From IMG/VR virus record IMGVR_UViG_3300028844_004984: a DNA stretch of 64,000 bases; one strand, 5' to 3'. The notes below the pieces were generated by a model, which worked only from the letters and a program-made list of their open reading frames with translations, was not told the origin of the DNA and searched no databases. Below are positions 1 through 64,000 of this stretch, piece by piece; positions within the stretch are counted from its first letter, which is position 1; each line of letters opens with the position of its first letter. The position numbers and the translations under genes are program-made. The DNA is from a virus.

Positions 1-9690: not shown

Positions 9691-11900
9691 ATGAATTTCT
9701 TAACGAATTAATCACCATATGGTGGAATGAGGTACGTGGTGAGTTAACAGACCCACTATCTGAAAGTTCCATTAATGGGTTGAGAAAAGTATTGGAAGAA
9801 GAATACGATTTTGATTCTGATGTAATTGAGTACATTATAGAATCAACTGTAAAAACACCTACAAACTTTCACTTAGGTGGTGATAGAACATCGGGTATGG
9901 TTGTCGGTAAAAATGATACTGCGGTATCGGCACATTTACATGATGATGGCGATGATGATGATGAACCATCATATGTATGGGAAGAGGGTGATGAAGAGGA
10001 CGAGAAACGTGCGGAGACTGGTGAAGATAAAGATGATGCAGAAGATGATATTAAACAACATGCATTAACAAAATACGAAAAAGAAAAGATGATGCGTGAG
10101 GTTGTAGAGGGTTTAGGAATCCTTTTATCTGAGGCATCGATTTTTGATTCAAAGTATATGGTTGGTGATAAATTCCTTGCACTAACAAACACATCAGATT
10201 TGTTTACACAAGGATTACCACCCGGCGAAAGCGTACCAAAAGGCCCGTTTACGAAAGCAGCGCCAGTTGATGATGCAATTGAAGTGAATTTGGGTAGCGG
10301 CAAGGTTGTATATGTAACAGATGATGCTGGTGGTAAAACATATGTGATTAAGAGTAGTGCTGCTAAACTCAAATCGATGTTCGGTAAGATGCGTAAGGGT
10401 AAGAAACCAACCGATGTGAATTGGAACACAGATACGTTGGAAACGGCAGCTGCGATGGGATTGTATGTAAATGGTATTGGTGTACTCAAAGAGTTGAATT
10501 CCGCTAAAACCTCTGAAGATTTACCAAAGGTAATTGATTCGGTAAGGGATAGGTTTGAAAAAGCACTATCTATGAGTGGTGAGTATGCAGCACCTAGCAA
10601 TATTTTAAATAAGTTGAGTACAATGCCACTGGGTGATTTCTTTTTGACTGCTCAATTAATGGCGGGTATGACGAAGTTTACACAGGGTGTGATTCCATTC
10701 AAAAAACCATACCTAATCCACAAAAGCATCAGAAATTACTATTCTGCGACAGAACGTTCGGAGTTAGTAGATGGTGTAAAGGATAATACAGCGGATGTAG
10801 TTGTATCAAGTGTGCCTGGCTTAGAGTTGATAGCTGCATTGAACGCTGGTAAAGCTGTGGAGTTTGATTCTAAAGGTGTGTGTTCAGTAAAAGGAACAAA
10901 AATCAAATTCCTACAGGTTTCCCTAAAGAAAGCTAAGGATGAAGCTCAGCTTGGTAAGATATATGGTTTTTTAAAGGATAAATACGGATTACTATCTAAT
11001 GATGATGTAAAATCATTGGCATTAGAGGGTGTACATCTAAATGAGGGGTTATCTGACTTCTTTTCTAGAGGTATGAGCTTTATAAAGGGTATTGGTACTA
11101 AATTAATTGAAAAAATAGGTAAAATCGGTAAGTTACTTAGTGGTTTGTTCAAAAAAATTGAAAAAGGATTTCAAAAATCACCAAAATCAGAAGTTAAGAA
11201 GCTAGAGAAAGAACTAATCAGAGCAGGATTGCACGAAGGTGTACTGAACGAAGCTAAAAAACCATCAATATATGATTCATTCGATGATATCGCCAAAAAT
11301 CAGATATTATTGGATAAGTTGTTAAACAACACCAACTCAAAGCTTACAGAGTTGAACAAAGCAGCTATGAAAAATCCAGCATTTCATTATGATGGGTTCT
11401 CTAAGATTAGTGTAAAAGCACCTACATCAAAAGATAAGGTAGCTAAACTACTTACCAACTTCCAATCTGCCATTGTTATCAAAAATATGTTGGGTGATTT
11501 ATCTGGTGATGCAAAAACCCTATATACTCAGATGGTTGAGCTGGAAAAAGAAATGATATATGGTAAAACCAAACTACCAATCTACAAAGTTTATGGTTTG
11601 AGTAAAGATGGTGGTGGTACTGCATACGAACAATATCCTGGCTCTGAAGAGTTCGTTCAAGAAAAGATTGCTGGTGATTTAAGTGATACTGTGGTATTCT
11701 ACTTAAACACAACAAAGCAAGATGGGTACTTTACTATGAGTGGGTATGGTTTGAATGGCATATCATCAACTACTGGTGAATTAAAGTACTCTAAATTTAG
11801 AATGGGAACAAACGATAGTGGTAGATACAGCTATACATTCGAAGGTACTAAGCAAGTTCCTCTTGGTAAGGTATTAAATGCTTTAAGAAGTAAAGGTTAA
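9687..11900 (+). CDS. Large hypothetical protein, putative PD-(D/E)xK-like nuclease with acidic leader and LxE motifs
   Basis: 'TLETAAA...DNTADVVV...LQVSLKK' restriction-fold-like motif. 'LLSE|A', 'HLNE|G' and 'VLNE|A' are candidate prohead-protease sites. Confidence 0.45.
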   Translation: MNEFLNELITIWWNEVRGELTDPLSESSINGLRKVLEEEYDFDSDVIEYIIESTVKTPTNFHLGGDRTSGMVVGKNDTAVSAHLHDDGDDDDEPSYVWEEGDEEDEKRAETGEDKDDAEDDIKQHALTKYEKEKMMREVVEGLGILLSEASIFDSKYMVGDKFLALTNTSDLFTQGLPPGESVPKGPFTKAAPVDDAIEVNLGSGKVVYVTDDAGGKTYVIKSSAAKLKSMFGKMRKGKKPTDVNWNTDTLETAAAMGLYVNGIGVLKELNSAKTSEDLPKVIDSVRDRFEKALSMSGEYAAPSNILNKLSTMPLGDFFLTAQLMAGMTKFTQGVIPFKKPYLIHKSIRNYYSATERSELVDGVKDNTADVVVSSVPGLELIAALNAGKAVEFDSKGVCSVKGTKIKFLQVSLKKAKDEAQLGKIYGFLKDKYGLLSNDDVKSLALEGVHLNEGLSDFFSRGMSFIKGIGTKLIEKIGKIGKLLSGLFKKIEKGFQKSPKSEVKKLEKELIRAGLHEGVLNEAKKPSIYDSFDDIAKNQILLDKLLNNTNSKLTELNKAAMKNPAFHYDGFSKISVKAPTSKDKVAKLLTNFQSAIVIKNMLGDLSGDAKTLYTQMVELEKEMIYGKTKLPIYKVYGLSKDGGGTAYEQYPGSEEFVQEKIAGDLSDTVVFYLNTTKQDGYFTMSGYGLNGISSTTGELKYSKFRMGTNDSGRYSYTFEGTKQVPLGKVLNALRSKG

Positions 11901-11912
11901 TGGGGAGAATGA

Positions 11913-12302
11913 GTGAGAACGCAATTATTATGTACGTTTACTACAGAGACTGATTTCGAAGAACTTTTAAATCAAATTTTCGATACGTGTGAGTTGTTTA
12001 GTAGAAAAATATTTATTTTAAAGTTAGAACCATCCAAAGAATTGGTGGTTAGTTACAATATAGTACCAAACAGAGATAACAGATTTTTACCAAATAGCAT
12101 TATGGTACACCGAAAAAAAGAATCAAATACAATGTATACGATTAACTCGCTAAATAGGTTAATCAAAGAGTTAAATAGTGGTGTGATTGATAAATCATAT
12201 CAAGTAAATTGGCAAGATTACCGAAACTCTATGATTCTAACCGATGGTGATGGGTATAAGATTATGAAAACAAAGTTATTTAGAATAGTTGATGTAAAAT
12301 GA
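11913..12302 (+). CDS. Hypothetical phage protein
   Basis: 129-aa ORF with GTG start and GGAG upstream, coupled to the next gene. Confidence 0.7.
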   Translation: MRTQLLCTFTTETDFEELLNQIFDTCELFSRKIFILKLEPSKELVVSYNIVPNRDNRFLPNSIMVHRKKESNTMYTINSLNRLIKELNSGVIDKSYQVNWQDYRNSMILTDGDGYKIMKTKLFRIVDVK

Positions 12303-13057
12303 GTACGACAATTGTAAACGCTACCACAGAAGGTGGTAGAACAGATGTAGGTGGTGGTCCTATTTGGATTGGGAATCTTTTATTTTATTTAGATGCTGGA
12401 AATCCCTTTGGTGGGCCTCAAGCTGGAGAAGGTAGTAGCGTCATTAACAACATTGCACCCAAAAGGAGTGCAAATAGATTCCGCCAAACATCAACACTCG
12501 ATAACAATGCACAGGTTTTGAATAATTACTTCAACTTTGATGGTGTAAATGATAGAATCGATATGGAAGCTGAATTCACTATGGATTCTGCGGGTGCTAC
12601 TTTGATGTGGTGGATGGCACCACATAGTGCAACTACAAACTATAATATCGTTGGAAATGGTGAAAATGGTGGAGTTCTTCAAAATATAGAGTTCAGACAA
12701 ACTTTCTTTTATGCTGAAACCAATAACAATTGTGGGTACTATCACTCACCATCTTTTGACCAATGGAATGATAATGAGTGGCATCACGTCGCTGTAACGT
12801 TTAATTCAAATCAAGAAGCAAATTGGTATATAGATGGGGCTGCCATTGGTGAAGCAACTACTTATGGTCAAGTGAACTGTACTGCTACAACATTATCAAA
12901 TTTAGGTGGTTATGATGCTACAATGAGATATTGGGGTTCAGGCGGGTATAGCTCAGATTATAAGGGAAATTTGAACCAAATGATGTTTTATGATACAGAA
13001 CTTACGCTTTTTCAAATAAGCACAAATTACCGAACTCAGAAGTATCGTTATTCTTAA
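12299..13057 (+). CDS. LamG/concanavalin A-like lectin domain protein
   Basis: 'LLFYLDAGNP..FNFDGVND..WHHVAVTF..WYIDG..GNLNQMMFYDTELT..I..NY' LamG pattern. Confidence 0.85.
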   Translation: MSTTIVNATTEGGRTDVGGGPIWIGNLLFYLDAGNPFGGPQAGEGSSVINNIAPKRSANRFRQTSTLDNNAQVLNNYFNFDGVNDRIDMEAEFTMDSAGATLMWWMAPHSATTNYNIVGNGENGGVLQNIEFRQTFFYAETNNNCGYYHSPSFDQWNDNEWHHVAVTFNSNQEANWYIDGAAIGEATTYGQVNCTATTLSNLGGYDATMRYWGSGGYSSDYKGNLNQMMFYDTELTLFQISTNYRTQKYRYS

Positions 13058-13065
13058 CTTTTCTA

Positions 13066-13105
13066 TATTTATACTTGGAAATTAGAAATAATTTTCGTAT
13101 ATTGT
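13066..13105 (+). promoter_or_regulatory. Adjacent putative late motif (TATTTATA) and sigmaA-type promoter
   Basis: TATTTATA at 13066-13073, then CTTG(13074)-N20-TATATTGT(13098-13105). Confidence 0.6.
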
Positions 13106-13107
13106 AA

Positions 13108-13142
13108 CCATATCAACACATGGGATTAAATAGTGGTGTTGA
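13108..13142 (+). promoter_or_regulatory. H-type RNA pseudoknot in the SSB mRNA leader (gene 32-like translational operator)
   Basis: S1 CCAU(13108-11)/AUGG(13120-23); loop1 single A; S2 UCAACAC(13113-19)/GUGUUGA(13136-42); loop2 12 nt. Confidence 0.6.
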
Positions 13143-13162
13143 AAATAAAAAGTGAAATATAA

Positions 13163-13194
13163 TTTGGAAGTTTGAAGAAACTTTCGTATATTTG
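13163..13194 (+). promoter_or_regulatory. sigmaA-type promoter for SSB
   Basis: TTTG-N20-TATATTTG, a perfect consensus match. Confidence 0.8.
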
Positions 13195-13232
13195 TAAAAT
13201 AAATGTTTAACTAATTAAAAAATGGAGTAATT

Positions 13233-14015
13233 ATGGCAATTGATTTAAACGCTATCCGAAACCGTTTGGACAGTCTACAAACGAAAACTACAAAGACTGA
13301 TAATTTATGGAAGCCCAAACCAGGCAAGCAGCAGGTAAGAATCGTACCTTATGTACACAATCCATCAAATCCTTTTATTGAACTATTTTTCCACTACAAC
13401 TTTGGTGGTAAAAATATTCTATCACCACAAACACATGGTGAGGCAGACCCACTTATGGAGTTCGCTGACCAATTGAAATCAACTGGTGATAGAAACGATT
13501 GGAATCTTTCAAAACAACTTACTCCTAAAATGAGAACGTATGTTCCCGTTATTGTAAGAGGTGAAGAATCTGAAGGTGTTAAATTTTGGGGATTCGGTAA
13601 GACTGTGTATCAGGAGTTGCTGGCATTCTTTGCTGATCCTGACTATGGTGATTTGACCGACCCGACCAATGGTAGGGATGTAACTGTTGAGTTCAAAACC
13701 GCTAAAGAGTTAGGTAAGAACTATCCTGAAACTTACATCAGAGTTAAACCAAACCAAACAGCCATCACAGAAGATAAGAATGTTTTGGAATTGGTTAAAG
13801 ACCAGATTGAACTTCCAGGTATGTTTAAAAAATATTCCTACGATGAGATGAAAGGTTTGTTGGAGAAGTGGTTGGAAACTGGACAGGTAGCAGATTCTTC
13901 AGAAGAAGAAGAAACTCAACCAACGCAAACTACTCAAAGTGATGAACCAACTGCAGTATCAAATGCAACTACTGCTGATGTGAAAGACGCATTCGAAGAT
14001 TTATTTAATAGCTAA
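13233..14015 (+). CDS. Single-stranded DNA-binding protein (gp32-like)
   Basis: 'LWKPKPGKQQVRIVP...GVKFWGFGKTVYQELL...DLTDPTNGRDV' plus an acidic tail ending 'FEDLFNS'. Confidence 0.85.
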   Translation: MAIDLNAIRNRLDSLQTKTTKTDNLWKPKPGKQQVRIVPYVHNPSNPFIELFFHYNFGGKNILSPQTHGEADPLMEFADQLKSTGDRNDWNLSKQLTPKMRTYVPVIVRGEESEGVKFWGFGKTVYQELLAFFADPDYGDLTDPTNGRDVTVEFKTAKELGKNYPETYIRVKPNQTAITEDKNVLELVKDQIELPGMFKKYSYDEMKGLLEKWLETGQVADSSEEEETQPTQTTQSDEPTAVSNATTADVKDAFEDLFNS

Positions 14016-14026
14016 TAAGTTAGGAT

Positions 14027-15151
14027 ATGTCCAAAACGAATCGTGATGAATTGTCCTCAATTCTCGCAGATAATCTTAACAAAAAGTTCAAAGGACAATC
14101 GAAAGTAGCTTACTTTCTTGATGGCTCCGAACAGACACCCACCGACCTTACTGAGTGGGTGTCTACCGGAGATGATATGCTAGATTTAGCAATATCAAAT
14201 CGACCAAATGGTGGATTTCCTGTAGGACGCATTGTTGAGGTAACTGGGCTTGAGGCAAGTGGTAAATCTCTACTATCAGCACATACATTGGCTAACACTC
14301 AAAAGAAGGGTGGTTTGGCGGTGTATATTGATACAGAGAACGCAATCAATCAAGAATTCTTAGAAGCATTGGGTGTTGATACTCAAAAGCTACTTTACGT
14401 TCCATTGGAAACTGTAGAGGATATCTTTGATGCAATGGATTCTATCATTGAATCTATTCGTAAATCAGATAAGAATAGGTTGGTAACAATCGTAGTTGAT
14501 TCAGTTGCAGCTGCAACTACAAAGGTGGAGCTATCAGCAGATTATGACCAGGCGGGTTACGCAACCCAAAAGGCAATCATTATCTCTAAAGCAATGAGAA
14601 AGATTACAAATCTTATTGGTAGAGAACGTATCTTAGTAGTATTCACCAATCAGTTACGTGTTAGAATGGGGGTATCGTTTGGTGACCCATATACAACATC
14701 GGGTGGTAAAGCATTGGGTTTCCACGCATCGTGTAGATTGAGAATGAAGCAGATGGGTAAACTTAATTCCAAAGTTGGTGGTGTGGACCAGACAGTTGGT
14801 ATCAAAACCAGAGTTCAGGTCATTAAGAACCGAATGGGACCGCCATTGAGAGCAGTTGATTTTGAAATCTACTTTGATAGGGGTATTGATAGATATGGTT
14901 CGTGGTTGAATACTATGAAAACATATAAGTTGGTACAGACTAGTGGAGCTTGGTATACTTGGGTTGATGAATCAACTGGAGAAGAGATTAAATTCCAAGC
15001 TAAGAATTTCACTAAACTCTTAGAAGATAGACCAGAGGTAAAGGAACAAATGTATAACCAAATCTGTGATGCATATATCTTAGGATACAAAGAAGCATCT
15101 GAAGCAGCAAATACAGATTCAACACAACTTGATGAAGGACACGAAATCTAA
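14027..15151 (+). CDS. recA: RecA/UvsX recombinase
   Basis: Walker A 'GLEASGKS', 'YIDTENA', 'VVDSVAA', 'FTNQLR', 'TTSGGKALGFHASCR'. Confidence 0.95.
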   Translation: MSKTNRDELSSILADNLNKKFKGQSKVAYFLDGSEQTPTDLTEWVSTGDDMLDLAISNRPNGGFPVGRIVEVTGLEASGKSLLSAHTLANTQKKGGLAVYIDTENAINQEFLEALGVDTQKLLYVPLETVEDIFDAMDSIIESIRKSDKNRLVTIVVDSVAAATTKVELSADYDQAGYATQKAIIISKAMRKITNLIGRERILVVFTNQLRVRMGVSFGDPYTTSGGKALGFHASCRLRMKQMGKLNSKVGGVDQTVGIKTRVQVIKNRMGPPLRAVDFEIYFDRGIDRYGSWLNTMKTYKLVQTSGAWYTWVDESTGEEIKFQAKNFTKLLEDRPEVKEQMYNQICDAYILGYKEASEAANTDSTQLDEGHEI

Positions 15152-16172
15152 CTACAGAGAAATGCTAAATAGCTTATCTAATACATCAAGTGGTGATGTT
15201 AACGATAAGGTTATGATTGTAGATGGATTGAATTTGTTCATCAGATGTTTTGGAGCAGTTCCAACTCTGAATGATGATGGAGAGCATGTCGGAGGGGTAA
15301 CAGGTTGTCTGTTATCCCTCGGCGCTCTTATTCGTAAAAACAAACCAACGAGAGTTTTGGTGGTGTTTGATGGTAAGGGTGGTTCGCATCGTAGAAAAAA
15401 GATGTATAAAGGATACAAAGAAGGTAGGACTGGATTAACAAAGGTAAATAGATTGGTTGGGTATGAAGATTTAGAAGACCAAGCAGAATCTATGAAAAAG
15501 AACTTTAATATGTTAATCAAATACTTAGAGTTCTTACCCGTTGATTTGTGTTACATTGATTACATCGAAGCAGATGATATTATGGCCTATGCCGCCAGAC
15601 ATATATTTAAAAAAGAAGTTATGATAATTTCCTCTGATAAAGATTTCTTACAATTGGTGGATGATAGAATATCAGTATATCTACCAACTAAAAAGAAACT
15701 TATGCACAAAGAGGATGTAAAAGAGTTATATGGAGTTCCATCAAAGAACTTAGTATATTATAGAATTTTTGATGGTGATAAATCCGATAATATTCCTGGC
15801 GTAAGGGGCATCGGACCAAAAACACTAATAAACAAATTAGATTTCCTTCAATCGGATGGATTAACATTAGATACCTTATTTGAAAGGGTATCTCAATTGG
15901 ATGATGAAAAACTGAAAAACAAAATATTGGAACATACCGATACTTTGAAATTAAATTACGATTTAATGCAGTTATCAGAACCAATAATGGGTTCAGCGAT
16001 TACATCAAATGTACGAAATATCATTGATACACCAATCAACGGGTTAAATTCTTTTGGATTCAAAAAAGAGTTTATGGTTGATAAACTTTACACTGCGTTT
16101 AAGAATGTAGAAACGTGGTTGGTAAATACTTGGGGTGATTTGGATAGGTATTCAAAACAAACCAAAAAATAA
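15132..16172 (+). CDS. 5'-3' exonuclease / flap endonuclease (T4 RNase H-like)
   Basis: 'IVDGLNL', 'VFDGKGGS..RK..Y..YK', 'EADD', 'SSDKDFLQL', 'GDKSDNIPGVRGIGPKT'. Confidence 0.95.
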   Translation: MKDTKSNYREMLNSLSNTSSGDVNDKVMIVDGLNLFIRCFGAVPTLNDDGEHVGGVTGCLLSLGALIRKNKPTRVLVVFDGKGGSHRRKKMYKGYKEGRTGLTKVNRLVGYEDLEDQAESMKKNFNMLIKYLEFLPVDLCYIDYIEADDIMAYAARHIFKKEVMIISSDKDFLQLVDDRISVYLPTKKKLMHKEDVKELYGVPSKNLVYYRIFDGDKSDNIPGVRGIGPKTLINKLDFLQSDGLTLDTLFERVSQLDDEKLKNKILEHTDTLKLNYDLMQLSEPIMGSAITSNVRNIIDTPINGLNSFGFKKEFMVDKLYTAFKNVETWLVNTWGDLDRYSKQTKK

Positions 16173-16204
16173 TTTGGTAAATACAATAATAATTCGTATA
16201 TTTA
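16173..16204 (+). promoter_or_regulatory. sigmaA-type promoter for the helicase
   Basis: TTTG-N20-TATATTTA. ATG starts 5 nt after its last base. Confidence 0.7.
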
Positions 16205-16208
16205 ATCT

Positions 16209-17567
16209 ATGGATAAACTTGGAAATAAGTTTGGAACAAGCTTTCAGATAAAGATTATATCAGCACTATTATCCGATAGGATATTTTTACAAACGGTGTA
16301 CGATATACTCAAACCTGAGATGTTCGATTCTGAGGCAAATGAGTGGCTTGTAACCAAAACGTTATCACACTTTGATGTATACTCAACGTTACCAACATTA
16401 GATGTATTTAAAAACGAAGTAGATAGGGTTGAGAGGGATGTTCTTAAACAATCTATCGTAGATAACCTAAAGCAAGTTTGGAATCAATTAGAATCTGATG
16501 ATTTAAATTACGTTAAAGAGCAAACCTTAGAGTTCTGTAAGAATCAAACATTTAAGAGTGCTATCTTAGAATCGGTTGGACTGTTAGAAGAAGGGAAGTT
16601 TGATGTAATAAAATCTAAGATTGATTCCGCTATGAAAGCGGGGCAGGATACCGATATTGGACACGAATATAAGGAGAATATCATTGAAAGGTATGAATCT
16701 ACAGTTAGAGATGTAATCTCTTGTGGATGGGATGTGATTGATGAATTGGTAGATGGTGGGTTTGGTAAAGGTGAACTTATTATGTTCGCAGCACCACCGG
16801 GTATTGGTAAATCTTGGGCATTGGTAAATGTTGGAATGGCTGCTGCTAAAAAAGGTAAGACTGTAGTTCACTACACATTGGAGTTGAATGAGGGATACGT
16901 GGGTCAGAGATACGATGCAGTATTAACTGGAACTGCTGTACCTAACCTTAAATTTAATATCGATGATGTACGAACTCAAGTGGAAGGGCTGAGTGGTGAT
17001 ATCATTGTGAAACATTGGCCTACTAAATCTGCTGGATTGAATACTATGAGAGCATCATTAGATAAACTGAAGTTGCAAGGTAAGAATCCTGATGTGATTA
17101 TAGTAGATTACGCTGATTTGTTAAAGGGTAATAGTAGAAAAGAACGACACGAAGAGTTAGAAGAGATTGTAGAGGGATTGAGAGGCATCGCGGGTGAATA
17201 TGAAGTTCCATTATTTACAGCATCTCAAATCAATCGTAGTGGTGCTAATGATGATGTTATTACTGGTACTTCTATAGCTGGCTCATTCTCAAAATTGATG
17301 ACTGCAGATTTTGTAGTTTCATTGAGTAGAAAAATTGAGGATAAGTTAGCTGGAACAGGCAGATGGCACGTTATCAAAAACCGATTTGGACCAGATGGTA
17401 TGACTTTACCTTCAAAAGCTAATATGAGTAATGGTAGAATCAATATATATTCCGATGATTCCATTGATGGTAAACAAGCACAAAGTGATATGTCAAAGGG
17501 GGAGAGTTTGGTAAGAAAGAATTTGTTACAAAAATATAATGATATGAAGGGGGATATTGACTTCTAA
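16209..17567 (+). CDS. Replicative DNA helicase (DnaB/gp41 family)
   Basis: 'APPGIGKS', 'YTLEL', 'IIVDYADLL', 'TASQINR', 'KNRFGPDG'. Confidence 0.95.
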   Translation: MDKLGNKFGTSFQIKIISALLSDRIFLQTVYDILKPEMFDSEANEWLVTKTLSHFDVYSTLPTLDVFKNEVDRVERDVLKQSIVDNLKQVWNQLESDDLNYVKEQTLEFCKNQTFKSAILESVGLLEEGKFDVIKSKIDSAMKAGQDTDIGHEYKENIIERYESTVRDVISCGWDVIDELVDGGFGKGELIMFAAPPGIGKSWALVNVGMAAAKKGKTVVHYTLELNEGYVGQRYDAVLTGTAVPNLKFNIDDVRTQVEGLSGDIIVKHWPTKSAGLNTMRASLDKLKLQGKNPDVIIVDYADLLKGNSRKERHEELEEIVEGLRGIAGEYEVPLFTASQINRSGANDDVITGTSIAGSFSKLMTADFVVSLSRKIEDKLAGTGRWHVIKNRFGPDGMTLPSKANMSNGRINIYSDDSIDGKQAQSDMSKGESLVRKNLLQKYNDMKGDIDF

Positions 17568-17623
17568 CCACTATATATTATCACCCAAATTAACAAAACA
17601 ACATCAGAATAGAAAGACGGAAT

Positions 17624-18619
17624 ATGGCACAATTATTTACAGAAAGAATCGCATTTAAACCATTTGAATACCCAACCTACTACACCGAAGGGTGGTTGAA
17701 ACAAGCACAAGCATTTTGGTTACATACAGAAATCCCAATGCAGGGTGATTTAAAAGATTGGAATGAAAATCTAAATGAATCAGAAAAGAACTTGGTTGGT
17801 AATATCCTATTGGGGTTTGCACAAACTGAATGTGCCGTATCTGATTATTGGACAACAATGGTGACCAAATGGTTTCCTAAGCATGAAATCAAACAAATGG
17901 CGATGATGTTTGGTTCACAAGAAACAATACACGCCACAGCTTACTCATATCTAAACGAATCATTGGGTTTAGAAGATTTTGAGGCTTTCCTACACGAACC
18001 TGCAATTGCAGAAAAATTTGAATTCCTAACCGCTACTTCGGCAGATTGGACTCACGAGGATTTACAGAAAAATCCTATTGCGAGAAAAGAAGTAGCCCGT
18101 TCATTAGCGATATTCTCAGCATTTGCAGAAGGTGTATCTCTATATAGTAGTTTTGCAGTCCTGTATTCCTTTCAGATGAGAAATCTTCTGAAAGGAATCG
18201 GGCAGCAAATGAAATGGAGTGTAAGAGATGAATCGTTACATTCCAAAATGGGGTGTGAATTATTCAGAGAAATGTGTAATGAATATCCTGAACTTCACAG
18301 TGAAGTTAAAGATGATGTTCATCAGGCAGCAACATATATGGTAGAAATGGAACATAAGTTCATTGATATGATATTTGAAATGGGTGATTTAGAGAATCTC
18401 AAATCTAAAGACCTAAAAAACTTTATCTCAAAGCGGGGAAATGAAAAGTTAAAAGAATTGGGATACGATACAACCTTTGAGTACAACAAAAAATCAGCAG
18501 AAGAGTTAGATTGGTTCTATCATCTTACTGGTGGTACTACACATACTGACTTCTTCGCAGTAAGACCTACTGATTACTCTAAGGCGAATGAAGGTGAAGA
18601 TTTTAATGATATTTGGTAA
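17624..18619 (+). CDS. nrdB: Ribonucleotide reductase class Ia beta subunit
   Basis: 'QETIHATAYS', 'EGVSLYSSF', 'RDESLH', 'DFFAVRPTDYSK'. Confidence 0.95.
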   Translation: MAQLFTERIAFKPFEYPTYYTEGWLKQAQAFWLHTEIPMQGDLKDWNENLNESEKNLVGNILLGFAQTECAVSDYWTTMVTKWFPKHEIKQMAMMFGSQETIHATAYSYLNESLGLEDFEAFLHEPAIAEKFEFLTATSADWTHEDLQKNPIARKEVARSLAIFSAFAEGVSLYSSFAVLYSFQMRNLLKGIGQQMKWSVRDESLHSKMGCELFREMCNEYPELHSEVKDDVHQAATYMVEMEHKFIDMIFEMGDLENLKSKDLKNFISKRGNEKLKELGYDTTFEYNKKSAEELDWFYHLTGGTTHTDFFAVRPTDYSKANEGEDFNDIW

Positions 18620-18624
18620 AAGTT

Positions 18625-20397
18625 ATGAAGAATTATGGTGAAGAATTAGGTTGGGAAATCGGAGTAGATTTTCCCGATTGGGCGAATACGGAGATTTATG
18701 TTAAAACAATTTCAAAAGGATATCTTCTATCTGGCGAAACGCCTAAAGATGCTTATTGGAGGGTTTCAACAGCGGTCGCTAGAAGATTGGGTAGACCTCA
18801 GCTTGCTAGTAAGTTTTTTGATTATATTTGGCGTGGGTGGCTTAATTTGGCTACTCCTGTACTTTCTAATACGGGTACTGATAGGGGGTTGCCGATATCT
18901 TGCTTCGGAATTGATGTCGGTGATTCGATTCAAGAGATAGGTAGTAAGAATTTAGAAATGATGCTATTGGCTAAGCACGGCGGTGGTGTTGGTATTGGTA
19001 TCAACCAAATCAGACCGGCTGGTAGTAGAATCACTCAGAATGGTACATCCGATGGGGTTGTTCCATTCACTAAAATCTACGATTCAACAATCCTTGCTAC
19101 AAATCAAGGTTCAGTTCGTAGGGGGGCTGCATCGGTTAATCTAAACATTGAGCATGATGATTTTGATGAGTGGATTGAGATTCGTGAACCAAAGGGAGAT
19201 GTAAACCGACAGTGTTTGAACCTACATCAATGTGTGGTAGTGGGTGATAAGTTTATGAGAAGGCTCGAAGAGGGTGATGGAGAAGCAAGACGTAGATGGG
19301 GTAAGGTACTTCAGAAGAGAAAAGCAACTGGAGAACCATATGTTATGTACAAAGGTAATGTGAATAAACAAAATCCTGAAGCATACAAACAGAATGGGTT
19401 GAAGGTGTTTATGACTAATATTTGTTCAGAAATCACACTTCATACAGATGAATCACATTCGTTCGTATGTTGCCTATCATCGCTGAACCTATCAAAATAT
19501 GATGAGTGGAAGAATACCGACCTCATCTACACAGCAACTTGGTTTTTGGATGGTGTACTCGAAGAGTTCATTCAGAGAGCAAAGAATATGAGAGGATTTG
19601 AGAACTCAGTTCGTTCAGCAGAGAAAGGTAGAGCACTTGGATTGGGTACATTGGGATGGCACACATATCTACAAAAGAATGGTATCCCATTCGATTCTCT
19701 AACTGCTCAGTTTGAAACTCGTAAGATATTCTCACAAATGAAGATTGAATCTGAGAGAGCGAGTAGAGATTTGGCTGAAGAGTATGGTGAACCACTATGG
19801 TGTGTTGGAACTGGATTCAGAAACACTCACCTACGTGCCGTAGCACCAACTGTATCAAACTCTAAGTTAGCGGGTAATGTATCACCAGGCATTGAACCTT
19901 GGGCAGCAAACGTATTCACCGAACAGACAGCTAAAGGTACTTTCATCAGAAAGAACAAAGAGTTGGAGCGGGTTTTGAGAAAAGTAGGTATCAACAACAA
20001 AGAAACTTGGGATAAGATTCTATCCGATGGTGGTTCAATACAAGATATCGAAGCATTGGATGGTTGGGTATATTGTGATGGTAGAGTGATGAAAGAATCA
20101 GAATGTAGTACTGATAGGGATATTGATAAAGTAAAGAATGTTTTCAAAACGTTCAAAGAAATCAATCAGTTAGAGTTGGTAAGGCAAGCTGGAGTAAGAC
20201 AGCAATACATCGACCAATCAGTATCACTTAATCTAGCATTCCCATCTGAGGCAACACCTAAGTGGTTGAATCAGGTACATATGGAAGCATGGAAGCAGGG
20301 TGTTAAAACACTATACTACACCAGAACCGAATCGGTGTTGAGAGGGGATATCGCAGCACAGGCGATGGATCCTGACTGTTTGTCGTGTGATGGATAA
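18625..20397 (+). CDS. nrdA: Ribonucleotide reductase class Ia alpha subunit
   Basis: 'ATPVLSN', 'PISCF', 'TNICSEI', 'APTVSNS', 'KTLYY', C-terminal CxxC 'CLSCDG'. Confidence 0.95.
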   Translation: MKNYGEELGWEIGVDFPDWANTEIYVKTISKGYLLSGETPKDAYWRVSTAVARRLGRPQLASKFFDYIWRGWLNLATPVLSNTGTDRGLPISCFGIDVGDSIQEIGSKNLEMMLLAKHGGGVGIGINQIRPAGSRITQNGTSDGVVPFTKIYDSTILATNQGSVRRGAASVNLNIEHDDFDEWIEIREPKGDVNRQCLNLHQCVVVGDKFMRRLEEGDGEARRRWGKVLQKRKATGEPYVMYKGNVNKQNPEAYKQNGLKVFMTNICSEITLHTDESHSFVCCLSSLNLSKYDEWKNTDLIYTATWFLDGVLEEFIQRAKNMRGFENSVRSAEKGRALGLGTLGWHTYLQKNGIPFDSLTAQFETRKIFSQMKIESERASRDLAEEYGEPLWCVGTGFRNTHLRAVAPTVSNSKLAGNVSPGIEPWAANVFTEQTAKGTFIRKNKELERVLRKVGINNKETWDKILSDGGSIQDIEALDGWVYCDGRVMKESECSTDRDIDKVKNVFKTFKEINQLELVRQAGVRQQYIDQSVSLNLAFPSEATPKWLNQVHMEAWKQGVKTLYYTRTESVLRGDIAAQAMDPDCLSCDG

Positions 20398-20418
20398 TAA
20401 ATTAATCGGAGTAACAAA

Positions 20419-20658
20419 ATGAAGTATTTGTATTTTTCAGCACAATGGTGCGGCCCTTGTAAAAGCTTGGGGCCAATTATGAACGAAGTATCAACACATA
20501 TACCCGTTCAAAAAATAGATGTAGATAAAGACTACGAAATGGCACAAAAGTATGGTGTCAGAAATGTCCCAACGGTTGTGTTGGTCAATGGTGATTCAGA
20601 AATCACTCGTATTATAGGTTCACATTCAAAGCAAAGATATTTGGATGCTATCAAATAA
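20419..20658 (+). CDS. trxA: Thioredoxin
   Basis: WCGPC active site, adjacent to RNR. Confidence 0.95.
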   Translation: MKYLYFSAQWCGPCKSLGPIMNEVSTHIPVQKIDVDKDYEMAQKYGVRNVPTVVLVNGDSEITRIIGSHSKQRYLDAIK

Positions 20659-20671
20659 TTTTGTATATTAG
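20640..20671 (+). promoter_or_regulatory. sigmaA-type promoter for the MazG-HTH-Mom-Mom-HNH unit
   Basis: TTTG-N20-TATATTAG. Confidence 0.65.
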
Positions 20672-20676
20672 TAGTT

Positions 20677-21111
20677 ATGAAAGAAGTATTAAATAAACTA
20701 AAAGAGTTTCACTCAACGTATGGGCACCCAATCGAATTAGAGCCCACAGCTCAAACAGAAGAAATGGCTGAGTTGAGATACAAATTGGCAAAAGAAGAGT
20801 TAGATGAGTATTTGGAGGCAAATCAAAACGATGACCCTATTGAAATAGCAGATGCACTAGCTGACCAGTTGTATATTTTGTTGGGAACAATGTTGGTTCA
20901 CGGAATGCATGATGTTATCGAAGATGTGTTCAATGAAGTACATCGTTCCAATATGTCAAAGTTAGGTGAAGATGGTAACCCCATCTATCGTGATGACGGT
21001 AAGGTTATGAAAGGACCAAACTACACTAAACCAGAATTGGGTAGTATTATATCAAACGTTTGGAAAGAGAAACGAGCTCAGTTAAACATTCCGTTTAATG
21101 AGGAAGTTTAG
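20677..21111 (+). CDS. MazG-like / PRA-PH family nucleotide pyrophosphohydrolase
   Basis: 'EELDEYLEA..IADALADQLYI..G..EVHRSNMSKL..DGKVMKGPNY'. Confidence 0.85.
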   Translation: MKEVLNKLKEFHSTYGHPIELEPTAQTEEMAELRYKLAKEELDEYLEANQNDDPIEIADALADQLYILLGTMLVHGMHDVIEDVFNEVHRSNMSKLGEDGNPIYRDDGKVMKGPNYTKPELGSIISNVWKEKRAQLNIPFNEEV

Positions 21112-21112
21112 G

Positions 21113-21316
21113 ATGGCCCTAAGAGGAGAATCCCACCCGGCACATAAACTTACTGAGGAGCAAGTAAACACTATCAGAAAACTATGGAAGATTGGGCATA
21201 GGAATGTTAGGGTTTTAGCAAGAAATCATAGCGTATCACCTGCGAATATTCGTAGAATTGTTAGGAATGAAACTTGGACACATTTGTTAGTGGGTGAGTT
21301 TGATAAATACCAATAA
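21113..21316 (+). CDS. Small HTH DNA-binding protein (stand-alone HNH homing-endonuclease-type C-terminal domain)
   Basis: 'RGESHPAHKLTEEQV..IR...LAR.HSVS..NIRRIVRNETW'; no nuclease domain. Confidence 0.65.
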   Translation: MALRGESHPAHKLTEEQVNTIRKLWKIGHRNVRVLARNHSVSPANIRRIVRNETWTHLLVGEFDKYQ

Positions 21317-22074
21317 TGAAGGAAGAGGGAAAGAACTATTGTGATGTATCAAAATTATCAATCCGACCGATTTCTAAATCGGTAGCAAAGGGTATCATTA
21401 TCAACAATCATTATAGTGGGTTGTGGACAAAGGTATCATACGCATTGGGTTTGTTCGTTGAGGATGGTTCACATCAGTTTTTTGATTCTACAGATAAGTT
21501 GATTGGGGTTGCGTGTTATGGCGACCCCATTGGTAGATTGACTGGGCAATCCATATCGGAAACGTTAGATAGGACTGAGGTTTTAGAATTAGTTCGATTG
21601 TTCGTTTTTGATGGGTATGGTTCAAATATCGAAAGTTGGTTCTTATCACAAACATTTGATTGGCTGAGAACAAACGTTTCAAAGATAAAAGCACTCATAT
21701 CCTACTCAGACCCAAAAGAAGGGCACGCTGGGACAATCTATCAAGCAACAAATTGGATTTATCAAGGTAACAAACTTAGATTCAATGATAGTTGGAGTTT
21801 TAAGTTTGAAGAAGATGGAAGATGGATACATGGTAAAACCATATTTCCACAATACAGAACAAACGACCCTAAGAAGATACAAGAGCAGGTAAATAAACCT
21901 TTTTGGATTCGAAAAGAACCAAGAAAACATAGATACGTTTACATATTAGCTAGGGGCGGTGAGCGTAGGAAACTACTGAAGAATTTGAAACACCCAACAT
22001 TTCCATATCCAAAGGGAAGTGAAGATGTTGAGATGGAAGTACATAAATTACAACCAATTGAAAGAAACGGATAA
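21316..22074 (+). CDS. Mom-like GNAT DNA-modification protein, paralog 1
   Basis: 'NHYSG', 'LELVRLF...NIESWFLS', 'ISYSDPKEGHAGTIYQATNWIYQG', 'KHRYVY' match the Mu Mom family pattern. Confidence 0.8.
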   Translation: MKEEGKNYCDVSKLSIRPISKSVAKGIIINNHYSGLWTKVSYALGLFVEDGSHQFFDSTDKLIGVACYGDPIGRLTGQSISETLDRTEVLELVRLFVFDGYGSNIESWFLSQTFDWLRTNVSKIKALISYSDPKEGHAGTIYQATNWIYQGNKLRFNDSWSFKFEEDGRWIHGKTIFPQYRTNDPKKIQEQVNKPFWIRKEPRKHRYVYILARGGERRKLLKNLKHPTFPYPKGSEDVEMEVHKLQPIERNG

Positions 22075-22858
22075 AATATATTGTGATGTATCCAAAGTGC
22101 ATATAGCACCAATCGCCAAATCGATTGCTAAGGATATCATCGTAAAGAAACACTACACTCACGCGTGGACTGCGTGTAGATATGCATTGGGCATCTACTA
22201 TAAAACTGATGGTGATTCATTTCAGTTTGGAGATGATAAACTCATTGGTTGCGCAATATATGGATTCCCAGTTGGAGCAAGAGCAGCAACCTCTGTATGT
22301 GAGGGATTAACTAAGGATAACGCATTGGAGTTGACCAGATTGTACATCGATGATGGGTATGGTTCGAATATCGAATCATATGCGATGGGACAAACATTCA
22401 AATGGTTGAAAGAAAACGATAAGAACATTAAGTTGTTGATATCGTATGCCGATGCGGGACAGGAACACTTAGGTAAGATTTATCAGGCAACTAATTGGAT
22501 TTATCAAGGGTTATCAACCGACATCGCACTAATGCCAAACTATGGTATCTCACTAACGAAAGACCCGTACAATTGGATTCATAGTAGAACGGTATATTCA
22601 CTTTGGGGTAGTTCAAATTTAGACCACCTTAAAAACGAAATTGGTAAAGAGGGGCATAGTGAATTTTGGAGGAGAATGGAGCCACCAAAACACAGATACA
22701 TCCAACTATTACCACAAAACAAAAAAGAGAAGAAAGATTTGATTAAACGGTTGAAGCATGAAATCAAACCATATCCAAAGAATACGGATGATTTTAATAC
22801 AGAGGTTGTGAATCATAAAACAACTTATGTAGCTGAGAGTACCGAAAGTTTTTGGTGA
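22058..22858 (+). CDS. Mom-like GNAT DNA-modification protein, paralog 2
   Basis: 'HYTH', 'LELTRLY..NIESY', 'ISYADAGQEHLGKIYQATNWIYQG', 'KHRYI'. TTG start chosen by alignment with paralog 1 (MKETDKIYCDVSK vs MKEEGKNYCDVSK). Confidence 0.8.
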   Translation: MKETDKIYCDVSKVHIAPIAKSIAKDIIVKKHYTHAWTACRYALGIYYKTDGDSFQFGDDKLIGCAIYGFPVGARAATSVCEGLTKDNALELTRLYIDDGYGSNIESYAMGQTFKWLKENDKNIKLLISYADAGQEHLGKIYQATNWIYQGLSTDIALMPNYGISLTKDPYNWIHSRTVYSLWGSSNLDHLKNEIGKEGHSEFWRRMEPPKHRYIQLLPQNKKEKKDLIKRLKHEIKPYPKNTDDFNTEVVNHKTTYVAESTESFW

Positions 22859-23349
22859 TGAATAAAGTGTTAGTTCTAAATTCAGATTACACCCCATTGA
22901 ACGTAACAAATATGCGGCGTGGATTCATTCTTGTGATGAAAGGCAAGGCTGAAATTGTAAAAGAGGATGTGAACAAAATTGTAACTACGATTGGAGAGTT
23001 CGCTAAACCAATAATCATACGATTACTCAATTATATCGGATATCGGAATATGGGTATAAAGGTAAATCGTAAACGGATTATGAAGCGTGATGGTTTTGAG
23101 TGTGGATATTGTGGTTCGAAAAAGAATCTTACAATCGACCATATCATTCCTAAATCTCGTGGTGGTGGTAACACTTGGGATAATTTGGTGACTTGTTGTA
23201 GTAGATGTAACACAATCAAAGATGATAGGACTCCCAAAGAAGCAGATATGGTATTGAGAGTTAAACCACATCAACCATCTATATTTTCATCGGTAATTTC
23301 AGATGAAGTGGAAACTGAGTGGATTTTGTACAAAAAAAGTTTCCAATAA
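22858..23349 (+). CDS. HNH endonuclease (McrA-like)
   Basis: 'RDGFECGYCG...TIDHIIPKSRGG..WDNLVTCCSRCN..K'. Confidence 0.9.
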   Translation: MNKVLVLNSDYTPLNVTNMRRGFILVMKGKAEIVKEDVNKIVTTIGEFAKPIIIRLLNYIGYRNMGIKVNRKRIMKRDGFECGYCGSKKNLTIDHIIPKSRGGGNTWDNLVTCCSRCNTIKDDRTPKEADMVLRVKPHQPSIFSSVISDEVETEWILYKKSFQ

Positions 23350-23350
23350 A

Positions 23351-23382
23351 TTTGGTAGATTGAAAAACATTCCTTATATTAG
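23351..23382 (+). promoter_or_regulatory. sigmaA-type promoter for the GT-B gene
   Basis: TTTG-N20-TATATTAG. Confidence 0.7.
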
Positions 23383-23412
23383 TAGTATAAGAGATAAAAT
23401 GTATGTACCCGT

Positions 23413-24546
23413 ATGAACTTTTGGGATAGTGTAGATTATAACAATGCTAGAAAGGTGTTGGTGATACCTAATATCACTAACTCTTCTAATATTGAAAAAG
23501 ATTCGTTTATTGATGTGATACATAATCATATCAAAGGACTGGAGAAGTATGGTGAGTACTATTGGCATGTTTTAGTACCAACTGGAAATGTTACGAAGAA
23601 ACTAAACTTACCAAATGTGAAACAACATCAGATTGATATTCCAGGTGATATGATGAACCAACGTTCGTTCCCATCTGATAAGTTGATGAAACTTCTAAAG
23701 GATATCGATTATGATGTAATCTATTCACACCTGCCCGATTGGCCTCAAGTCGGTAGATACAAAAACGATATCAACACTAAAATAGTTGGGTATTGCCATT
23801 GGTGGGAAATGAAGTCCTGTAATGGTGTAGACCGTAGACCTGGTAAAGCAAAGTGGTTGTGGTTACCCATCGAACTATTAGGTATATCTCAGATGGAAAC
23901 CTGTTACTTAAATACACAAGACCAGAAGAATAGGGTGTTGGAAGAGGCGAGAGAAACATTCAATGAAGAGTTTGTTCAGAAGTTGGATGATATTCTCACT
24001 GTTTGGAACTTAGGATTGGAAGAATCCAAAATAGTATCCGAACCAAAATCAGAAAAGGAAAAGGTGATTGTATTCAACCACCGAGCAGCTGCATACAAGG
24101 GGTATCCTAAGTTTATGGAGTTGATGGAAGAATATCGTAAACAGCGACAGGATTTCAAAGTTTGGATTCCGCAATTAAATGGTAAACCACCATATGGGTG
24201 GGTAGATACTACCAAAGTACCAAAGCATGAGTACTATAAGAGATTGCAGGATTGTACCGTCGGTGTACAGATGAGGCAAACGAATTATGGTTGGAGCGTG
24301 AGTGGTACTGATTGTATGATGAATGGAACTCCAATGATTTGGCAGGAATCCGATTGTTATCACGAAATCGACCCGAATGGTATGTTCTTCAAATACAAAA
24401 AAGAATTCTTTGAGTATTTGGATAAGATGTTAGATGATGAACCATTCCGAAAAGAGCAAGAGTTAAAATCAGTAGAGAGGGCAAACGAGCTATCTAAGAA
24501 TGAGGGTAAAATGCTTGGAGAACTACACAAAAAGTTGTATATTTAA
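23413..24546 (+). CDS. GT-B fold glycosyltransferase, candidate DNA glycosyltransferase
   Basis: 'YDVIYSHLP', 'VFNHR..YKGY..F', 'GWSVSGTDCMMNGTPMI' (GT4-like signature). Lies immediately upstream of PolB. Confidence 0.7.
   Translation: MNFWDSVDYNNARKVLVIPNITNSSNIEKDSFIDVIHNHIKGLEKYGEYYWHVLVPTGNVTKKLNLPNVKQHQIDIPGDMMNQRSFPSDKLMKLLKDIDYDVIYSHLPDWPQVGRYKNDINTKIVGYCHWWEMKSCNGVDRRPGKAKWLWLPIELLGISQMETCYLNTQDQKNRVLEEARETFNEEFVQKLDDILTVWNLGLEESKIVSEPKSEKEKVIVFNHRAAAYKGYPKFMELMEEYRKQRQDFKVWIPQLNGKPPYGWVDTTKVPKHEYYKRLQDCTVGVQMRQTNYGWSVSGTDCMMNGTPMIWQESDCYHEIDPNGMFFKYKKEFFEYLDKMLDDEPFRKEQELKSVERANELSKNEGKMLGELHKKLYI
24514..24545 (+). promoter_or_regulatory. sigmaA-type promoter for PolB (inside the GT 3' end)
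   Basis: CTTG-N20-TATATTTA. ATG starts 5 nt after its last base. Confidence 0.6.
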
Positions 24547-24549
24547 GGT

Positions 24550-27066
24550 ATGTATCAAAACGCTTATTACGAAAAAGAGGGTGGTATCATCCATTGCTGG
24601 GATGATGAAAAAGGTTACTTTACCAAAAAGTATCGTAACTATGGTTATGTTAGAGATGGTAATGGTTCTTACGAATCAATCTATGGGGAACGGTTGAAGA
24701 AGATTAACTTTTGGAAAAACGAAGATAATCTAAAACTTTATGAATCGGATGTAAATGAAATGACCCGTTTCTTAATCGATGAATATGGTGATTCAGACGA
24801 GGTATCCACTGGTCATACTGTACTAACCTTTGATATTGAGGTAGAGATGAATAGTGGACTGCCCGATACAGATAAAGCAGAGAATACTATGACTTCTGTA
24901 GCATTCCACGATTCAGCAACAAACGATTATTATGCTTATGTACTAAGTGAGGGTGAAGAGATAAACAAAACTATCAAAGGGGCTAAAGTCCGTTCCTTTC
25001 GTAGTGAAGAAGATATGTTGATAGCATTTGTAAATGCTTGGGAAGAGATTTCACCGACTATCATTACGGGATGGAACATTGACTTCTTTGATGTTACATA
25101 TTTGTACAATCGATTAAAGCGGGTACTTGGGACATCAACAGCAAATAGGCTATCCCCAATCAGAAAAGTACATTGGAACAAATATCGTAAACGTTACATC
25201 ATCGCAGGTGTATCTGCATTGGATTACATCGCATTATTTAAGAACTTTACATATACGGAATATCCCAACTATCGCTTGGATACTATCGCTAAATTAGAAT
25301 TAGGTAGAGGGAAGATTGAGTACGAAGGAAACTTAGACCAATTATTCAGAGATGATATTGAGAAGTTTGTTGAATATAACTTAGTTGATGTTGAGTTGGT
25401 GGTAGATATGGATAAGAAACTACAATTCATCGATTTGGCTAGAGCAATATGCCATGCGGGTCATGTGTTCTATGAAGATTTCTTATTCTCATCGAAATGG
25501 TTAGAGGGAGCAATTCTCACATTCCTTAGACGGAGTGGTAGGGTAGCTCCGAACAAACCACAGCGGATGTTTAAAAATGCTGATGGTTCTGATGGGGAAG
25601 GTAAGTTTATAGGTGCATATGTAAAACAACCAAAGCCCGGCCTTTACAAATGGGTATACGATTTGGATTTAACATCACTATACCCATCAATCATTATGAG
25701 TATCAATATCTCACCTGAAACTAAGATTGGTAAGGTGAAGAACTACTCCGCTGAAGAATCTATGAAGGGAAATATTGAATCATATTCTATTATAGATAAT
25801 AATGGTAGTGAATCAAAGCCCGTATCAAAAGAACACTTTACCAACTTTATTGAACAACAAAAGCTATCAATAGCATCAAATGGTGTGTTGTATTCACAGA
25901 ATAGGGTTGGTATCATACCTGAGATTCTTAACGTGTGGTTTGATAAGAGAGTAGAGTACAAAGACCTGATGAAAAAATATGGTAAAGAGGGTAATGATGA
26001 ACTTTATAAGTTCTACTCTCAGCGCCAGTTGGTACAAAAAATTATGTTGAATTCCCTTTACGGAGTATTGGGATTACCATCATTCAGATTCTACGATGTT
26101 GATAACGCAGAAGCAGTAACACTTACAGGTCAGACTGTAATTAAAACAACTGAGATGATTGCCAATCAATACTATAGTAAGAACATTGGTGAAACAAAAG
26201 ATTACAACATCTATGTTGATACTGATTCTGTATTCTATGAAGCAGCACCATTGGTAAAGGCTAGGAATCCTAATATTGATGTAACATCTGATAAAGAAAT
26301 GATTCCAGCTATTCTATCAGTTGCTAAAGAGGTTGAGGACCATATCAATAAAGTATATGATTCAATGGCATTGAAAATGTTCAATATTAATTCACATAGA
26401 TTTGATATTAAGCAAGAAACTATCGCTAAGGGTGGGTTTTGGGTATCTAAGAAAAGATACGCTCAATGGATTATCAACGATAACACTGTAGATTGTGATA
26501 AGTTGGATGTGAAAGGATTGGATGTGAAACGTTCATCATTCCCAACTTACTTCAAAGAAGTGATGAGTACTGTGTTGATGGATATCCTAAAGGATGAGAA
26601 CAAAGATAAAATTGATGAGTATATTCTTAGGAAGAAAGATGAGATGAAAACTACCAACTTTATCGATATAGCAAAGAATTCAGCAGTTAAAGGTATGAGT
26701 AAGTATACATTTAAGAATCAAGCACTGGGTGAGTTTATGAAAGGAACACCAGCGCATGTTAAAGCAGCACTTACTTACAATCAACTATTGAAATATTATA
26801 ATGCAGCATTTAAATTTGAACCAATGAAAGATGGTGATAAGATTAAGTGGGTGTATTTGAAACCTAATCCATTAGGATTAGACTCCGTTGGGTTGACGGG
26901 ATATAACGACCCGAAAGAGATTTTGGATTTGGTAGAACAGCATATAGATTATGAGCTAATTTGGACAAAAGAATTAGAGAATAAGTTAGATGATTTCTAC
27001 AAAGCAATGGGGTGGGAAAAGCCAAATCCGAATCTAGCAAAAGCATCACAATTTTTTGGATTTTAA
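24550..27066 (+). CDS. DNA polymerase family B (gp43-like)
   Basis: Exonuclease 'FDIEV', 'GWNIDFFD', 'YNLVD'; polymerase 'DLTSLYPS', 'KIMLNSLYG', 'YVDTDS', 'KKRY'; C-terminal 'SQFFGF'. Confidence 0.97.
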   Translation: MYQNAYYEKEGGIIHCWDDEKGYFTKKYRNYGYVRDGNGSYESIYGERLKKINFWKNEDNLKLYESDVNEMTRFLIDEYGDSDEVSTGHTVLTFDIEVEMNSGLPDTDKAENTMTSVAFHDSATNDYYAYVLSEGEEINKTIKGAKVRSFRSEEDMLIAFVNAWEEISPTIITGWNIDFFDVTYLYNRLKRVLGTSTANRLSPIRKVHWNKYRKRYIIAGVSALDYIALFKNFTYTEYPNYRLDTIAKLELGRGKIEYEGNLDQLFRDDIEKFVEYNLVDVELVVDMDKKLQFIDLARAICHAGHVFYEDFLFSSKWLEGAILTFLRRSGRVAPNKPQRMFKNADGSDGEGKFIGAYVKQPKPGLYKWVYDLDLTSLYPSIIMSINISPETKIGKVKNYSAEESMKGNIESYSIIDNNGSESKPVSKEHFTNFIEQQKLSIASNGVLYSQNRVGIIPEILNVWFDKRVEYKDLMKKYGKEGNDELYKFYSQRQLVQKIMLNSLYGVLGLPSFRFYDVDNAEAVTLTGQTVIKTTEMIANQYYSKNIGETKDYNIYVDTDSVFYEAAPLVKARNPNIDVTSDKEMIPAILSVAKEVEDHINKVYDSMALKMFNINSHRFDIKQETIAKGGFWVSKKRYAQWIINDNTVDCDKLDVKGLDVKRSSFPTYFKEVMSTVLMDILKDENKDKIDEYILRKKDEMKTTNFIDIAKNSAVKGMSKYTFKNQALGEFMKGTPAHVKAALTYNQLLKYYNAAFKFEPMKDGDKIKWVYLKPNPLGLDSVGLTGYNDPKEILDLVEQHIDYELIWTKELENKLDDFYKAMGWEKPNPNLAKASQFFGF

Positions 27067-27098
27067 TTTGGATATTCCAAAATAAATTCGTATATTTA
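27067..27098 (+). promoter_or_regulatory. sigmaA-type promoter with overlapping inverted repeat TTTGGA-TAT-TCCAAA
   Basis: TTTG-N20-TATATTTA. Confidence 0.7.
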
Positions 27099-27129
27099 AG
27101 ACCAATAAACAATAAATAATTAATTTCAT

Positions 27130-27825
27130 ATGAAAAAAGCAAGTATTGAAAGTTTCATTAACCGATACAATCTCGGTGGTGAAGTAGAATCGGTAAAGAT
27201 TACATCTACTGATTCGGAGATGAAGGTAAGTTTTATCTCAGATGATAAAACTTTGTTAGGAGAGGTAACCTCTAAAGAGGGTGATTTTCCCAATGGTGAG
27301 TTTGGTGTTTACACAACTTCTCAGTTAAAAGCACTTTTGGGTGTATTAGAATCTAATGTGGAGGTTGACTCTACTGAATCTTACATCAAGTTTTCAGATA
27401 AGGGTACATCGGTTAATTATATGCTGGCAGACCTTTCTGTGATTCCAGTTGTTCCTGATTTGAAGCAAGTACCACCTTTCAACTCAGAAGTTACTTTGAA
27501 CGATGAGTTTACATCTAAGTTTATCAAATCAAAAGGAGCGCTGAGTGAATCAGATACATTTACATTTAGTTGTATTGGTGATAAGGGTGAGGTTGTTTTA
27601 GGATATTCCACAATTAACACTAACCGAATCTCAATCTCAGTAGAATGTAAGTGTGATGGGGATGTACAACCAATCTCATTTTCAGCTAAGTATCTGAAAG
27701 AAATCCTAAATGCTAACAGAGCCTCTAAATCTGCTACATTAAAAATTTCATCGCAGGGGCTTTCTTACATTGAATTTGAAACAGATACCATCACATCAAA
27801 ATACTATTTGGTAGAGATTAAATAA
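27130..27825 (+). CDS. Sliding clamp (gp45/PCNA-like)
   Basis: 231 aa, beta-rich, 'FGVY..SQL...L', C-terminal 'KYYLVE'. Lies between PolB and the clamp loader. Confidence 0.8.
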   Translation: MKKASIESFINRYNLGGEVESVKITSTDSEMKVSFISDDKTLLGEVTSKEGDFPNGEFGVYTTSQLKALLGVLESNVEVDSTESYIKFSDKGTSVNYMLADLSVIPVVPDLKQVPPFNSEVTLNDEFTSKFIKSKGALSESDTFTFSCIGDKGEVVLGYSTINTNRISISVECKCDGDVQPISFSAKYLKEILNANRASKSATLKISSQGLSYIEFETDTITSKYYLVEIK

Positions 27826-29039
27826 TGAGTATGAACTTTTGGGATACAGAACCAGCTAAACCAATCTTTGACTTTGAAACTCAAAAGAGGGAGTTAATCG
27901 AAAATATGGATTATCTATCTTCGATGACAGTTGAAGAACAAACACTTTACAAAAAGTGGGTTGAGTTACAAGAGCCCTCTATGATTAGGGATAAATCGCA
28001 CATTGCGGAACTATACCCAACACAGTGGGCTCCGGCTGATATTAACAATTTGGAACAAACCATTTCGGAGATTGAAGCGTTAGAACCTTATGTTGAGATT
28101 GTAGAAGATGCTAAGGATTCTACTAAATGGGCATATCTCAGAAGGATGATTCATACAATGGGGTTTACCGCCAATCCTGGTCGAAACGTTAAGATTAATG
28201 TTAAAGATAGGGTTACTGGAAAGCTTTTAGGGCAGATATCACTAGCATCTGATGTAACCTCTATGAAGGTTAGAGATGACTATATTGGGTGGAGTAAAGA
28301 TAATAAGTTCGTAGATAAAAAACTCAACCATACTACAATAGCATCTACAATTGTGTGTACTCAGCCACTTGGATTTAACTTCTTAGGTGGTAAGTTAGTT
28401 GCTATGATGACCACTGTGCCTGAAGTGAGGGAGTTTTGGAAAGATAAATATGGCCAGACCCTTATAGCAGTTGGGACTACATCTCTGTATGGAATTCACT
28501 CTCAGTACAATGGTATTCCTCACTTCAAAACATTAGGTGAATCGGCCGGAAAGATTTCAATAAAACCAGATGATAAGTACTACGAACCTTGGCATCAATG
28601 GATTAAAGAAAACAGAGCAGATTGGTACGAAACTGCAATTACGAATGAAAGAATCCGTAATGGTAAAAGTATGGGTGTAGCAAGTGGGCCTGTAAGTGGT
28701 ATCAAACAAAAGATTCTTGGGCAGATATTCAAAGAATGTGGTATCAAACAATCAGATTATCATCATGGGTTTAAAAGAGGTGTATATCTCGCTATGATGT
28801 ATGAGAATGGGCCGGAGTTCCTTAAAGGTGAAATTGGTGAAGATGAGCTAAAGATGAAGCAGAAGTTCGAAGAGGGTGTGGATTACATCAGTAGATGGTG
28901 GAAGAAAAAGGCAATAAAACGATACACCAAACTACACTCTGAAGGTAGATTGAAGCCAGAGCATTTGTTCTATATCGATGCGATTGGTATGAGTTGGGAA
29001 GATATGAAAAGTAAGTATTTGAAAGAAGTTGGTAGATAA
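27825..29039 (+). CDS. DruA/DUF4338-like protein
   Basis: 'PGRN...DRVTGKLLG.ISLASD...RDDYIGW', 'FNFLGGKLVAM', 'TTSLYG..SQYN', 'LGESAG', 'HGFKRGVY' match the Druantia DruA family pattern. Confidence 0.75.
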   Translation: MSMNFWDTEPAKPIFDFETQKRELIENMDYLSSMTVEEQTLYKKWVELQEPSMIRDKSHIAELYPTQWAPADINNLEQTISEIEALEPYVEIVEDAKDSTKWAYLRRMIHTMGFTANPGRNVKINVKDRVTGKLLGQISLASDVTSMKVRDDYIGWSKDNKFVDKKLNHTTIASTIVCTQPLGFNFLGGKLVAMMTTVPEVREFWKDKYGQTLIAVGTTSLYGIHSQYNGIPHFKTLGESAGKISIKPDDKYYEPWHQWIKENRADWYETAITNERIRNGKSMGVASGPVSGIKQKILGQIFKECGIKQSDYHHGFKRGVYLAMMYENGPEFLKGEIGEDELKMKQKFEEGVDYISRWWKKKAIKRYTKLHSEGRLKPEHLFYIDAIGMSWEDMKSKYLKEVGR

Positions 29040-29971
29040 TGAATAACACAGAAAACACACTTTGGGTTGAGAAGTACAGACCCGATACATTGGAAGGGTA
29101 TGTTGGAAACGAACATATCCTTGAGAAAGTAAAGATTTACATTGAGAATGAGGATGTACCTCACTTGCTACTCTATGGTGTGGCGGGTACTGGTAAGACT
29201 ACCCTCGCTAAAATCATTACCAATCAGATTGATTGTGATGTGATGTACATCAACGCTTCGGATGAAAACAACGTAGATACAGTTAGGGATAAGATTAGAG
29301 GATTCGCATCATCGATGGGATTCCGTAAGTGGAAAGTGATTATTTTGGATGAGAGCGATTACCTAACTCCGAACGCACAGGCGGCACTTCGTAATCTAAT
29401 GGAAACGTTCTCCAAAACAACACGATTCATTTTGACGTGTAACTATGTTGAAAAAATCATCGACCCAATTCAGAGTAGATGCCAAACGTTTGGTATTACA
29501 CCACCATCTAAGAAAGAGGTGGCGCTGCGTTTGAAAGAGATTTTGGATTCTGAGAATGTATCATATGAGATGCAGGATTTAGCTATTTTGGTAAATAGTG
29601 GATATCCTGATATTCGTAGAGTTCTGAACGCAGGACAACGGCAGGTTATAAAGGGTGAATTGAAGATTGATAAAACATCAACGATTCAAGCGAATTATAT
29701 GGATGAGGTATTGAATGTACTTAAATCTGATGGTAATGTAAAAGAGGTGTTCCTAAAGAGTAGGCAGATTATCGCAGATTCAAAAGTTAAGGACTTCACA
29801 CCATTCTACAGATTTTTGTACGATAATGTAGATGATTTCGCAGCTGGAAAAGTGGGTAACACAATAATCAAAATTGCAGATGCTCAATACAAAGATGCAT
29901 CAGTAGTGGATAAAGAAATCAACATCGTAGCGATGTTATTGGAAATTTTAATTGATATCAAAGGAAAATAA
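29039..29971 (+). CDS. Clamp loader AAA+ subunit (gp44/RFC-like)
   Basis: 'LWVEKYRP', 'GVAGTGKTT', 'INASDE', 'ILDESD', 'IQSRC'. Confidence 0.95.
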   Translation: MNNTENTLWVEKYRPDTLEGYVGNEHILEKVKIYIENEDVPHLLLYGVAGTGKTTLAKIITNQIDCDVMYINASDENNVDTVRDKIRGFASSMGFRKWKVIILDESDYLTPNAQAALRNLMETFSKTTRFILTCNYVEKIIDPIQSRCQTFGITPPSKKEVALRLKEILDSENVSYEMQDLAILVNSGYPDIRRVLNAGQRQVIKGELKIDKTSTIQANYMDEVLNVLKSDGNVKEVFLKSRQIIADSKVKDFTPFYRFLYDNVDDFAAGKVGNTIIKIADAQYKDASVVDKEINIVAMLLEILIDIKGK

Positions 29972-29973
29972 TT

Positions 29974-30243
29974 ATGGCAAAAGGAAAGGGAAAATCAAAA
30001 ATAGTTGGAATGGGACAACCAACACAACAAGCACCACAAATGCAGTTAGACCCAACAAAGTTACCAACGGTACATTGTGAGAATTGTGATTCTATTTTTT
30101 GGGAAGAAGTGACAATGTTCAAAGAAGTTCCAGCGGTTCAATCACCGAATGGGCAGAAATCAATGTTACCAATTCCTGTAGTTAGATGTGCAGAGTGTGG
30201 GCATGTATCGGAAAAGTTTTTACCTAAAGAGTTATTACCTTAA
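29974..30243 (+). CDS. Zn-ribbon protein
   Basis: CENC...CAECGH. Confidence 0.7.
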   Translation: MAKGKGKSKIVGMGQPTQQAPQMQLDPTKLPTVHCENCDSIFWEEVTMFKEVPAVQSPNGQKSMLPIPVVRCAECGHVSEKFLPKELLP

Positions 30244-30698
30244 TGGCAAAAAAGAAAAGTGATAACACTGTAAAGGCTAAGAGTATCTTCCAACATCTTA
30301 GTGGTATAAAGGAGAAAAAAGATTCTTGGGAATCTCTATCTGAGATGGATAAGAAATCATTTACTCCATTTATCATAAATCGTTGGTTAAGTATGAACTT
30401 GGACTTACTACCTATCATAAATGTACTACAGAAGTACACAATCGGCTTGTTATCCGCCAGAGATGTATACAAAGTGTATTTGGATTTTCTACCAAAGCAA
30501 AAAACATTTGATAAGTACATCAAAGGTAAGAAAGATGGTAAGTACAACAAAGAGTTACTACAACACCTATCAACTTGGTATGGTGTATCACATAGAGAAG
30601 TAATTGATTATTTGGATATACTACCAAAGGATGAGGTGATTTCGATTCTAATGAAGTATGGTATGACCGATAAGGAAGCAAAAAAGTTATTGAAATGA
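30243..30698 (+). CDS. Clamp loader small subunit (gp62-like)
   Basis: 'FTPFIINRWLSM' and 'WYGVSHREVIDYL' gp62-like pattern, downstream of gp44. Confidence 0.8.
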   Translation: MAKKKSDNTVKAKSIFQHLSGIKEKKDSWESLSEMDKKSFTPFIINRWLSMNLDLLPIINVLQKYTIGLLSARDVYKVYLDFLPKQKTFDKYIKGKKDGKYNKELLQHLSTWYGVSHREVIDYLDILPKDEVISILMKYGMTDKEAKKLLK

Positions 30699-31105
30699 GC
30701 GAAGTATTAAGAGAATCAAAAACCAAAGTAGTTCACAGAGGTGAGCGAGTGGTTACAACGAATAAAGAAGAAACTGCAGTACAATACTGCGAACGAATGT
30801 ATCCTGATACCACAAATGAGTTCAAAGTTATTTTGGATGAGATGTATGATACATTCTGTAAGAAGCAACGTAACTATGGGCCAGGTAATATTTCGGTGGG
30901 AACTGATTTGAAAACCGATGATGATAAGAAGTTATCATTAACTGGGCTGTGGTTCAGAATCAACGATAAGGTTCAGCGATTGAAGCAATTGGTTGTATTA
31001 GGTCAACCAGATGAGGTTGGAGAATCAGTACAAGATACATATCAGGATTTGAGTGTATATGGTGTGATTGCTCAGATTGTTCAACGTGGAAAGTGGGCTA
31101 AATGA
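30695..31105 (+). CDS. Nucleotide-modification-associated domain 1 (DUF1599/Nmad1, MazG-like)
   Basis: 'KKQRNYG', 'RINDKVQRL', 'ESVQDTYQDLSVYGVI'. Confidence 0.75.
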   Translation: MSEVLRESKTKVVHRGERVVTTNKEETAVQYCERMYPDTTNEFKVILDEMYDTFCKKQRNYGPGNISVGTDLKTDDDKKLSLTGLWFRINDKVQRLKQLVVLGQPDEVGESVQDTYQDLSVYGVIAQIVQRGKWAK

Positions 31106-31539
31106 ACTGGAATGAATATTTCAGAGGTATAGCACACCAAGTAAAACTAAAATCAAAGGATGAACGTACTCAGATAGGTGCTGTTATCGTTGGAACTGAT
31201 AACGAAATCGTATCAACTGGGTACAATTCATTTCCCAGAGGTATTGTTGATTCTAAATCAGAAAGACAAGAAAGGCCTGAAAAATACTATTGGTTTGAGC
31301 ACGCAGAACGAAACGCAATCTACAACGCAGCTAGAATTGGAGTATCCACGAAAGGTTGTAGAATGTATCTAACTTGTGGTATTCCGTGTTCTGATTGTGC
31401 TAGGGGTATTATAAACGCAGGTATCATCGAAATCTATTGTGAGCGAGAGGGTGGTGCAACGGGCAGTAAGTGGGATGAATCAGCTATCCGTTCAATGAAG
31501 ATGTTCAATGAAACTGGAATAGAAATAAAATTCTATTAA
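31102..31539 (+). CDS. dCMP deaminase
   Basis: 'SKD..QIGAVIV', 'TGYNS', 'HAERNAI', 'PCSDC'. Confidence 0.92.
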   Translation: MNWNEYFRGIAHQVKLKSKDERTQIGAVIVGTDNEIVSTGYNSFPRGIVDSKSERQERPEKYYWFEHAERNAIYNAARIGVSTKGCRMYLTCGIPCSDCARGIINAGIIEIYCEREGGATGSKWDESAIRSMKMFNETGIEIKFY

Positions 31540-31561
31540 TTCAAAAAAATTAATCAAAATA

Positions 31562-31593
31562 GTTGGATATTCCAAATAATTTTCTTATATTAG
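31562..31593 (+). promoter_or_regulatory. sigmaA-type promoter with TTGGATATTCCAA inverted repeat
   Basis: GTTG-N20-TATATTAG. GTG starts 5 nt after its last base. Confidence 0.65.
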
Positions 31594-31597
31594 TGTA

Positions 31598-32545
31598 GTG
31601 AAAGATAGTAAGATAAATAACGTATTTTCTCTTGGTATTAGAGAACCCAGTGATGGAGATGTTGGGGTATCATACTCCCAATACACAATGTATGCTAATT
31701 GCCCACATCAATGGAAGCTGAACTATATGGATGGTAACAGAACGTTTGACCCATCCATACATTTGGTGTTTGGTACAGCAATGCATGAAACACTACAAGA
31801 GTGGTTGGATATACTGTACAACAAATCACCCAAAGAAGCATCTGAGATAGATTTGGGTAAGATGTTGTATGAGTGTATGATTACCGAATATACAAAGATG
31901 CGTAAACAGACTGGTGTTGAATTTAGTTCACCATCTGAAATGGAGGAGTTCTTAGAAGATGGAATTGAGATTCTGAACTTTGTTACAAAGAATCGCTTGG
32001 ATTACTTCAATACACGTCATATGAAACTTCTAGCCATTGAGTTACCAATCTACGCTAAAGCTATGGAATCTCATAATGTATATATGAGAGGGTTCTTAGA
32101 TTTGGTGTTTGAGGATACATATGAGAATAAGATTCAGATTTGGGATATCAAAACATCAACAATGGGTTGGAATAAGTGGCAAAAAGCAGATAAAACCAAA
32201 ACAGCTCAGTTGGTTCTGTACAAAAAATTCCTATCCGAACAATTTGGTTACCCAATTGATAACATCAGTACCAAATACTTCATCGTAAAGAGAAAGTTGC
32301 ACGAAGGTATGATGTTTGCTCAAAAGAGGGTGCAAGAATTTGTACCTTCTAGTGGTAAACCCACACTAAATAAGATAACAAAAAGTTTTGAAGATTTCAT
32401 CAGAAATTCATTCAACGAAGATGGTAGCTACCGAAAAGAATCTGAGTTCCCTGCTATGGCGGGTAAGAACAATAAGAATTGTAAGTGGTGTCCGTTCAAA
32501 AATGATTTTGAGAAATGTCCGAAAGAGAATAGACATAAAGTATGA
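31598..32545 (+). CDS. PD-(D/E)xK exonuclease, Cas4/AddB-like
   Basis: 'SYSQ...CP..W', 'GTAMHE', 'GFLDLV', 'WDIKTS', 'QLVLY', 'CKWCPF...C'. Confidence 0.85.
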   Translation: MKDSKINNVFSLGIREPSDGDVGVSYSQYTMYANCPHQWKLNYMDGNRTFDPSIHLVFGTAMHETLQEWLDILYNKSPKEASEIDLGKMLYECMITEYTKMRKQTGVEFSSPSEMEEFLEDGIEILNFVTKNRLDYFNTRHMKLLAIELPIYAKAMESHNVYMRGFLDLVFEDTYENKIQIWDIKTSTMGWNKWQKADKTKTAQLVLYKKFLSEQFGYPIDNISTKYFIVKRKLHEGMMFAQKRVQEFVPSSGKPTLNKITKSFEDFIRNSFNEDGSYRKESEFPAMAGKNNKNCKWCPFKNDFEKCPKENRHKV

Positions 32546-33084
32546 AGAAGATTTTATTGATTGTACCATTTTTGGTTGCAGCTGGGATTTCCAATAATCG
32601 GTTCAATTTAGAACCGATTGTGGTATTACAACCAAAAGAAATAAAAGGTGATACACCTAACTCAGCTAAGTTAAAAACTATCACAAATTATGTTGATTGG
32701 ACACCATTAATCCGAGCTATGATTCAAGTCGAAAGTCGAGGTAATGATTCGGCATATAACAAACGTGAGGAAGCTGTGGGATGTTTACAAATCAGACCAA
32801 TTATGCTAAAAGAATGTAATCGTATTCTAACGCTGATTGGTGTTGATAAACAATACACATTAGATGATAGGTGGAATCGAACTAAATCAATTGAAATATT
32901 TTATGTAGTAAACAATCATCATCACAAAAATGGAACATATGAAGAAATCGCGAGGGCCTGGAATGGTGGTCCGAACTGGGCTAAAAAGGGCGGTACAAAA
33001 AGATATTGGAAAAAAGTACAAAAGCAACTCAAAAAACAATTTAAAGAAAATGAACGTAGCGGTGATAGGTTCTCCGAAGTATGA
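32542..33084 (+). CDS. Lysozyme-like/lytic transglycosylase with N-terminal signal or anchor
   Basis: 'AMIQVESRG', 'GCLQI', 'ARAWNGGP', 'YWKKV'; hydrophobic N-terminus. Confidence 0.75.
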   Translation: MKKILLIVPFLVAAGISNNRFNLEPIVVLQPKEIKGDTPNSAKLKTITNYVDWTPLIRAMIQVESRGNDSAYNKREEAVGCLQIRPIMLKECNRILTLIGVDKQYTLDDRWNRTKSIEIFYVVNNHHHKNGTYEEIARAWNGGPNWAKKGGTKRYWKKVQKQLKKQFKENERSGDRFSEV

Positions 33085-33445
33085 GAATGTTAGAAAGTTG
33101 CGAGAATTTCTGTTCACAATCAAAGAAAAGCTAGGAACTGAAATTAACATTATAAGTAGGGGTAATAAAGATGGTTGTGAAAAATATGTTCGTAAGTATA
33201 CATTAGAGTTTGGGTTAAGATACACCGAATACAACGCAGCACATACGAACAGAAATCTATACAGTGGTATGAGTGATGAGTACTATGATAAACCATTTCA
33301 TCCAACACAAACATTACATCAATATGATTGTATAGTAAAACACGCTGATAAATTATTCTACTTTGGTGGTATAAAAGCATCTGAGCAAAGACACTTCGAA
33401 AAATTGCTAAAACGGTATGGAAAGCGTGTTACATATATGGTTTAA
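33050..33445 (+). CDS. SLOG/YspA-like Rossmannoid protein
   Basis: 'MNVAVIGS..Y.N', 'IISRG..DGCE...Y'. Confidence 0.5.
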   Translation: MNVAVIGSPKYENVRKLREFLFTIKEKLGTEINIISRGNKDGCEKYVRKYTLEFGLRYTEYNAAHTNRNLYSGMSDEYYDKPFHPTQTLHQYDCIVKHADKLFYFGGIKASEQRHFEKLLKRYGKRVTYMV

Positions 33446-33487
33446 TTAAATCGATTTAGATACTTATTTAAAAGAAATAAAAGAGTT

Positions 33488-34885
33488 ATGAGTAAACAAA
33501 GAAAAAAACCTCTGATACTTCTGTTATCAGATGATTTAAGATTACATAGTGGTATAGCTACTATGTCAAAACAGATAGTGCTAAATACAGCACATAAATA
33601 TGATTGGTTGCAGGTTGGAGCAGCAGTTAAACATCCCGATGAAGGTAAGTTCTTCGATGTATCTGATTCTGTAAATGAAGAAGCGGGAATAGATAATGCG
33701 AGTGTTCGTATTATACCTCAGAGTGGATATGGTAATCAACAATTAATCAAACACCTAATTACTACTGAGAATCCAGATGCCATTCTACACTTTACCGACC
33801 CTCGTTTTTGGGGATGGTTGTATGCAATGGAAGATGAGATTCGTAGACACATCCCAATTTTTTACTACAACATTTGGGATGATTTGCCAGACCCAATGTG
33901 GAACGCACCATTCTATGGAAGTTGTGATTTGTTGATGGGTATCTCAAAACAAACATATGGTATCAACAAAAGAGTAATGGATAAGTATGGTATGCCTATG
34001 GACGATTGGCAAATCCAATATGTACCACATGGTGTTTCAGATAAGTTTAAACCAATCGCTAAAGATTCAGAAGAGTATCAGCATGTTTTAAAAATGAAAT
34101 CTGATTTGGGCATTGTAGATAAGAAATTTGTGGTTCTGTATAATAACAGAAATATCAGACGTAAAAATCCTGGAGATGTGGTACTAGCATACAAAGAGTT
34201 TTGTGATACTCTAAGTGAAGATGAAGCAAAGGATGTAGTGCTACTATTCCATACATCAAAAGTAGACCCGAATGGTACTGACCTGCCTGAAGTGGTTAAG
34301 AATGTATGTCCTGATTATGATGTAGTATTCACTAATCAGCAATATTCTACTGAAGAACTTAATCATATTTACAACTTAGCAGATGTTACAATTAATATGG
34401 CATCAAATGAGGGATTTGGGTTGGCTACATGCGAATCCGCTAATGCTGGAACACCCATTATTGTAAACGTTACTGGTGGGATGCAAGACCAGTGTGGATT
34501 TACAATTGATGGTAAATACATTGAAGCAGATGAATATGTTAAAATTGGCTCTCTACATGATAAGAAGAAACTACCTCATAATTTAAGTTGGGGTAGTTGG
34601 GTAAACCCAATATGGCCAACGAATCGTTCACTACAGGGTTCACCAGCAACACCATACATTTTCGATGATAGATGTTCTTTTGAAGATGCGGGTAAGGCAA
34701 TACGGCAGTGGTATGATACTACTGAAGAACGTAGAATCGAATGCGGGTTGGAAGGTTCTGAGTGGATGAAATCAAAAGAAAGTGGTATGAGTTCTAAGGA
34801 GATGGGAACTCGATTTATTGATGCTATGGAAACAGCATTTAAAAAATGGCAACCTATAAATAAAGTAACATTATGGAAGATATAA
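33488..34885 (+). CDS. Glycosyltransferase family 4 (GT-B)
   Basis: 'NNRNIRRK', 'YNLADV....SNEGFGLATCES..AGTPII..VTGG'. Preceded by TACTTATT late-type motif. Confidence 0.9.
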   Translation: MSKQRKKPLILLLSDDLRLHSGIATMSKQIVLNTAHKYDWLQVGAAVKHPDEGKFFDVSDSVNEEAGIDNASVRIIPQSGYGNQQLIKHLITTENPDAILHFTDPRFWGWLYAMEDEIRRHIPIFYYNIWDDLPDPMWNAPFYGSCDLLMGISKQTYGINKRVMDKYGMPMDDWQIQYVPHGVSDKFKPIAKDSEEYQHVLKMKSDLGIVDKKFVVLYNNRNIRRKNPGDVVLAYKEFCDTLSEDEAKDVVLLFHTSKVDPNGTDLPEVVKNVCPDYDVVFTNQQYSTEELNHIYNLADVTINMASNEGFGLATCESANAGTPIIVNVTGGMQDQCGFTIDGKYIEADEYVKIGSLHDKKKLPHNLSWGSWVNPIWPTNRSLQGSPATPYIFDDRCSFEDAGKAIRQWYDTTEERRIECGLEGSEWMKSKESGMSSKEMGTRFIDAMETAFKKWQPINKVTLWKI

Positions 34886-36201
34886 AAAAGTTTTGTGTAG
34901 TTAGTTGTCCTATTTCAACCAGAAGTGGTTATGGGGCTCGTAGTAGAGATTTTGTAAGGGCTTTGATTAAATCGAAGCCGGACTGGGATATCCAAATCTT
35001 ATCACAGAGATGGGGGCAGACTGCAATGGATGCGTTGGCACCAGGAATCGATGATGATTTGTTAAATAGAATCATTACAAAAAAAGAAGATAAAAAACCA
35101 AATGTTTGGATTCAGATTACTGTTCCAAATGAGTTTCAACCTGTAGGTGATTATAACATCGGTGTAACTGCTGGTGTTGAAACGACTATCATGCCTCCTG
35201 AGTGTTTAGAGGGTATGAATCGTATGGATAAGGTATTGGTATCATCTAACTTTACCAAAGAGGTTATTCAAAAGACTGTGTTTGATAAGAAGGATGAGAA
35301 AACAAACCAATCGGTCGGTCAGTTGAAATGTGAAACTCCCATTGAGGTACTATTTGAGGGTATTAATTTGGATATCTACAATAATAAGGCAGAGCGTGAA
35401 CCAGCGATTGATGATGTTATGCGTGATGTATCGGAATCGTTTTGTTTCCTATTCGTTGGGCATTGGCTGCAAGGAGATTTTATGCAAGATAGAAAGAATG
35501 TATCAGGTCTAATATGGACATTCTTAAATGCGTTTAAGAACAAAACGAAACAACCAGCACTCATACTAAAAACCAGTAGGGGTAATACTTCTTTGGTGGA
35601 TAGACATGAACTTAGAAAAATAATCCAACAGATAAAATCACAATGTGATTCAACCCGACTTCCTAATATATACCTACTACATTCTGATTTGACAGATGAG
35701 GAAATGAACGCTCTGTACAACCACCCGAAGGTAAAAGCACACGTATCATTTACTCGTGGTGAGGGATTTGGTAGACCGTTGTTGGAAGCTACCATTAGTG
35801 GTAAACCAATGGTTGTATCAGGATGGTCTGGTCAAACGGATTTTTTGAATCCTGAGTACGTTAATCTTATAAATGGTAAGCTAACACAGGTACACAAATC
35901 CGCATCGGATAAGAAGTTCCTTTTGAATGAAGCTTCTTGGTTTGAGATTGATTACAATATGGCGGGTAGTACTATGAAGGATATGGTTGATAACTATAAG
36001 AAGTACTTAGAGAAGTCCAGAAAGCATAGACAGTACACAAAAGATAGATTTACCTTTAACCATATGGTAGAACTATTGGGTACTCGACTTGAGGATGTAA
36101 ACTCTAAACCACAAACTGTTGGATTAAAACTACCAAAGTTGAAGAAGAAAGAAGAACCGAAAAAAGTAGAACTACCTAAATTGAAAAAGGTAACTAACTA
36201 A
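34873..36201 (+). CDS. Glycosyltransferase family 4 (GT-B)
   Basis: 'TRSGYG', 'DRKNV', 'TRGEGFGRPLLEA..SGKP....WSG..DF'. Confidence 0.9.
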   Translation: MEDIKKFCVVSCPISTRSGYGARSRDFVRALIKSKPDWDIQILSQRWGQTAMDALAPGIDDDLLNRIITKKEDKKPNVWIQITVPNEFQPVGDYNIGVTAGVETTIMPPECLEGMNRMDKVLVSSNFTKEVIQKTVFDKKDEKTNQSVGQLKCETPIEVLFEGINLDIYNNKAEREPAIDDVMRDVSESFCFLFVGHWLQGDFMQDRKNVSGLIWTFLNAFKNKTKQPALILKTSRGNTSLVDRHELRKIIQQIKSQCDSTRLPNIYLLHSDLTDEEMNALYNHPKVKAHVSFTRGEGFGRPLLEATISGKPMVVSGWSGQTDFLNPEYVNLINGKLTQVHKSASDKKFLLNEASWFEIDYNMAGSTMKDMVDNYKKYLEKSRKHRQYTKDRFTFNHMVELLGTRLEDVNSKPQTVGLKLPKLKKKEEPKKVELPKLKKVTN

Positions 36202-36725
36202 TGGCTGGGTATTACAATACACATCTAAGGAAAACATCAGACCCCACTCCAATTACGAAAACTAAAATGGAGAGGGGTATGGTGGTTAAAATTAAGTACA
36301 AAAAAGATACAGGTACAAAGTTGTATTTGGTATTTGTACTACAACCAAAATGGCCAAATACGACTGAAGGTAAGTTACATGGTCTATCCTTAGATGCAGT
36401 ATCTCCTGGTAAACTTTTAGAAATAGCAGAAATCTACAATGAAGTGATATCAAAATCATCAAAGGTTAAAAGATTAGATTTAGCTAAGATTCAAATCAAC
36501 GAAGCATCTAAAGTGTTCTATACATCAGAAATCAAAACTGAGAAACAACTGAAGGCATCGTATCGTACATTCAATCTATTAGATATTAAATCAGTTCAAG
36601 CAGTAAACTATGATTGGGGTAAATTTGATTTGGTTCCTGATAGAGATGCTAGAAGAAAACAGATGGAAGAGGAAGCTAAGATGAGAAAAGAAGCTGCTGA
36701 GGCTAAGAAGGAATTGGGTAACTAA
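36201..36725 (+). CDS. Hypothetical protein (weak resemblance to T4 gp2-like DNA end protector)
   Basis: 174-aa coupled ORF; 'LVFVL...LHGLSL...YRTF'. Confidence 0.45.
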   Translation: MAGYYNTHLRKTSDPTPITKTKMERGMVVKIKYKKDTGTKLYLVFVLQPKWPNTTEGKLHGLSLDAVSPGKLLEIAEIYNEVISKSSKVKRLDLAKIQINEASKVFYTSEIKTEKQLKASYRTFNLLDIKSVQAVNYDWGKFDLVPDRDARRKQMEEEAKMRKEAAEAKKELGN

Positions 36726-36783
36726 CTGATTATCAACACGATAGCTATGATAGTGAGCACAAAAGTAAAAAGTACGGATGATA

Positions 36784-36815
36784 TTTGTTTAAATGAACAT
36801 TTTTTCGTATATTAG
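36784..36815 (+). promoter_or_regulatory. sigmaA-type promoter heading the glycan island
   Basis: TTTG-N20-TATATTAG. Confidence 0.7.
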
Positions 36816-36833
36816 TAGTAATATAGATACATT

Positions 36834-37457
36834 ATGAAAATAAGTTACGCAGTTACAGTATGTAACGAATTAGTTGAAATACAAAAATTGATTCCATTTC
36901 TACTGAAGAACAAACGCAGTGAGGATGAGATTGTGGTACTTTTTGATTCTGAGAATGGCTCATCTTCTGTAGAAGAGTATTTAAGAACACATTCTGTAAA
37001 TGGGCAATATTACTGGTTTAAGTATGGGTTCGATGGCCACTTCGCTGATATGAAGAATGAACTTACCAAACATTGTAATGGTGATTACATTTTTCAGATT
37101 GATGCGGATGAGATACCACACGAAACGTTGATAGAGAATTTATCAGATATTTTGGAAGCAAATGATATAGATGTGATTCTCGTACCACGAGTAAATACAG
37201 TTGAGGGGTTAACTCAAAACCACATTCAAAAGTGGGGATGGAACGTCAATGAGAAAGGTTGGGTAAATTGGCCAGATGTTCAATGGAGAATCTATAAGAA
37301 TTCAGAATCCATCCAATGGGAGAATAAGGTACATGAGAAGCTTGTTGGATACAAAACAATATCCCATCTACCAGTTCAAGAGGAACTAGCACTATACCAT
37401 CCAAAAAATATAGAGCGACAAGAAAAACAAAATGAATATTACAATACATTAACCTGA
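36834..37457 (+). CDS. Glycosyltransferase family 2
   Basis: 'ISYAVTVCNE', 'YIFQIDADE', 'WENKVHE'. Confidence 0.9.
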   Translation: MKISYAVTVCNELVEIQKLIPFLLKNKRSEDEIVVLFDSENGSSSVEEYLRTHSVNGQYYWFKYGFDGHFADMKNELTKHCNGDYIFQIDADEIPHETLIENLSDILEANDIDVILVPRVNTVEGLTQNHIQKWGWNVNEKGWVNWPDVQWRIYKNSESIQWENKVHEKLVGYKTISHLPVQEELALYHPKNIERQEKQNEYYNTLT

Positions 37458-38299
37458 TGAGCATGAAAAGAAATATTGGGATTATTGGGCAGGGTTTTGT
37501 AGGTAACGCTATTTATCAGAAGTTTAAGAATTACTTTGAGGTATCAACATTTGATTTAGATAAATCTAAGAGAAACACAGATACATTAGAATCTGTGGTT
37601 AAAAATTCAGATGTTGTGTTTGTGTGTGTACCTACACCAATGCGTAGAATTGATGGTACGTGTGATATTAGCATAGTTGAATCAGTTCTAACCGAAATCA
37701 ATAATGTGGGTAAGGATGTGATTACCGTAATCAAATCAACAATTCCACCAACTACAACTGAAATGTTTAATGAAACGTTTTCTAACTTAACGGTAGTTTT
37801 CAATCCTGAGTTTTTAACTGAGGCAAACGCAGTTAGTGATTTTGAAAACCAATCTAAGATTATTTTAGGAGGACCGAAAAAAGGAACTACACTACTGAAG
37901 CAAATTTATCGATTAGTATTTCCAACAACACCCATCATTAAGACGGGCTCGACTCATGCAGAGATGGTAAAGTACCTAACAAATTCATTTTTAGCAACAA
38001 AAGTATCATTCGCAAACGAGATGTATCAGATTTGTGATAAACTTGGTTTGGATTATGATAAAGTTGTTGAGTATTCAACTTACGATGATAGATTAGGAAA
38101 ATCCCATTGGGCGGTTCCTGGACCAGATGGGGATTTTGGATATGGTGGGCATTGTTTTCCAAAAGATGTTAAAGCATTAATTCATTTAGCAGAAGAATTA
38201 GAATTGTATCCAACTATGTTAAGAGCTACTGATAAGAAAAACAACGTGGTTCGGAAAAATAGGGATTGGGAACAAATGGAAGGTAGAGCGGTATCATAA
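37457..38299 (+). CDS. ugd: UDP-glucose/GDP-mannose dehydrogenase (lacks C-terminal domain)
   Basis: 'GQGFVG', 'CVPTP', 'KSTIPP', 'NPEFL', 'AEMVKY..N..LATKVSFANE', 'GYGGHCFPKD'. Confidence 0.9.
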   Translation: MSMKRNIGIIGQGFVGNAIYQKFKNYFEVSTFDLDKSKRNTDTLESVVKNSDVVFVCVPTPMRRIDGTCDISIVESVLTEINNVGKDVITVIKSTIPPTTTEMFNETFSNLTVVFNPEFLTEANAVSDFENQSKIILGGPKKGTTLLKQIYRLVFPTTPIIKTGSTHAEMVKYLTNSFLATKVSFANEMYQICDKLGLDYDKVVEYSTYDDRLGKSHWAVPGPDGDFGYGGHCFPKDVKALIHLAEELELYPTMLRATDKKNNVVRKNRDWEQMEGRAVS

Positions 38300-39138
38300 T
38301 GCAGTTTTGGAGAACATACAATAATAGAGTACATCCCGTAGGTGAGGTTGCACAATTGGGGTTTCCATTATCCGAACCATCGTACATACCAGATGAGTAT
38401 TTGGATGGTCAAAACTTTGTGATTCTACGAACGTGTTTCGGATTGGGTGATTGGGGTATCATATCAGCATTCCCACGTAAATTGAAAGAGAAGTATCCCG
38501 ATTGTAAAGTTTGGATACCATCTCCGAAGTTACTGAGAGAAATGTTTGGGGGATTAGCACATAATTGGTCTGCTTGGGATGACCCATTTCAGGTAGTACA
38601 TTCTATCTTTGATAACAATCCATATGTAGATGGGTTTATTGATTCTTTTGAGGGGGAAGTGTTCAACGACCACTATCGTATTACAGATGGTGGAGATACT
38701 CCCCTAATGGAAGAATTGTTGAGGTTTTGGCAATTTGATGAGTTTGAGGATATCGAACCCGAACTATACTTTAGCGATGAAGAAAAATCACTTGGTGACC
38801 GAATCATCAAAGAACATTGTGATGGGGATTTCGGAACTCTTCTAATCTCAAATAGATTTGATGGCGATGGGGTTGATAAAATCCAACAAAAAATTAATGA
38901 GTATGACCTAACTATGTTCTACTGGACTAAATCTACTGATGTGGGGTTGGATTTCAAAAAAGCATTGGATATGAGACACATCAACACTCGTATTCAGTTA
39001 TACATCAAAACAAAGGCAAAGTTTAATGTAGGTAACCAAACTGGGGTGAATGATACCATCGCAAACTATTCACCAACCTATACAATTGCCAGACCTAATC
39101 TTGGGTCAAACTTGGTTAGAAGTGAGATTTATTTATGA
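38299..39138 (+). CDS. GT9 (heptosyltransferase)-like protein
   Basis: 'GLGDW.....R.LKEKYPD', 'FDNNPYVD', 'PELYFS.EE'. Confidence 0.6.
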   Translation: MQFWRTYNNRVHPVGEVAQLGFPLSEPSYIPDEYLDGQNFVILRTCFGLGDWGIISAFPRKLKEKYPDCKVWIPSPKLLREMFGGLAHNWSAWDDPFQVVHSIFDNNPYVDGFIDSFEGEVFNDHYRITDGGDTPLMEELLRFWQFDEFEDIEPELYFSDEEKSLGDRIIKEHCDGDFGTLLISNRFDGDGVDKIQQKINEYDLTMFYWTKSTDVGLDFKKALDMRHINTRIQLYIKTKAKFNVGNQTGVNDTIANYSPTYTIARPNLGSNLVRSEIYL

Positions 39139-39809
39139 GAGTAGTAGTATATACAGCGATTATTGGTGGGTATGACACACTTAATGAACCACTCGTAAAA
39201 CCAGATGGTGTGGACTTTGTTTGTTTTACCGATAGGGATATGGAATCTGAAACTTGGGAGATTCAAAAGGTAACCCCATTGTATGATGATAACACACGAA
39301 CTGCACGGAAGTATAAGGTATTACCACATCGGTGGTTTTCAGATTACGATGTGAGTATTTGGGTAGATGGTAATAAGGTTATAGCGGGTGATGTTTTAGA
39401 TTACATCTCACAATTGGGAGAGGGTAATCTTTCACTGTTTGACCATATGGAATGTTTCGATAAAAGAAATTGTGTGTATCAAGAAGCAAATGCTATTTTT
39501 AAGTTAGGGCAAGAGCCGGGTAAAACTTACAAAGATAACCCATTAACTATAAAATCCCAAATGGAACGATATCTTTCTGAAGGATATCCACAAAATAATG
39601 GATTGGCATTTACTTGCGTTGTGGTTCGGAAACACAACGACTCAGATACCATCAATCTGATGGAAAATTGGTGGACTGAAATAAAATATGGTTCTAAGAG
39701 AGACCAGTTAAGTTTTGATTACGTTGCTTGGAAAAATAACTATGATTTTAAGTATCTAAGTGGTGATGGTAGAAATGATGGTATAATAACACATAAACCA
39801 CACCTATGA
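39135..39809 (+). CDS. DUF616 (TOD1/MUCI70-like) glycosyltransferase
   Basis: 'VYTAIIGGYD', 'CFTD', 'KVLPH', 'SIWVDG', 'RNCVYQEA', 'RDQLSF'. Confidence 0.85.
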   Translation: MRVVVYTAIIGGYDTLNEPLVKPDGVDFVCFTDRDMESETWEIQKVTPLYDDNTRTARKYKVLPHRWFSDYDVSIWVDGNKVIAGDVLDYISQLGEGNLSLFDHMECFDKRNCVYQEANAIFKLGQEPGKTYKDNPLTIKSQMERYLSEGYPQNNGLAFTCVVVRKHNDSDTINLMENWWTEIKYGSKRDQLSFDYVAWKNNYDFKYLSGDGRNDGIITHKPHL

Positions 39810-40798
39810 AACGTATATTGTTCATAACATCTCAATATAGGGCTGGTGAGCGGATATACCCAATATTACCCCAATTGTGCGGTAAGTACTCAGTAGACCT
39901 TCTAAAGGTTTATCAGATGAATCAAAAGCATAAATGGGTTGGTGATGTTGATTTACGAGCAGCGTTTGATTCTAAATATCTTCATATGTTCAATGAGGTG
40001 TTAGAGGGTAATTGTGATATATCAAAATATGATTTGATTATATCAGATGATAACCGAAATAGCCACAAAACGAACTTTAAAAAACTATACGATACTAAGG
40101 GATGTGATTGGTTGGCATGTTCACATGGTAACTCAGATAAACCATATTTCGATGAAGGGTTGGGTGTTGTATTTGATAAGTGCTTTGTATTCGGAGATAA
40201 GGATGTAAATCACAATTCAAAAATAGCATTGGGAATCCCATCAAACGATACATTGGGGAACTACATGGATTCTGATAAAAAACACATATTAGTGGTTGTT
40301 AATTTTTTGGGTAATCGGAAATCACCATTCAGAATCAATTTTGATGAAACCTTCTTTAAGAATCCAAATCTGATTAGACTCCAAAAACACTATGGATTAC
40401 CAGTAGTATTTAAGTTGAAGAGTAGAGCAGATGAGCGGGGGTATCAACATAACGTAGATTACATCAAAAAAGTAACTCCAAATGAGTTAGAATTTAGTGT
40501 GATTGTAGATGTTGAAAATGATAACAAATTGATATCAGAAAGTGTGTGTGTGATATCCGCACCATCGACGTTCGCATTTAAATCTATTCAACTCAATATA
40601 CCAACCATACTAATCAAAGACTCGGGTCAGCTTGGTAGTTTTTATGATTTTGATGGTGTATTTAATTTTGGAGATGGTGTATTTGAGTATCTAACAACAA
40701 ATAAAGATTACACAGATTGGTTAAATCGAACGATAGCAGGTTCCACCACATTTACCTCCACCAATTTGATGATAAATTACATAGATTCATTGTTATGA
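39806..40798 (+). CDS. GT-B-like glycosyl/sialyltransferase candidate
   Basis: 'HG', 'VFG', 'LGIPSND', 'SAPSTFAF.SI.LNIPT' pattern of capsule-type transferases. Confidence 0.5.
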   Translation: MKRILFITSQYRAGERIYPILPQLCGKYSVDLLKVYQMNQKHKWVGDVDLRAAFDSKYLHMFNEVLEGNCDISKYDLIISDDNRNSHKTNFKKLYDTKGCDWLACSHGNSDKPYFDEGLGVVFDKCFVFGDKDVNHNSKIALGIPSNDTLGNYMDSDKKHILVVVNFLGNRKSPFRINFDETFFKNPNLIRLQKHYGLPVVFKLKSRADERGYQHNVDYIKKVTPNELEFSVIVDVENDNKLISESVCVISAPSTFAFKSIQLNIPTILIKDSGQLGSFYDFDGVFNFGDGVFEYLTTNKDYTDWLNRTIAGSTTFTSTNLMINYIDSLL

Positions 40799-41550
40799 GA
40801 ATAAGAGTAAAAGAAACGGATACATATCCATTAGTTGTACATGCCAATGGTAAATCAAAACGAAGCGGTAAGTTGTATTCAGAAATCGAACAAAAGTTCA
40901 AAAGCCAAACCACACCAATTACAGATGATGATTCTGATGTAACTATAGTTTCTTGGAAGGGTGGTAAGTATGAAAATACAGAGATGGTATTAGAAACCTG
41001 TATGGGAATGTACAACCATCCGATGAAAACTCTACCTTGGCCAACAAACACCAATTTTTGGGAAGGTTCTAAGTATAAGATAAATGGTACGTTAGAATAT
41101 CTAAGAGATGTAGATACGAAATACTTTATGTGGTTTGATATCAGCGATGTGATACTATTACAATCCCCATCTGAGGTTTTGAAAACGTATAAGGAACACT
41201 TTGATGGTAAGTTGGTATTCAACGCGGAGAGAAATCACTACCCTAAAGAAAACAGACAGGGTGGCTGGTCTGAAGAGTTAAAACAACAATATAAATCATT
41301 AGAAGAATACGATAACACATTCAAATCAACATTCAGATATATGAATACTGGGTGTTGTGTTGGTAAAACTTCAGTTGTTATTGAGTTCTTAGAAAGATGC
41401 CAGAAGTGGATGAACGAACAAATTAACGATACTGTTGCTGGTAGACTTGCACAAAGAGAGATGGAGTCTGATGTTGTGGTTGATAGAGATTGTAAGCTGT
41501 TCGTTTGTTTGTATGATGTTAACCCAAATGAAATAGAAATATATGAGTAA
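40795..41550 (+). CDS. PLOD/LH3-type GT-A glycosyltransferase, apparently circularly permuted
   Basis: 'MWFDISDVI', 'VFNAERNHYP', 'YMNTGCCVG', 'D..CKLF'; the 'PLVVHANG' motif sits at the N-terminus. Confidence 0.7.
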   Translation: MRIRVKETDTYPLVVHANGKSKRSGKLYSEIEQKFKSQTTPITDDDSDVTIVSWKGGKYENTEMVLETCMGMYNHPMKTLPWPTNTNFWEGSKYKINGTLEYLRDVDTKYFMWFDISDVILLQSPSEVLKTYKEHFDGKLVFNAERNHYPKENRQGGWSEELKQQYKSLEEYDNTFKSTFRYMNTGCCVGKTSVVIEFLERCQKWMNEQINDTVAGRLAQREMESDVVVDRDCKLFVCLYDVNPNEIEIYE

Positions 41551-42487
41551 GGTAGCAGTTTATATATCATCAAGAAACAACTATTCGTTGTTAGAAGAGT
41601 TTATTGAGAGAAACAAAGCGGAGTTAGAAAACGTATACTTCGTTAACATAGATGATTTCTCAGATAAAGGTGAAATTATCTTAGGCCGTTCAATATGTGC
41701 TAAGTATAATATCCCATTCATAGAGAATCGGGCCAGAGGACTTCAGAATGCCACAAAAACTATGATTGAACACTTAGATAGAGTTGATAAGAGCTATAAG
41801 TATATTCTGTGGATGACGCATGATTCACATACGATAACAGATAACTTTGTATCTAAATTTGATAGTATTGTTTCAACGGGTGTTCTCGATGAATTTGGTG
41901 TTGTTGGGTTCAACATCTTAGGACCTCAGTGTCACGTTAGAAATCAATCTAAAGTTTCACCAAATCAATGTGGTATGTTAGGTAGAGCACCACTAACAAA
42001 ACTACCAGGTCGTGGTGGGTGGTATAGAACTCCTGATATGGTTTTAGATTGGGATATTTGGGGTGGTAGTAGAGCAATAGCTGTAGAATCTCCTGTAGAT
42101 ATGACCCTCGCTATCAACATCGATATGTTTAAGAAATATATTGATGTGAGCGGCCAGTATCATTTGTTTTGTGCATTTGATGATATTTGTATGCAGTTCT
42201 TAAATCGTGGTGTGTACAATGTAACCCTACCACATCTACAAATATGGCATGACCAGCATATTAAAGATGGTAAGGTGCCGGTAAAATCCGCCACTGCCGC
42301 AAAGAAAGGTGATTCGAAGCACTTTGGTGATTATGGGCCTCATTTAGTTAAATGGAAATCTTCTTGGGGATGGGATCGTGATGATGTTAGAAATACATTC
42401 CCAACCGATAGATATCCAAATGGACTGATTCGTGAGTTTTACGACCACGACTATACAAACGGACCAATTAAAACATTTGAGTTATGA
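41543..42487 (+). CDS. Glycosyltransferase family 2-like
   Basis: 'NIDDFS', 'ILWMTHDS', 'FDDICMQ'. Confidence 0.7.
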   Translation: MSKVAVYISSRNNYSLLEEFIERNKAELENVYFVNIDDFSDKGEIILGRSICAKYNIPFIENRARGLQNATKTMIEHLDRVDKSYKYILWMTHDSHTITDNFVSKFDSIVSTGVLDEFGVVGFNILGPQCHVRNQSKVSPNQCGMLGRAPLTKLPGRGGWYRTPDMVLDWDIWGGSRAIAVESPVDMTLAINIDMFKKYIDVSGQYHLFCAFDDICMQFLNRGVYNVTLPHLQIWHDQHIKDGKVPVKSATAAKKGDSKHFGDYGPHLVKWKSSWGWDRDDVRNTFPTDRYPNGLIREFYDHDYTNGPIKTFEL

Positions 42488-43404
42488 AAATAGCAGTAAT
42501 AACACCAATAAAACACCTAGATGGGGTATATGATTTACTTCAGACAAAGGGTGAAGTTTTTATGTTGGAAGAGGGTGATATAAATGAAGTAAGGGAGCTT
42601 CTTATAAAAGAGCAGATTGACACGATTATTTGTAATCCAAATCAACAAACCTACAAGATTGACTATTCACTATTGTACAATACAAATGTATCCCTAATCA
42701 ACACTTGTTCAACTGGTATGAACCACATTGATGTTGACTATTGTAATAAGGAAGGAATTAAAATATACTCACTCACCAAAGACTACGACCTCATCAATGA
42801 CCTACCATCTACTTCAGAGTTGGCATTTGGGTTACTCCTTGATTTGATGAGAAATATCACAATATCAAACAATGTAACCAAAAGAGACAAGAGTTGGGAC
42901 TACCTACCATTCGTAGGTCAGCAAATGAAAGACTATAAAGTTGGCATCGTTGGGTATGGTAGATTAGGTAAGATGATGGCTAAGTTTTGTAGAGCATTTG
43001 ATGCCGAGGTTTACATCTACGACCCATATTCAGATGAGTCTAACATTGACACATTAGAAGAGTTGTTTGATATATGTGATGCAGTATCACTCCACGTTCA
43101 CGTGTCCGATGAGACAAAATATATGATTAACTACGACTTACTATCTCGTGGTGTGAAGTTTTTGGTGAACACATCTCGTGGTGAGATTGTAAACGAATAT
43201 GATGTAATTCGTGCGTTGAAAGAGAATAAGTTGTGGGGGTATGGAACTGATGTGATTGAAGATGAATTTGGTGGGGATATTGGAATTTCACCCTTCTTTA
43301 ATTTGGAAAATAGAGAATTAAATTGTATATTTACACCACATACAGGTGGAATGACTATACAAGGTCAAACAAAAGCGTATAAATGGGCAGTGAACAAACT
43401 ATGA
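42484..43404 (+). CDS. D-isomer 2-hydroxyacid dehydrogenase (SerA-like)
   Basis: 'STGMNHID', 'GIVGYGRLG', 'SLHV', 'VNTSRGEIV', 'DV..DE', 'TPHTGG'. Confidence 0.92.
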   Translation: MKIAVITPIKHLDGVYDLLQTKGEVFMLEEGDINEVRELLIKEQIDTIICNPNQQTYKIDYSLLYNTNVSLINTCSTGMNHIDVDYCNKEGIKIYSLTKDYDLINDLPSTSELAFGLLLDLMRNITISNNVTKRDKSWDYLPFVGQQMKDYKVGIVGYGRLGKMMAKFCRAFDAEVYIYDPYSDESNIDTLEELFDICDAVSLHVHVSDETKYMINYDLLSRGVKFLVNTSRGEIVNEYDVIRALKENKLWGYGTDVIEDEFGGDIGISPFFNLENRELNCIFTPHTGGMTIQGQTKAYKWAVNKL

Positions 43405-44204
43405 AATATTTTTTAGAAGATTTAGAAAACTATGTAGGTGAAGTCGGTGGACATCATTCAGATAATGATAGCACTACCGAAGATGGAAACCACGGAATTG
43501 CATTACACATATTCGACAATATTGGCATACAGCACGAATATGTTTTAGATATTGGCGCATTTTCATACAATGCATCAAATGTTACACCCATTATGGATAA
43601 GTATAATATCGATGGGTTGTTATTGGATGGAAAAAATAAATACAGAGATAAGCGAATTACAGAAGTTTGGTTAGAGCCCGATAATGTAGTAGATATACTT
43701 GAGTCTCACAATTGTCCAAAAAACTTAGATTACTTATCAATTGATATTGATAATATGGACTATTGGATTCTTAAATCCGTATTGGAAGGTGGGTATTCTT
43801 CAAATTTAATTGTATTAGAATTCAATCCAATTTTTGATAATCACGAACCATATGCTAAAAAATATCAAAAGGGCGCGAAAAAGAAAGATAGTCAAACCGC
43901 ACTTAGTTCTAACTATGGTGCAAGTTTACACGCATTTCAAAAATTATTGTCAAATTATGGTTATAGATTGATTCACGTTGTTACACAAAACGAATATGGG
44001 CAACCATCATCGAACAACGCATTTTTTATCAAAGATGAGTTTGATACGGATAACCTATTTAAAGATGGTGTTTCCACTATAAATAAAGTATTCACCACAC
44101 CATTCGTAGAGAAGTTCAAACAAAAGGGCAATAACTCGAAGTTCAAAACCACCGATGTGGGTGTAGTGAAAGATACTCTAATAAAAAGTTTTGTAGAAGT
44201 ATGA
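43401..44204 (+). CDS. FkbM-like SAM methyltransferase
   Basis: 'LDIGA', 'LDYLSIDIDNMDYW', 'EFN', 'GASL.A...L....GY.L'. Confidence 0.7.
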   Translation: MKYFLEDLENYVGEVGGHHSDNDSTTEDGNHGIALHIFDNIGIQHEYVLDIGAFSYNASNVTPIMDKYNIDGLLLDGKNKYRDKRITEVWLEPDNVVDILESHNCPKNLDYLSIDIDNMDYWILKSVLEGGYSSNLIVLEFNPIFDNHEPYAKKYQKGAKKKDSQTALSSNYGASLHAFQKLLSNYGYRLIHVVTQNEYGQPSSNNAFFIKDEFDTDNLFKDGVSTINKVFTTPFVEKFKQKGNNSKFKTTDVGVVKDTLIKSFVEV

Positions 44205-44734
44205 GAGTATTAGTGATTATACCAACAAAGTTGGATTCCAAAAGATTGAAGAATAAAAACATTCGTAAGTTAGATGGAAAGCCAATGTTTCTACATTCAG
44301 TAGATTATGCCGATGCTAGTAAACATAATGTAGATATAGTAGTATCTTCAGAAAGTGATGTTGTTAAAGATATCTGTTTAGAGTGGGGTTGTGCGTTTAT
44401 GGAACGTTCTACTGAATTATGTGGAGATACTGAAGTTGTTGATGTGTATATCGATGTGGTATCTCAGATAAAAGAGTCCTATGATTTAGTAGTTGGGCTA
44501 CAACCAGATAATCCAAATAGAACTCATTCGTTAGATAAGTGTATTCAATATATGCTAGATAACGATTATGATGATTTGATTACTGTAAACCCATCGTATA
44601 AGAGAAGTGGCTCGGTCCGCATATTTAAGTACGATTACCTAAAGTCAGGCAAAGTAAGTAAACGACTTGGGTGTATCAAAGATGATGCAACTGATATACA
44701 CTATGAATCTGATTTGGAAAGTTTGAATAAGTGA
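44201..44734 (+). CDS. neuA: CMP-nonulosonic acid synthetase (short)
   Basis: 'IIPTKLDSKRLKNKNIR.L.GKP', 'LQPDNPNR', 'DIH..SD'. Confidence 0.85.
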   Translation: MRVLVIIPTKLDSKRLKNKNIRKLDGKPMFLHSVDYADASKHNVDIVVSSESDVVKDICLEWGCAFMERSTELCGDTEVVDVYIDVVSQIKESYDLVVGLQPDNPNRTHSLDKCIQYMLDNDYDDLITVNPSYKRSGSVRIFKYDYLKSGKVSKRLGCIKDDATDIHYESDLESLNK

Positions 44735-45327
44735 TGGCTATGGAAACTGTAAAAAAACGAGGTGCACTAAAGGCTAAGGCGCTTAAAGAGGTAAAGCAGA
44801 TAAAAGAGATGTGGGGTGATTCAACTCCACTAATTGCGGATATCGGTGCAAATATAGGATATTACACAGAATCGTTTTCAGAAATATTTTCGGATAGTAA
44901 AATACACTCATATGAACCACACCCGTATAATTTACAACACCTTTCGAAGTTAAGTAGTAATCTAATCAACATACACGCTTATGGGTTGTTCGATACTGAT
45001 ACTAAACTAACGATTGGTGTACCTGAAAGTAGGCAGAATAACAATGGATTATTCAGTATCCATCATACCACAAATGGTATTGAGGTAGATTTAAAAAATG
45101 CTAATGGTGAGGAGATTAGACCAGATATCGTTAAGATTGATGTTGAGGGTTCTGAACCACAAGTGTTAAGTTGTACTGAATTCTTTGAGAATACAAAGTT
45201 GATACTTATCGAAATTGTTATCGATGATAATTTTGGTAGTAACGATGATGTAGTATCCAAATTAAAATCGATGGGATTCACCCATATAAAAAATACAAGC
45301 AAAAACAATCAGTTATGGTCAAGGTAA
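44731..45327 (+). CDS. FkbM family methyltransferase
   Basis: 'DIGANIGYY', 'YEP', 'VKIDVEGSE..VL'. Confidence 0.9.
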   Translation: MMAMETVKKRGALKAKALKEVKQIKEMWGDSTPLIADIGANIGYYTESFSEIFSDSKIHSYEPHPYNLQHLSKLSSNLINIHAYGLFDTDTKLTIGVPESRQNNNGLFSIHHTTNGIEVDLKNANGEEIRPDIVKIDVEGSEPQVLSCTEFFENTKLILIEIVIDDNFGSNDDVVSKLKSMGFTHIKNTSKNNQLWSR

Positions 45328-46115
45328 TCGCAGAAATAGGTTGGAATCATTGTGGTGATATGGAACTCGCCAAAGAAATGATTCTTGCAGCAAAAGAAAG
45401 TGGAGCAACTTACGCAAAGTTCCAAAGTTGGTCAGTTAGTAGACTCAAGCCGGGTGCTTGGGATGAAGATGGTCGTAGAGAGATTTACGAAAAAGCAGAA
45501 CTTACGAAAGAGCGGCATATTGAATTAATCAATTATTGCGATGAGGTAGGTATCAAATTCATGTCAAGTGTATTCAGTATCAAAGATGCTGAACTTCTTG
45601 TTGAGTTGGGCGTTGAGGACGTGAAGATTCCAAGCTTTGAATCTCGCAACCACAAATTAATTAGGTATTGTGATGATAATTTCAAAAGAGTGTTCATGTC
45701 AACAGGCACATCTACCTTTGATGAGATTAAAGATAGTGTAAAAAATATTTGGAATTCTGAGTTTTATTTATTACATTGTGTATCAACATACCCGTGTAAT
45801 CCATCTATGGCAAATCTTCCTAGAATGAAATTGTTAAGTGAGTTGGGATTCCCTATTGGATACTCAGACCATATTCAAGGAGTTGAATCTGCTAAAGTAG
45901 CTATTGGGTGGGGTGCATCTGTAATTGAAAAGCACTTTACAATAAATAACGAACTGCCGGGTCGTGATAATAAGTTTGCAGTATTACCTCACCAAATGAA
46001 GGACCTAACTGAATACATAGAAATGATTGAGGAGATGATGGATTCACATGGTAGTGATTACCAACAATCCGAAACAGATTCACGAAATAATTACACTGGT
46101 AGGTTCGATGGATAA
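45315..46115 (+). CDS. neuB: Nonulosonic acid (N-acetylneuraminate-type) synthase, no SAF domain
   Basis: 'IAEIGWNHCGD', 'KFQ', 'KIPS', 'STG', 'LHCVSTYP', 'GYSDH', 'IEKHFT'. Confidence 0.92.
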   Translation: MVKVIAEIGWNHCGDMELAKEMILAAKESGATYAKFQSWSVSRLKPGAWDEDGRREIYEKAELTKERHIELINYCDEVGIKFMSSVFSIKDAELLVELGVEDVKIPSFESRNHKLIRYCDDNFKRVFMSTGTSTFDEIKDSVKNIWNSEFYLLHCVSTYPCNPSMANLPRMKLLSELGFPIGYSDHIQGVESAKVAIGWGASVIEKHFTINNELPGRDNKFAVLPHQMKDLTEYIEMIEEMMDSHGSDYQQSETDSRNNYTGRFDG

Positions 46116-46749
46116 CGTGAGTGTAATCATACGAAATCACAATGAGGGTGAGTACATTGGATTCGCTATACAATCGGTGTTGGACTACATACCAAATGCT
46201 GAGATATTGGTGATTGATGACCACTCAACAGATGATTCGTTAGAAGTGGTTAGGTTGTTTAACAATCGTGGTGATATAAAGATAACTACGATTGATGGTT
46301 ACACTCCTGGAAAGGCAATCAATTTCGGAGTAGAGCTCGCCAAGCACAATACGATATTAGTACTATCAGCACATTCTCAGATTGTTAAGATGGATTTGGA
46401 TTATGTAACCACTCGGCTAAAAACACATTCAGCAGTATTTGGGAATCAAACTCCAATTTATAGAGGAAAGAAAATATCTAAAAGGTACATCTGGTCACAC
46501 TTTGTAGATAGAGAGGTAGCTGATATGCACTCTATGATTGAAGATAGGGCATTTTTACACAATGCGTTTTGCTTCTACAACAAATCAGATTTGGTAAATA
46601 CCCCATTCGATGAATCTCTTCCAGGGAAAGAAGATAGGTATTGGGCGATTGATATTTTAGAAAACGGTAAAACATATTTATATACACCAAGTATTGAAGT
46701 AAACCACTACTATACGGGCAACGGAGCTACTTGGAAAGGATTAGGATAA
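46108..46749 (+). CDS. Glycosyltransferase family 2
   Basis: 'VSVIIRNHNE', 'IDDHSTD', 'LSAH', 'FDE...EDRYW'. Confidence 0.88.
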   Translation: MDNVSVIIRNHNEGEYIGFAIQSVLDYIPNAEILVIDDHSTDDSLEVVRLFNNRGDIKITTIDGYTPGKAINFGVELAKHNTILVLSAHSQIVKMDLDYVTTRLKTHSAVFGNQTPIYRGKKISKRYIWSHFVDREVADMHSMIEDRAFLHNAFCFYNKSDLVNTPFDESLPGKEDRYWAIDILENGKTYLYTPSIEVNHYYTGNGATWKGLG

Positions 46750-47585
46750 TGAAGATATTAGTTACAGGAGGTGCTGGATTCGTAGGAACAAACCTCATTA
46801 AACGATTATTGGGTGAAGGGCATGATGTAGTTTCGATAGACAACTACTATACTGGTAAGATAGAAAACCATCAGAAAGGGTGTAAATATCTGAATCATGA
46901 CCTCAGAAACCTTACTGAATTTATGGATGTTGATGTTGTATTTCATCTCGCTGCGATTGCACGGATTCAACCTTCATTTAAATTACCAAAAGAATACTTT
47001 ACAACAAATGCAAATGCCACACTAAACTTAGTTGATTGGTGCGCTAAGAATAATGTTCCATTAATTTATGCAGGTTCATCATCAAAGCATAGTGGTAGAT
47101 TTAAAAACCCATACACATTTTCTAAAGATGTAGGTGAGGATATTATATCACTCTACCAAGAACACTATGGATTACAATCATCAATTACAAGGTTCTACAA
47201 TGTATATGGGCCACATCATTTGAAAGATGGTGGTTATTGTACTGTAATTGGAAAGTGGGAGAAGTGTATTGAAGAGGGTAGACCTCTTACAATCTATGGA
47301 GATGGTACAAAGCGAAGAGATTTTACTCACATTGATGATATTGTAGATGCTCTGGTTAAGATTATGGAACAATCAGCATATGGTTATGATTTTGAATTAG
47401 GTAAAGGTAAGAACTACTCTATCCAAGAAATTGCAGAAATGTTCAATTACAGTGATATCGTATATGAAGATAATAAACCAGGTGAGGCACAAATTACACT
47501 TTGTGAGGATACACTTGCCAATGAAATTTTGGGATGGACACCCACTAAAAAAATTGAAGATTATATAAAACGATTAAAGTTATGA
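46749..47585 (+). CDS. NAD-dependent nucleotide-sugar epimerase/dehydratase
   Basis: 'TGGAGFVG', 'HLAA', 'YTFSK', 'RFYNVYGP', 'GDGTKRRDFTHIDD'. Confidence 0.92.
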   Translation: MKILVTGGAGFVGTNLIKRLLGEGHDVVSIDNYYTGKIENHQKGCKYLNHDLRNLTEFMDVDVVFHLAAIARIQPSFKLPKEYFTTNANATLNLVDWCAKNNVPLIYAGSSSKHSGRFKNPYTFSKDVGEDIISLYQEHYGLQSSITRFYNVYGPHHLKDGGYCTVIGKWEKCIEEGRPLTIYGDGTKRRDFTHIDDIVDALVKIMEQSAYGYDFELGKGKNYSIQEIAEMFNYSDIVYEDNKPGEAQITLCEDTLANEILGWTPTKKIEDYIKRLKL

Positions 47586-48187
47586 AAACAACAAAAGAAA
47601 TACTTGATGGTATTCCCGATAAGTATGGTTCAGAAAAGAACACAACATCGTTAAAATGGAAAGAAGATGTTATAGAGTTCTTTAGGAATAAAGAACTGAT
47701 ATCGTGTCTTGAGTTGGGAACTTGGCATGGTAGAAGTACAAGAATTCTATCCGAGATATTTAAAGATGTGTGGACTGTTGAGCTTGTACAACACAGAGTT
47801 GATAATGCACGAGAGTTTTGCAAGGATAAATCTAACATCACATTTGTATGTGGAAACGCATACTTAGATAAAACCTACAGAAGATTTCCACAACACTTTG
47901 ATGTTGTTGTTATAGACTGCGACCACACCCACAGTTCGGTTATAAAGGATATTGAAAGGGGGTTATCTTATGCACGACCTGGTAGTATTCAGTATTTTGT
48001 ATTTGATGATTATGGGCATTCAGAATTGGAAGGAGTTCACACCGGAATCAAACACTGTATAAAAAAGTATGGGTTACGGGTAGAAAATTACATAGGTCAT
48101 CCTGCGGGAACGACTATAAATCGTGGTAAGAAACCACCATTTACATTATTTGATTATGAAGGTTTAATTGTAAGTTCTGAAAAGTGA
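47582..48187 (+). CDS. Class I SAM-dependent methyltransferase
   Basis: 'LELGTWHGRST', 'IDCDH', 'FDDYG'. Confidence 0.85.
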   Translation: MKTTKEILDGIPDKYGSEKNTTSLKWKEDVIEFFRNKELISCLELGTWHGRSTRILSEIFKDVWTVELVQHRVDNAREFCKDKSNITFVCGNAYLDKTYRRFPQHFDVVVIDCDHTHSSVIKDIERGLSYARPGSIQYFVFDDYGHSELEGVHTGIKHCIKKYGLRVENYIGHPAGTTINRGKKPPFTLFDYEGLIVSSEK

Positions 48188-48945
48188 AGAAGAATATAAT
48201 ATTTATTCCAGCAATTGATGCTGGTAGGGGTAGACACCACGCATATAATTACAGTATCCAATCTTGGAAGAATTGGGCTAAGAAGCATGATGTGGAAGTT
48301 TTAGTTTGGGATACTCCATTGTACACTTGGGATGAGATGACTATTCCGTGGCAAAGGTATCATCTGTTTAAGATTTTAGACCATAATGAGATTGAGTTCG
48401 ACCAAGTCCTCATGGTGGATTCAGATACAATAGTCCACCCGGATACACCCAACTTTTTTGAAATGACCGAGCGGAAATACACAGGTGTTTTGGATTTGGG
48501 TTGTTGGGAATGGACAGGTCGCTCGCTACGACACTACAAAGATGTGTTTGATGGGTATAGGCTCGATAGAGGTATGTATTTCAATGGTGGGTTTCAGATT
48601 GTAAATGAATCACATCGTGAATTCTTCGATTTGGTTTTGGATTTCTACTCTAAGAATCAATCTACCTTAGTAGCCAAACAAAAAGCTGGGTTGGGAACAG
48701 ACCAGACTCCAATTAACTATCTAGCTCAGATGAATGGTATCGATTTAAAAATGTTACCATCAACATACAATCTACACCATATGGTCAGTAAGAATCTACT
48801 AAACTTTGGGCAGTCTTGGTGGGGGGATAGTATGGAGAATTTGTATGAGCAAGCTTGGGTGTACCACTTCAATGCTATACCTACCAATAAGCTAAATCGT
48901 AATTCAGAATATTTCCTAAAAAGAGCATACGAAGAACTATGGTAA
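48184..48945 (+). CDS. GT8-like (GT-A) glycosyltransferase
   Basis: 'MVDSDT', 'YFNGGF', 'DQT.INY', 'YHF'. Confidence 0.8.
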   Translation: MKKNIIFIPAIDAGRGRHHAYNYSIQSWKNWAKKHDVEVLVWDTPLYTWDEMTIPWQRYHLFKILDHNEIEFDQVLMVDSDTIVHPDTPNFFEMTERKYTGVLDLGCWEWTGRSLRHYKDVFDGYRLDRGMYFNGGFQIVNESHREFFDLVLDFYSKNQSTLVAKQKAGLGTDQTPINYLAQMNGIDLKMLPSTYNLHHMVSKNLLNFGQSWWGDSMENLYEQAWVYHFNAIPTNKLNRNSEYFLKRAYEELW

Positions 48946-49886
48946 GTATAGCATTCATATCAGAACTACCATTCGATGGTAGAGTTCCGAGAAATCACCC
49001 ACATATGAGAACAGAATTTGCTCAGATGTGTGCGTTGGGTGCGGACCACTACAACTATAAAAGTATATCAACTATCGAACGTAGTTATGACCATATAGTG
49101 TTGTTGATATCAAAAAGCGATGCTATCAGAGATTGGTTATACAACTCACCGAATTTGGTTACTGAACTGCGAGGTGTTGGTAGTAAGATTTGGTTTATGC
49201 AGGAAGCAACTGCACAGGTTTATCAACAATTTGAATTACATCATCAAATTAGACATTACAACCTACTTCAAGAAGTTGATGGTATCCTCACAGAGAATGT
49301 TACAGATTACAACTACTTTAGGGGGTTGGTTGGTGAAAGTAAGGAAATACATACAATACCAACCCTTATCATACCAGATGATTTTTTGAATCTAAGAAAT
49401 TCAAATCGTTTGGATAAATCAATGTTGGGTGGTAACTTTACAAAGTGGTATGCTGGGTTTGATTCATATTTGGTAGCTACAGAGTTTGATAACCATATAT
49501 CCATTCCTAAAATGAGAACGGTCGCAAACGAATCAAATCTGGTCGAAGTTCTACCACACGTTCAATTCAATGAGTGGATGAAAATTCTATCGGAATACAA
49601 ATATGCTGTACACCTTATGCCAAATGTAACGGCGGGTACATTCAATCTGAATTGTTCCTTTTTGGGCATACCGTGTATAGGATACGCACAATCAGATACA
49701 CAACGATTATGCCAACCCAAACTATCAGTTGAGAAGTATGATTTAGAATCAGCTAGAGGTTTGGCTAAGATGTTGAGAGATGATAAAGATTTTTACAATG
49801 AATGTTCTAAAGATGCTATAGAGAATCACGACAAATACTTTAGTGAGGTGGTATTCTTAGAACATATGAATTCAATTTTTAATTAA
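48939..49886 (+). CDS. GT-B-like glycosyltransferase
   Basis: 'AGTFNLNCSFLGIPCIG' GT-B C-terminal pattern; lies within the glycan island. Confidence 0.55.
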   Translation: MVSIAFISELPFDGRVPRNHPHMRTEFAQMCALGADHYNYKSISTIERSYDHIVLLISKSDAIRDWLYNSPNLVTELRGVGSKIWFMQEATAQVYQQFELHHQIRHYNLLQEVDGILTENVTDYNYFRGLVGESKEIHTIPTLIIPDDFLNLRNSNRLDKSMLGGNFTKWYAGFDSYLVATEFDNHISIPKMRTVANESNLVEVLPHVQFNEWMKILSEYKYAVHLMPNVTAGTFNLNCSFLGIPCIGYAQSDTQRLCQPKLSVEKYDLESARGLAKMLRDDKDFYNECSKDAIENHDKYFSEVVFLEHMNSIFN

Positions 49887-49895
49887 TACAAACAA

Positions 49896-50978
49896 ATGAA
49901 GTATTCTTCACAAGCGTTAACATATGATGATATTCAACTAATACCATCATTTTCAGAAATAAAATCAAGAAAGAACATCAAACTGAATACACTCCTAAGT
50001 AGGAGGTATGGTTTGTTGAATCCGATAGTTGCATCACCAATGGATACGGTGTGTGAGTACAATATGGCACTAAAGATGGCTCAGTTGGGTGGTGTTGGGT
50101 GTATTCACCGATTCATGTCCATAGTGGAACAATGTGATATAGTTAGTATGTTACACCAACGTATCAATGGTGAGCATGAATCACCAAACATTAATCAGCT
50201 GTGGGGTGTGATGTATGATGATTGGCACGCCGAACAACGTTCAGTTCCGATTATGGCAGCGATTGGTGTTCAGCAAGAGGATAGAGAGCGAGCTAAAAGT
50301 TTGGTTTATGCTGGAGCAAACGTTCTATTGATTGATGTAGCACACGGTGACCATCAAAATGTTATCGATATGGTAGAGTGGTGTAAGAGTAATCTTAATG
50401 AGAACGTCGATATCATCGCAGGGAACATAGCAACAGCGGAAGCAGCAGAGAGGTTAGAAGCAGCTGGTGCCGATGGGTTGAGAGTTGGTATCGGTGGTGG
50501 TTCGCTATGTACAACTAGAATCAAAACAGGATTCGGAGTACCAAATGTAACATCGATTCAAGAAGTTGATTTAGTAGCAACCACGCCAATTATGGCAGAT
50601 GGTGGAATCCGTACCAGTGGTGATATCTCAAAAGCACTTGCCATCGGAGCTGATAATGTGATGTTGGGTTCTCTTTTGGCTGGAACCGATGAATCGCCAG
50701 GAAAGATTTTGGAAACATCCAGAGGATTGTATAAGAGGTACAGAGGCTCTGCTTCGCTGGAAACGAAAACAACACATGGACAAGAAGCTAGAAACGTAGA
50801 GGGTGAATCTACTACAATTCCATATAAGGGCGGTGTTAGATTCATTATCAGCGGTTTGTTAGATGGTGTTAAATCAGCACTGAGTTATGCGGGAGCTAAC
50901 ACTTTGTTGGAGTATTCGCCGAAATATGTAGTAGTAACAAATAGTGGTATTAGAGAAGCTAAACCACACTTAATTTAA
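49896..50978 (+). CDS. IMP dehydrogenase / GMP reductase family (CBS-less)
   Basis: 'ASPMDTV', 'IDVAHG', '[11 protein letters not shown]', 'ADGGIR', 'YRGSAS', 'VEG'. Confidence 0.92.
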
Positions 50979-50986
50979 GGTAAGTT

Positions 50987-52198
50987 ATGTTGAGTAAGAA
51001 AGATATATCATTCATTCAACCAAGCAGAAACAATCTGAAGTATCTGAAATGGTCGTATGAATCAATTAGAAAGAATGGTGGAGATGAGCCAACCATTTGT
51101 GTAGCTGATGATTTCAGCAATGATGGAACTTGGGAGTGGTGTCAGGAGATGATGGAGAAGGACTCAAACTTCAAAGCAATCCGAAACGAAGGGCCTAAAC
51201 GATTAGGACATACAATCCTATATGATAGATTGATTAATGAGGTAGCAACTACACCCATCGTAGGAATTTATCATGCGGATATGTACCTTTGTCCTGGCGC
51301 ATTAGAATCTGTATTGGAACACATAACACCATTGAGTGTTGTTTCATTGACTCGTATTGAACCACCACTCCATCCCGATGGGCCTGAGAAGATTCTGATG
51401 GATTTTGGAATTGAGCCGGAGGAGTTTGTGGAGTTGGAAGAGGATTTACTACATCAGATTCCATCATTAAAGCAGGGTAGGACTACAGAGGGTATCTTTG
51501 CACCTTGGTTTTTGTTCAAAGAAGATTTTACATCAATTGGTGGGCACGACCCTCTATTCGCACCACAATCAAAAGAGGATACTGATATCTTCAATCGATT
51601 CCTTCTTAATGGATACAAACTAATTCAGACGTGGGATGGGTTTGTGTACCATATGACTTGTAGGGGGAGTAGATTCGCAGATGGTGCTAAAAGAAACCCA
51701 AATGGTGAAGTGTTTATGAAGAACAGAGAAACCAACGAATGGCTAACTCAGAACCAACGCTCTACTCGAAACTTTCTAAGAAAGTGGGGACATTATTGTA
51801 AGCACGATAGTTTAATGAAACCAATTGTACCACCTAAGTATGATGTACAATTCAGAATATTTAACGCTAATGAACGCTTGTTACAATTGTTAGAACCGTG
51901 GTGTGATAACATCTATGTAGATATAGAACAAAGTAAAATAGATGAGTATATTCAGAAAGAACAACCCGATACAGATTATGATTTAACTGAGAGAATCAAC
52001 AAAGATGGGATAGATTCTGATATAATTTTGAGGTTTGATGGAAGTAAATTTACACAAAATTCTTTTAATATCATACAACAGCTCTCTGCCATACTTGAGT
52101 CCAATAAAATTGAGGTTGGTGAGTTCGAATTAGATATATTGAACATACAGATAAACAAAGTAAAAACATATGAACATAAGCTAATTCGATTGGATTGA
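50987..52198 (+). CDS. Glycosyltransferase family 2
   Basis: 'DDFSNDGT', 'HADM', 'IGGHD..F....EDTD', 'VYH'. Confidence 0.85.
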   Translation: MLSKKDISFIQPSRNNLKYLKWSYESIRKNGGDEPTICVADDFSNDGTWEWCQEMMEKDSNFKAIRNEGPKRLGHTILYDRLINEVATTPIVGIYHADMYLCPGALESVLEHITPLSVVSLTRIEPPLHPDGPEKILMDFGIEPEEFVELEEDLLHQIPSLKQGRTTEGIFAPWFLFKEDFTSIGGHDPLFAPQSKEDTDIFNRFLLNGYKLIQTWDGFVYHMTCRGSRFADGAKRNPNGEVFMKNRETNEWLTQNQRSTRNFLRKWGHYCKHDSLMKPIVPPKYDVQFRIFNANERLLQLLEPWCDNIYVDIEQSKIDEYIQKEQPDTDYDLTERINKDGIDSDIILRFDGSKFTQNSFNIIQQLSAILESNKIEVGEFELDILNIQINKVKTYEHKLIRLD

Positions 52199-52214
52199 TA
52201 TAGTTATATGTGTT

Positions 52215-52454
52215 ATGATGTACTATATTTTACTTCCAGATGATACGGATAATGGGGTTCAATACTCAACCAATGTGTTGGGTGAAACCTCATTTAAAAA
52301 CTTTTGGGCAGAGCAAGGATTTGAAATATTCAGTAGAATGGTTGCTCTGTATCCGGATACATTAGAACAAATAAAAATAAAAGATGAAAAGAGTAAGGAA
52401 TATACACCAGAGGAATTTTTGGATGTGATATCCAAGCTAAACATAATCCGATAA
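52215..52454 (+). CDS. Hypothetical protein
   Basis: 79-aa ORF after a TAGTTATA motif. Confidence 0.6.
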   Translation: MMYYILLPDDTDNGVQYSTNVLGETSFKNFWAEQGFEIFSRMVALYPDTLEQIKIKDEKSKEYTPEEFLDVISKLNIIR

Positions 52455-52474
52455 ACACACAAAAAAAGGAACAC

Positions 52475-52681
52475 ATGGGAAAGATTAGGATGAACGATTA
52501 TGCATCCGATGAGTGGGATGACTTAGATGAATTACATGGTGGGCGTGAAAAAATAAAAAGAAAGAATGATGGAAAGTCAAAGAACAACAATGAAGATGAG
52601 CTTCACCAATCACAACGGCTGCCTGCCGGTTGGAGAGAGGGTGATAGTTTTATCGGTAGACGAAAAAAGGCAAGAAATTAA
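52475..52681 (+). CDS. Hypothetical protein
   Basis: 68-aa ORF with AGGA upstream. Confidence 0.45.
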   Translation: MGKIRMNDYASDEWDDLDELHGGREKIKRKNDGKSKNNNEDELHQSQRLPAGWREGDSFIGRRKKARN

Positions 52682-52745
52682 AGTTGCAGACCCATTTGAT
52701 AGAACTTGGGTAGTACCAACTTCATATGTTTTCTATCCTTTATGA
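52566..52745 (+). CDS. Small SH3-like hypothetical protein (not in ORF track)
   Basis: 59 aa: MMESQRTTMKMSFTNHNGCLPVGERVIVLSVDEKRQEIKVADPFDRTWVVPTSYVFYPL. Fills the gap up to the next late motif. Confidence 0.5.
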   Translation: MMESQRTTMKMSFTNHNGCLPVGERVIVLSVDEKRQEIKVADPFDRTWVVPTSYVFYPL

Positions 52746-52767
52746 TATTTATTTGTGAGGAGAGTTC

Positions 52768-52959
52768 ATGTCAACAAAACTAAACAATAGTAAATCATTA
52801 CCAATCATTACCCGAAAGGTGGAGATTGAATTAGAAGAGTTGATAAAATCAATTGATGAGAAATGGTCCGACAAATACAAAAAATCTATAAATTGTAGTA
52901 ATCCAAAGGGATTCTCACAAAAAGCACATTGTGCTGGAAGGAAAAAGAAGGGGAAGTAA
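52768..52959 (+). CDS. Small basic protein with IDE| cleavage-like site and Cys/His motif
   Basis: 'SIDE|KWSDKYKKSINCSNPKGFSQKAHCAGRKK'. Preceded by TATTTATT. Confidence 0.6.
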   Translation: MSTKLNNSKSLPIITRKVEIELEELIKSIDEKWSDKYKKSINCSNPKGFSQKAHCAGRKKKGK

Positions 52960-52961
52960 TT

Positions 52962-53573
52962 ATGCGTTACACAAAAGAACAAATTGAAACAGTTGTTAAA
53001 TCCAAAGGTTACAAATGGTTCACATCAAATAACTACGATGTAAATATCGTTGGTGTTAGAAATGGTGATACAAATGGTGAAGTTACCAATAAGTTTGATG
53101 ACCACCTTACTATCTCATATAGAGATAATAATGGTAATTGGAACTTTCACTGCTTTGAAGCAACAACGGATCCCGGCTCGCACTGGACTGAAAAGCAACT
53201 ACTAAATGAAAATGGAGTAGCTATTCTAAAAGAAGGGCAATACAGAGGTTCACATAAGATTGGACTTCATCAGGGTAAGTACGAAGCACTCAGACAGAAG
53301 AAACCATTGAAAGTGTATCGTGATAAGAATATGGATGTATGCTATGATTTTATCGAAGAGAATGTACACGAAGGTATCTATGGTATCAATATTCACAGAG
53401 CAACGGCACGAAAGGGTGGTAAATCCGTTCAGGTTGATAAGTGGTCTGCTGGGTGTCAAGTGATTGCAGCGAATGATGATTTCAATTTATTTATGGATAT
53501 CTGTAGAAAGGCTAAGAATGTATGGGGCAACTCATTTACATATACACTAATTAACTCAGATGATATTTCGTAA
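52962..53573 (+). CDS. YkuD/L,D-transpeptidase-like peptidoglycan enzyme (candidate endolysin)
   Basis: 'GINIHRA...WSAGCQV' matches the H-x(14-17)-S-x-G-C pattern. Confidence 0.6.
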   Translation: MRYTKEQIETVVKSKGYKWFTSNNYDVNIVGVRNGDTNGEVTNKFDDHLTISYRDNNGNWNFHCFEATTDPGSHWTEKQLLNENGVAILKEGQYRGSHKIGLHQGKYEALRQKKPLKVYRDKNMDVCYDFIEENVHEGIYGINIHRATARKGGKSVQVDKWSAGCQVIAANDDFNLFMDICRKAKNVWGNSFTYTLINSDDIS

Positions 53574-53623
53574 ATCGTTCTATTTATATCTGAAAACGTA
53601 CATAACATAATTTTGGAAGTTCT

Positions 53624-56600
53624 ATGAAAAAATACATATTAGGTCTACTAATATCAATACCATATATTGTATTAGGTCAAAATTCGTGGGTAAATATTAC
53701 CCTGTTAACCGATAATTATCCAAGTGAAACGACTTGGAAAATAACACCTCCAGGTGGTTCGCCAATAATAGCAAGTAATGATACTAATATGATACCATTG
53801 ACTGTGTATCAACAGTATTTAGAAGTGGGTGGTGATATTGTTGTTGAGATTGAAGATTCCTTTGGGGATGGGTTAGATGCAACCGCATTTGGTGGCTCAA
53901 TAGGATATTTTCTTATTGAGAATTCATGCCAAGATACAATATTATTTGTAGAAGGTAACTTTGGTTCATTCTACACAGATACCTTAACTATCGCACCATG
54001 CGCACCACCAATTGGGGGATGTATAGACCCACTGGCAGTAAATTACGACCCAAACGCAACACTATCCGATAGCAGCTGTCTCTATGAAGTTGACTTCACA
54101 TTAAATATGAATTCGTATCCTGGCACTTTCACAACACCATATGTTGCTGGTACTTTTAATGGTTGGACTGACCAACACCCAATGACCGATGTGGATGGGG
54201 ATAATATATGGGAAGTAACAATCCCAATACCAAATGGACCACACCTTTGGAAATTTATGTTAGATAATTGGGTAGCTCAGGAATTACCCCCAAATGTACA
54301 AAATAACCCATTGGCGAGTTGTTTCGTATTAGACCAATTTGGATTTACAAACAGAGCGTTATTAGTTTTAGGGCCAACTACATTAGATGATTATTGTTGG
54401 GAAAGTTGCTACGATTGTGGTACTATTTTAGGATGTACCGACTCCACATCCAATGTATATAATCCGTGGGCTACAGATGATGATGGTTCTTGTGTATCAG
54501 CAGGTCCATCCGCTTGTGATACTGATGAGACATATATCCAAATAGTATTTACTCCCGATAACTACCCATCTGAGAGTGGGTATAAGGTGTATGATGACTT
54601 CGGATTATTGTTAGAATATCTGCCAGGTTCACTTAGTGGGTCAACTCCTGGCGTACCTATCACCGATTATGTGTGTGTTGATTCAAATGTATTGGTAGAC
54701 ATAGTTCTTGAAGATGTTTATGGAGATGGACTATGTGGTACTTGTTTTGGTGGTACGGTGAATGGTAATATTCAGGTGTTGGATTGTGATGGTAACGAAC
54801 TATACAACCTACAAGATACAATATTAGATGGTAACTTTGGATATCAGTTTACAACACCACAATTCAATACAGGTGATATTTGTTCAGGTGGTGGTACAAC
54901 CGATGTATATGGGTGTATGAATCCATTTTCTACAACATATGATTCTACTGCAACCGTTGATGATGGAAGTTGTGGCCCACTAAGAGTAGTAGGATGTACT
55001 GATACATCAGCATTTAACTATGACCCTAACGGAAATACAAGTGAGGTTATGACCGGAGACTACACCTTAGAAATCTTAGATGGTGCATCAAATGGTTGGG
55101 GTGGAACGTGGTTAGGAATTAAGCAAGGTGATTGGTTATCACCACAATATAAATTAGGACCAAACGATGGAAACTCATTAACTTTCAATGTTCCTCTGAA
55201 CATATATGAGCCAATCCAAATCTATTTGTTTACAACACCACAATCAGCAACCTCAATTGCACAGGTCGCTTACAACCTAACAGGACCTGAGGGTGATACA
55301 ATTTTAGATGTACCTTATTGGGGGGCACAATCATTACAATTCCCAATCGTTCAAACAACTACGACACAGCCAACTTTTGGTGATGTGTGTATTCCTACAA
55401 TTATTGGATGTACAGATACTAACTCTTTGAACTACGACCCACTCGCTAACACCGATGACGGTAATTGTGTTCAGATAGTGTATGGTTGTACAAACCCACT
55501 CGCATTTAACTATGATTCCAGCGCTAACACAGATGATGGTTCTTGCATCTCTGTAGTTGTTGGATGTATGGATTCTACGGCATACAATTTTGACCCGAAC
55601 GCAAACACACCGGGAGCGTGTATTCCAATTATCTACGGGTGTACAGACCCTAACTCATTCAACTACAACCCAAGCGCAAATACGGATGATAGCTCGTGTA
55701 TTCCAATTATCTACGGGTGTACAGATGTAACGTCGTTCAATTACGATTCAACGGCGAACACAGATGATGGTTCTTGTATCGCAAGAGTATATGGGTGTAC
55801 AGATACATCATCGTTTAACTACGACCCTCTTGCTAATACTGATAATGGTTCTTGTGTTGCCATTGTATTGGGATGTATGACACCAACATCAATCAACTAT
55901 GACCCACTTGCGAACGTAAACGATGGTTCTTGTATCCCAATCATATATGGTTGTACAGACTCGACTTCGTTCAACTATAACCCATTAGCTAATACGGATG
56001 ATAGCTCGTGTGTACCTATTGTGTTAGGGTGTACTACTCCGACCTCAATCAACTATGACCCACTCGCTAACACCGATGATGGTACTTGTATTCAACCAAT
56101 TTATGGATGTACGGACTCGACTTCGTTTAACTACAACCCATTGGCTAATACTGATAATGGCTCTTGTATACCCATCGTATTAGGGTGTACCACCCCAAGC
56201 TCCATTAATTACAATCCCTCAGCTAATACGGATGATGGGAGTTGTATTCCAATCATCTATGGGTGTACGGATTCGACCTCATTTAATTACAACCCATTGG
56301 CTAATACTGATAATGGTTCTTGTGTTGCCATTGTATTGGGATGTACAACACCTACTTCAATAAACTACAATCCGAATGCCAACACCGATGATGGTTCGTG
56401 TATTCCATTTATTTATGGATGTACTGATTCAACCTCATTTAATTACAATCCATTGGCTAATACGGATGATGGCAGTTGTGCTCCATTTATTTATGGATGT
56501 ACCGACCCCAATGCATTTAACTATGACCCTAATGCGAACACAAACCAAGTATCAGCAACTGATTTATCCAACCCATGCATTCCGATTGTATATGGTTGTA

Positions 56601-57136
56601 CCGATTCTACTGCTGTGAACTACGACCCTAATGCGAACGTAGATAATGGTAGTTGTATCGCTTCGGTGGTGGGTTGTACGGATGTAGCCGCTTGGAATTG
56701 GAATCCAGCAGCGAACGTATCTGATTCGACAGTGTGTTTATATGATGCAGGATGTATTGATGGGCCAGGAAATCCATATTGGTTGAATGACCCGTGCTAT
56801 GCGTGGGTAATTGATATAGATAACTATTGCTGTAATAACGAATGGGATAGTGATTGTCAAAATCTTTATGATTATTGTGAAAATGGATGGCCATTGGATG
56901 TTGATGAGCTTGCATTTAACAATATCATAATTTATCCAAACCCAACTAAAAACGTAGTTAACGTAAGAAGTAATTTGGATATCACATATAGTGTGTATGA
57001 TTTCTCAGGAAAATTATTGATTGAGAACTCCAAAGATGAGGTAATTGATATGAACCCATATCCAAGTGGTGTATATCTGATACAAATAAGTTTCAACAAC
57101 AAAATTTATCGAAGAAAAATTGTGAAGGAGAACTAA
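53624..57136 (+). CDS. Secreted repeat protein with T9SS type A sorting domain
   Basis: Signal peptide ending 'VLG|Q'; carbohydrate-binding-like 'VAGTFNGW..MTD.DGD.IW'; ~21 GCTD..NY...A..DDGSC repeats; C-terminal 'IYPNPT...YDFSGK...SGVYLIQI...KIVKE'. Confidence 0.9.
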   Translation: MKKYILGLLISIPYIVLGQNSWVNITLLTDNYPSETTWKITPPGGSPIIASNDTNMIPLTVYQQYLEVGGDIVVEIEDSFGDGLDATAFGGSIGYFLIENSCQDTILFVEGNFGSFYTDTLTIAPCAPPIGGCIDPLAVNYDPNATLSDSSCLYEVDFTLNMNSYPGTFTTPYVAGTFNGWTDQHPMTDVDGDNIWEVTIPIPNGPHLWKFMLDNWVAQELPPNVQNNPLASCFVLDQFGFTNRALLVLGPTTLDDYCWESCYDCGTILGCTDSTSNVYNPWATDDDGSCVSAGPSACDTDETYIQIVFTPDNYPSESGYKVYDDFGLLLEYLPGSLSGSTPGVPITDYVCVDSNVLVDIVLEDVYGDGLCGTCFGGTVNGNIQVLDCDGNELYNLQDTILDGNFGYQFTTPQFNTGDICSGGGTTDVYGCMNPFSTTYDSTATVDDGSCGPLRVVGCTDTSAFNYDPNGNTSEVMTGDYTLEILDGASNGWGGTWLGIKQGDWLSPQYKLGPNDGNSLTFNVPLNIYEPIQIYLFTTPQSATSIAQVAYNLTGPEGDTILDVPYWGAQSLQFPIVQTTTTQPTFGDVCIPTIIGCTDTNSLNYDPLANTDDGNCVQIVYGCTNPLAFNYDSSANTDDGSCISVVVGCMDSTAYNFDPNANTPGACIPIIYGCTDPNSFNYNPSANTDDSSCIPIIYGCTDVTSFNYDSTANTDDGSCIARVYGCTDTSSFNYDPLANTDNGSCVAIVLGCMTPTSINYDPLANVNDGSCIPIIYGCTDSTSFNYNPLANTDDSSCVPIVLGCTTPTSINYDPLANTDDGTCIQPIYGCTDSTSFNYNPLANTDNGSCIPIVLGCTTPSSINYNPSANTDDGSCIPIIYGCTDSTSFNYNPLANTDNGSCVAIVLGCTTPTSINYNPNANTDDGSCIPFIYGCTDSTSFNYNPLANTDDGSCAPFIYGCTDPNAFNYDPNANTNQVSATDLSNPCIPIVYGCTDSTAVNYDPNANVDNGSCIASVVGCTDVAAWNWNPAANVSDSTVCLYDAGCIDGPGNPYWLNDPCYAWVIDIDNYCCNNEWDSDCQNLYDYCENGWPLDVDELAFNNIIIYPNPTKNVVNVRSNLDITYSVYDFSGKLLIENSKDEVIDMNPYPSGVYLIQISFNNKIYRRKIVKEN
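55406..56749 (+). repeat. Coding tandem repeat: 17 x ~78 bp (26 aa) GCTDxxxxNYxPxANTDDGSCxxxxx
   Basis: Visible in both protein and DNA. The central units alternate GCTDSTSFNY / GCTTPTSINY. Confidence 0.95.
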
Positions 57137-57137
57137 G

Positions 57138-58247
57138 ATGAGAAGTGTATTACTTTTATTGTGTGTACTACCTTTGATGGTACATGCCCAGCAACCTAAG
57201 TTTGGTGAAGAACCATCAAAAAGGTGGACAGAAAGTGAGTTCTCAAAAAAGTTCAAAAGAGAATTTAAGTTTTCAACATTTTACCTTGCGTATAATGGTA
57301 ACAACTCGGTTTCTGACGTAACAACATATTCAGTAACCAATGGGTTAACCACAACAACCTCATCTACACCATATGATTATTCAGGTGTATTTGGTATCAG
57401 AAAAATTCAACGATTCGGATACGAACCAAACATTCAGAACCGATTCAAAAATGGTACTGAGAACTCATTCTCTGATGCTGCGACAATTGGTAGTAAATCG
57501 AGAGGATTTGAATATCTTTTTGAGTTTGATTATAGAAGGCAGCAGGGTAGAGAGTTTTTGAGTCAAGACCACTTCCTTAGATACATTGCTGATAGATATG
57601 TTTTGAAGGTAGAGTATCTTGAGGACGGAATCGCAGATATTGGTTACTTCGAAGCATCACAAAGATTTAGACATAAGTTCAACAGAAAGTTTTCAATAAA
57701 CGCTGGAGCGGTTCAGAGAATCTCAGAACCATATGGATACGACCCACTGGATGAGTGGTTATTGGCTAATGGTAATATTCACTTTACCAATCTTGCTATC
57801 AATGAAATGGGTTATAGTATTGATTTCTCAGATGGATTAGATGGTATTCAATACATAGACCCCAACGGAGTAGTAGTTGCTACCAATAGAGAGGTTTGGG
57901 AAGCAGTTACAATCCCAAAAGTACTATCAGATTATGTTGATTTAAAAAGAAGTGAGCTACCAGATAAGTGGGAATACTCTTTAGTTATTGGTTTCGATTA
58001 CTACCACTACTCAAAAGATTTTTGGTTACATTCTTGGGCTAATGTACTACCATATCATGTAGATATAGATAATGAGTATAGCTATCATACATTCAATAAC
58101 GGACAGTGGATTGATTATTCGGGTGGATTAATATTCGGATACAGATTCACAAAATCACTTGGGGTATTTACTGAAGGGAGATATCACAAGTACTGGAATC
58201 GCAGTTGGTACGAATTTTCAACTGGAATTAACTTCATAATATTATAA
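57138..58247 (+). CDS. Putative outer-membrane beta-barrel protein
   Basis: Signal peptide 'VHA|QQ', alternating aromatic beta-strands, C-terminal 'YEFSTGINFIIL'. Confidence 0.65.
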   Translation: MRSVLLLLCVLPLMVHAQQPKFGEEPSKRWTESEFSKKFKREFKFSTFYLAYNGNNSVSDVTTYSVTNGLTTTTSSTPYDYSGVFGIRKIQRFGYEPNIQNRFKNGTENSFSDAATIGSKSRGFEYLFEFDYRRQQGREFLSQDHFLRYIADRYVLKVEYLEDGIADIGYFEASQRFRHKFNRKFSINAGAVQRISEPYGYDPLDEWLLANGNIHFTNLAINEMGYSIDFSDGLDGIQYIDPNGVVVATNREVWEAVTIPKVLSDYVDLKRSELPDKWEYSLVIGFDYYHYSKDFWLHSWANVLPYHVDIDNEYSYHTFNNGQWIDYSGGLIFGYRFTKSLGVFTEGRYHKYWNRSWYEFSTGINFIIL

Positions 58248-58256
58248 GGATACGAA

Positions 58257-58541
58257 ATGGCAAAGCAGTTAAGCGAAGAAACTAAAATCACATTAGACTT
58301 AAAAACTATTGGCTTAATTTTAGTAGGAGTAGCAACAGTTGTGGGAATGTGGTTCGCACTTCAAGCGGATATAGAAGAAGCAAAGGAATTACCAGTACCA
58401 CCTGAGCCGGATGTTACACGAATGGAATACGATATGAAAGACCAACTGATTAGGCAAACAATTATGACTACTCAAGAGGATGTGGGTGAGCTGAAAGAAG
58501 ATATAAAGCGTATTGAAGAAAAAATAGATAGATTAAAGTAA
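58257..58541 (+). CDS. Single-TM coiled-coil protein
   Basis: TM segment 'IGLILVGVATVVGMWF' followed by a heptad coil. Confidence 0.65.
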   Translation: MAKQLSEETKITLDLKTIGLILVGVATVVGMWFALQADIEEAKELPVPPEPDVTRMEYDMKDQLIRQTIMTTQEDVGELKEDIKRIEEKIDRLK

Positions 58542-58550
58542 GGAGAACCC

Positions 58551-58877
58551 ATGAAAAAGTTTTTACTGATTCCGTTCCTACTTTTGAGTAATCTCGCCGG
58601 AGCTCAGATTGTAGTAATGCATTTCAACGCTGGTTGGAACGAACCAAACGATGTTGAGTGGGTAAGTGATTTAGAAGATTGTGAAATCGACTTCATTGAT
58701 ATCGCCAAAAAACCCAAACTACAACAAAAATGGAATGTGGTGGTTGTACCAACAGTCATACTCATTCAGTACGATGAAGAAAAGAAGAGATATCAAGCGG
58801 ATTTGAGTTTCAAATTATCCGCTACAAAAGAAGAAATTCAAGATAAAATAGATGAGCTAATATTAGATGGATTCTAA
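58551..58877 (+). CDS. Exported thioredoxin-fold protein lacking CxxC
   Basis: Signal peptide; 'HFNAGWN' in place of FxAxWCxxC; 'VVPTVIL' cis-Pro loop. Confidence 0.65.
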   Translation: MKKFLLIPFLLLSNLAGAQIVVMHFNAGWNEPNDVEWVSDLEDCEIDFIDIAKKPKLQQKWNVVVVPTVILIQYDEEKKRYQADLSFKLSATKEEIQDKIDELILDGF

Positions 58878-58926
58878 TATCTCAAGATACTTATAGAAGT
58901 ATAAACAAACAAAAATAGTTGCGGTT

Positions 58927-59172
58927 ATGAAAAAAATTTGGAGTAGAATTATGGCATTTAAAGATATTTTCAAAGATGAAAATGATATGAATGAGAAAAA
59001 TGTAATTGGTTTCATATCATTCACAGTAATGGTATTATTTGCTGCAGCAGATTTGGTAACTGGCTACGTTGGAAAGGACTTGGTTGTTCAGGAGTTTATT
59101 TATAACTCATTTGTTATCGTAACACTTGGTTGTTTTGGAATCGCAGGAATTGAAAAGTTCGCGAAGAAGTGA
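58927..59172 (+). CDS. Two-TM membrane protein (holin-like)
   Basis: Two hydrophobic segments and a basic C-terminus 'EKFAKK'. Confidence 0.55.
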   Translation: MKKIWSRIMAFKDIFKDENDMNEKNVIGFISFTVMVLFAAADLVTGYVGKDLVVQEFIYNSFVIVTLGCFGIAGIEKFAKK

Positions 59173-59603
59173 TGTTCACTTTTAAAAATACATATATGGC
59201 AATAGTACTTGGCATAGGTTCATCCATGGGGTTTTTATGTACATATCTAATGGATGTGGCTATGGGGAATGCTGAACAATATTTAGCCGTAGTTTCAGTT
59301 CTATTATTGGATGGGTTCTTTGGTATTATCGCTGGTGCTAGGCGTGAGGGGTTCAAAACATACAAAGCACTTAGAGTGTTGAAAAACATATTTGCGTGGG
59401 AATTAATACTCACAGCAATCCTATCAATCGAATTGGGATTCAAAGGAACTTCTTGGTTATCCGAAACAATATTAGCACCATTTATGGTATTCCAGATGAT
59501 ATCAGCGTTAAAGAACGCATCAATGGCGGGATTCATTAAGAATGAACTTCTAAACGAAATCTTAGATAGAATCGACTCTCACAAAGGAAATCGCCAAAAA
59601 TAA
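59172..59603 (+). CDS. Phage holin family protein
   Basis: 'LLDGFFGIIAG.R.EGF.T.K', 'SALKNA...G' holin pattern with 3-4 TMs. Confidence 0.65.
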   Translation: MFTFKNTYMAIVLGIGSSMGFLCTYLMDVAMGNAEQYLAVVSVLLLDGFFGIIAGARREGFKTYKALRVLKNIFAWELILTAILSIELGFKGTSWLSETILAPFMVFQMISALKNASMAGFIKNELLNEILDRIDSHKGNRQK

Positions 59604-59636
59604 TCATTTATTAGCGCTACTACCATATTTATTTAT

Positions 59637-59804
59637 ATGAATGGTATAAGAGAATATGGTTGGAGAGATTGGATTAGCGTTCCTAAGAATAAGGAACTAT
59701 ACAATAAGGATATGTCCGAAGGATTACGGCAATTTAAACTTGAGCAACAACGAAGAGCTAGACAGTCGCAAGCGGCTGTGTTCAAACACAGAGGGTTGTA
59801 CTAA
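59637..59804 (+). CDS. Small hypothetical protein (not in ORF track)
   Basis: 55 aa MNGIREYGWRDW...KHRGLY, after TATTTATT, with TAATG coupling to the next gene. Confidence 0.6.
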   Translation: MNGIREYGWRDWISVPKNKELYNKDMSEGLRQFKLEQQRRARQSQAAVFKHRGLY

Positions 59805-60163
59805 TGGATAGATTAAATACATTGATAGAACTTCTTGAAAAAAAGTATAATGATGTTCCAGTCAACGGAGCTGATAAATTACGAATCAGAGAAATAGTAC
59901 GTGAAGAGATAGAAAGGGTCGCAGAATCCCTTAAAGAAGTAGATGATTCGCAAATCTCGATGGCATACTCATCACTCGAACGAGCAATGAAGTACTCAAA
60001 AGGTACTTATAAAAAAATGAAAGAGAGTGGTGCAAGGGATGTTGATGGTTGGGTATTTGCTAAAATTACTCTTGCTGAAGATTATCTGAAATCGGTTTAC
60101 AGCTACTTAGATGGTACAGATGGTTTGGATGATACCCCAAACACACCAGATGATGTGGAGTAA
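59804..60163 (+). CDS. Hypothetical protein with LxE motifs
   Basis: 'IELLE|', 'IVREEI', 'SLKE|', 'WVFAKITLAEDYL'. Confidence 0.65.
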   Translation: MDRLNTLIELLEKKYNDVPVNGADKLRIREIVREEIERVAESLKEVDDSQISMAYSSLERAMKYSKGTYKKMKESGARDVDGWVFAKITLAEDYLKSVYSYLDGTDGLDDTPNTPDDVE

Positions 60164-60165
60164 TT

Positions 60166-61182
60166 ATGCCAAATTACAATAGAAAAGATATGCCACAAAT
60201 TAAAACCCAAAATTTGGCTAAAGCATTGGATGCTGTGGCTGATAGGGTCAGGGTATCTAAAGAGATGGTTTCCACATCTAAACTGAAGAGTTCTCAAAAA
60301 GAACTTTACAACGATAAGGTAAAGGCTATTGCTGATAAGCTAACTTCACCTAAAAAAATGAAACCGATAATTATATCTAAAGATAATTACATTGTCGATG
60401 GCCATCATAGATGGGCAGCCGCAGCCTATAAATTTGGTGATGGGGTTAAAATACCAGCCCACAAAATTCACTTAAATGTAAATTCATCTATAAAGTTGTA
60501 TAAGATGGTAGCTCAATCTATCGGAGAGATGGTTAGTGAACTAAAGGAAGCTATCAACATTCCGATTGAGATTGGTGATACTGTTTTGGGTGGTAAGTTC
60601 AAAAACAAAAGAATTGTTGTTAAATCAATCAGTAAAAATGAAAAGGGTGATATTACAATCAATGGTAGACCTCTTCTAAAGTATAGATTGTTAGATGAGT
60701 CCACCGCACCAAATCATAATGGTAAATCAGCACCATATGGTAGTGGGTACGATGAACTCAAAGAAGCTTGCTGGAAGGGCTATAAACAAGTTGGTGGTAA
60801 GATGAAAAATGGTAAGATGGTGCCAAATTGTGTACCAATCAACGAAATCCCAATGCCAGACTTGAAAAAGATTGATACATTTGCTGATAAGAAACTTAAT
60901 CCAGTTGATGTAGTAATCACAGATAAACACTTCTTTGATAGGTTAAACGACCCTAGAAATGGGAAAGAGATTACATCAGCAGAGTTAATTGGATTCTTCA
61001 AACGATTATCCAAACACAAAAAAACGTTCGTTAATTTTCTCGATAAATACAAATCAGTAGTTGCCGTAGATGATAGAACTGATATTAACATTCCGTTTAT
61101 GAAGCGCGCGAATAAAGCAATCGCTAAAACGGTAATGCGTAAAAAAGATTTTAAAACACCCGACAAAAAGTTGGATATTTGA
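60166..61182 (+). CDS. Modular protein: ParB/Srx-like domain plus small modules separated by LxE sites
   Basis: 'PIIISKDNYIVDGHHRWAA' ParB motif; LKE|, LDE|, LKE| and INE| junctions. Confidence 0.75.
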   Translation: MPNYNRKDMPQIKTQNLAKALDAVADRVRVSKEMVSTSKLKSSQKELYNDKVKAIADKLTSPKKMKPIIISKDNYIVDGHHRWAAAAYKFGDGVKIPAHKIHLNVNSSIKLYKMVAQSIGEMVSELKEAINIPIEIGDTVLGGKFKNKRIVVKSISKNEKGDITINGRPLLKYRLLDESTAPNHNGKSAPYGSGYDELKEACWKGYKQVGGKMKNGKMVPNCVPINEIPMPDLKKIDTFADKKLNPVDVVITDKHFFDRLNDPRNGKEITSAELIGFFKRLSKHKKTFVNFLDKYKSVVAVDDRTDINIPFMKRANKAIAKTVMRKKDFKTPDKKLDI

Positions 61183-61201
61183 TAAAAAGTTCGTATATTA
61201 A
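61170..61201 (+). promoter_or_regulatory. sigmaA-type promoter-like motif
   Basis: GTTG-N20-TATATTAA. Confidence 0.5.
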
Positions 61202-61202
61202 A

Positions 61203-61967
61203 GTGATAAAGTTAAAGAACATACTATTGGAAGGGAAATACGATAGACTCGTTGGTAATATTAACAAAGCAATTTTCAAATCAATGAGGAGTGCTATTGG
61301 GGGAAGTGGTACGCAGGAAAAACCTAAGAAGTATAAGGGATACGAAGTTCGTAAAGACCCTATACCATTTCAGGAGTTATCTGATATGTTTCAAGCAGAG
61401 AGTAGAGCTATATATGTGGGGGAGTTTTCAGACGATAAAGCTGGTGTTGATGTAGATGTTGATTTGAAGTTGGCAATCTCATCAGATGGTGTTATGCCAG
61501 GAAAGTTTTACATTGATGGAAATGCTGAAGATGATGAGTTCCCACAAATGGAAGTTATTATTGGTATCCATCCAGAAGATGCGAGTAGTGGTAAGGTTTT
61601 TTCAAAAATACAACCTGTATTGAGAGATTTGGTTAGACATGAAATAGAACACCTAACACATGGCAGAGGTTCTGGTTCAGTAAAACCATCTAAGATAATG
61701 AGAGGTGATAAGGCAATGCGGCAAAAGATTCGTTCGAATCCAAAGTTGTACTACAAATACTTCTTACTACCAAAAGAGGTGGATGCTAACATACATGGGT
61801 TGTACTCAAAGGCCAAAACTATGAAACAACCATATCAGAAGGTAGTTGATGATTATTTAGATTCATTGAGGGATGATGGTATCATTACCGATAAGAATCG
61901 TAAACAGATATACACTAAGTGGAAGAATCGAATTCCAAAGATTGGTGGTATCCCAAAGTTGAAGTGA
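61203..61967 (+). CDS. HExxH metallopeptidase-like protein with 'MIKLKNILLE' leader
   Basis: 'RHEIEHLTH...EVDA'; GTG start at 61203. Confidence 0.6.
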   Translation: MIKLKNILLEGKYDRLVGNINKAIFKSMRSAIGGSGTQEKPKKYKGYEVRKDPIPFQELSDMFQAESRAIYVGEFSDDKAGVDVDVDLKLAISSDGVMPGKFYIDGNAEDDEFPQMEVIIGIHPEDASSGKVFSKIQPVLRDLVRHEIEHLTHGRGSGSVKPSKIMRGDKAMRQKIRSNPKLYYKYFLLPKEVDANIHGLYSKAKTMKQPYQKVVDDYLDSLRDDGIITDKNRKQIYTKWKNRIPKIGGIPKLK

Positions 61968-61968
61968 T

Positions 61969-62556
61969 ATGAAGAAAGAGGATTTCGTAAATAAGATATT
62001 CAATCTGAATGAGGGTAAGATACTCAGAGTATTTGATTTTGATGATACTTTGGCTACAACCACATCGAACATCTATGTGAAACACAAAGATGGTACTGAA
62101 ACTAAGATGGACCCTGCCAAATACGCAAAGTATAATGAGAAGCCAGGTGATGAATACGACTTCAGAGAGTTCAACGGAATGTTGAACAACCCAAAGGTAA
62201 TCAAAAAGAATTTGAAACTGCTACAACGTATGTTGGATAACCCACAGAAAAAAGTTACCATACTAACGGCTCGTAAGTTGGGATTCCCAGTCAGAAAGTT
62301 TTTTAAGGATGAGTATGGTTTGGATGTTTACGTTGTAGCATTGGGTAGTAACAATCCAAAAGATAAATCTGATTGGATTGAAAAGCATATCAAAAAGGGA
62401 TACACCGATATCGCATTTATGGATGATTCATCTAAGAACATCAAAGCTGTAGATAGACTGAAGTCAAAATACCCAAACGTTCGTATCAAAACCCATTTGG
62501 TGCGTGAATTTATCGAAGAAGATGTACAAAAATATGTACAAAAGCTAATTCAGTAA
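61969..62556 (+). CDS. HAD-superfamily phosphatase
   Basis: 'FDFDDTL', 'ILTAR', 'K', 'FMDDS..N'; leader ending 'LNE|'. Confidence 0.8.
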   Translation: MKKEDFVNKIFNLNEGKILRVFDFDDTLATTTSNIYVKHKDGTETKMDPAKYAKYNEKPGDEYDFREFNGMLNNPKVIKKNLKLLQRMLDNPQKKVTILTARKLGFPVRKFFKDEYGLDVYVVALGSNNPKDKSDWIEKHIKKGYTDIAFMDDSSKNIKAVDRLKSKYPNVRIKTHLVREFIEEDVQKYVQKLIQ

Positions 62557-62580
62557 CTTAAAATCAATATTTATAATCAA

Positions 62581-62823
62581 ATGAACTACGAAAAGAAAGT
62601 AATGGAAATGGCATATGGGGCCCTTATGAAAAGGGATTTCCAATGGAGTCCAGAGTTTAGTGTGGAGATGCGCAATCAACTACTAAACTTACTTCTTGAA
62701 TACTTTACTGATATTGAACATTATGAAAAGTGTGCCAATATTGTAAAGTTACAAAACAAAAGTTGGGAGATTATGAATGGAAATATTAGCAAAGCAAATA
62801 CCACAGGAAGTTCAATCAGTTAA
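62581..62823 (+). CDS. UVR-motif-like small protein
   Basis: 'LLEYF..IEHYEKCA.I'. Confidence 0.55.
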   Translation: MNYEKKVMEMAYGALMKRDFQWSPEFSVEMRNQLLNLLLEYFTDIEHYEKCANIVKLQNKSWEIMNGNISKANTTGSSIS

Positions 62824-62938
62824 AGGTTGGATTGTATATGTGATGGATGTTACGGGAAGGCCCATCACAGCAGAGATTTGTGATTTAGATTACCTTGTCC
62901 CAACTATACTCAAATTCGAATCGATTTTTGATTTATGA
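62777..62938 (+). CDS. Small hypothetical protein (not in ORF track)
   Basis: 53 aa MEILAKQIPQE...FESIFDL, with ATGA coupling to clpS. Confidence 0.5.
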   Translation: MEILAKQIPQEVQSVKGWIVYVMDVTGRPITAEICDLDYLVPTILKFESIFDL

Positions 62939-63156
62939 AACTATTTATACTAAATGATAATGTTAATTCGTTTGACCACGTTGTAAGGTGTATTCAGAGA
63001 TATTTGAATTACCCATATATGCAAGGTTGTTCAATCGCAGATATTGTACATAACACTGGAAAGTGTTTGGTAAAAGAATCTGATGATGAGGAGCTAATTA
63101 AAAGTGTATATGAGATGTTGGTCGAAGAGGGTTTACATCTGAGAATAGAAGGATAA
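62935..63156 (+). CDS. clpS: ClpS-like N-degron adaptor
   Basis: 'LFILNDNVNSFDHVV..I.......A..VH..GK..V' ClpS core. Confidence 0.8.
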   Translation: MKLFILNDNVNSFDHVVRCIQRYLNYPYMQGCSIADIVHNTGKCLVKESDDEELIKSVYEMLVEEGLHLRIEG

Positions 63157-63157
63157 T

Positions 63158-63334
63158 ATGGCAAACTCTAATAAAAAATCAAAAGGTTTAGGTGATTCAA
63201 TCGCCAAAGTAACCGCTGCAGCAAAACTTGATATTATTGCTGAGAAGATTGCACACAAATTGGGCAAAGAAGATTGCGGTTGTTCAGAGCGACAGGAGAA
63301 GCTAAACAACCTATTCCCATACAAAGGAAGGTAA
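63158..63334 (+). CDS. Small CGC-motif phage protein (not in ORF track)
   Basis: 58 aa 'SKGLGDSIAKVT...DCGCSERQEKLNNLFPY'. Confidence 0.65.
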   Translation: MANSNKKSKGLGDSIAKVTAAAKLDIIAEKIAHKLGKEDCGCSERQEKLNNLFPYKGR

Positions 63335-63335
63335 T

Positions 63336-63998
63336 ATGAACCTAAAAGAATTCATACAAAACGAAATCAAGTCCACACTATTAGAAGATGTAGAGTTGGA
63401 CCAGATGTTCAACAAAGCTGAGCCAGTATCAGAATCTACCATTGAGTGGAAAGATGCGGAAGAAGGTGATTCGGCATTGGTGGTGAAAGATAACAAAATG
63501 GGTTTGATTATCAGAGCATATGGTAGAAAGTTCCATTTGAAGTTTGTTGATGGTACAATGAAAACCTATGATGCTAAAGAACTGAAGTTCTACAAATTCG
63601 AATCTGTTAATGAGGGACCTGGTTGGTCTAAATCAGCACTAGCAGCATTCAATCGTAAACCAATGCCAGGTCGTTACTTCATTTCAGATGAAAATGGTAA
63701 TATATTAGAAAAGGGTTTGAAAACCAGTAGGTCTTGGGTTACATACTTACAGCGATTCGGTAAGGCTAGTTATGGTTACTTAGGCGGTCAAAAGCCAACG
63801 GTAGTTAACATTCACGATGGTAAGAAAAACAATGAAGTTGTTGACCAATACTATTGGAGAGATAAGTCTGGTAAGGGTAACTACTCTATCGATATCGATG
63901 ACCCAACTCTTGGAAGCTTCGATAAGATTGACCCTAAGTATGTAAACTACAAAGAGATTGAGAAACAATTGGGTATCAAAAAAGAATCGGTTAGCGAA
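63336..63998 (+). CDS. Modular hypothetical protein with LxE motifs (3' truncated)
   Basis: ATG at 63336, frame open to the window end; 'MNLKEFIQNEIKSTLLE|', 'VSE', 'VNE|G'. Confidence 0.65.
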   Translation, partial: MNLKEFIQNEIKSTLLEDVELDQMFNKAEPVSESTIEWKDAEEGDSALVVKDNKMGLIIRAYGRKFHLKFVDGTMKTYDAKELKFYKFESVNEGPGWSKSALAAFNRKPMPGRYFISDENGNILEKGLKTSRSWVTYLQRFGKASYGYLGGQKPTVVNIHDGKKNNEVVDQYYWRDKSGKGNYSIDIDDPTLGSFDKIDPKYVNYKEIEKQLGIKKESVSE

Positions 63999-64000
63999 GG

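What the first reader, a model, noticed from the sequence alone, without database searches (positions are those of the whole stretch)
20677..31539. Candidate replisome-coupled DNA hypermodification system: 2x Mom-like GNAT, GT-B, DruA-like, HNH, MazG/Nmad1 and dCMP deaminase interleaved with PolB, clamp and loader
Seen: four putative DNA-acting modifiers sit within the core replication cluster, together with three nucleotide-pool enzymes and an HNH nuclease. Established: Mu Mom modifies adenine through a GNAT fold, T-even GT-B enzymes glucosylate hmC, and Nmad1/MazG-like proteins accompany base-modification loci. Inference: the phage installs a compound acyl and/or sugar base modification. No hydroxymethylase, TET/JBP, PurZ or 7-deazaguanine genes are in this window, so the acceptor base and chemistry do not match a pathway I can name.
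Basis: partly seen in the sequence, partly recalled or inferred. Interest (0 to 1): 0.88.

Follow-up and report, generated by a model that had tools for sequence, protein, structure and literature searches.

The report
Mom-type DNA modifiers inside phage replisome operon
A widespread uncultured marine phage keeps two Mom-type adenine-modifying enzymes, a third Mom-like enzyme of the DruA family and a sugar transferase among its DNA polymerase and sliding-clamp genes. Three of the four carry a short aromatic end-peptide like the polymerase's clamp-binding tail, which suggests DNA is modified as it is copied.

Summary
Window 20677-31539 encodes, all on the + strand: MazG, a small HTH protein, Mom1, Mom2, HNH, a GT-B glycosyltransferase, PolB, clamp, a DruA/DUF4338 protein, clamp loader, an Nmad1-like protein and dCMP deaminase.

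The conserved core is sHTH-Mom1-Mom2-[variable slot]-GT-B-PolB-clamp-DruA-clamp loader. It is kept in every long related locus among 256 viral contigs, even where PolB is only about 55% identical. DruA-like and the Mom genes change 2-3 times more slowly than PolB at non-synonymous sites, while synonymous sites are equally saturated.

- **Mom1 and Mom2:** both keep the Mu Mom residues R111, S124, D149, Y159 and W181.
- **DruA-like:** its fold is a GNAT, closest to Mu Mom (Z 10.0). Relatives are fused to ParB-N or UDG domains. In distant phages and T4-like cyanophages the gene again lies among the clamp and clamp-loader genes.
- **End-peptides:** Mom2 (C-terminal [SN]FW), GT-B and DruA-like (N-terminal xFW[DE]) have invariant aromatic ends resembling the PolB tail ([QK]FF[GS]F).

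HNH, MazG and dCMP deaminase are variable. The Nmad1-like gene is a backbone gene. None of these four is part of the module.

Not shown: the GT-B acceptor, the chemistry and clamp binding.

The scan reached the same reading on a related genome (e1-5697811).

The parts
20677..21111 (+). MazG-like NTP pyrophosphohydrolase. It flanks the module and is a variable accessory gene, not part of the core.
   Evidence: Pfam PRA-PH 59.9 bits; PHROG 671. Detected in only some relatives: L008, L031, L034.
21098..21316 (+). Small 72-aa HTH protein. Its stop codon overlaps the Mom1 start. It is conserved upstream of Mom1.
   Evidence: Weak HTH_38 match and PHROG 517. Conserved at 57-91% identity in the related loci that cover the slot.
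21316..22074 (+). Mom1, a Mom-family GNAT. It has no terminal aromatic motif and is missing from some relatives.
   Evidence: PF25680 148.5 bits. Full-length match to Mu Mom 8bv8, E 1.1e-10. Equivalents of H58/Y59, R111, S124, D149, Y159 and W181 are kept. Forms its own clade, support 100/99.
22058..22858 (+). Mom2, a Mom-family GNAT with the invariant C-terminal end-peptide ..[SN]FW. The ORF opens at 22019; the likely start is TTG at 22058.
   Evidence: PF25680 153.5 bits. Start inferred from homologues. The C-terminal FW is invariant in all Mom2 ORFs listed from the related loci, while the tail before it varies. Phages with a single Mom keep this type.
22852..23349 (+). HNH homing-type endonuclease sitting in the variable slot. 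Not part of the module.
   Evidence: Pfam HNH_5 and HNH. Present only in L007 and L008. Other relatives carry unrelated genes in this slot.
23413..24546 (+). GT4-like GT-B glycosyltransferase (type I allele) with the N-terminal end-peptide M-x-F-W-[DE]. Its acceptor is unknown.
   Evidence: AF2 model pLDDT 82.2; residues 1-6 have pLDDT below 50. Fold matches: sucrose-phosphate synthase Z 27.3, BshA 26.4, HY126 DNA arabinosyltransferase 21.6, T4 AGT 20.4. 118 of 120 close homologue clusters start M(x)FW[DE]. Three allele types at 28-36% identity occupy the same slot.
24550..27066 (+). Family B DNA polymerase with the C-terminal tail ..SQFFGF.
   Evidence: Pfam DNA_pol_B and exonuclease domains. 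The tail [QK]FF[GS]F is conserved in all relatives. Mel-JY01 PolB ends ..SKFFNFK.
27130..27825 (+). Sliding clamp (gp45/PCNA-like).
   Evidence: Weak PCNA_C match; PHROG 223 processivity factor. Clamp homologues lie directly upstream of DruA-like genes in distant loci, hhalign probability 99.9-100%.
27825..29039 (+). DruA/DUF4338-family GNAT with a Mom-like fold and the N-terminal end-peptide M(SM)NFWDTEP. It overlaps the clamp stop and the clamp-loader start.
   Evidence: PF14236 78.8 bits; PADLOC DruA1 E 6.8e-17. AF2 pLDDT 94.1. Best structural match is Mu Mom 8bv8_B, Z 10.0, rmsd 4.1, 173 residues, against 8.7 or less for other GNATs. Relatives are fused to ParB_N, UDG or GIY-YIG. dN is 0.14-0.17 against 0.37-0.39 for PolB.
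29039..29971 (+). Clamp loader large (AAA+) subunit.
   Evidence: Pfam AAA, DNA_pol3_delta2 and Gp44_lid.
29974..30243 (+). Small zinc-ribbon protein between the two clamp-loader subunit genes.
   Evidence: Weak zinc-ribbon matches. Conserved in close relatives. Mel-JY01 has a small ORF of similar size at the same slot.
30243..30698 (+). Clamp loader small subunit (gp62-like).
   Evidence: Phage_clamp_A 26.9 bits, cut-off 27.
30695..31105 (+). Nmad1/DUF1599-like protein. It is a backbone gene and is not specific to the Mom/DruA set.
   Evidence: PF07659 24.3 bits, cut-off 25; PHROG 1485. 54% identical to the Mel-JY01 gene at the same slot. Mel-JY01 lacks Mom and gave no DruA-like hit.
31102..31539 (+). 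dCMP deaminase, a variable nucleotide-pool enzyme.
   Evidence: Pfam dCMP_cyt_deam_1 70.3 bits. Present only in L007 and L008 among relatives.

Best explanation
The region is a conserved DNA-modification module built into the T4-like replication operons of an abundant clade of uncultured marine phages. These genomes run to about 190-250 kb.

**Proposed mechanism**
- The core enzymes are two Mom-family paralogs. By homology to Mu Mom, they transfer an aminoacyl group from a charged tRNA to N6 of adenine in double-stranded DNA after replication.
- A third enzyme, of the DruA/DUF4338 family, has a Mom-like GNAT fold and probably also acts on DNA.
- A rapidly diversifying GT4-type glycosyltransferase sits at a fixed slot next to polB. 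It may add a sugar to DNA or to another target.
- Mom2, the GT-B and the DruA-like protein each carry a short aromatic peptide at a flexible terminus, resembling the polymerase's C-terminal tail. The proposal is that this peptide docks them on the sliding clamp left on new DNA, so phage DNA is marked as it is made.

**Status of each step**
- Shown: family membership, folds, conserved residues, conserved gene order, strong purifying selection, and motif conservation.
- Inferred: DNA as the substrate of DruA-like and of the GT-B, the donor molecules, and clamp binding.
For: **Family and fold**
- Both Mom paralogs score about 150 bits on PF25680.
- Mom1 aligns over its full length to Mu Mom 8bv8.
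- Both keep the equivalents of Mu H58/Y59, R111, S124, D149, Y159 and W181. These residues are reported as needed for activity (PMC13219725).
- The DruA-like model (pLDDT 94) matches Mu Mom best among 48,161 chains: Z 10.0, with the next GNAT at 8.7.
- An independent paper calls the cyanophage homologue structurally Mom-like (PMC12801897).
- Aravind's group classes DUF4338 as a GNAT (PMC10853773).
- Relatives of the DruA-like protein are fused to ParB_N, UDG or GIY-YIG/NUMOD3 domains.

**Linkage**
- The order sHTH-Mom1-Mom2-[slot]-GT-B-PolB-clamp-DruA-clamp loader holds in all long loci of 256 related contigs, down to 54% PolB identity.
- A DruA homologue at 50% identity again follows PolB and clamp.
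- In the locus of a homologue at 44% identity, DruA follows the clamp and a Mom gene lies between the two clamp-loader subunit genes.
- In four T4-like cyanophages the DUF4338 gene lies between gp44 and gp62.

**Selection**
- Against divergent relatives, synonymous sites are saturated for all genes (pS about 0.7-0.78).
- dN is 0.14-0.17 for DruA and 0.14-0.33 for the Mom genes, against 0.37-0.39 for PolB and 0.36-0.43 for the clamp loader.
- This points to purifying selection, not recent transfer.

**End-peptides**
- FW is invariant at the DruA-like N-terminus in every DruA-like ORF listed from the 79 related loci, and at the Mom2 C-terminus in every Mom2 ORF listed. PolB ends [QK]FF[GS]F in all relatives.
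- 118 of 120 GT-B type I clusters start M(x)FW[DE].
- Type III GT-B alleles start M[SN]KFFTDP.
- More distant DruA-like proteins start ..SFFDI..KFFDIEP..QFFDLP..KFFDN and ..DFFDITEP. That is 5 of 69 against a background of 1.1% per 14-residue window.
- The motif-bearing termini are low-confidence, flexible segments in both models.
- In this genome 4 of 11 cluster genes carry such an end, against 5 of 116 elsewhere (Fisher p 0.003; the motif was defined post hoc).
Against: - No modified base has been measured.
- Profile-profile comparison finds no sequence similarity between DruA-like and Mom. The structural margin over ordinary GNATs is only about 1.3 Z.
- Mu residue R151, essential in Mu, is K in Mom1 and G in Mom2 by alignment.
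- The GT-B resembles generic GT4 enzymes more than known DNA glycosyltransferases.
- A large glycan-synthesis island with at least eight more glycosyltransferase-like genes lies 2 kb downstream.
- No hydroxymethylase or hydroxylase route to a glycosylatable pyrimidine was found. The complete relative G001 has only a canonical-looking ThyA with PCH and PFN motifs.
- Type II GT-B alleles and Mom1 lack the terminal motif.
- Cyanophage DUF4338 proteins lack it too.
- Mom genes in other phage groups are not near replisome genes.
Confidence: 0.55

Rival explanations
1. Only the Mom paralogs modify DNA. The GT-B and the DruA-like protein are unrelated accessory genes that settled at permissive sites in the replication operon. 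On this view the GT-B belongs to the phage's glycan or virion-glycosylation machinery, and the DruA-like GNAT acylates a protein or small molecule. Candidate targets are a replisome or host factor. The shared aromatic ends are then coincidental or serve another partner.
For: - The GT-B is closest to generic GT4 enzymes. Among viral models it matches actinophage glycosyltransferases.
- A glycan island with NeuB, a CMP-sugar synthetase, UDP-glucose dehydrogenase, an epimerase and many glycosyltransferases lies at 33488-52198.
- The slot between Mom2 and GT-B is a hotspot for unrelated cargo.
- There is no sequence similarity between DruA-like and Mom.
- Most GNATs act on proteins or small molecules (one search hit list).
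Against: - The GT-B keeps its position next to polB in all relatives, although its sequence is replaced by alleles of 28-36% identity.
- DruA-like is the most conserved protein of the region.
- It recurs inside clamp and clamp-loader clusters in four separate lineages.
- It is fused to DNA-linked domains (ParB_N, UDG) elsewhere.
- The terminal motifs are invariant next to variable tails.
Confidence: 0.25
2. The DruA-like protein is a counter-defence mimic. On this view the phage copy of a Druantia type I component interferes with the host's Druantia system rather than modifying DNA. The Mom genes act independently as ordinary anti-restriction enzymes.
For: - The protein matches Pfam DruA and PADLOC DruA1.
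- No other Druantia genes are nearby.
- Phages are known to carry homologues of defence components (general knowledge).
Against: - The family has over 1000 representative clusters, many on phage contigs.
- The fold is an intact GNAT with nearly invariant glycine-rich and polar columns typical of an active enzyme.
- The gene is more conserved than PolB and sits inside the clamp operon across distant lineages. That fits a core replication-linked function better than a host-specific decoy.
Confidence: 0.08
3. The Mom-like enzymes act on RNA, tRNA or nucleotides rather than on DNA. Examples would be modifying tRNA or replication primers. Their position in the replication operon would then only reflect early or middle expression timing.
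For: - Some GNATs use tRNA as a substrate, for example TacT and TmcA (discussed in PMC13219725).
- The cluster also holds nucleotide-pool enzymes.
Against: - Mu Mom and tested metagenomic homologues modify dsDNA (PMC13219725).
- Both paralogs keep the region aligned to Mom's HTH-like insertion, which is needed for activity and modelled on DNA. This includes the W181 equivalent.
Confidence: 0.05

Closest known systems
Phage Mu Mom (PF25680; PDB 8bv8)
   Same: - Mom1 and Mom2 are clear family members, with full-length alignment and equivalents of R111, S124, D149, Y159 and W181.
- Mu Mom transfers glycine from Gly-tRNA(Gly) to N6-adenine in dsDNA after replication. The product rearranges to N6-carbamoylmethyl-adenine and blocks restriction (PMC13219725).
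   Different: - There are two diverged paralogs (43% identity) in tandem, instead of one gene with the Com regulator.
- They sit in an early/middle-type replication operon rather than a late operon.
- Mom2 carries a C-terminal FW end-peptide.
- Mu R151 is not conserved.
- The donor amino acid and the target sequence are unknown.
DruA (DUF4338, PF14236) of type I Druantia
   Same: The 404-aa protein matches Pfam DruA and PADLOC DruA1 across the whole domain.
   Different: - There is no DruB-E; the gene lies between clamp and clamp loader.
- DruA's biochemistry is unknown. Here the fold is shown to be a GNAT closest to Mom.
- By analogy with the methyltransferase DruM of type II Druantia, DruA may be a DNA-marking enzyme. 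This is inference.
T4-like cyanophage gene cluster 'T4-GC 1216' (DUF4338 between gp44 and gp62)
   Same: It is homologous, at about 30% identity over residues 118-379, and also embedded in the clamp-loader operon. In S-SCSM2R it is annotated as 'methylcarbamoylase mom' on structural grounds (PMC12801897).
   Different: The slot differs (between the loader subunits rather than between clamp and loader). There is no N-terminal FW peptide. S-T4 has no Mom-family gene.
Phage DNA glycosyltransferases (T4 alpha-glucosyltransferase 1y6f; HY126/RB69 5-hydroxycytosine arabinosyltransferase 9iqz)
   Same: The GT-B fold is shared, Z 20.4 and 21.6. Allelic diversity at a fixed locus recalls the T-even agt/bgt genes.
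   Different: Generic GT4 enzymes score higher (Z up to 27.3). No thymidylate-synthase-type hydroxymethylase or hydroxylase was found to make an acceptor base.
Clamp-binding peptides (RB69/T4 gp43 C-terminal tail; N-terminal PIP box of human DNA ligase I; PCNA-binding DNMT1)
   Same: These are short aromatic motifs at flexible termini, and the polymerase of the same phage carries a similar tail. DNMT1-PCNA is a precedent for coupling DNA modification to the clamp. This comparison rests on general knowledge.
   Different: Binding here is untested. The motif (xFW[DE] or [SN]FW-COOH) is shorter than a canonical PIP box and was recognised by inspection.

Membership tests
Mom (PF25680) | Profile match above the curated cut-off over the full domain | tested here: met
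   Mom1 scores 148.5 bits and Mom2 153.5 bits against a cut-off of 27.1, covering profile positions 2-202 of 202. Both match PHROG 1384.
Mom (PF25680) | Catalytic residues of Mu Mom: R111 and S124 (essential), plus D149, H58/Y59, Y159 and W181 | tested here: met
   Mapped through the alignment to 8bv8 (chain numbering = Mu numbering minus 9). The equivalents are R94, S107, D132, H32/Y33, Y142 and W170. They are invariant or nearly invariant in both paralog clades.
Mom (PF25680) | Mu R151, essential in Mu | tested here: inconclusive
   The aligned position is K134 in Mom1 and G in Mom2. The loop alignment is uncertain.
Mom (PF25680) | Aminoacyl-tRNA-dependent modification of N6-adenine in dsDNA | not testable with these tools
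   This requires biochemistry or nucleoside mass spectrometry.
DruA / DUF4338 (PF14236) | Profile match above the cut-off | tested here: met
   78.8 bits against a cut-off of 27. PADLOC DruA1 E 6.8e-17 over residues 85-365.
Type I Druantia system (DruABCDE) | DruA adjacent to DruB-D and the DruE helicase | tested here: not met
   The neighbours are the sliding clamp and the clamp loader. No DruE-like helicase appears among the annotated genes of the window.
GT4-type GT-B glycosyltransferase | Two-Rossmann GT-B fold with GT4-like relatives | tested here: met
   Pfam matches are below the cut-offs. The fold match is strong: 6kih Z 27.3 over 340 residues and 6n1x Z 26.4.
Phage DNA glycosyltransferase | Closest relatives are DNA glycosyltransferases, and the phage makes a hydroxylated or hydroxymethylated acceptor base | tested here: inconclusive
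   9iqz scores Z 21.6 and 1y6f Z 20.4, both below generic GT4 enzymes. No TS-type hydroxymethylase was found in the 59%-complete record. The complete relative has a canonical-looking ThyA only.
Nmad1 / DUF1599 (PF07659) | Profile match above the cut-off | tested here: inconclusive
   24.3 bits against a cut-off of 25, covering only residues 90-128. PHROG 1485, of unknown function, matches at E 6e-15.
Clamp-binding end-peptide | Short conserved aromatic motif at a flexible terminus, similar to the cognate polymerase tail | tested here: met
   Motif conservation is shown. The termini have low pLDDT.
Clamp-binding end-peptide | Physical binding to the sliding clamp | not testable with these tools
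   This needs a pull-down, ITC or a co-structure.

The most novel reading that the evidence does not exclude
The most novel reading is a clamp-tethered, replication-coupled, multi-enzyme adenine hypermodification pathway.
- Mom2, with Mom1 as partner or second specificity, and the DruA-like GNAT would ride on the sliding clamp through FW end-peptides and install aminoacyl-derived groups on new DNA.
- The fast-evolving GT-B would then glycosylate one of these adducts.
- This would be the first sugar-bearing adenine hypermodification.
- It would also assign a biochemical role, DNA marking, to DruA of type I Druantia.
Probability: 0.15. Interest if true: 0.9.

Novelty: new variant of a known kind. 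Interest (0 to 1): 0.7.

Why it matters
- **Range of Mom chemistry.** Mom-type modification was solved mechanistically only in 2026 and is known from single genes. Here three Mom-fold enzymes are fixed inside the replisome operons of a phage clade that is common in marine metagenomes. They are under stronger constraint than the polymerase.
- **New mode of action.** If the end-peptides do bind the clamp, this would be the first phage example of DNA hypermodification enzymes recruited by the sliding clamp. The known parallel is eukaryotic DNMT1-PCNA.
- **Druantia.** The work gives a testable function for the DruA/DUF4338 family. Its role in Druantia defence is unknown.
- **Marine viromics.** It suggests marine phage DNA may carry unrecognised adenine adducts that affect sequencing and restriction-based methods.

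Tried and rejected
- **DruA-like versus Mom by sequence.** Profile-profile comparison of the DruA-like alignment with the Mom alignment gave no signal, probability 2%.
- **Foldseek against the PDB.** It gave only weak p300/GNAT matches for DruA-like. The exhaustive aligner was needed to rank Mom first.
- **Complex prediction.** Clamp trimer plus the first 45 residues of DruA-like scored 0.07, below the mark. This is no verdict, and counts neither for nor against binding.
- **Other modification pathways.** Searches of the own record and the complete relative G001 found no ThyX, TGT/DpdA or Dam. ThyA was found in G001 only and looks canonical. PurZ and TET/JBP were not searched.
- **tRNA genes.** None in the 113-kb record.
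- **Rfam.** No match in 18000-34000.
- **Promoter and terminator scans.** Sigma-70 promoter and terminator counts were at chance level.
- **Another protein with an N-terminal MQFW.** The protein at window 38299-39138 has no homologue in G001 or G002, so it was treated as chance.
- **Mom genes in other phages.** In a Staphylococcus Twort-like phage, a halovirus and Polaribacter phage P12002L they are not near replisome genes. The linkage is therefore specific to this lineage and is not a general Mom property.
- **Literature.** A search for Mom-like plus sliding clamp plus phage found nothing.

Full report
**Source and setting**

The window is bases 27152-91151 of a 113-kb IMG/VR viral record. 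CheckV estimates it at 59% complete, which implies a genome of roughly 190 kb. All real genes lie on the + strand. The nearest isolate is Microcystis phage Mel-JY01, with PolB 48% identical. Earlier first-reader notes on T9SS cargo suggest a Bacteroidota host; I did not test this.

The finding lies inside a T4-like replication module. The gene order is gp32-like SSB, RecA/UvsX, 5'-3' exonuclease, DnaB-type helicase, RNR beta and alpha, and thioredoxin. The stretch in question follows, then a PD-(D/E)XK nuclease.

**Observation**

- Strong Pfam matches: MazG/PRA-PH, Mom twice (148.5 and 153.5 bits), HNH, PolB, DruA (78.8 bits), the AAA clamp loader and dCMP deaminase.
- The GT-B is below the Pfam cut-offs. 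An AlphaFold model (pLDDT 82) is a GT4-type GT-B fold, with sucrose-phosphate synthase at Z 27.3 and BshA at 26.4.
- The clamp is weak in Pfam but matches PHROG 223.
- Nmad1/DUF1599 scores 24.3 bits against a cut-off of 25.
- Mom2 most likely starts at TTG 22058, judging from its homologues.

**Which genes belong together**

A search of viral contigs with the DruA-like protein found 256 relatives; 80 loci were fetched. In every locus long enough to judge, the order is sHTH-Mom1-Mom2-[variable slot]-GT-B-PolB-clamp-DruA-clamp loader large-(Zn ribbon)-clamp loader small. This holds even where PolB is only 54-58% identical.

Several genes fall outside this core:
- HNH and dCMP deaminase occur only in the two closest relatives, and MazG in a few.
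- The Nmad1-like gene is 54% identical to a gene at the same slot in Mel-JY01. Mel-JY01 has no Mom gene and gave no DruA-like hit. Its module runs thioredoxin-hyp-hyp-PolB-clamp-loader with no glycosyltransferase annotated there.
- HNH is therefore a mobile endonuclease, the pool enzymes are ordinary variable cargo, and Nmad1-like is a backbone gene.

In relatives, the slot between Mom2 and GT-B holds unrelated cargo. This includes 505-682-aa proteins of no known family, a GHKL ATPase and a PLOD-type glycosyltransferase.

**Mom paralogs**

- Mom1 aligns over its full length with the solved Mu Mom structure 8bv8, E 1.1e-10.
- Silva et al. (Nat Commun 2026, PMC13219725) showed that Mu Mom transfers glycine from Gly-tRNA(Gly) to N6-adenine in dsDNA after replication. 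The adduct then rearranges to N6-carbamoylmethyl-adenine.
- In that work R111, S124 and R151 are essential. H58, Y59, D149, Y159, W181 and an HTH-like insertion are important.
- Mapped through the alignment, both paralogs keep H-Y, R94, S107, D132, Y142 and W170. R151 corresponds to K in Mom1 and G in Mom2.
- The paralogs are 43% identical and form two well-supported clades. Phages with one Mom keep the Mom2 type.

**DruA-like protein**

- It matches Pfam DruA and PADLOC DruA1, but no other Druantia gene is present.
- The AlphaFold model is confident: pLDDT 94.1, pTM 0.90.
- In an exhaustive structural comparison the best match is Mu Mom (8bv8_B: Z 10.0, rmsd 4.1, 173 residues), ahead of ordinary GNATs at Z 8.7 or less. 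The margin is small.
- Profile-profile sequence comparison with Mom finds nothing.
- Two papers agree independently. Aravind's group classes DUF4338 as a GNAT (PMC10853773). The S-SCSM2R cyanophage paper calls its homologue structurally Mom-like (PMC12801897).
- The family is large, with 1039 representative clusters at E below 1e-3. It includes fusions to ParB_N, UDG, DUF3102 and GIY-YIG/NUMOD3 domains. These fusions point to DNA as the target.

**Linkage to the clamp beyond this clade**

- A homologue at 50% identity again follows PolB and a clamp. The clamp was confirmed by hhalign at 100% probability.
- In the locus of a homologue at 44% identity, DruA follows the clamp (99.9% probability). 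A Mom gene lies between the clamp-loader large and small subunit genes.
- In four T4-like cyanophages (S-T4, S-SSM7, S-SM2, S-SCSM2R) the DUF4338 gene lies between gp44 and gp62.
- In pelagiphages it is elsewhere: next to MazG in Mosig, and upstream of a peptidase gene in both Mosig and HTVC008M.
- Mom genes in a Staphylococcus phage, a halovirus and a Polaribacter phage are not near replisome genes. The linkage is lineage-specific, not a general property of Mom.

**Selection**

| Gene | dN against divergent relatives |
|---|---|
| DruA-like | 0.14-0.17 |
| Mom1 / Mom2 | 0.14-0.33 |
| PolB | 0.37-0.39 |
| Clamp loader large subunit | 0.36-0.43 |

Synonymous sites are saturated for all genes in these comparisons, with pS about 0.7-0.78. 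The modifiers are therefore under stronger purifying selection than the replisome proteins, rather than recently transferred.

Close relatives are mosaic. Against L007 the Mom1-Mom2-GT-B block has dS about 0.5, while PolB and DruA have about 1.1. Against L016 the pattern is reversed.

The GT-B slot holds three allele types at 28-36% identity. This pattern is typical of genes in an arms race.

**End-peptides**

This lead came from earlier first-reader notes.
- PolB ends [QK]FF[GS]F in all relatives. From general knowledge, this resembles the RB69 gp43 clamp-binding tail.
- Mom2 ends [SN]FW in every Mom2 ORF listed from the related loci, after an otherwise variable tail.
- DruA-like starts M[SND]FW[DE]TEP in all the loci listed.
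- 118 of 120 GT-B type I clusters start M(x)FW[DE].
- Type III GT-B alleles start M[SN]KFFTDP.
- More distant DruA-like proteins start ..SFFDI..KFFDIEP..QFFDLP..KFFDN and ..DFFDITEP. That is 5 of 69 against a background of 1.1% per window.
- The termini are low-confidence, flexible segments in both models.
- In this genome 4 of 11 cluster genes carry such an end, against 5 of 116 elsewhere (p 0.003; the motif was defined post hoc).
- Mom1, type II GT-B alleles and the cyanophage homologues lack the motif.

Binding to the clamp is an inference.

**GT-B acceptor**

The fold is compatible with DNA glycosyltransferases. The HY126 5-hydroxycytosine arabinosyltransferase 9iqz scores Z 21.6 and T4 AGT Z 20.4 (PMC13326640). 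It is not diagnostic, for three reasons:
- No TS-type hydroxymethylase or hydroxylase, ThyX, TGT or Dam was found.
- The complete relative G001 has a ThyA with the PCH and PFN motifs of ordinary dUMP-using enzymes.
- A roughly 16-18 kb glycan island lies just downstream. It encodes two GT4 and three GT2 enzymes, TOD1- and PLOD-type glycosyltransferases, UDP-glucose dehydrogenase, NeuB, a CMP-sugar synthetase, an epimerase and FkbM methyltransferases. A non-DNA acceptor is therefore a real alternative.

**Verdict**

- The best reading (confidence about 0.55) is a conserved, replication-operon-embedded DNA-modification module. Its core is Mom-type adenine modification plus a Mom-fold DruA-family enzyme, probably recruited through clamp-type end-peptides.
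- The role of the GT-B is open.
- The same conclusion was reached by this scan on a related genome (e1-5697811).
- No paper linking Mom-like enzymes to the sliding clamp was found.

Noticed in passing
window 33488-52198: A large glycan-synthesis island. It encodes two GT4 and three GT2 enzymes, TOD1/MUCI70-like and PLOD-type glycosyltransferases, UDP-glucose dehydrogenase, NeuB (nonulosonic acid synthase), a CMP-sugar cytidylyltransferase, an NAD epimerase/dehydratase, a 2-hydroxyacid dehydrogenase and FkbM-type and other methyltransferases. An IMPDH/GMP reductase gene (49896-50978) lies inside the span. The target (virion, host surface or DNA) is unknown.
   Followed up: partly
window 27069-27081 and 31564-31576: The exact 13-mer TGGATATTCCAAA, followed 16 nt later by TATATT, occurs upstream of the clamp gene and upstream of the PD-(D/E)XK gene. 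It thus brackets the clamp-DruA-clamp loader-Nmad1-dCMP deaminase block. It may be a phage promoter or operator. Only these two exact copies occur in the window.
   Followed up: partly
L044:2584-5573, L018:3876-5393, L038:1641-3689, L085:2732-5596, L008:3229-4749: In relatives, the slot between Mom2 and GT-B holds unrelated cargo: 505-682-aa proteins with no Pfam family, a GHKL (HATPase_c) protein and PLOD-type glycosyltransferases. This window has only an HNH gene there. The slot looks like a diversity hotspot.
   Followed up: partly
L013:5368-6711, L031:5354-6697, L078:3559-4893: GT-B type III alleles (444-447 aa) carry an extra C-terminal extension of roughly 50-70 residues that types I and II lack. 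Its function is unknown.
   Followed up: no
proteins P0131, P0138, P0147, P0143, P0274: DruA/DUF4338 domains occur fused to ParB_N, a uracil-DNA-glycosylase-superfamily domain, DUF3102 or GIY-YIG plus NUMOD3. This may bear on what DruA does in type I Druantia.
   Followed up: partly
L097:1-17212: A distant phage contig carries, around its clamp-DruA-clamp loader-ClpP-Mom-clamp loader small block, an NAD salvage set (NAMPT, a CTP_transf_like adenylyltransferase, NUDIX) and a DNA ligase.
   Followed up: no
window 8428-9690: A 420-aa ORF upstream of the replication genes has only a weak sub-threshold match to DNA polymerase family A (20.5 bits). The neighbouring 737-aa ORF has no family.
   Followed up: no
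window 38299-39138: A 279-aa protein of no known family inside the glycan island starts MQFW, like the modifiers' end-peptide. It has no homologue in the two related genomes searched, so this is probably chance.
   Followed up: yes

What the first reader, a model, noticed from the sequence alone, without database searches (positions are those of the whole stretch)
22847..27845. Shared short aromatic terminal motifs (MNFWD, MNFWD, ESFW, SQFFGF) suggest the modifiers dock on the sliding clamp
Seen: the GT-B begins MNFWD, the unrelated DruA-like protein begins M(SM)NFWD, Mom paralog 2 ends ESFW, Mom paralog 1 has an internal HQFFD, and PolB ends SQFFGF. Established: PIP-box and T4 gp45-binding peptides use a terminal aromatic pair. 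Inference: unrelated folds converged on a clamp-binding tag, so modification would happen at the replication fork.
Basis: inference. Interest (0 to 1): 0.8.

Follow-up and report, generated by a model that had tools for sequence, protein, structure and literature searches.

The report
Shared terminal Phe-Trp tags on phage DNA modifiers
In a marine T4-like phage, several unrelated DNA-modifying enzymes carry the same tiny Phe-Trp tag on a floppy chain end. The tag is strictly conserved and resembles the tail that ties the DNA polymerase to the sliding clamp, so the enzymes probably ride on the clamp, but binding has not been shown.

Summary
The GT-B-like protein starts M-N-F-W-D. The DruA-like protein also starts M-N-F-W-D, and its true start is ATG 27831. 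Mom paralog 2 ends S-F-W and PolB ends Q-F-F-G-F.

In related metagenomic phages:
- F-W-(D/E) is invariant in 51 distinct DruA-like sequences, while the residue before it takes 7 forms.
- All 18 distinct Mom2 tails end (F/Y)-W after a variable linker.
- All 10 GTs of the window's type keep F-W-(D/E).
- A small basic protein elsewhere in the genome, and most of its homologues, end x-F-W.

The DruA-like N-terminus is modelled as disordered. Sister phages put M-x-F-F-E on the clamp loader. A more distant lineage has a TGT/DpdA-like enzyme beside the clamp gene that ends F-F-K-F, like a PolB tail. The modifier tag also tracks the PolB tail type across lineages.

T4 gives precedents: alpha-glucosyltransferase binds gp45, and RNase H has an N-terminal PIP motif.

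Clamp docking is therefore the best reading (about 0.6), but it rests on inference. The one complex prediction gave no verdict. Mom1's H-Q-F-F-D is conserved but internal. One GT subtype has no tag. This is a new variant of a known kind.

The parts
22844..22855 (+). C-terminal tag of Mom paralog 2 (E-S-F-W, then stop)
   Evidence: All 18 distinct orthologue tails end (F/Y)-W, while positions -4 to -12 vary. A Mom-like protein of 25% identity in L035 ends N-F-W-E.
23413..23427 (+). N-terminal tag of the GT-B-like glycosyltransferase (M-N-F-W-D)
   Evidence: All 10 loci with GTs of this type (68-96% identity) keep M-x(1-2)-F-W-(D/E). The tag precedes the first Rossmann strand. The type C GT starts directly at that strand.
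27046..27063 (+). C-terminal tail of PolB (S-Q-F-F-G-F), presumed clamp-binding peptide
   Evidence: (Q/K)-F-F-x-F is kept in all clade orthologues. F-F tails are also present in relatives of 47-48% identity. Homology to the RB69/T4 gp43 PIP tail comes from PMC3012046.
27831..27845 (+). N-terminal tag of the DruA-like protein (M-N-F-W-D), at its true start
   Evidence: F and W 100% and D/E 100% in 51 distinct sequences. In the AF2 model residues 1-4 have pLDDT under 50 and residues 1-10 average 51, against 92 overall.
27130..27825 (+). PCNA-type sliding clamp, the proposed docking hub
   Evidence: phrog_223 E 3.5e-12. The model matches PCNA at E 4e-12, TM 0.72. It is syntenic with PolB and with the gp44-like and gp62-like genes.
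27831..29039 (+). DruA-like gene (Mom-fold GNAT acyltransferase), inserted between clamp and clamp loader
   Evidence: PF14236 at 78.8 bits. The best structural match is phage Mu Mom 8bv8_B, Z 10.1, rmsd 3.6, 164 residues aligned. The gene is absent from the syntenic operon of Microcystis phage Mel-JY01.
22019..22858 (+). Mom paralog 2 (start codon uncertain)
   Evidence: PF25680 E 7.8e-45.
23413..24546 (+). GT-B-like glycosyltransferase (type A of three interchangeable cassettes upstream of PolB)
   Evidence: Weak Glyco_transf_4 and Glycos_transf_1 hits below cut-off. The three cassette types are shown.
24550..27066 (+). Family B DNA polymerase
   Evidence: PF00136 and PF03104, phrog_262 E 8e-191.
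21472..21486 (+). Internal H-Q-F-F-D of Mom paralog 1 (doubtful member)
   Evidence: Conserved as S-H-Q-F-F-(N/D/G) in 11 of 11 Mom1 orthologue sequences. It lies inside the Mom domain, which spans residues 14-233.
29039..29971 (+). gp44-like clamp loader ATPase (untagged here)
   Evidence: phrog_168 E 2e-82. In a sister subclade it carries an N-terminal extension M-(A/G/S)-F-F-E, M-F-I-E-Q or M-F-E-Y.

Best explanation
The short terminal motifs are docking tags (short linear motifs) that tether the phage's DNA-modifying enzymes to its own PCNA-type sliding clamp. They are N-terminal M-x-F-W-(D/E) on the DruA-like Mom-fold acyltransferase and on the GT-B, and C-terminal x-F-W on Mom2 and on a small basic protein. 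They would work the way the PolB tail (Q-F-F-G-F) does. The clamp encircles newly made duplex DNA, so tagged enzymes would be concentrated on nascent DNA and modify it right behind the fork, before host nucleases can act.

Shown: the tags exist, sit on ends outside the folds, are invariant beside variable linkers, recur on unrelated families, and co-vary in type with the PolB tail across lineages.

Inferred: that the partner is the clamp, that the PolB pocket is the site, and that the purpose is coupling modification to replication.
For: 1. Conservation with variable context.
- DruA-like: F, W and D/E are invariant in 51 distinct sequences of 55-93% identity, while the residue before F takes 7 forms and the linker varies. 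Of 120 close database relatives, 118 have the motif.
- Mom2: W 100% and F/Y at -2, with high entropy at -4 to -12.
- GT type A: 10 of 10, with the motif shifted by one residue in two of them.
- 101-aa basic protein (G000 94300-94605): about 80 of 92 homologues end x-(F/Y)-W after a Lys-rich linker of variable length.

2. The DruA-like tag is on a floppy end. The GT tag precedes the first strand of the fold. The Mom2 tag follows about 25 residues past the Pfam domain.

3. Link to the clamp.
- The PolB tail is homologous in position and type to the RB69 gp43 PIP peptide. That peptide binds a hydrophobic pocket with two basic residues that meet acidic groups (PMC3012046).
- The clamp loader of a sister subclade carries M-x-F-F-E.
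- A TGT/DpdA-like enzyme directly upstream of the clamp gene in L030 ends F-F-K-F, as do 119 of 120 homologues.

4. Co-variation across lineages.
- L033: PolB S-K-F-F-D-F with DruA G-S-F-F-D.
- L069/L122: PolB E-R-F-F with DruA N-F-F-E and K-F-F-D, and a clamp elsewhere on the contig.

5. The modifier genes are inserted inside the PolB-clamp-loader operon. They are absent from the syntenic operon of Mel-JY01.

6. Precedents.
- T4 alpha-GT co-purifies with gp45 (PMC13216743, citing Sommer 2004).
- T4 RNase H has an N-terminal PIP (PMC3012046).
- Mom acts post-replicatively on dsDNA (PMC13219725).
Against: - There is no binding evidence of any kind.
- The modifiers use F-W whereas PolB uses F-F-x-F, and W is never replaced by F in the window's clade. 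The site or the partner could therefore differ.
- The N-terminal tags leave no room for the Q and the hydrophobic position of a canonical PIP box.
- GT type C at the same locus has no tag. Mom1 has no terminal tag.
- DruA-like relatives with F-F-D tags occur on contigs where no clamp is seen (L035, L036), though these contigs are short.
- Other replication proteins of this phage also have aromatic acidic tails that classically bind other partners: SSB, helicase and RNR beta. A terminal aromatic tail does not by itself point to the clamp.
Confidence: 0.6

Rival explanations
1. The tags are docking motifs for a different shared partner. Candidates are PolB itself, the gp32-like SSB, the helicase, or one another, which would assemble a multi-enzyme modification complex.
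For: W is strictly kept in the modifiers but never appears in PolB tails, which suggests a distinct recognition site. Mom-like and DruA-like genes co-occur, both tagged, on a contig without a visible clamp (L035). Terminal aromatic-acidic tails in this genome also occur on the SSB, the helicase and RNR beta, which are known to bind other partners.
Against: The clamp loader in sister phages and a TGT-like enzyme next to the clamp gene carry PolB-like tags. Tag type tracks the PolB tail type across lineages. Known hubs that accept many short terminal peptides at the fork are clamps. SSBs usually present a tail rather than receive one (established knowledge).
Confidence: 0.2
2. The terminal F-W is an intrinsic functional element of each enzyme, for example a DNA wedge, an autoinhibitory plug or a folding element, and not a recruitment tag.
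For: All tagged enzymes act, or are predicted to act, on DNA. An unrelated protein in the sugar cluster (38299-39138) starts M-Q-F-W-R, and its L030 homologue starts M-P-L-F-W-R. This shows that N-terminal F-W can be something else.
Against: The tag is followed by an acidic residue and sits on a disordered end far from the catalytic core. It appears at either terminus and on unrelated folds. It also appears on a non-enzymatic small basic protein. GT type C works without it at the same locus.
Confidence: 0.1
3. The match is chance, or is selected at the nucleotide level. The 18-nt identical string at both gene starts would then be a regulatory or recombination element.
For: The exact 18-nt repeat G-T-A-T-G-A-A-C-T-T-T-T-G-G-G-A-T-A occurs at 23411 and 27829. 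It ties for the longest non-tandem repeat in the window.
Against: Orthologues use AAT, AGT, GAT, CAA and other codons at position 2, sometimes GAC for Asp, and have unrelated upstream DNA, yet they keep F-W-(D/E). The C-terminal tags cannot be start-site signals. Enrichment at termini has P about 0.002.
Confidence: 0.04

Closest known systems
RB69/T4 gp43 C-terminal PIP-like peptide bound to the gp45 clamp (PDB 1b8h; PMC3012046)
   Same: A short terminal hydrophobic or aromatic motif with acidic residues, on a flexible end of a T4-type PolB, in a phage with a PCNA-fold trimeric clamp. The window's PolB tail is the positional homologue. T4 gp43 ends L-D-F-L-F-G and gp55 ends with S-L-D-F-L-Y-E-A-N-D.
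   Different: The motif here is F-F-x-F on PolB and F-W on the modifiers. No structure or binding data exist for this clamp.
T4 alpha-glucosyltransferase binding gp45 (Sommer et al. 2004; confirmed by pull-down in PMC13216743)
   Same: A phage GT-B DNA modifier that associates with the sliding clamp, proposed to modify DNA concomitantly with replication.
   Different: As far as I know, no defined tag has been mapped in T4 alpha-GT. Its termini do not resemble F-W-(D/E). Here one tag is shared by several enzyme families.
T4 RNase H N-terminal PIP motif; eukaryotic N-terminal PIP boxes (UNG2, DNA ligase I, MSH6) and the DNMT1 PIP box
   Same: Clamp-binding motifs at the extreme N-terminus exist (T4 RNase H, PMC3012046; the eukaryotic cases are from my own knowledge). 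DNMT1 shows a DNA modifier recruited to PCNA.
   Different: The canonical PIP is Q-x-x-h-x-x-a-a. The tags here have only 1-2 residues before the aromatic pair.
Phage Mu Mom (PF25680; 8bv8; PMC13219725)
   Same: Mom1 and Mom2 are members by Pfam. The DruA-like protein has the Mom fold. Mom modifies adenine in dsDNA post-replicatively using Gly-tRNA.
   Different: Mu has no clamp of its own, and no clamp link is mentioned for Mu Mom in that paper. The chemistry of the enzymes here is unknown.

Membership tests
Clamp-binding short linear motif (PIP-like / T4 gp45-binding peptide) | Lies in a disordered terminal or loop segment outside the folded domain | tested here: met
   DruA-like residues 1-4 have pLDDT under 50 and residues 1-10 average 51, against 92 overall. 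The GT tag precedes strand 1, and type C GTs start at that strand. The Mom2 tag lies about 25 residues beyond the Pfam domain end.
Clamp-binding short linear motif (PIP-like / T4 gp45-binding peptide) | Canonical PIP consensus Q-x-x-(L/I/M)-x-x-aromatic-aromatic | tested here: not met
   Only the aromatic pair plus an acidic residue is present. The N-terminal tags have 1-2 residues before F-W. The PolB tail has Q directly before F-F.
Clamp-binding short linear motif (PIP-like / T4 gp45-binding peptide) | Motif conserved in orthologues while flanks diverge | tested here: met
Clamp-binding short linear motif (PIP-like / T4 gp45-binding peptide) | A cognate clamp is encoded by the same genome | tested here: met
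   A PCNA-fold clamp lies at 27130-27825. A clamp was also found in the L069 record.
Clamp-binding short linear motif (PIP-like / T4 gp45-binding peptide) | Physical binding to the hydrophobic pocket of the clamp | not testable with these tools
   This needs a binding assay or a structure. No computational result here bears on it.
Mom family (PF25680) | Profile match above the curated cut-off | tested here: met
   Mom1 148.5 bits and Mom2 153.5 bits, cut-off 27.1.
DruA (PF14236) | Profile match above the curated cut-off | tested here: met
   78.8 bits, cut-off 27. There is no Druantia helicase context here. The gene sits in a phage replication operon.
PCNA/gp45-type sliding clamp | Two-domain PCNA fold, with a clamp loader encoded nearby | tested here: met
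   Foldseek E 4e-12, TM 0.72 to yeast PCNA. Pfam PCNA_C scores only 18.6 bits, below its cut-off. gp44-like and gp62-like genes lie at 29039-30698.

The most novel reading that the evidence does not exclude
A general 'tool-belt code' operates in a large group of marine T4-like phages. DNA-hypermodification enzymes of at least four unrelated families carry interchangeable terminal aromatic tags that plug into the phage sliding clamp. The families are Mom-type GNAT, DruA-type GNAT, GT-B and TGT/DpdA-like, joined by a small basic protein that may be a clamp-tethered factor. Two tag classes, F-W and F-F-x-F, would set a hierarchy with the polymerase and the clamp loader. The tag could then be used to discover new DNA-modifying enzymes from sequence alone.
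Probability: 0.4. Interest if true: 0.78.

Novelty: new variant of a known kind. Interest (0 to 1): 0.62.

Why it matters
If the tags bind the clamp, this phage group couples several steps of DNA hypermodification physically to the replication fork through one portable peptide.

- It would explain how newly made phage DNA is protected at once from host nucleases.
- It would generalise the single T4 alpha-GT/gp45 case to Mom-like, DruA-like and TGT-like enzymes.
- It would suggest a function for the phage relatives of the Druantia protein DruA: a Mom-fold acyltransferase acting on DNA.
- It would offer a simple sequence signature for finding further fork-associated enzymes in metagenomes.

The family is very abundant in marine data. 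The DruA-like protein alone has 2911 relatives at 90% clustering.

Tried and rejected
- Complex prediction of the clamp trimer with DruA-like residues 1-45 returned 'no answer' (score 0.00, below the mark, controls not run). It is neither support nor evidence against.
- Megablast of the region against isolated phages found no match. The nearest isolate by PolB is Microcystis phage Mel-JY01 at 48%.
- A profile search of the clamp against PDB sequences gave only marginal beta-clamp hits, E 0.4. The fold search settled the clamp's identity instead.
- Foldseek of the DruA-like model gave no hit at E 0.001 or better. The wider structural search gave Mu Mom.
- Nucleotide-level explanation of the shared start: rejected because orthologues differ in codons and upstream DNA.
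- Literature on DruA and DUF4338 gave nothing on function.
- PHROG and Pfam found nothing for the 101-aa F-W-tailed protein or for the M-Q-F-W-R protein.
- In a cyanophage-like clade, DruA-like proteins start M-A-T-P-I-E-F-V-E and PolB ends S-L-E-D-F-F-S, which recalls T4 S-L-D-F-L. That stretch runs straight into a conserved Q-W-x-x-W segment and may be part of the fold, so I do not count it as evidence.
- T4 gp62 starts M-S-L-F-K-D-D. This is noted only as a resemblance.
Full report
**What is there**

The window is part of a 113-kb virus record. It carries a T4-like replication module on the + strand. In order, the genes are:
- RNR, thioredoxin and a MazG-like gene;
- two Mom paralogs (21316-22074 and 22019-22858);
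- an HNH endonuclease;
- a GT-B-like glycosyltransferase (23413-24546);
- PolB (24550-27066);
- a sliding clamp (27130-27825);
- a DruA-like protein (27825/27831-29039);
- a gp44-like clamp loader, a small zinc protein and a gp62-like loader subunit.

The clamp's Pfam hit is below threshold. Its model (pLDDT 74) nevertheless matches PCNA at Foldseek E 4e-12, TM 0.72.

The closest isolate by PolB is Microcystis phage Mel-JY01. It has the same operon order but none of the Mom, GT or DruA-like genes. The modifiers are therefore insertions into the polymerase-clamp-loader operon.

**The observation**

Two corrections apply.
- The DruA-like protein starts at ATG 27831. In all orthologues the open frame has its first Met there. 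Both it and the GT therefore begin M-N-F-W-D.
- Mom1's H-Q-F-F-D is internal (residues 53-57) and lies within the Mom domain.

Terminal F-W is enriched. It occurs at 4 termini against 0.64 expected from internal windows of the same proteins, P about 0.002.

I collected 31 loci through the clamp, 78 more through a DruA-like profile, and database homologues.

- *DruA-like.* In 51 distinct proteins of the clade that keeps the PolB-clamp-DruA-loader order (55-93% identity), F and W are invariant and the next residue is D or E. The residue before F takes seven forms (N, S, Q, E, K, D or absent), and the following linker varies.
- *Mom2.* All 18 distinct tails end (N/S/K)-(F/Y)-W. Positions -4 to -12 have high entropy and are rich in Pro and Glu. 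A Mom-like protein of only 25% identity on an unrelated contig ends N-F-W-E and sits beside a DruA-like gene that starts with a K-F-F-D motif.
- *GT.* The GT upstream of PolB comes in three interchangeable types.
  - Type A, the window's type: 10 of 10 keep M-x(1-2)-F-W-(D/E).
  - Type B (447 aa) starts M-(N/S)-K-F-F-T-D.
  - Type C starts directly at the first Rossmann strand and has no tag.
- *Small basic protein.* Outside the window, a 101-aa Lys-rich protein of the same genome ends K-D-F-W. About 80 of its 92 homologues end x-(F/Y)-W after a linker of variable length.
- *More distant DruA-like proteins.* Many relatives at 40-50% identity start with x-F-F-(D/E) within the first dozen residues. 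Others lack it or carry N-terminal fusions.

**Is the tag free to dock?**

The AlphaFold2 model of the DruA-like protein is confident (pLDDT 92, pTM 0.87), except at the N-terminus. Residues 1-4 are under 50 and the first ten average 51. The tag is therefore on a floppy end.

A by-product of this model: the fold is closest to phage Mu Mom (8bv8_B, Z 10.1, rmsd 3.6, 164 residues), ahead of generic GNATs at Z about 8.7 or below. The phage thus has three Mom-fold enzymes plus a GT.

**What links the tag to the clamp**

1. PolB ends (Q/K)-F-F-x-F in every clade member and has F-F tails in relatives of 47-48% identity. By position and type this is the homologue of the RB69/T4 gp43 tail. T4 gp43 ends L-D-F-L-F-G. 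The RB69 peptide binds a hydrophobic pocket of gp45 that has two basic residues for the acidic groups (PMC3012046). An aromatic pair followed by Asp or Glu fits that description.
2. In a sister subclade the gp44-like clamp loader, whose known partner is the clamp, has an acidic N-terminal extension of 10-12 residues. It starts M-(A/G/S)-F-F-E, M-F-I-E-Q or M-F-E-Y.
3. In the L030 lineage (clamp 37% identical), the gene directly upstream of the clamp is a TGT/DpdA-like protein (PF01702, 30.6 bits). It ends F-F-K-(F/L), as do 119 of 120 homologues. That is the same pattern as PolB tails in the window's clade.
4. Tag type follows the PolB tail type across lineages.
   - L033: PolB S-K-F-F-D-F with DruA-like G-S-F-F-D.
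   - L069/L122: PolB E-R-F-F with two DruA-like paralogs carrying N-F-F-E and K-F-F-D. Here the clamp is encoded elsewhere on the contig.
5. There are precedents.
   - T4 alpha-glucosyltransferase co-purifies with gp45, while beta-GT does not (PMC13216743, citing Sommer et al. 2004).
   - T4 RNase H has an N-terminal PIP motif (PMC3012046).
   - Mom acts post-replicatively on dsDNA (PMC13219725), which is the substrate the clamp encircles.

**What is missing or speaks against**

- Nothing here shows binding.
- In the window's clade the modifiers always have F-W and PolB always has F-F. The same pocket is an inference, and a second site or a different partner is possible.
- The tags do not fit the canonical PIP consensus.
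- GT type C and Mom1 lack terminal tags.
- Some F-F-D-tagged DruA-like genes lie on short contigs with no visible clamp.
- The SSB (ends F-E-D-L-F-N-S), the DnaB-like helicase (ends D-I-D-F) and RNR beta (ends D-F-N-D-I-W) show that aromatic-acidic tails in this genome also serve other pairings.
- An unrelated protein in the sugar cluster begins M-Q-F-W-R.

**Nucleotide-level rival**

The two M-N-F-W-D starts share an exact 18-nt string, which ties for the longest non-tandem repeat in the window. Orthologues use other codons at position 2, occasionally GAC for Asp, and have unrelated upstream DNA, yet they keep the peptide. Selection is therefore on the protein. The identity in this genome may be coincidence or a small conversion tract.

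**Verdict**

- The best explanation is a portable clamp-docking tag that couples DNA modification to the replisome (about 0.6).
- The main rival is docking to another shared partner (about 0.2).
- The concept has precedents, so this is a new variant of a known kind.
- It is well supported by comparison and directly testable with peptides and purified clamp.

Noticed in passing
window 27831-29039: The DruA-like protein (PF14236, named after the Druantia defence gene) is modelled with a Mom-like GNAT fold. Its best PDB match is phage Mu Mom 8bv8_B at Z 10.1. This hints that DruA-family proteins are acyl- or aminoacyl-transferases acting on DNA.
   Followed up: partly
G000 94300-94605 (= L119:2301-2606), outside the window: A 101-aa Lys/Arg-rich protein with no family hit ends K-D-F-W. 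About 80 of 92 homologues end x-(F/Y)-W after a linker of variable length. It may be a clamp-tethered small factor, by analogy with T4 gp33 and gp55 tails.
   Followed up: partly
L030:6722-7990 (next to clamp 8001-8708): A TGT/DpdA-like protein (PF01702) immediately upstream of the clamp gene ends F-F-K-L. Homologues end F-F-K-F, the same pattern as PolB tails.
   Followed up: partly
window 23411-23428 and 27829-27846: An exact 18-nt repeat spans the start codons of the GT and the DruA-like gene. It is not conserved as DNA in relatives. It may be a small gene-conversion tract or a coincidence.
   Followed up: yes
window 8088, 13075, 16174, 20641, 27068, 31563, 61171 (about 29 nt each): A repeated intergenic motif T-T-G-G-A-T ... 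T-T-C-G-T-A-T-A-T-T lies upstream of gene blocks, including just before the clamp gene. It is probably a phage promoter family.
   Followed up: no
window 22852-23349: The HNH endonuclease between Mom2 and the GT is present only in the window and its two closest relatives (L002, L025). It is likely a mobile insertion. The GT slot upstream of PolB holds three unrelated-looking GT cassettes in different relatives.
   Followed up: partly
window 21472-21486: Mom1's internal S-H-Q-F-F-(N/D/G) loop is conserved in 11 of 11 orthologue sequences and resembles the PolB tail S-Q-F-F. The equivalent loop of Mom2 is variable. Whether it is exposed is unknown.
   Followed up: partly
window 38299-39138; L030:15375-16220: A protein of unknown family in the sugar-metabolism cluster starts M-Q-F-W-R. 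Its L030 homologue starts M-P-L-F-W-R. This is a conserved N-terminal F-W followed by a basic, not an acidic, residue.
   Followed up: no
window 53624-57136 and 2300-3000: The 1170-aa protein contains long arrays of 78-nt (26-aa) coding repeats. The 1016-aa protein (2099-5149) contains 45-nt repeats.
   Followed up: no
window 13233-14015, 16209-17567, 17624-18619: The gp32-like SSB, the DnaB-like helicase and RNR beta all end in acidic-aromatic tails: F-E-D-L-F-N-S, D-I-D-F and D-F-N-D-I-W. These are typical partner-binding tails of those families.
   Followed up: no
G000 96390-97997 and 98541-99701 (L119): The phage encodes a GroEL-type chaperonin (phrog_5725, E 1e-156) and a SET-domain protein (PF00856, E 9e-8).
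   Followed up: no

Follow-up and report, generated by a model that had tools for sequence, protein, structure and literature searches.

The DNA analysed here, a stretch of 64,000 nucleotides referred to as the window, comes from an uncultured marine T4-like phage whose virus record measures 113 kb and is ~59% complete. An ORF at positions 27825-29039 of the window lies between the genes for a gp45-like sliding clamp and a gp44-like clamp-loader subunit and overlaps each of them through a TAATG, the clamp stop and the ORF start coinciding at 27822-27826 and the ORF stop and the clamp-loader start at 29036-29040, as described in an earlier note on this DNA. On the 3' side of the ORF, the clamp loader is followed by genes for a Zn-ribbon protein and a gp62-like protein. 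In addition to the phrog match given in Table 1, the clamp ORF (27130-27825) matched PCNA_C with 18.6 bits, which is below threshold. The JGI label 'sliding clamp' is attached to some homologues of this ORF. The coordinates of the features are compiled in Table 1.

Table 1. Features of the DruA-like gene and its surroundings, with positions numbered along the window.
Feature	Position	Strand	Details
Two tandem Mom-family (PF25680) genes	21316-22074 and 22019-22858	+	148.5 and 153.5 bits
GT4-like glycosyltransferase	23413..24546	+	N-terminus also MNFWD
Family B DNA polymerase (PolB)	24550..27066	+	ends ...ASQFFGF, an aromatic C-terminal tail of the T4/RB69 clamp-binding type
gp45-like sliding clamp	27130..27825	+	directly upstream of the DruA-like gene; phrog_223, E 3.5e-12
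DruA/DUF4338-family GNAT gene	27825..29039	+	404 aa, or 402 aa with MNFWD at the N-terminus if translation begins at 27831
Disordered N-terminal tail, MNFWDTEPAKPIFDFE	27831..27878	+	residues 3-18, two aromatic pairs; candidate clamp-docking peptide
Predicted GNAT catalytic core, large insertion between beta6 and beta7	28065..28832	+	residues 81-336; AlphaFold model m91dc5a825243
gp44-like clamp-loader large subunit	29039..29971	+	directly downstream of the DruA-like gene; phrog_168, E 1.9e-82; AAA, DNA_pol3_delta2 and Gp44_lid domains
gp62-like clamp-loader small subunit	30243..30698	+	Phage_clamp_A, 26.9 bits against a cut-off of 27

The assignment of the ORF to the DUF4338 family, also made in the earlier note, is borne out by a profile search in which Pfam PF14236 (DruA) matched residues 74-335 with 78.8 bits, the cut-off being 27 (E 5e-22), covering profile positions 38-297 of 297. 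Matches to PADLOC DruA (E 7e-17) and to phrog_19197 (E 4e-34) were obtained as well, and megablast found no nucleotide-level relative among cultured phages. All close relatives begin at the position of the second ATG (27831, M[NS]FW[DE]...), so that the start within the upstream TAATG may not be the true one. On the strength of these matches and of the structural model described below, the ORF encodes an intact DruA/DUF4338-family protein, predicted to be a GNAT-fold acyltransferase.

Type I Druantia (DruABCDE), a bacterial anti-phage system, has DruA as its signature protein, encoded by the first gene of the system; we know of no activity for this protein. The phage profile and the profile of bacterial, operon-encoded DruA are related with an hhalign probability of 100% (E 1e-47, 275 columns), and the homology extends over residues 65-370, although the identity is ~20%. 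The two share the GNAT core, the insertion between beta6 and beta7 and a set of invariant residues, namely R120, G136, R150, G155, P181, G189, K190, T218, T219, S220, G223, Y228 and G238, identified by aligning DruA of Pseudomonas, Chromobacterium and Rheinheimera (from DruA-D operons) with the phage protein. The retention of all family-wide invariant residues suggests that the phage protein is an active enzyme. Outside the common region the proteins diverge: the phage protein begins with the disordered MNFWD tail and a helical hairpin whereas bacterial DruA begins with an LKRKLREHL...GF domain, a 12-residue insert after YG in bacterial DruA is missing from the phage protein, and the phage protein carries an extra C-terminal tail (LFY...W...YL..VGR).

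The genes surrounding the two are also different. In Pseudomonas DruA loci inspected for comparison, the downstream ORFs of ~555, 630 and 343 aa are as expected, whereas directly downstream of the phage gene, where the clamp loader and its companions lie, DruB, DruC and DruD were not found. No MZB/DUF1998 (DruE) domain occurs in the 113-kb record, which is ~59% complete, and the ten largest ORFs of the window gave no PADLOC match. This agrees with the description in the earlier note of a solo gene lacking DruE and DruB-D, and by its gene content the DruA-like enzyme acts alone, outside any Druantia system.

The gene order PolB, clamp, DruA-like gene is kept in four related contigs (L004-L007), in which 2-17 nt lie between the clamp gene and the DruA-like gene and small variable ORFs intervene before gp44; this spacing indicates that the double TAATG overlap is specific to the present genome. 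The DruA-like gene is near-universal in its phage clade, and has a GC content of 0.37-0.40, in comparison with 0.32-0.39 in the neighbouring genes. A recent horizontal insertion was ruled out, since the GC content matches that of the neighbours and the synteny is conserved. The word 'inserted', which had been applied to the gene at first, must thus be given up for a clade-conserved gene with no compositional anomaly and of a family widespread in marine T4-like phages. As judged from synteny and composition, the gene has long belonged to the replication module in a large marine clade of uncultured T4-like phages.

The protein has ~2,800 homologues, including proteins of Pelagibacter and Synechococcus T4-like phages, and is very common in marine phage metagenomes; fold homologues are found in giant viruses. 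Phage DruA-like genes are already published, in GenBank, where the homologue in Pelagibacter phage Mosig is annotated 'DUF4338 domain-containing protein', and in the Phold preprint (10.1101/2025.08.05.668817), in which Synechococcus phage homologues were noted. The recorded proteins (phrog_19197, Mosig and Synechococcus phages) belong to the same family with 27-35% identity. In Synechococcus phage S-T4 the gene likewise lies inside the clamp-loader cluster, between gp44 and gp62, whereas in Pelagibacter phages it comes after gp46/47, adjoining MazG or peptide deformylase, and not right after the clamp as it does here. The homologues of the Pelagibacter and Synechococcus phages also begin otherwise than with the MNFWD tail of this clade, and the Pelagibacter phage genomes that carry a homologue have no Mom genes, unlike the present phage.

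The AlphaFold model of the DruA-like protein (pLDDT 93.6) has a GNAT fold, the fold to which DUF4338 was assigned in PMC10853773. When the model was compared with 48,161 chains by VIA-align, the best match was Mu Mom (PDB 8bv8, chain 8bv8_B; Z 10.0, rmsd 3.9, 168 of 202 residues aligned), spanning model residues 81-336, with generic GNATs next at Z of 8.7 or less; nearly all of the best 50 matches are GNAT-fold proteins. The model of Pseudomonas graminis DruA, which is encoded in a DruA-D operon, again gave Mom first (Z 10.7, rmsd 3.8, 169 residues) with the next match at 9.7, so that Mom is the nearest solved structure for both proteins with a lead over generic GNATs of only 1.0-1.3 Z. The GNAT or Mom-like fold that the earlier note had considered possible is consistent with this comparison. 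Mu Mom, itself a GNAT, modifies double-stranded DNA by aminoacylating adenine at N6 in a Gly-tRNAGly-dependent manner (PMC13219725), and on the basis of secondary structure and the description in that paper, the beta6-beta7 insertion of the DruA-like model appears to be located at the topological site of the insertion in Mom.

The likeness to Mom in fold, insertion and structural rank is not accompanied by a relation at the level of sequence profiles. A Pfam scan of the DruA-like ORF returned DruA only and no Mom (PF25680), and profile-profile comparison with Mom gave an hhalign probability of 0.7% for the phage proteins and of 12.7% for bacterial DruA, the latter confined to one strand motif (KLIG....GDP). 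A PDB sequence search with the family profile returned nothing meaningful, and Foldseek against the PDB returned only weak GNAT and p300 matches with E of 1e-3 or worse. In a secondary-structure alignment made by eye, the essential Mom residues R111, S124, D149 and R151 appear to have no identical counterparts in the DruA-like protein, the equivalent positions being occupied by T/S, G188/K190 and T218-S220, and the chemistry may therefore differ. The DruA-like protein is also twice as long as Mom, with extra N- and C-terminal helical parts. True Mom genes are present in this phage in the form of the tandem pair ~5 kb upstream of the DruA-like gene; the two products share 44% mutual identity and conserve the Mu Mom residues H58, Y59, R111, S124, D149, Y159 and W181. 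With two true Mom-family genes present, the DruA-like protein is not the Mom of this phage.

The N-terminal tail of the DruA-like protein has pLDDT below 50 at residues 1-7 and no predicted secondary structure ahead of residue 17. It contains the motif M[NS]FW[DE]TEP.KP.F[DI]F[ED], which is conserved in ~120 close homologues and, apart from a few near relatives, confined to this clade. The MNFWD start is common to the DruA-like protein and the unrelated neighbouring glycosyltransferase, the N-terminus of which is kept as M[NS]FW[DE] in L004-L007. MNFWD resembles the C-terminus of PolB (SQFFGF), to which FDF can be likened as well, and that of the second Mom-family protein (...ESFW). The PolB C-terminus is SKFFGF or EKFFAF in relatives, SLEDFFG in S-T4, SLEAFFG in Mosig and NLEDFF in HTVC008M. 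Other + strand ORFs with a terminal F[FW], namely L095 8445-9389, a baseplate-hub-like ORF and a 101-aa ORF ending DFW, gave no informative annotation. In one motif-bearing relative (P0126) the DruA-like gene is located away from the clamp genes, so the adjacency of motif and clamp is not general.

UNG2, DNMT1 and DNA ligase I are recruited to PCNA through PIP boxes at their N-termini. The tail of the DruA-like protein resembles these and the C-terminal peptide of the T4/RB69 polymerase in being a short aromatic peptide at a disordered terminus, encoded next to the clamp gene; it differs in that NFWD and FDF do not form a canonical PIP box and in that docking of the peptide is here predicted. 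A complex prediction for the clamp trimer with residues 1-40 scored 0.44 (runs 0.44, 0.00 and 0.45) against 0.00 for the best of three controls. It weakly passed a mark that 58 of 80 solved complexes attain and that 2 of 110 mismatched pairs attain as well; scores of 0.60 or less among those reaching it belong to 7 of the 80 solved complexes and to both passing mismatches. At least 27% of contacts are common to the runs, and the pLDDT of the partner is about 40 (at least 39). An RB69 clamp-peptide complex of a similar kind has reportedly been solved, and the pass may reflect that likeness. Taken at this value, the predicted complex is consistent with the N-terminal tail being a peptide that may dock the DruA-like enzyme on the sliding clamp.

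Further information on the family is provided by fused forms. ParB_N-DruA fusions account for 5 of the 20 long representatives scanned, and an Atlas cluster of this architecture has 235 members, 80% of them viral; a UDG-DruA fusion was seen in one case, as a single 640-aa ORF. Because of the ParB_N and UDG fusions and the position of the gene in the replication module, a DNA-modifying role is the best-supported reading of the DruA-like gene. Since the nearest solved structure is that of a DNA modifier, Mu Mom, the enzyme probably modifies DNA during replication. In the mechanism that we propose, the enzyme would place an acyl or aminoacyl group on a base of the phage DNA, or on one modified beforehand, while replication is under way or shortly afterwards, by analogy with Mu Mom and its transfer of glycine from Gly-tRNA. 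The donor of the group could be an acyl-CoA or an aminoacyl-tRNA, and the flexible MNFWD...FDF tail may tether the enzyme to the sliding clamp in the manner of PIP boxes on PCNA. DNA modified in this way would evade host nucleases. We infer DNA as the substrate, the docking on the clamp and the protective role from the evidence given above, and to the reading as a whole, that of a replication-coupled DNA acyl- or aminoacyl-transferase, perhaps clamp-docked, whose product is protected from nucleases, we assign a probability of about 0.5.

Among GNATs, proteins and small molecules are far commoner targets of acetylation than DNA, which counts against a DNA substrate. An N-acetyltransferase for replisome or host proteins, or for a metabolite such as a polyamine, that leaves DNA untouched would be in keeping with the dozens of protein and small-molecule GNATs found close behind Mom at Z 7.5-8.7 and with a near-canonical acyl-CoA loop in the phage clade (Q180-P-L-G183-F-N185, compared with Q/RxxGxG/A), and clamp docking, if real, would suit a protein-directed enzyme equally well. 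The Q..G.N loop, however, is not conserved in bacterial DruA, Mom ranked first for two independent models, and the recurrent fusion partners bind or process DNA, so we regard such an activity as unlikely. Quite improbable, in our estimate, is an RNA or tRNA acyltransferase of the AtaT/TacT or TmcA kind that would serve host shut-off or translation control. The weaker structural matches do include TmcA (2zpa), the toxin 7byy (Z 7.7) and FemA (Z 7.8), and HTVC008M encodes, at a distance of ~3.9 kb from its homologue, an odd tRNA-Gly with anticodon ACC and a non-canonical T-loop; but this companion fits a Mom-like tRNA donor just as well, the fusions point to DNA, and no tRNA-like RNA was detected anywhere in the 113-kb record, the window included (ARAGORN; Rfam, E up to 1).

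The remaining explanations refer to Druantia or to defence. A decoy that mimics host DruA and thereby poisons or titrates DruB-E, which corresponds to the 'counter-defence mimic' of the earlier note, has in its favour the homology to DruA and the general precedent of phage mimics of defence components, but no positive evidence for it emerged. A mere decoy would not be expected to keep every family-invariant residue, a pattern that suggests an active enzyme, or to differ from bacterial DruA in the N-terminal ~65 residues and the C-terminal tail; moreover, the protein is conserved across phages of very different hosts (SAR11, Synechococcus and those of this clade) with fold homologues in giant viruses, and forms fused to ParB_N or UDG would make no sense, all of which renders a decoy very improbable. 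Phages do carry defence genes and the family serves bacterial defence, so a phage-borne exclusion function that marks or attacks DNA belonging to rival phages or to mobile elements was also considered. It appears hardly credible and is the least probable of these explanations, given that no effector nuclease or helicase partner was seen (PADLOC over the ten largest window ORFs, MZB/DUF1998 over the 113-kb record) and that the gene lies inside a core replication operon and is near-universal in its clade, unlike accessory defence islands.

The DNA-modifying reading can be extended to the whole DruA/DUF4338 family, which would then consist of Mom-like nucleic-acid acyl- or aminoacyl-transferases. 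The solo phage DruA would ride the clamp by means of its N-terminal aromatic peptide and write a new DNA modification at the fork beside two Mom enzymes and a glycosyltransferase with the same peptide, and DruA would be the self-marking module of type I Druantia. We put this extension forward tentatively, as something rather doubtful in its full scope. In the literature searched, no paper linked Druantia to a GNAT or Mom-like enzyme. An intact solo DruA enzyme that is common in marine phages offers a simple system for the chemistry of the family, with its gene wired into replisome genes here and joined in other cases to ParB and UDG domains. A genuine clamp-docking peptide would be the phage counterpart of the tethering of DNMT1 and UNG2 to PCNA. 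If the substrate is DNA, the enzyme would add a modification of a new kind to the DNA of phages that are ecologically dominant, and this would suggest that type I Druantia tells self from non-self by a mark that DruA writes.

The window holds a single long plus-strand operon of a T4-like phage. In it the gene for P0001, a DruA-like protein, shares one TAATG overlap with the stop codon of the gene before it and another with the start codon of the gene after it. P0001 scored 78.8 bits against the Pfam DruA/DUF4338 model (cut-off 27 bits), with residues 74-335 aligned to profile positions 38-297 of 297, and was also matched by the PADLOC DruA models and by phrog_19197, a phage family of unknown function. 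No PADLOC match to Druantia parts was obtained among the ten largest ORFs of the window, and no MZB/DUF1998 domain was found in the 113-kb record containing it, which is about 59% complete. Within that scope, the ORF calls and domain matches confirm the earlier note's description of a solo, translationally coupled DUF4338 gene between clamp and clamp loader, with no other Druantia components. Near relatives use the second ATG as their start (MNFWD or MSFWD), so the true start of P0001 may be at 27831.

Features of the window surrounding the DruA-like gene
Feature	Coordinates	Strand	Remarks
MazG/PRA-PH-like pyrophosphohydrolase	20677-21111		upstream of the Mom pair
Two tandem Mom-family (PF25680) genes	21316-22858		about 5 kb upstream of P0001; 148 and 153 bits
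HNH endonuclease gene	22852-23349		between Mom paralogue 2 and glycosyltransferase
Family B DNA polymerase (PolB)	24550-27066	+	upstream of P0001
gp45-type clamp	27130-27825	+	directly 5' of P0001
DruA-like gene (P0001)	27825-29039	+	404 aa; PF14236-type DruA/DUF4338 match
gp44-type clamp loader	29039-29971	+	directly 3' of P0001
Small Zn-ribbon protein, then gp62-like subunit		+	3' of the gp44-type gene
DUF1599/Nmad1-like ("nucleotide modification associated domain 1") gene coupled to dCMP deaminase	30695-31539		downstream of P0001
Sugar-enzyme block	33488-40798		downstream of P0001; long run of glycosyltransferases and sugar-nucleotide enzymes

P0001 is an intact, solo GNAT of the DruA family, and its gene is a conserved element of the replication module in an abundant clade of marine phages. 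The earlier claim that it had been inserted was rejected: the order glycosyltransferase, PolB, clamp, DruA-like gene is identical on four related long contigs, with 2-17 nt between the last two, the GC content does not differ from that of neighbouring genes, and about 2,800 homologues of P0001 are present in marine metagenomes, the nearest being 79-88% identical. The interval between the DruA-like gene and gp44 is variable, with an 84-aa ORF in three of the four contigs and a 121-aa ORF plus a dUTPase in the fourth. Remoter homologues (27-35% identity) occur in the Pelagibacter phages Mosig and HTVC008M, after gp46/47 and adjoining peptide deformylase or MazG, and in some 25 T4-like phages of Synechococcus; in one of these, S-T4, the gene lies between gp44 and gp62. 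Phage DruA-like genes are already known from GenBank annotations and the Phold preprint, and one record labels its homologue "mom". DruA-like folds were also seen in the giant viruses of eukaryotes Faunusvirus, Yasminevirus and Dasosvirus (BFVD A0A3G4ZXG3, A0A5K0UAJ3 and A0A3G4ZRA1; Foldseek E 7e-19 to 1e-8), some within proteins longer than 1,100 aa.

Scanning prokaryote genomes recovered canonical DruA loci in Pseudomonas, Chromobacterium and Rheinheimera; there the homologue precedes three ORFs, about 555, 630 and 343 aa long, in the pattern of DruB-D. A bacterial profile built from these and other bacterial DruA proteins aligned with the phage profile at 100% probability and E 1e-47 over 275 columns (phage residues 65-370). 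Because this alignment is strong and none of the residues invariant across the family is lost (R120, G136, R150, G155, P181, G189, K190, T218-S220, G223, Y228 and G238), P0001 is a full, probably active member of the DruA family and not a remnant. It differs from bacterial DruA in its first ~65 residues and its phage-specific C-terminal tail, whereas a 12-residue insert is found only in the bacterial proteins. In Paenibacillus (L038, 2048-8828) and Gorillibacterium (L044, 2054-8855) the homologue comes directly after, and overlaps the end of, an ORF some 1,835 aa long, an architecture different from the Pseudomonas DruA-D order.

In an exhaustive structural comparison with 48,161 PDB representatives, the top match of the AlphaFold2 model of P0001 (pLDDT 93.6, pTM 0.89; residues 1-16 unstructured) was the crystal structure of Mu Mom, 8bv8_B, with Z 10.0 and rmsd 3.9 Å over 168 of its 202 residues, paired with residues 81-336 of the model; the generic GNATs that came next reached Z 8.7 at most. 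Mom was again first for a second, independent model, that of P. graminis DruA (pLDDT 82.7; Z 10.7, rmsd 3.8 Å, 169 residues; next 9.7), and its margin over the next matches is small, 1.0-1.3 Z across the two models. DUF4338 had previously been named a GNAT domain (PMC10853773). Mom takes glycine from Gly-tRNAGly and attaches it to adenine N6 in double-stranded DNA, for which it requires an insertion between β6 and β7 (PMC13219725); the insertion of the DruA family is larger and, judging from secondary structure, apparently at the same site. Sequence-profile comparison of the DruA-like and Mom families gave no link, the sole trace being a strand motif, KLIG....GDP, at 12.7% probability with the bacterial DruA profile, and P0001 was not assigned to the Mom family because the essential Mom residues are not evidently conserved. 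The GNAT/Mom-like fold that the earlier note suggested as possible is supported by the structural matches of both models.

Both tandem Mom paralogues, which are 44% identical to each other, keep H58, Y59, R111, S124, D149, Y159 and W181 of Mu Mom, so the phage probably makes a Mom-type adenine modification besides any activity of the DruA-like enzyme. The DruA-like gene is independent of Mom, since Mosig, HTVC008M and S-T4 carry it without Mom genes. Nucleotide-pool enzymes of the MazG-like, DUF1599 and dCMP deaminase types are characteristic of phages that have modified bases. The sugar-enzyme block includes two GT1-type glycosyltransferases (one matching "GT4-conflict"), one GT2, a UDP-glucose/GDP-mannose dehydrogenase-like protein and a TOD1/MUCI70-like glycosyltransferase; its ORF 38299-39138 starts MQFWR, a terminal motif of the MNFWD kind.

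The disordered N-terminus of P0001 is strongly conserved in about 120 close homologues as M[NS]FW[DE]TEP.KP.F[DI]F[ED], a motif limited to this clade and a few near relatives; the unrelated glycosyltransferase just 5' of PolB also has MNFWD at its start, likewise conserved among relatives. PolB ends in ASQFFGF, where the T4/RB69 polymerase has its clamp-binding tail, and Mom paralogue 2 in ESFW. A complex predicted for P0001 residues 1-40 and the clamp trimer gave weak support for docking, scoring 0.44, against 0.00 for the best of three controls (runs 0.44, 0.00 and 0.45; contact agreement at least 27%; partner pLDDT about 40). In calibration, 58 of 80 solved complexes attained the mark, as did 2 of 110 mismatched pairs; with scores of 0.60 or below, only seven of the 80 and both of those mismatches did so. 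Since clamp-peptide complexes of this type are already solved, the pass may reflect likeness to them; one motif-bearing relative does not adjoin clamp genes. Docking of the peptide on the sliding clamp is a reasonable hypothesis, at somewhat below even odds.

Of the 20 long representatives scanned, five have ParB_N at the N-terminus, one has a UDG domain, one a DUF3102 domain and two a GIY-YIG/NUMOD3 homing-endonuclease part. The ParB_N-DruA fusion makes up a cluster in the ESM Atlas (235 members, 80% viral), and the UDG-DruA fusion is one 640-aa ORF on its contig. ParB_N and UDG act on DNA, and ParB_N is often joined to DNA methyltransferases in phages. Because of these DNA-linked partners, and because two phage lineages have the gene within the clamp/clamp-loader cluster, we favour DNA as the target. 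The GIY-YIG (SegE-type) and NUMOD3 part, C-terminal in the homologues P0267 and P0271, may represent true fusion, or read-through of a homing endonuclease gene that has been inserted. As to the donor, which may be an acyl-CoA or an aminoacyl-tRNA, the phage clade shows an almost canonical acyl-CoA loop, QPLGFN, which bacterial DruA lacks. HTVC008M (L002) encodes, 3.9 kb downstream of its DruA-like gene, a tRNA-Gly (9944-10017; 49.5 bits, Rfam tRNA model) whose anticodon, ACC, is unusual and whose T-loop (GGAGCGUUACC) is non-canonical; no tRNA-like RNA was found in the 113-kb record of our phage, which is about 59% complete.

The best reading, to which we give a probability of about 0.5, is that P0001 is a replication-coupled DNA acyl- or aminoacyl-transferase, which would modify phage DNA in step with replication and so protect it. 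An acetyltransferase of proteins or small molecules is improbable and an enzyme directed at RNA or tRNA more so; a Druantia decoy is very unlikely, and an exclusion gene the least likely of all. As a solo phage gene it allows a cheap, direct experiment, which could reveal the chemistry of DruA.

What the first reader, a model, noticed from the sequence alone, without database searches (positions are those of the whole stretch)
53581..58877. Phage-encoded T9SS cargo cassette: repeat adhesin, beta-barrel, TM coiled-coil and redox-dead exported thioredoxin
Seen: four tightly spaced envelope-targeted genes follow a TATTTATA motif, between a peptidoglycan enzyme and holins. The first has a signal peptide and an intact type A T9SS C-terminal domain. 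Established: T9SS is Bacteroidota-specific and exports surface proteins. Inference: the phage uses the host T9SS to remodel the infected cell surface (superinfection exclusion, aggregation, grazer avoidance), or this is an unconventional outer-membrane lysis module, since no spanin is evident.
Basis: partly seen in the sequence, partly recalled or inferred. Interest (0 to 1): 0.8.

Follow-up and report, generated by a model that had tools for sequence, protein, structure and literature searches.

The report
Phage envelope trio plus T9SS cargo
An uncultured marine phage of flavobacteria-like hosts carries, inside its lysis genes, a secretion-tagged surface protein plus a conserved set of outer-membrane barrel, inner-membrane helix protein and inactive periplasmic thioredoxin. 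This set recurs in thousands of ocean phage sequences and may be an undescribed way of breaking the host's outer membrane, but its function is untested.

Summary
Four tightly spaced exported-protein genes (53624-58877) lie between a putative wall hydrolase and two holin-like genes, and a late-type promoter motif heads them. Gene 1 is a 1170-aa acidic, Cys-rich repeat protein with an intact T9SS type A sorting domain (TIGR04183, 48.5 bits against a cut-off of 23). Gene 2 folds as an outer-membrane beta-barrel. Gene 3 is an N-in single-TM protein with two short periplasmic helices. Gene 4 is a signal-peptide thioredoxin fold in which the CxxC segment is deleted.

The cassette is neither a degenerating capture nor a chimera. 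The barrel, TM protein and thioredoxin-like gene are linked in about 95% of 63 dereplicated viral loci, down to 25-35% barrel identity. The cargo is a variable neighbour (26 of 33 well-flanked loci). Three unrelated holin families and four wall-hydrolase types take turns as neighbours (22 of 33 within 1 kb). The barrel is not a PorP/PorV-type T9SS barrel, and no lipoprotein spanin is present in the record.

My best reading (about 0.45) is that the trio is an envelope-spanning module acting on the outer membrane at lysis, with a co-expressed T9SS surface protein. Function is untested. Phage T9SS cargo is already published. This scan has found the same trio before on at least 13 other genomes, with the same reading.

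The parts
52929..53573 (+). Putative cell-wall hydrolase (endolysin-like). The likely true start is the ATG at 52962.
   Evidence: phrog_3000 E 1.3e-33 and phrog_33083 'endolysin' E 1.2e-14. No Pfam or PDB sequence match. An H...SAGC motif is visible by eye.
53581..53588 (+). TATTTATA late-type promoter motif, 43 nt before the cargo ATG
   Evidence: 19 copies on the + strand against 3 on the - strand in the record; 13 of 19 are intergenic although 96.3% of the record is coding; it precedes tail sheath, tube, hub and fibre genes. CTATTTATA plus a similar leader is conserved in L002, L009, L016, L018, L028 and L065.
53624..57136 (+). T9SS type A cargo, 1170 aa: signal peptide, two 'TDNYPSE' domains, a CBM48-like module, about 20 Cys-bounded repeats, a Cys-rich knot and the CTD
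   Evidence: 60 Cys; D+N+T 29%; K+R 1.6%. The family has at least 1979 clusters, nearly all retaining PF18962.
54140..54274 (+). CBM48 / AMPK-beta glycogen-binding-like module (aa 173-217), borderline
   Evidence: PF16561 26.3 bits against a cut-off of 26.8; PDB 4y0g E 0.007. Many relatives carry PF16561 in precomputed hits.
55409..56737 (+). Array of 26-aa repeats, C.D....NY.P.AN.DDGSC (aa 596-1038)
   Evidence: TRF finds periods of 78 and 156 nt at 55619-56506; the repeats are listed; phrog_2192 E 2e-11.
56930..57130 (+). T9SS type A C-terminal sorting domain (aa 1103-1169)
   Evidence: TIGR04183 48.5 bits (cut-off 23), full length 1-72/72; PF18962 39.3 bits.
57138..58247 (+). Outer-membrane beta-barrel, 369 aa. 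It has a signal peptide, about 14 strands, a conserved non-strand segment (aa 90-122), an 80-aa insert (aa 197-276) and a hydrophobic C-terminal beta-signal.
   Evidence: AF2 models. Foldseek: NanC E 3e-7. VIA: Tsx Z 16.3, KdgM 15.3, NanC 14.4. More than 3500 clusters with no Pfam domain. Conservation by region.
58257..58541 (+). Bitopic inner-membrane protein, 94 aa: a 16-aa cytoplasmic tail, a TM segment (aa 17-35), a Pro-rich linker and two periplasmic helices
   Evidence: It is the most conserved gene of the set (59-95% identity; mean column identity 77%). More than 8000 clusters, nearly all exactly 94 aa. It has no Cys.
58551..58877 (+). Exported thioredoxin-fold protein, 108 aa, lacking CxxC
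   Evidence: Profile against PDB thioredoxins E 3.8e-6, with the CGPC segment in a gap; cis-Pro VVVPT and one Cys are invariant.
58927..59172 (+). Small 2-TM holin-like protein (hol1)
   Evidence: TM segments at aa 26-44 and 57-75. It stays next to the trio in many relatives. No family hit.
59169..59603 (+). Holin-like membrane protein (hol2)
   Evidence: PF05105 Phage_holin_4_1 E 7e-4, 20.1 bits (cut-off 22.2); phrog_199 holin E 0.009; TIGR01593 E 0.017.

Best explanation
This is a late-transcribed envelope operon set inside the lysis region of an uncultured marine myovirus of about 176 kb, whose host is a Flavobacteriia-type bacterium. It has two parts.

(1) A variable, very acidic, Cys-rich repeat protein carries a Sec signal and an intact type A sorting domain. 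It would be exported through the host's type IX secretion system to the cell surface or the medium.

(2) An invariant trio follows: an outer-membrane beta-barrel, an N-in/C-out inner-membrane protein with two short periplasmic helices, and a periplasmic thioredoxin fold that cannot do redox chemistry.

I propose that the three trio proteins assemble into a complex linking inner membrane, periplasm and outer membrane, and that it acts after the holin and the wall hydrolase to breach or loosen the outer membrane. That would make it a functional stand-in for a spanin. The barrel's conserved non-strand segment (aa 90-122) is a candidate periplasmic docking site.

Shown here: the gene content, folds and topology predictions, conserved linkage, lysis-gene neighbourhood, late-type promoter motif, and non-membership of the T9SS barrel families. 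Inferred: that a complex forms, where each protein is located, and the lysis role.
For: Linkage: the TM protein lies next to the barrel in 59 of 62 dereplicated loci and the thioredoxin-like gene in 57 of 60, down to 25-35% barrel identity.

Lysis context: among 33 loci with at least 1.5 kb of flank on both sides, a recognised lysis gene lies within 100 nt in 19 and within 1 kb in 22. The partners change: hol1/hol2, the phrog_3427 holin, the phrog_3000 enzyme, M15, a PG_binding_1 endolysin, SLT and DUF5675. Lineages with the trio but no cargo have a holin directly adjacent (L074, L078, L080).

No rival spanin: the 113-kb record has no lipobox gene, and six consecutive genes hold nearly all of the phage's exported or membrane proteins.

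Timing: the cassette is headed by the same motif as the tail sheath, tube and hub genes.

Architecture: the three proteins cover the OM (barrel fold), the IM and the periplasm.

The barrel is not PorP/SprF or PorV: hhalign probability is 21% or less, against 97.9% for the control.

The thioredoxin-like gene keeps all its motifs in lineages without the cargo.
Against: There is no experiment, and no cultured phage carries the trio.

The TM protein's periplasmic part (about 59 aa, two helices of 15 and 19 aa) is too short to span a periplasm by itself. It has no Cys, whereas about 96% of two-component spanins do. It is far more conserved than spanins usually are.

No mechanism is known by which a barrel would disrupt or fuse membranes.

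My co-fold attempt gave no confident contacts: pLDDT stayed below 50 for the TM protein and the thioredoxin-like part.

In 11 of 33 well-flanked loci I detected no lysis gene within 1 kb, including a portal/tail-fibre context (L068, L073, L076). The cargo gene abuts the trio more often (26 of 33) than a lysis gene does.

Lysis regions are known hot-spots for unrelated accessory genes (my own knowledge: lambda bor and lom).

The record is only about 59% complete, so a spanin could lie in the missing part.
Confidence: 0.45

Rival explanations
1. The trio is a helper system for the T9SS cargo. The dead thioredoxin would act as a PDI-b'-like holdase for a protein with about 30 disulfides. The barrel would be a dedicated outer-membrane anchor or exit partner, and the TM protein would link both to the inner membrane. 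The product would be a phage-directed surface coat.
For: The cargo gene abuts the trio in 26 of 33 well-flanked loci, always contiguous (gaps of 1-110 nt), and in this window the set appears to form one transcription unit (tight spacing behind a single promoter motif). The cargo has 60 Cys. In flavobacteria, type B cargo genes are often paired with PorP/SprF-like barrels (my own knowledge).
Against: The trio persists with no CTD gene in the L068-L080 clade and in L099, L101 and L103, and the thioredoxin-like gene keeps all its conserved motifs there. The barrel shows no relation to PorP/SprF or PorV. The CTD here is type A, which is not known to need a private barrel. The cargo varies widely (691-1229 aa, 4-14 repeats) while the trio is strongly conserved.
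Confidence: 0.2
2. The cassette remodels the envelope to block other phages or to protect progeny, through superinfection exclusion or receptor masking. The barrel and cargo would occupy or cover surface receptors, and the periplasmic proteins would block incoming DNA or lysozyme, as T4 Imm/Sp or T5 Llp do.
For: All four proteins are envelope-targeted. The cargo is the most variable gene, as expected in an arms race. Bellas et al. 2020 proposed a similar role for phage T9SS cargo. Flavobacterial phages often use T9SS-dependent surface proteins as receptors (my own knowledge).
Against: A late-type promoter shared with tail genes is poor timing for exclusion. The trio's very high conservation and its steady link to holins and endolysins of changing families are not expected for an exclusion gene.
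Confidence: 0.12
3. The trio is a lysis-timing device, in the manner of an antiholin or lysis inhibition. It would sense a periplasmic or outer-membrane signal and pass it to the holin through the TM protein, as T4 RI/RIII do with holin T.
For: The trio is directly adjacent to holins of three families. The TM protein is small, strongly conserved and sits in the inner membrane, as holins do. Some divergent versions gain a cytoplasmic N-terminal domain (L101, L103).
Against: If the TM protein bound holins it should co-vary with them, yet it is nearly constant while the holin family changes. No known antiholin system needs an outer-membrane barrel.
Confidence: 0.1
4. The genes are unrelated accessory genes that collect beside the lysis genes, and the barrel is a captured host porin-like protein with a role outside lysis.
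For: A lone barrel relative sits among housekeeping genes in a Cryomorphaceae MAG. Lysis regions attract accessory genes (my own knowledge).
Against: Fixed three-gene linkage and order hold across very divergent phage backbones. Only 2 of 301 sampled Flavobacteriales genomes carry the barrel, and one of those two places is a phage contig.
Confidence: 0.08

Closest known systems
Two-component spanins (lambda Rz/Rz1 type; Kongari et al. 2018, PMC6139136)
   Same: Located in or beside the holin/endolysin genes. One partner is an N-in/C-out inner-membrane protein with two periplasmic helices joined by a linker. The other partner is in the outer membrane. Together they could bridge the envelope. 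The record has no other spanin candidate.
   Different: The outer-membrane partner is a barrel of about 14 strands, not a lipoprotein. A third partner, a periplasmic thioredoxin fold, is always present. The TM protein is short, has no Cys and is highly conserved. There is no sequence homology to any spanin family. Function is untested.
Phage-encoded T9SS type A cargo ('Cryophage', Bellas et al. 2020, PMC7468147)
   Same: A phage gene with a Sec signal and a type A sorting domain; a variable gene; the presumed use of the host's T9SS.
   Different: Here the cargo is a Cys-rich repeat protein with a CBM48-like module rather than a glycoside hydrolase or PA14 protein. It sits in a lysis-region operon with the conserved trio.
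T9SS outer-membrane barrels PorP/SprF (PF11751) and PorV (PF19572)
   Same: Outer-membrane barrels of Bacteroidota, and PorP/SprF genes often lie next to cargo genes.
   Different: No detectable homology (hhalign probability 3-21% against 97.9% for the control). The structural match to PorV is only Z 8.2-8.3, below Tsx, KdgM and NanC.
Small 12-14-stranded outer-membrane barrels (Tsx, KdgM/NanC, OmpG, autotransporter beta-domains)
   Same: These are the best structural matches (Z 14-16, rmsd about 3-4 A over 160-200 residues).
   Different: Sequence identity is 5-11%, with no profile match. The phage barrel has an 80-residue insert and a conserved 33-residue non-strand segment that these lack. 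A shared fold does not indicate a shared function.
Redox-inactive thioredoxin folds (PDI b/b' domains, ERp29-type; from my own knowledge)
   Same: A thioredoxin fold that retains the cis-Pro loop but lacks CxxC, consistent with a binding or scaffold role.
   Different: The comparison rests on recall only. The sequence matches here are to classical thioredoxins, not to PDI b' domains.

Membership tests
T9SS type A cargo | C-terminal sorting domain matching TIGR04183 / PF18962 above the curated cut-off | tested here: met
   48.5 bits (cut-off 23), model positions 1-72/72; 39.3 bits (cut-off 27).
T9SS type A cargo | N-terminal Sec signal peptide | tested here: met
   MKKYILGLLISIPYIVLGQ, read from the translation. 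No dedicated signal-peptide predictor was available.
T9SS type A cargo | The host has a T9SS and the protein is secreted through it | not testable with these tools
   The host is unknown. A relative's contig is binned in a Flavobacteriales MAG, and 5 of 5 sampled Flavobacteriales genomes carry PorP and PorV.
Two-component spanin | i-spanin: N-in/C-out single TMD with a helical, coiled-coil periplasmic domain | tested here: met
   TM at aa 17-35, then two helices separated by a short linker. The periplasmic part is only about 59 aa.
Two-component spanin | o-spanin: an outer-membrane lipoprotein with a lipobox | tested here: not met
   There is no credible lipobox ORF in the cassette or in the 113-kb record. 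The OM partner would be a barrel.
Two-component spanin | Periplasmic cysteines for intermolecular disulfides (about 96% of pairs) | tested here: not met
   The TM protein has no Cys and the mature barrel has none. The frequency comes from PMC6139136.
Two-component spanin | Encoded with the holin and endolysin genes | tested here: met
   True in the window, and within 1 kb in 22 of 33 well-flanked relatives.
Two-component spanin | Required for outer-membrane disruption (complements Rz/Rz1) | not testable with these tools
   This needs an experiment.
PorP/SprF or PorV (T9SS barrels) | Profile similarity to PF11751 / PF19572 | tested here: not met
   No hmmscan hit at E <= 0.1. hhalign probability 13-21% (PorP) and 3-4% (PorV), against 97.9% for the PorP-PorV control.
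Thioredoxin (oxidoreductase) | Thioredoxin fold with the cis-Pro loop | tested here: met
   Profile against PDB thioredoxins E 3.8e-6; VVVPT is invariant. A single sequence falls below the Pfam cut-off (16.7 bits against 23.5).
Thioredoxin (oxidoreductase) | CxxC active site | tested here: not met
   The CGPC segment aligns to a gap. The family has FNASFN there, and only one Cys elsewhere.
Outer-membrane beta-barrel protein | Signal peptide, closed antiparallel barrel, hydrophobic or aromatic C-terminal residue | tested here: met
   AF2 pLDDT 85-96 for the barrel body. All top structural hits are OM barrels. The C-terminus is ..NY(V/I)I(L/F). This is a prediction only.
Holin (genes 58927-59603) | Match to a curated holin family above its cut-off | tested here: inconclusive
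   hol2: PF05105 20.1 bits against 22.2, phrog_199 E 0.009. hol1: no hit, 2 TM segments.

The most novel reading that the evidence does not exclude
The barrel, TM-helix protein and dead-thioredoxin trio is a new, non-spanin class of outer-membrane-breaching machinery used by a large share of marine Bacteroidota phages. Its outer-membrane partner is a beta-barrel, assembled by the host's BAM machinery, rather than a lipoprotein. It may work together with a T9SS-delivered surface protein.
Probability: 0.35. Interest if true: 0.85.

Novelty: new variant of a known kind. Interest (0 to 1): 0.62.

Why it matters
How phages of Bacteroidota get through the outer membrane at lysis is poorly understood. 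Canonical two-component spanins are rarely found in these phages, and a 2025 survey detected only unimolecular spanins in Bacteroidetes phages (PMC12596118). In Kongari et al. 2018, 91 of 677 phages of Gram-negative hosts had no identifiable spanin.

This trio is very abundant in ocean metagenomes: more than 3500 barrel clusters and more than 8000 TM-protein clusters at 90% identity. It has no annotated relative, and it sits where a spanin would. It is therefore a concrete, testable candidate for the missing step in a group of phages that turn over a large part of marine particle-degrading bacteria.

If it instead serves the T9SS cargo, it would be the first phage-encoded accessory machinery for type IX secretion. 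Either result would give names to thousands of 'hypothetical' genes.

Tried and rejected
1. **T9SS barrel idea.** No Pfam hit, and hhalign against PorP/SprF and PorV alignments built from 5 Flavobacteriales genomes was negative, with a positive control. Rejected.

2. **Outer-membrane enzyme idea (OMPLA, LpxR, PagL type).** These appear among the fold matches. However, the His/Ser candidates (H298, H307, S315) do not have the H-x-S spacing and are not invariant once divergent members are added. Dropped.

3. **Co-folding the trio.** I used the window's own stop-read-through translation (TAA read as Gly), because the three genes share a reading frame. Only 3 loci have all three genes in frame, so just one paired full-trio row (L044) could be added, plus 13 paired TM-protein/thioredoxin rows; the barrel rows were unpaired. 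The barrel model improved, but the other two parts stayed below pLDDT 50, so there is no contact information.

4. **First alignment for that job.** It misplaced the thioredoxin-like rows onto the barrel region and was rebuilt.

5. **Cultured phages.** tblastn of the barrel and the TM protein against 50,697 deposited phage genomes found nothing. DNA search found only trivial hits.

6. **Raw count of TATTTATA in the window.** Not above chance. The signal lies in strand bias, intergenic position and conservation.

7. **Wall hydrolase.** No PDB or Pfam match, so its enzyme class stays open.

8. **N-terminal domain of the long TM-protein variants (L101, L103).** It looks like a GspE-N/MshEN motif by eye, but hmmscan gave nothing.

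9. **The search for related loci with the broad barrel alignment.** It failed for lack of conserved stretches.

10. **Chimeric contig.** Rejected. The same upstream glycosyltransferase and small genes and the same downstream genes flank the cassette in several independent contigs, including 172-178 kb ones. The exact cargo protein lies on a 175,965-bp contig.

11. **Protein atlas.** Only viral unnamed clusters and generic barrels.

Full report
**What the window is.** The window is bases 27152-91151 of a 113,339-bp IMG/VR virus record that CheckV puts at about 59% complete. All genes run on the + strand. It encodes a DnaB-like helicase, a family B DNA polymerase, ribonucleotide reductase and glycosyltransferases. 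The left part of the record encodes tail sheath, tail tube, baseplate hub and tail fibre proteins, so this is a large myovirus. The exact cargo protein of the finding also lies on a 175,965-bp contig, and close relatives come from contigs of 172-178 kb.

Four ORFs lie at 53624-57136, 57138-58247, 58257-58541 and 58551-58877, separated by 1, 9 and 9 nt.
- Gene 1 (1170 aa) begins with a signal-type sequence and ends in a complete T9SS type A sorting domain: TIGR04183 48.5 bits against a cut-off of 23, and PF18962 39.3 bits against 27.
- Between those ends, gene 1 has a borderline CBM48/AMPK-beta-like module (26.3 bits against 26.8; PDB 4y0g E 0.007) and about 20 copies of a 26-residue Cys-bounded repeat. 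It has 60 Cys and is very acidic.
- Gene 2 (369 aa) matches no family in Pfam, NCBIfam or PHROGs. AlphaFold2 folds it as a beta-barrel. With a deeper alignment the barrel body reaches pLDDT 85-96.
- Only outer-membrane barrels match the gene 2 model: Foldseek NanC E 3e-7; VIA-align Tsx Z 16.3 (rmsd 2.9, 184 aligned), KdgM 15.3 and NanC 14.4.
- Gene 3 (94 aa) has one TM segment at aa 17-35, followed by a Pro-rich linker and two helices.
- Gene 4 (108 aa) has a signal peptide. Its family profile hits solved thioredoxins at E 3.8e-6. The CGPC active-site segment aligns to a gap, while the cis-Pro motif VVVPT is invariant. 'Redox-dead exported thioredoxin' is therefore correct.

**The flanks.** The upstream gene matches phrog_3000 (E 1e-33) and an endolysin-annotated PHROG (E 1e-14), but nothing in Pfam or the PDB. 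I call it a putative wall hydrolase. The two downstream genes are a 2-TM 81-aa protein and a 144-aa membrane protein with sub-threshold holin matches.

**The promoter motif.**
- Across the record it occurs 19 times on the + strand and 3 times on the - strand.
- Thirteen of the 19 lie in the 3.7% of the record that is non-coding, usually 28-60 nt before a start codon.
- The genes it precedes include the tail sheath, tail tube, baseplate hub, tail fibre and a head-tail adaptor-like gene.
- CTATTTATA, followed by a similar leader, is conserved upstream of the cargo gene in several relatives.
- I therefore read it as the phage's late-type promoter. The four genes (tight spacing, one motif) are probably one late transcription unit; this last step is inference.

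**Conservation and linkage.** A viral-contig scan with the barrel returned 79 loci at 34-80% identity. The thioredoxin-like gene lies at a fixed offset in them.
- After dereplication to 63 loci, the TM protein lies next to the barrel in 59 of 62 loci with enough sequence, and the thioredoxin-like gene in 57 of 60.
- The pairing survives in members with only 25-31% barrel identity. In those members the TM protein has a longer coiled coil or an added cytoplasmic domain (L099, L101, L103).
- The families are very large: more than 3500 barrel clusters, more than 8000 TM-protein clusters (nearly all exactly 94 aa) and at least 1979 cargo clusters at 90% identity. Almost all come from marine metagenomes, and none has an informative name.
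- The same flanking genes recur in independent assemblies.

**What is core and what varies.** The trio is the constant unit.
- The cargo gene abuts it in 26 of 33 loci that have at least 1.5 kb on both sides. It is usually just upstream and sometimes downstream (L044, L046).
- The cargo varies from 691 to 1229 aa, with 4-14 repeats.
- The cargo is absent from a divergent clade (L068-L080) and from L099, L101 and L103.
- Lysis genes lie within 100 nt of the trio in 19 of the 33 loci and within 1 kb in 22.
- The lysis partners change between lineages. The holin-type partners are hol1, hol2 and a phrog_3427 holin (E 6e-22). The wall hydrolases are the phrog_3000 enzyme, an M15 peptidase, a PG_binding_1 endolysin, an SLT transglycosylase and DUF5675.
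- In the lineages without cargo, a holin is directly adjacent to the trio (L074, L078, L080).
- These counts have two limits. The lysis figure is a lower bound, because I searched only the lysis families I had recognised. The sample is biased towards relatives of this window.
- Eleven of the 33 loci showed no lysis gene within 1 kb. Three of those sit in a portal/tail-fibre context (L068, L073, L076).

**Is the barrel a T9SS part?** Because it so often follows a cargo gene, I tested this directly. PorP/SprF and PorV sequences taken from five Flavobacteriales genomes were aligned and compared with the barrel profiles by hhalign.
- Barrel against PorP/SprF: probability 13-21% over about 20 columns, which are the signal peptide.
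- Barrel against PorV: probability 3-4%.
- PorP against PorV (control): probability 97.9% over 196 columns.
- PorV is also only a middling structural match (Z 8.2-8.3).
- The barrel is therefore not a detectable member of that clan.

**Where else the barrel occurs.**
- The family is essentially viral. Only 2 of 301 sampled Flavobacteriales genomes have a strong match.
- One of those two places is a phage-type contig reading cargo, barrel, TM protein, thioredoxin-like gene, PG_binding_1 endolysin.
- The other is a lone barrel among housekeeping genes in a Cryomorphaceae MAG.
- The protein atlas and the viral structure library gave only unnamed viral relatives and generic barrels.

**Spanins.**
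- A scan of every possible start in the 113-kb record found no credible lipobox protein.
- Apart from a tape-measure-like protein and a few small ORFs, all predicted exported or membrane proteins of the record lie in the six consecutive genes 53624-59603.
- Kongari et al. 2018 define the i-spanin as an N-in/C-out protein with two periplasmic helices and a linker, and the o-spanin as an outer-membrane lipoprotein.
- They found no spanin in 91 of 677 phages, and about 96% of spanin pairs have periplasmic Cys.
- Gene 3 fits the i-spanin outline. However, it is short, has no Cys and is unusually conserved, and no lipoprotein partner exists here.
- The trio therefore cannot be filed as a spanin. 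At most it would work like one.

**Barrel topology (inference).** The strand map shows 14 strands. If the C-terminus is periplasmic, as in other outer-membrane proteins, then the 80-residue insert (aa 197-276) faces outwards and the 33-residue non-strand segment (aa 90-122) faces the periplasm. The insert is the least conserved part. The segment is as conserved as the strands, with 7 invariant residues. That segment would be a natural docking site for the periplasmic partners.

I tried to test contacts by co-folding the window's own read-through translation of the three in-frame genes. The TM protein and thioredoxin-like parts stayed below pLDDT 50, so nothing can be said about contacts.

**Best reading and rivals.**
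- Best reading (about 0.45): the trio is an envelope-spanning module that acts on the outer membrane at lysis. The cargo would be a co-expressed, fast-evolving surface protein exported by the host's T9SS.
- Main rival (about 0.2): the trio serves the cargo. The dead thioredoxin as a holdase for a protein with about 30 disulfides is an attractive idea. It is weakened by the lineages without cargo, which keep every conserved motif of the thioredoxin-like protein, and by the negative PorP/PorV test.
- Superinfection exclusion (about 0.12) fits poorly with a late promoter.
- A lysis-timing role (about 0.1) fits poorly with a nearly constant TM protein beside changing holins.
- Unrelated accessory genes (about 0.08) fit poorly with the fixed linkage.

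**Novelty.**
- Phage-encoded T9SS type A cargo has been published ('Cryophage', Bellas et al. 2020, PMC7468147), so that part is a new member of a known kind.
- I found nothing in the searchable literature on a barrel-based lysis module in Bacteroidota phages.
- This scan has met the same trio on at least 13 other genomes, and earlier follow-ups reached the same reading.
- My tests agree with those follow-ups. I add the late-promoter evidence, the explicit PorP/PorV exclusion, the cellular Cryomorphaceae relative and the region-wise conservation of the barrel.
- That agreement is not independent proof, because no one has tested function.

Noticed in passing
window 54001-58000: GC skew falls to 0.03-0.08 and AT skew to about 0.01, against about 0.2 and 0.1 elsewhere, and GC rises to 0.38-0.41 over the cargo and barrel genes. 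This may reflect the N/T/D/G-rich repeat protein or a different origin.
   Followed up: no
G000:C1 whole record (e.g. genome 4510, 7701, 13660, 19149, 22061, 24535, 25144; window 13066, 53581, 62568): (A)TATTTATA is a strongly strand-biased, intergenic promoter-type motif (19 on + against 3 on -). It precedes the tail sheath, tube, hub and fibre genes, and also the phage bS21 and PhoH genes.
   Followed up: partly
L103:1442-2059 and L101:11271-11648: Divergent versions of the TM protein carry an extra cytoplasmic N-terminal domain of about 100 aa. Its LGE(L/I)L...G motif resembles GspE-N/MshEN domains by eye, but hmmscan against Pfam found nothing.
   Followed up: partly
L104:7959-9173 (Cryomorphaceae MAG CAZEWZ010000035) and L100:8001-9203: A lone cellular relative of the phage barrel (about 30% identity) sits among housekeeping genes without the other two trio genes. 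It could be the ancestral host gene or a domesticated phage gene.
   Followed up: partly
L062:9265-9564; L101:10640-11251: Some lineages insert an extra exported protein inside the module: a DUF2279/VanZ-like protein between the TM protein and the thioredoxin-like gene (L062), or a 204-aa lipoprotein with an LLFAFSC lipobox (L101).
   Followed up: partly
L070:2255-2464 and L076:2239-2448: A 69-aa Cys-rich lipoprotein (LLASC lipobox) lies about 5.5 kb upstream of the trio in the portal-context lineage that lacks an adjacent holin. It could be an o-spanin-like protein.
   Followed up: no
window 49896-50978: A 360-aa ORF looks like an IMP dehydrogenase / GMP reductase-type TIM-barrel enzyme by eye. 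It follows a long run of glycosyltransferase-like genes (33488-52198).
   Followed up: no
window 60166-61182: A protein with a ParB-like nuclease N-terminal part (phrog_2859 E 1.5e-22; ParBc_2 weak) and a C-terminal part that matches several unnamed PHROGs lies just after the lysis region.
   Followed up: no
window 52929-53573: The wall-hydrolase candidate has no Pfam or PDB relative but carries an H...SAGC motif reminiscent of YkuD-type L,D-transpeptidase folds. A crAss-like phage (cr8_1) has a DNA-level match to it.
   Followed up: partly
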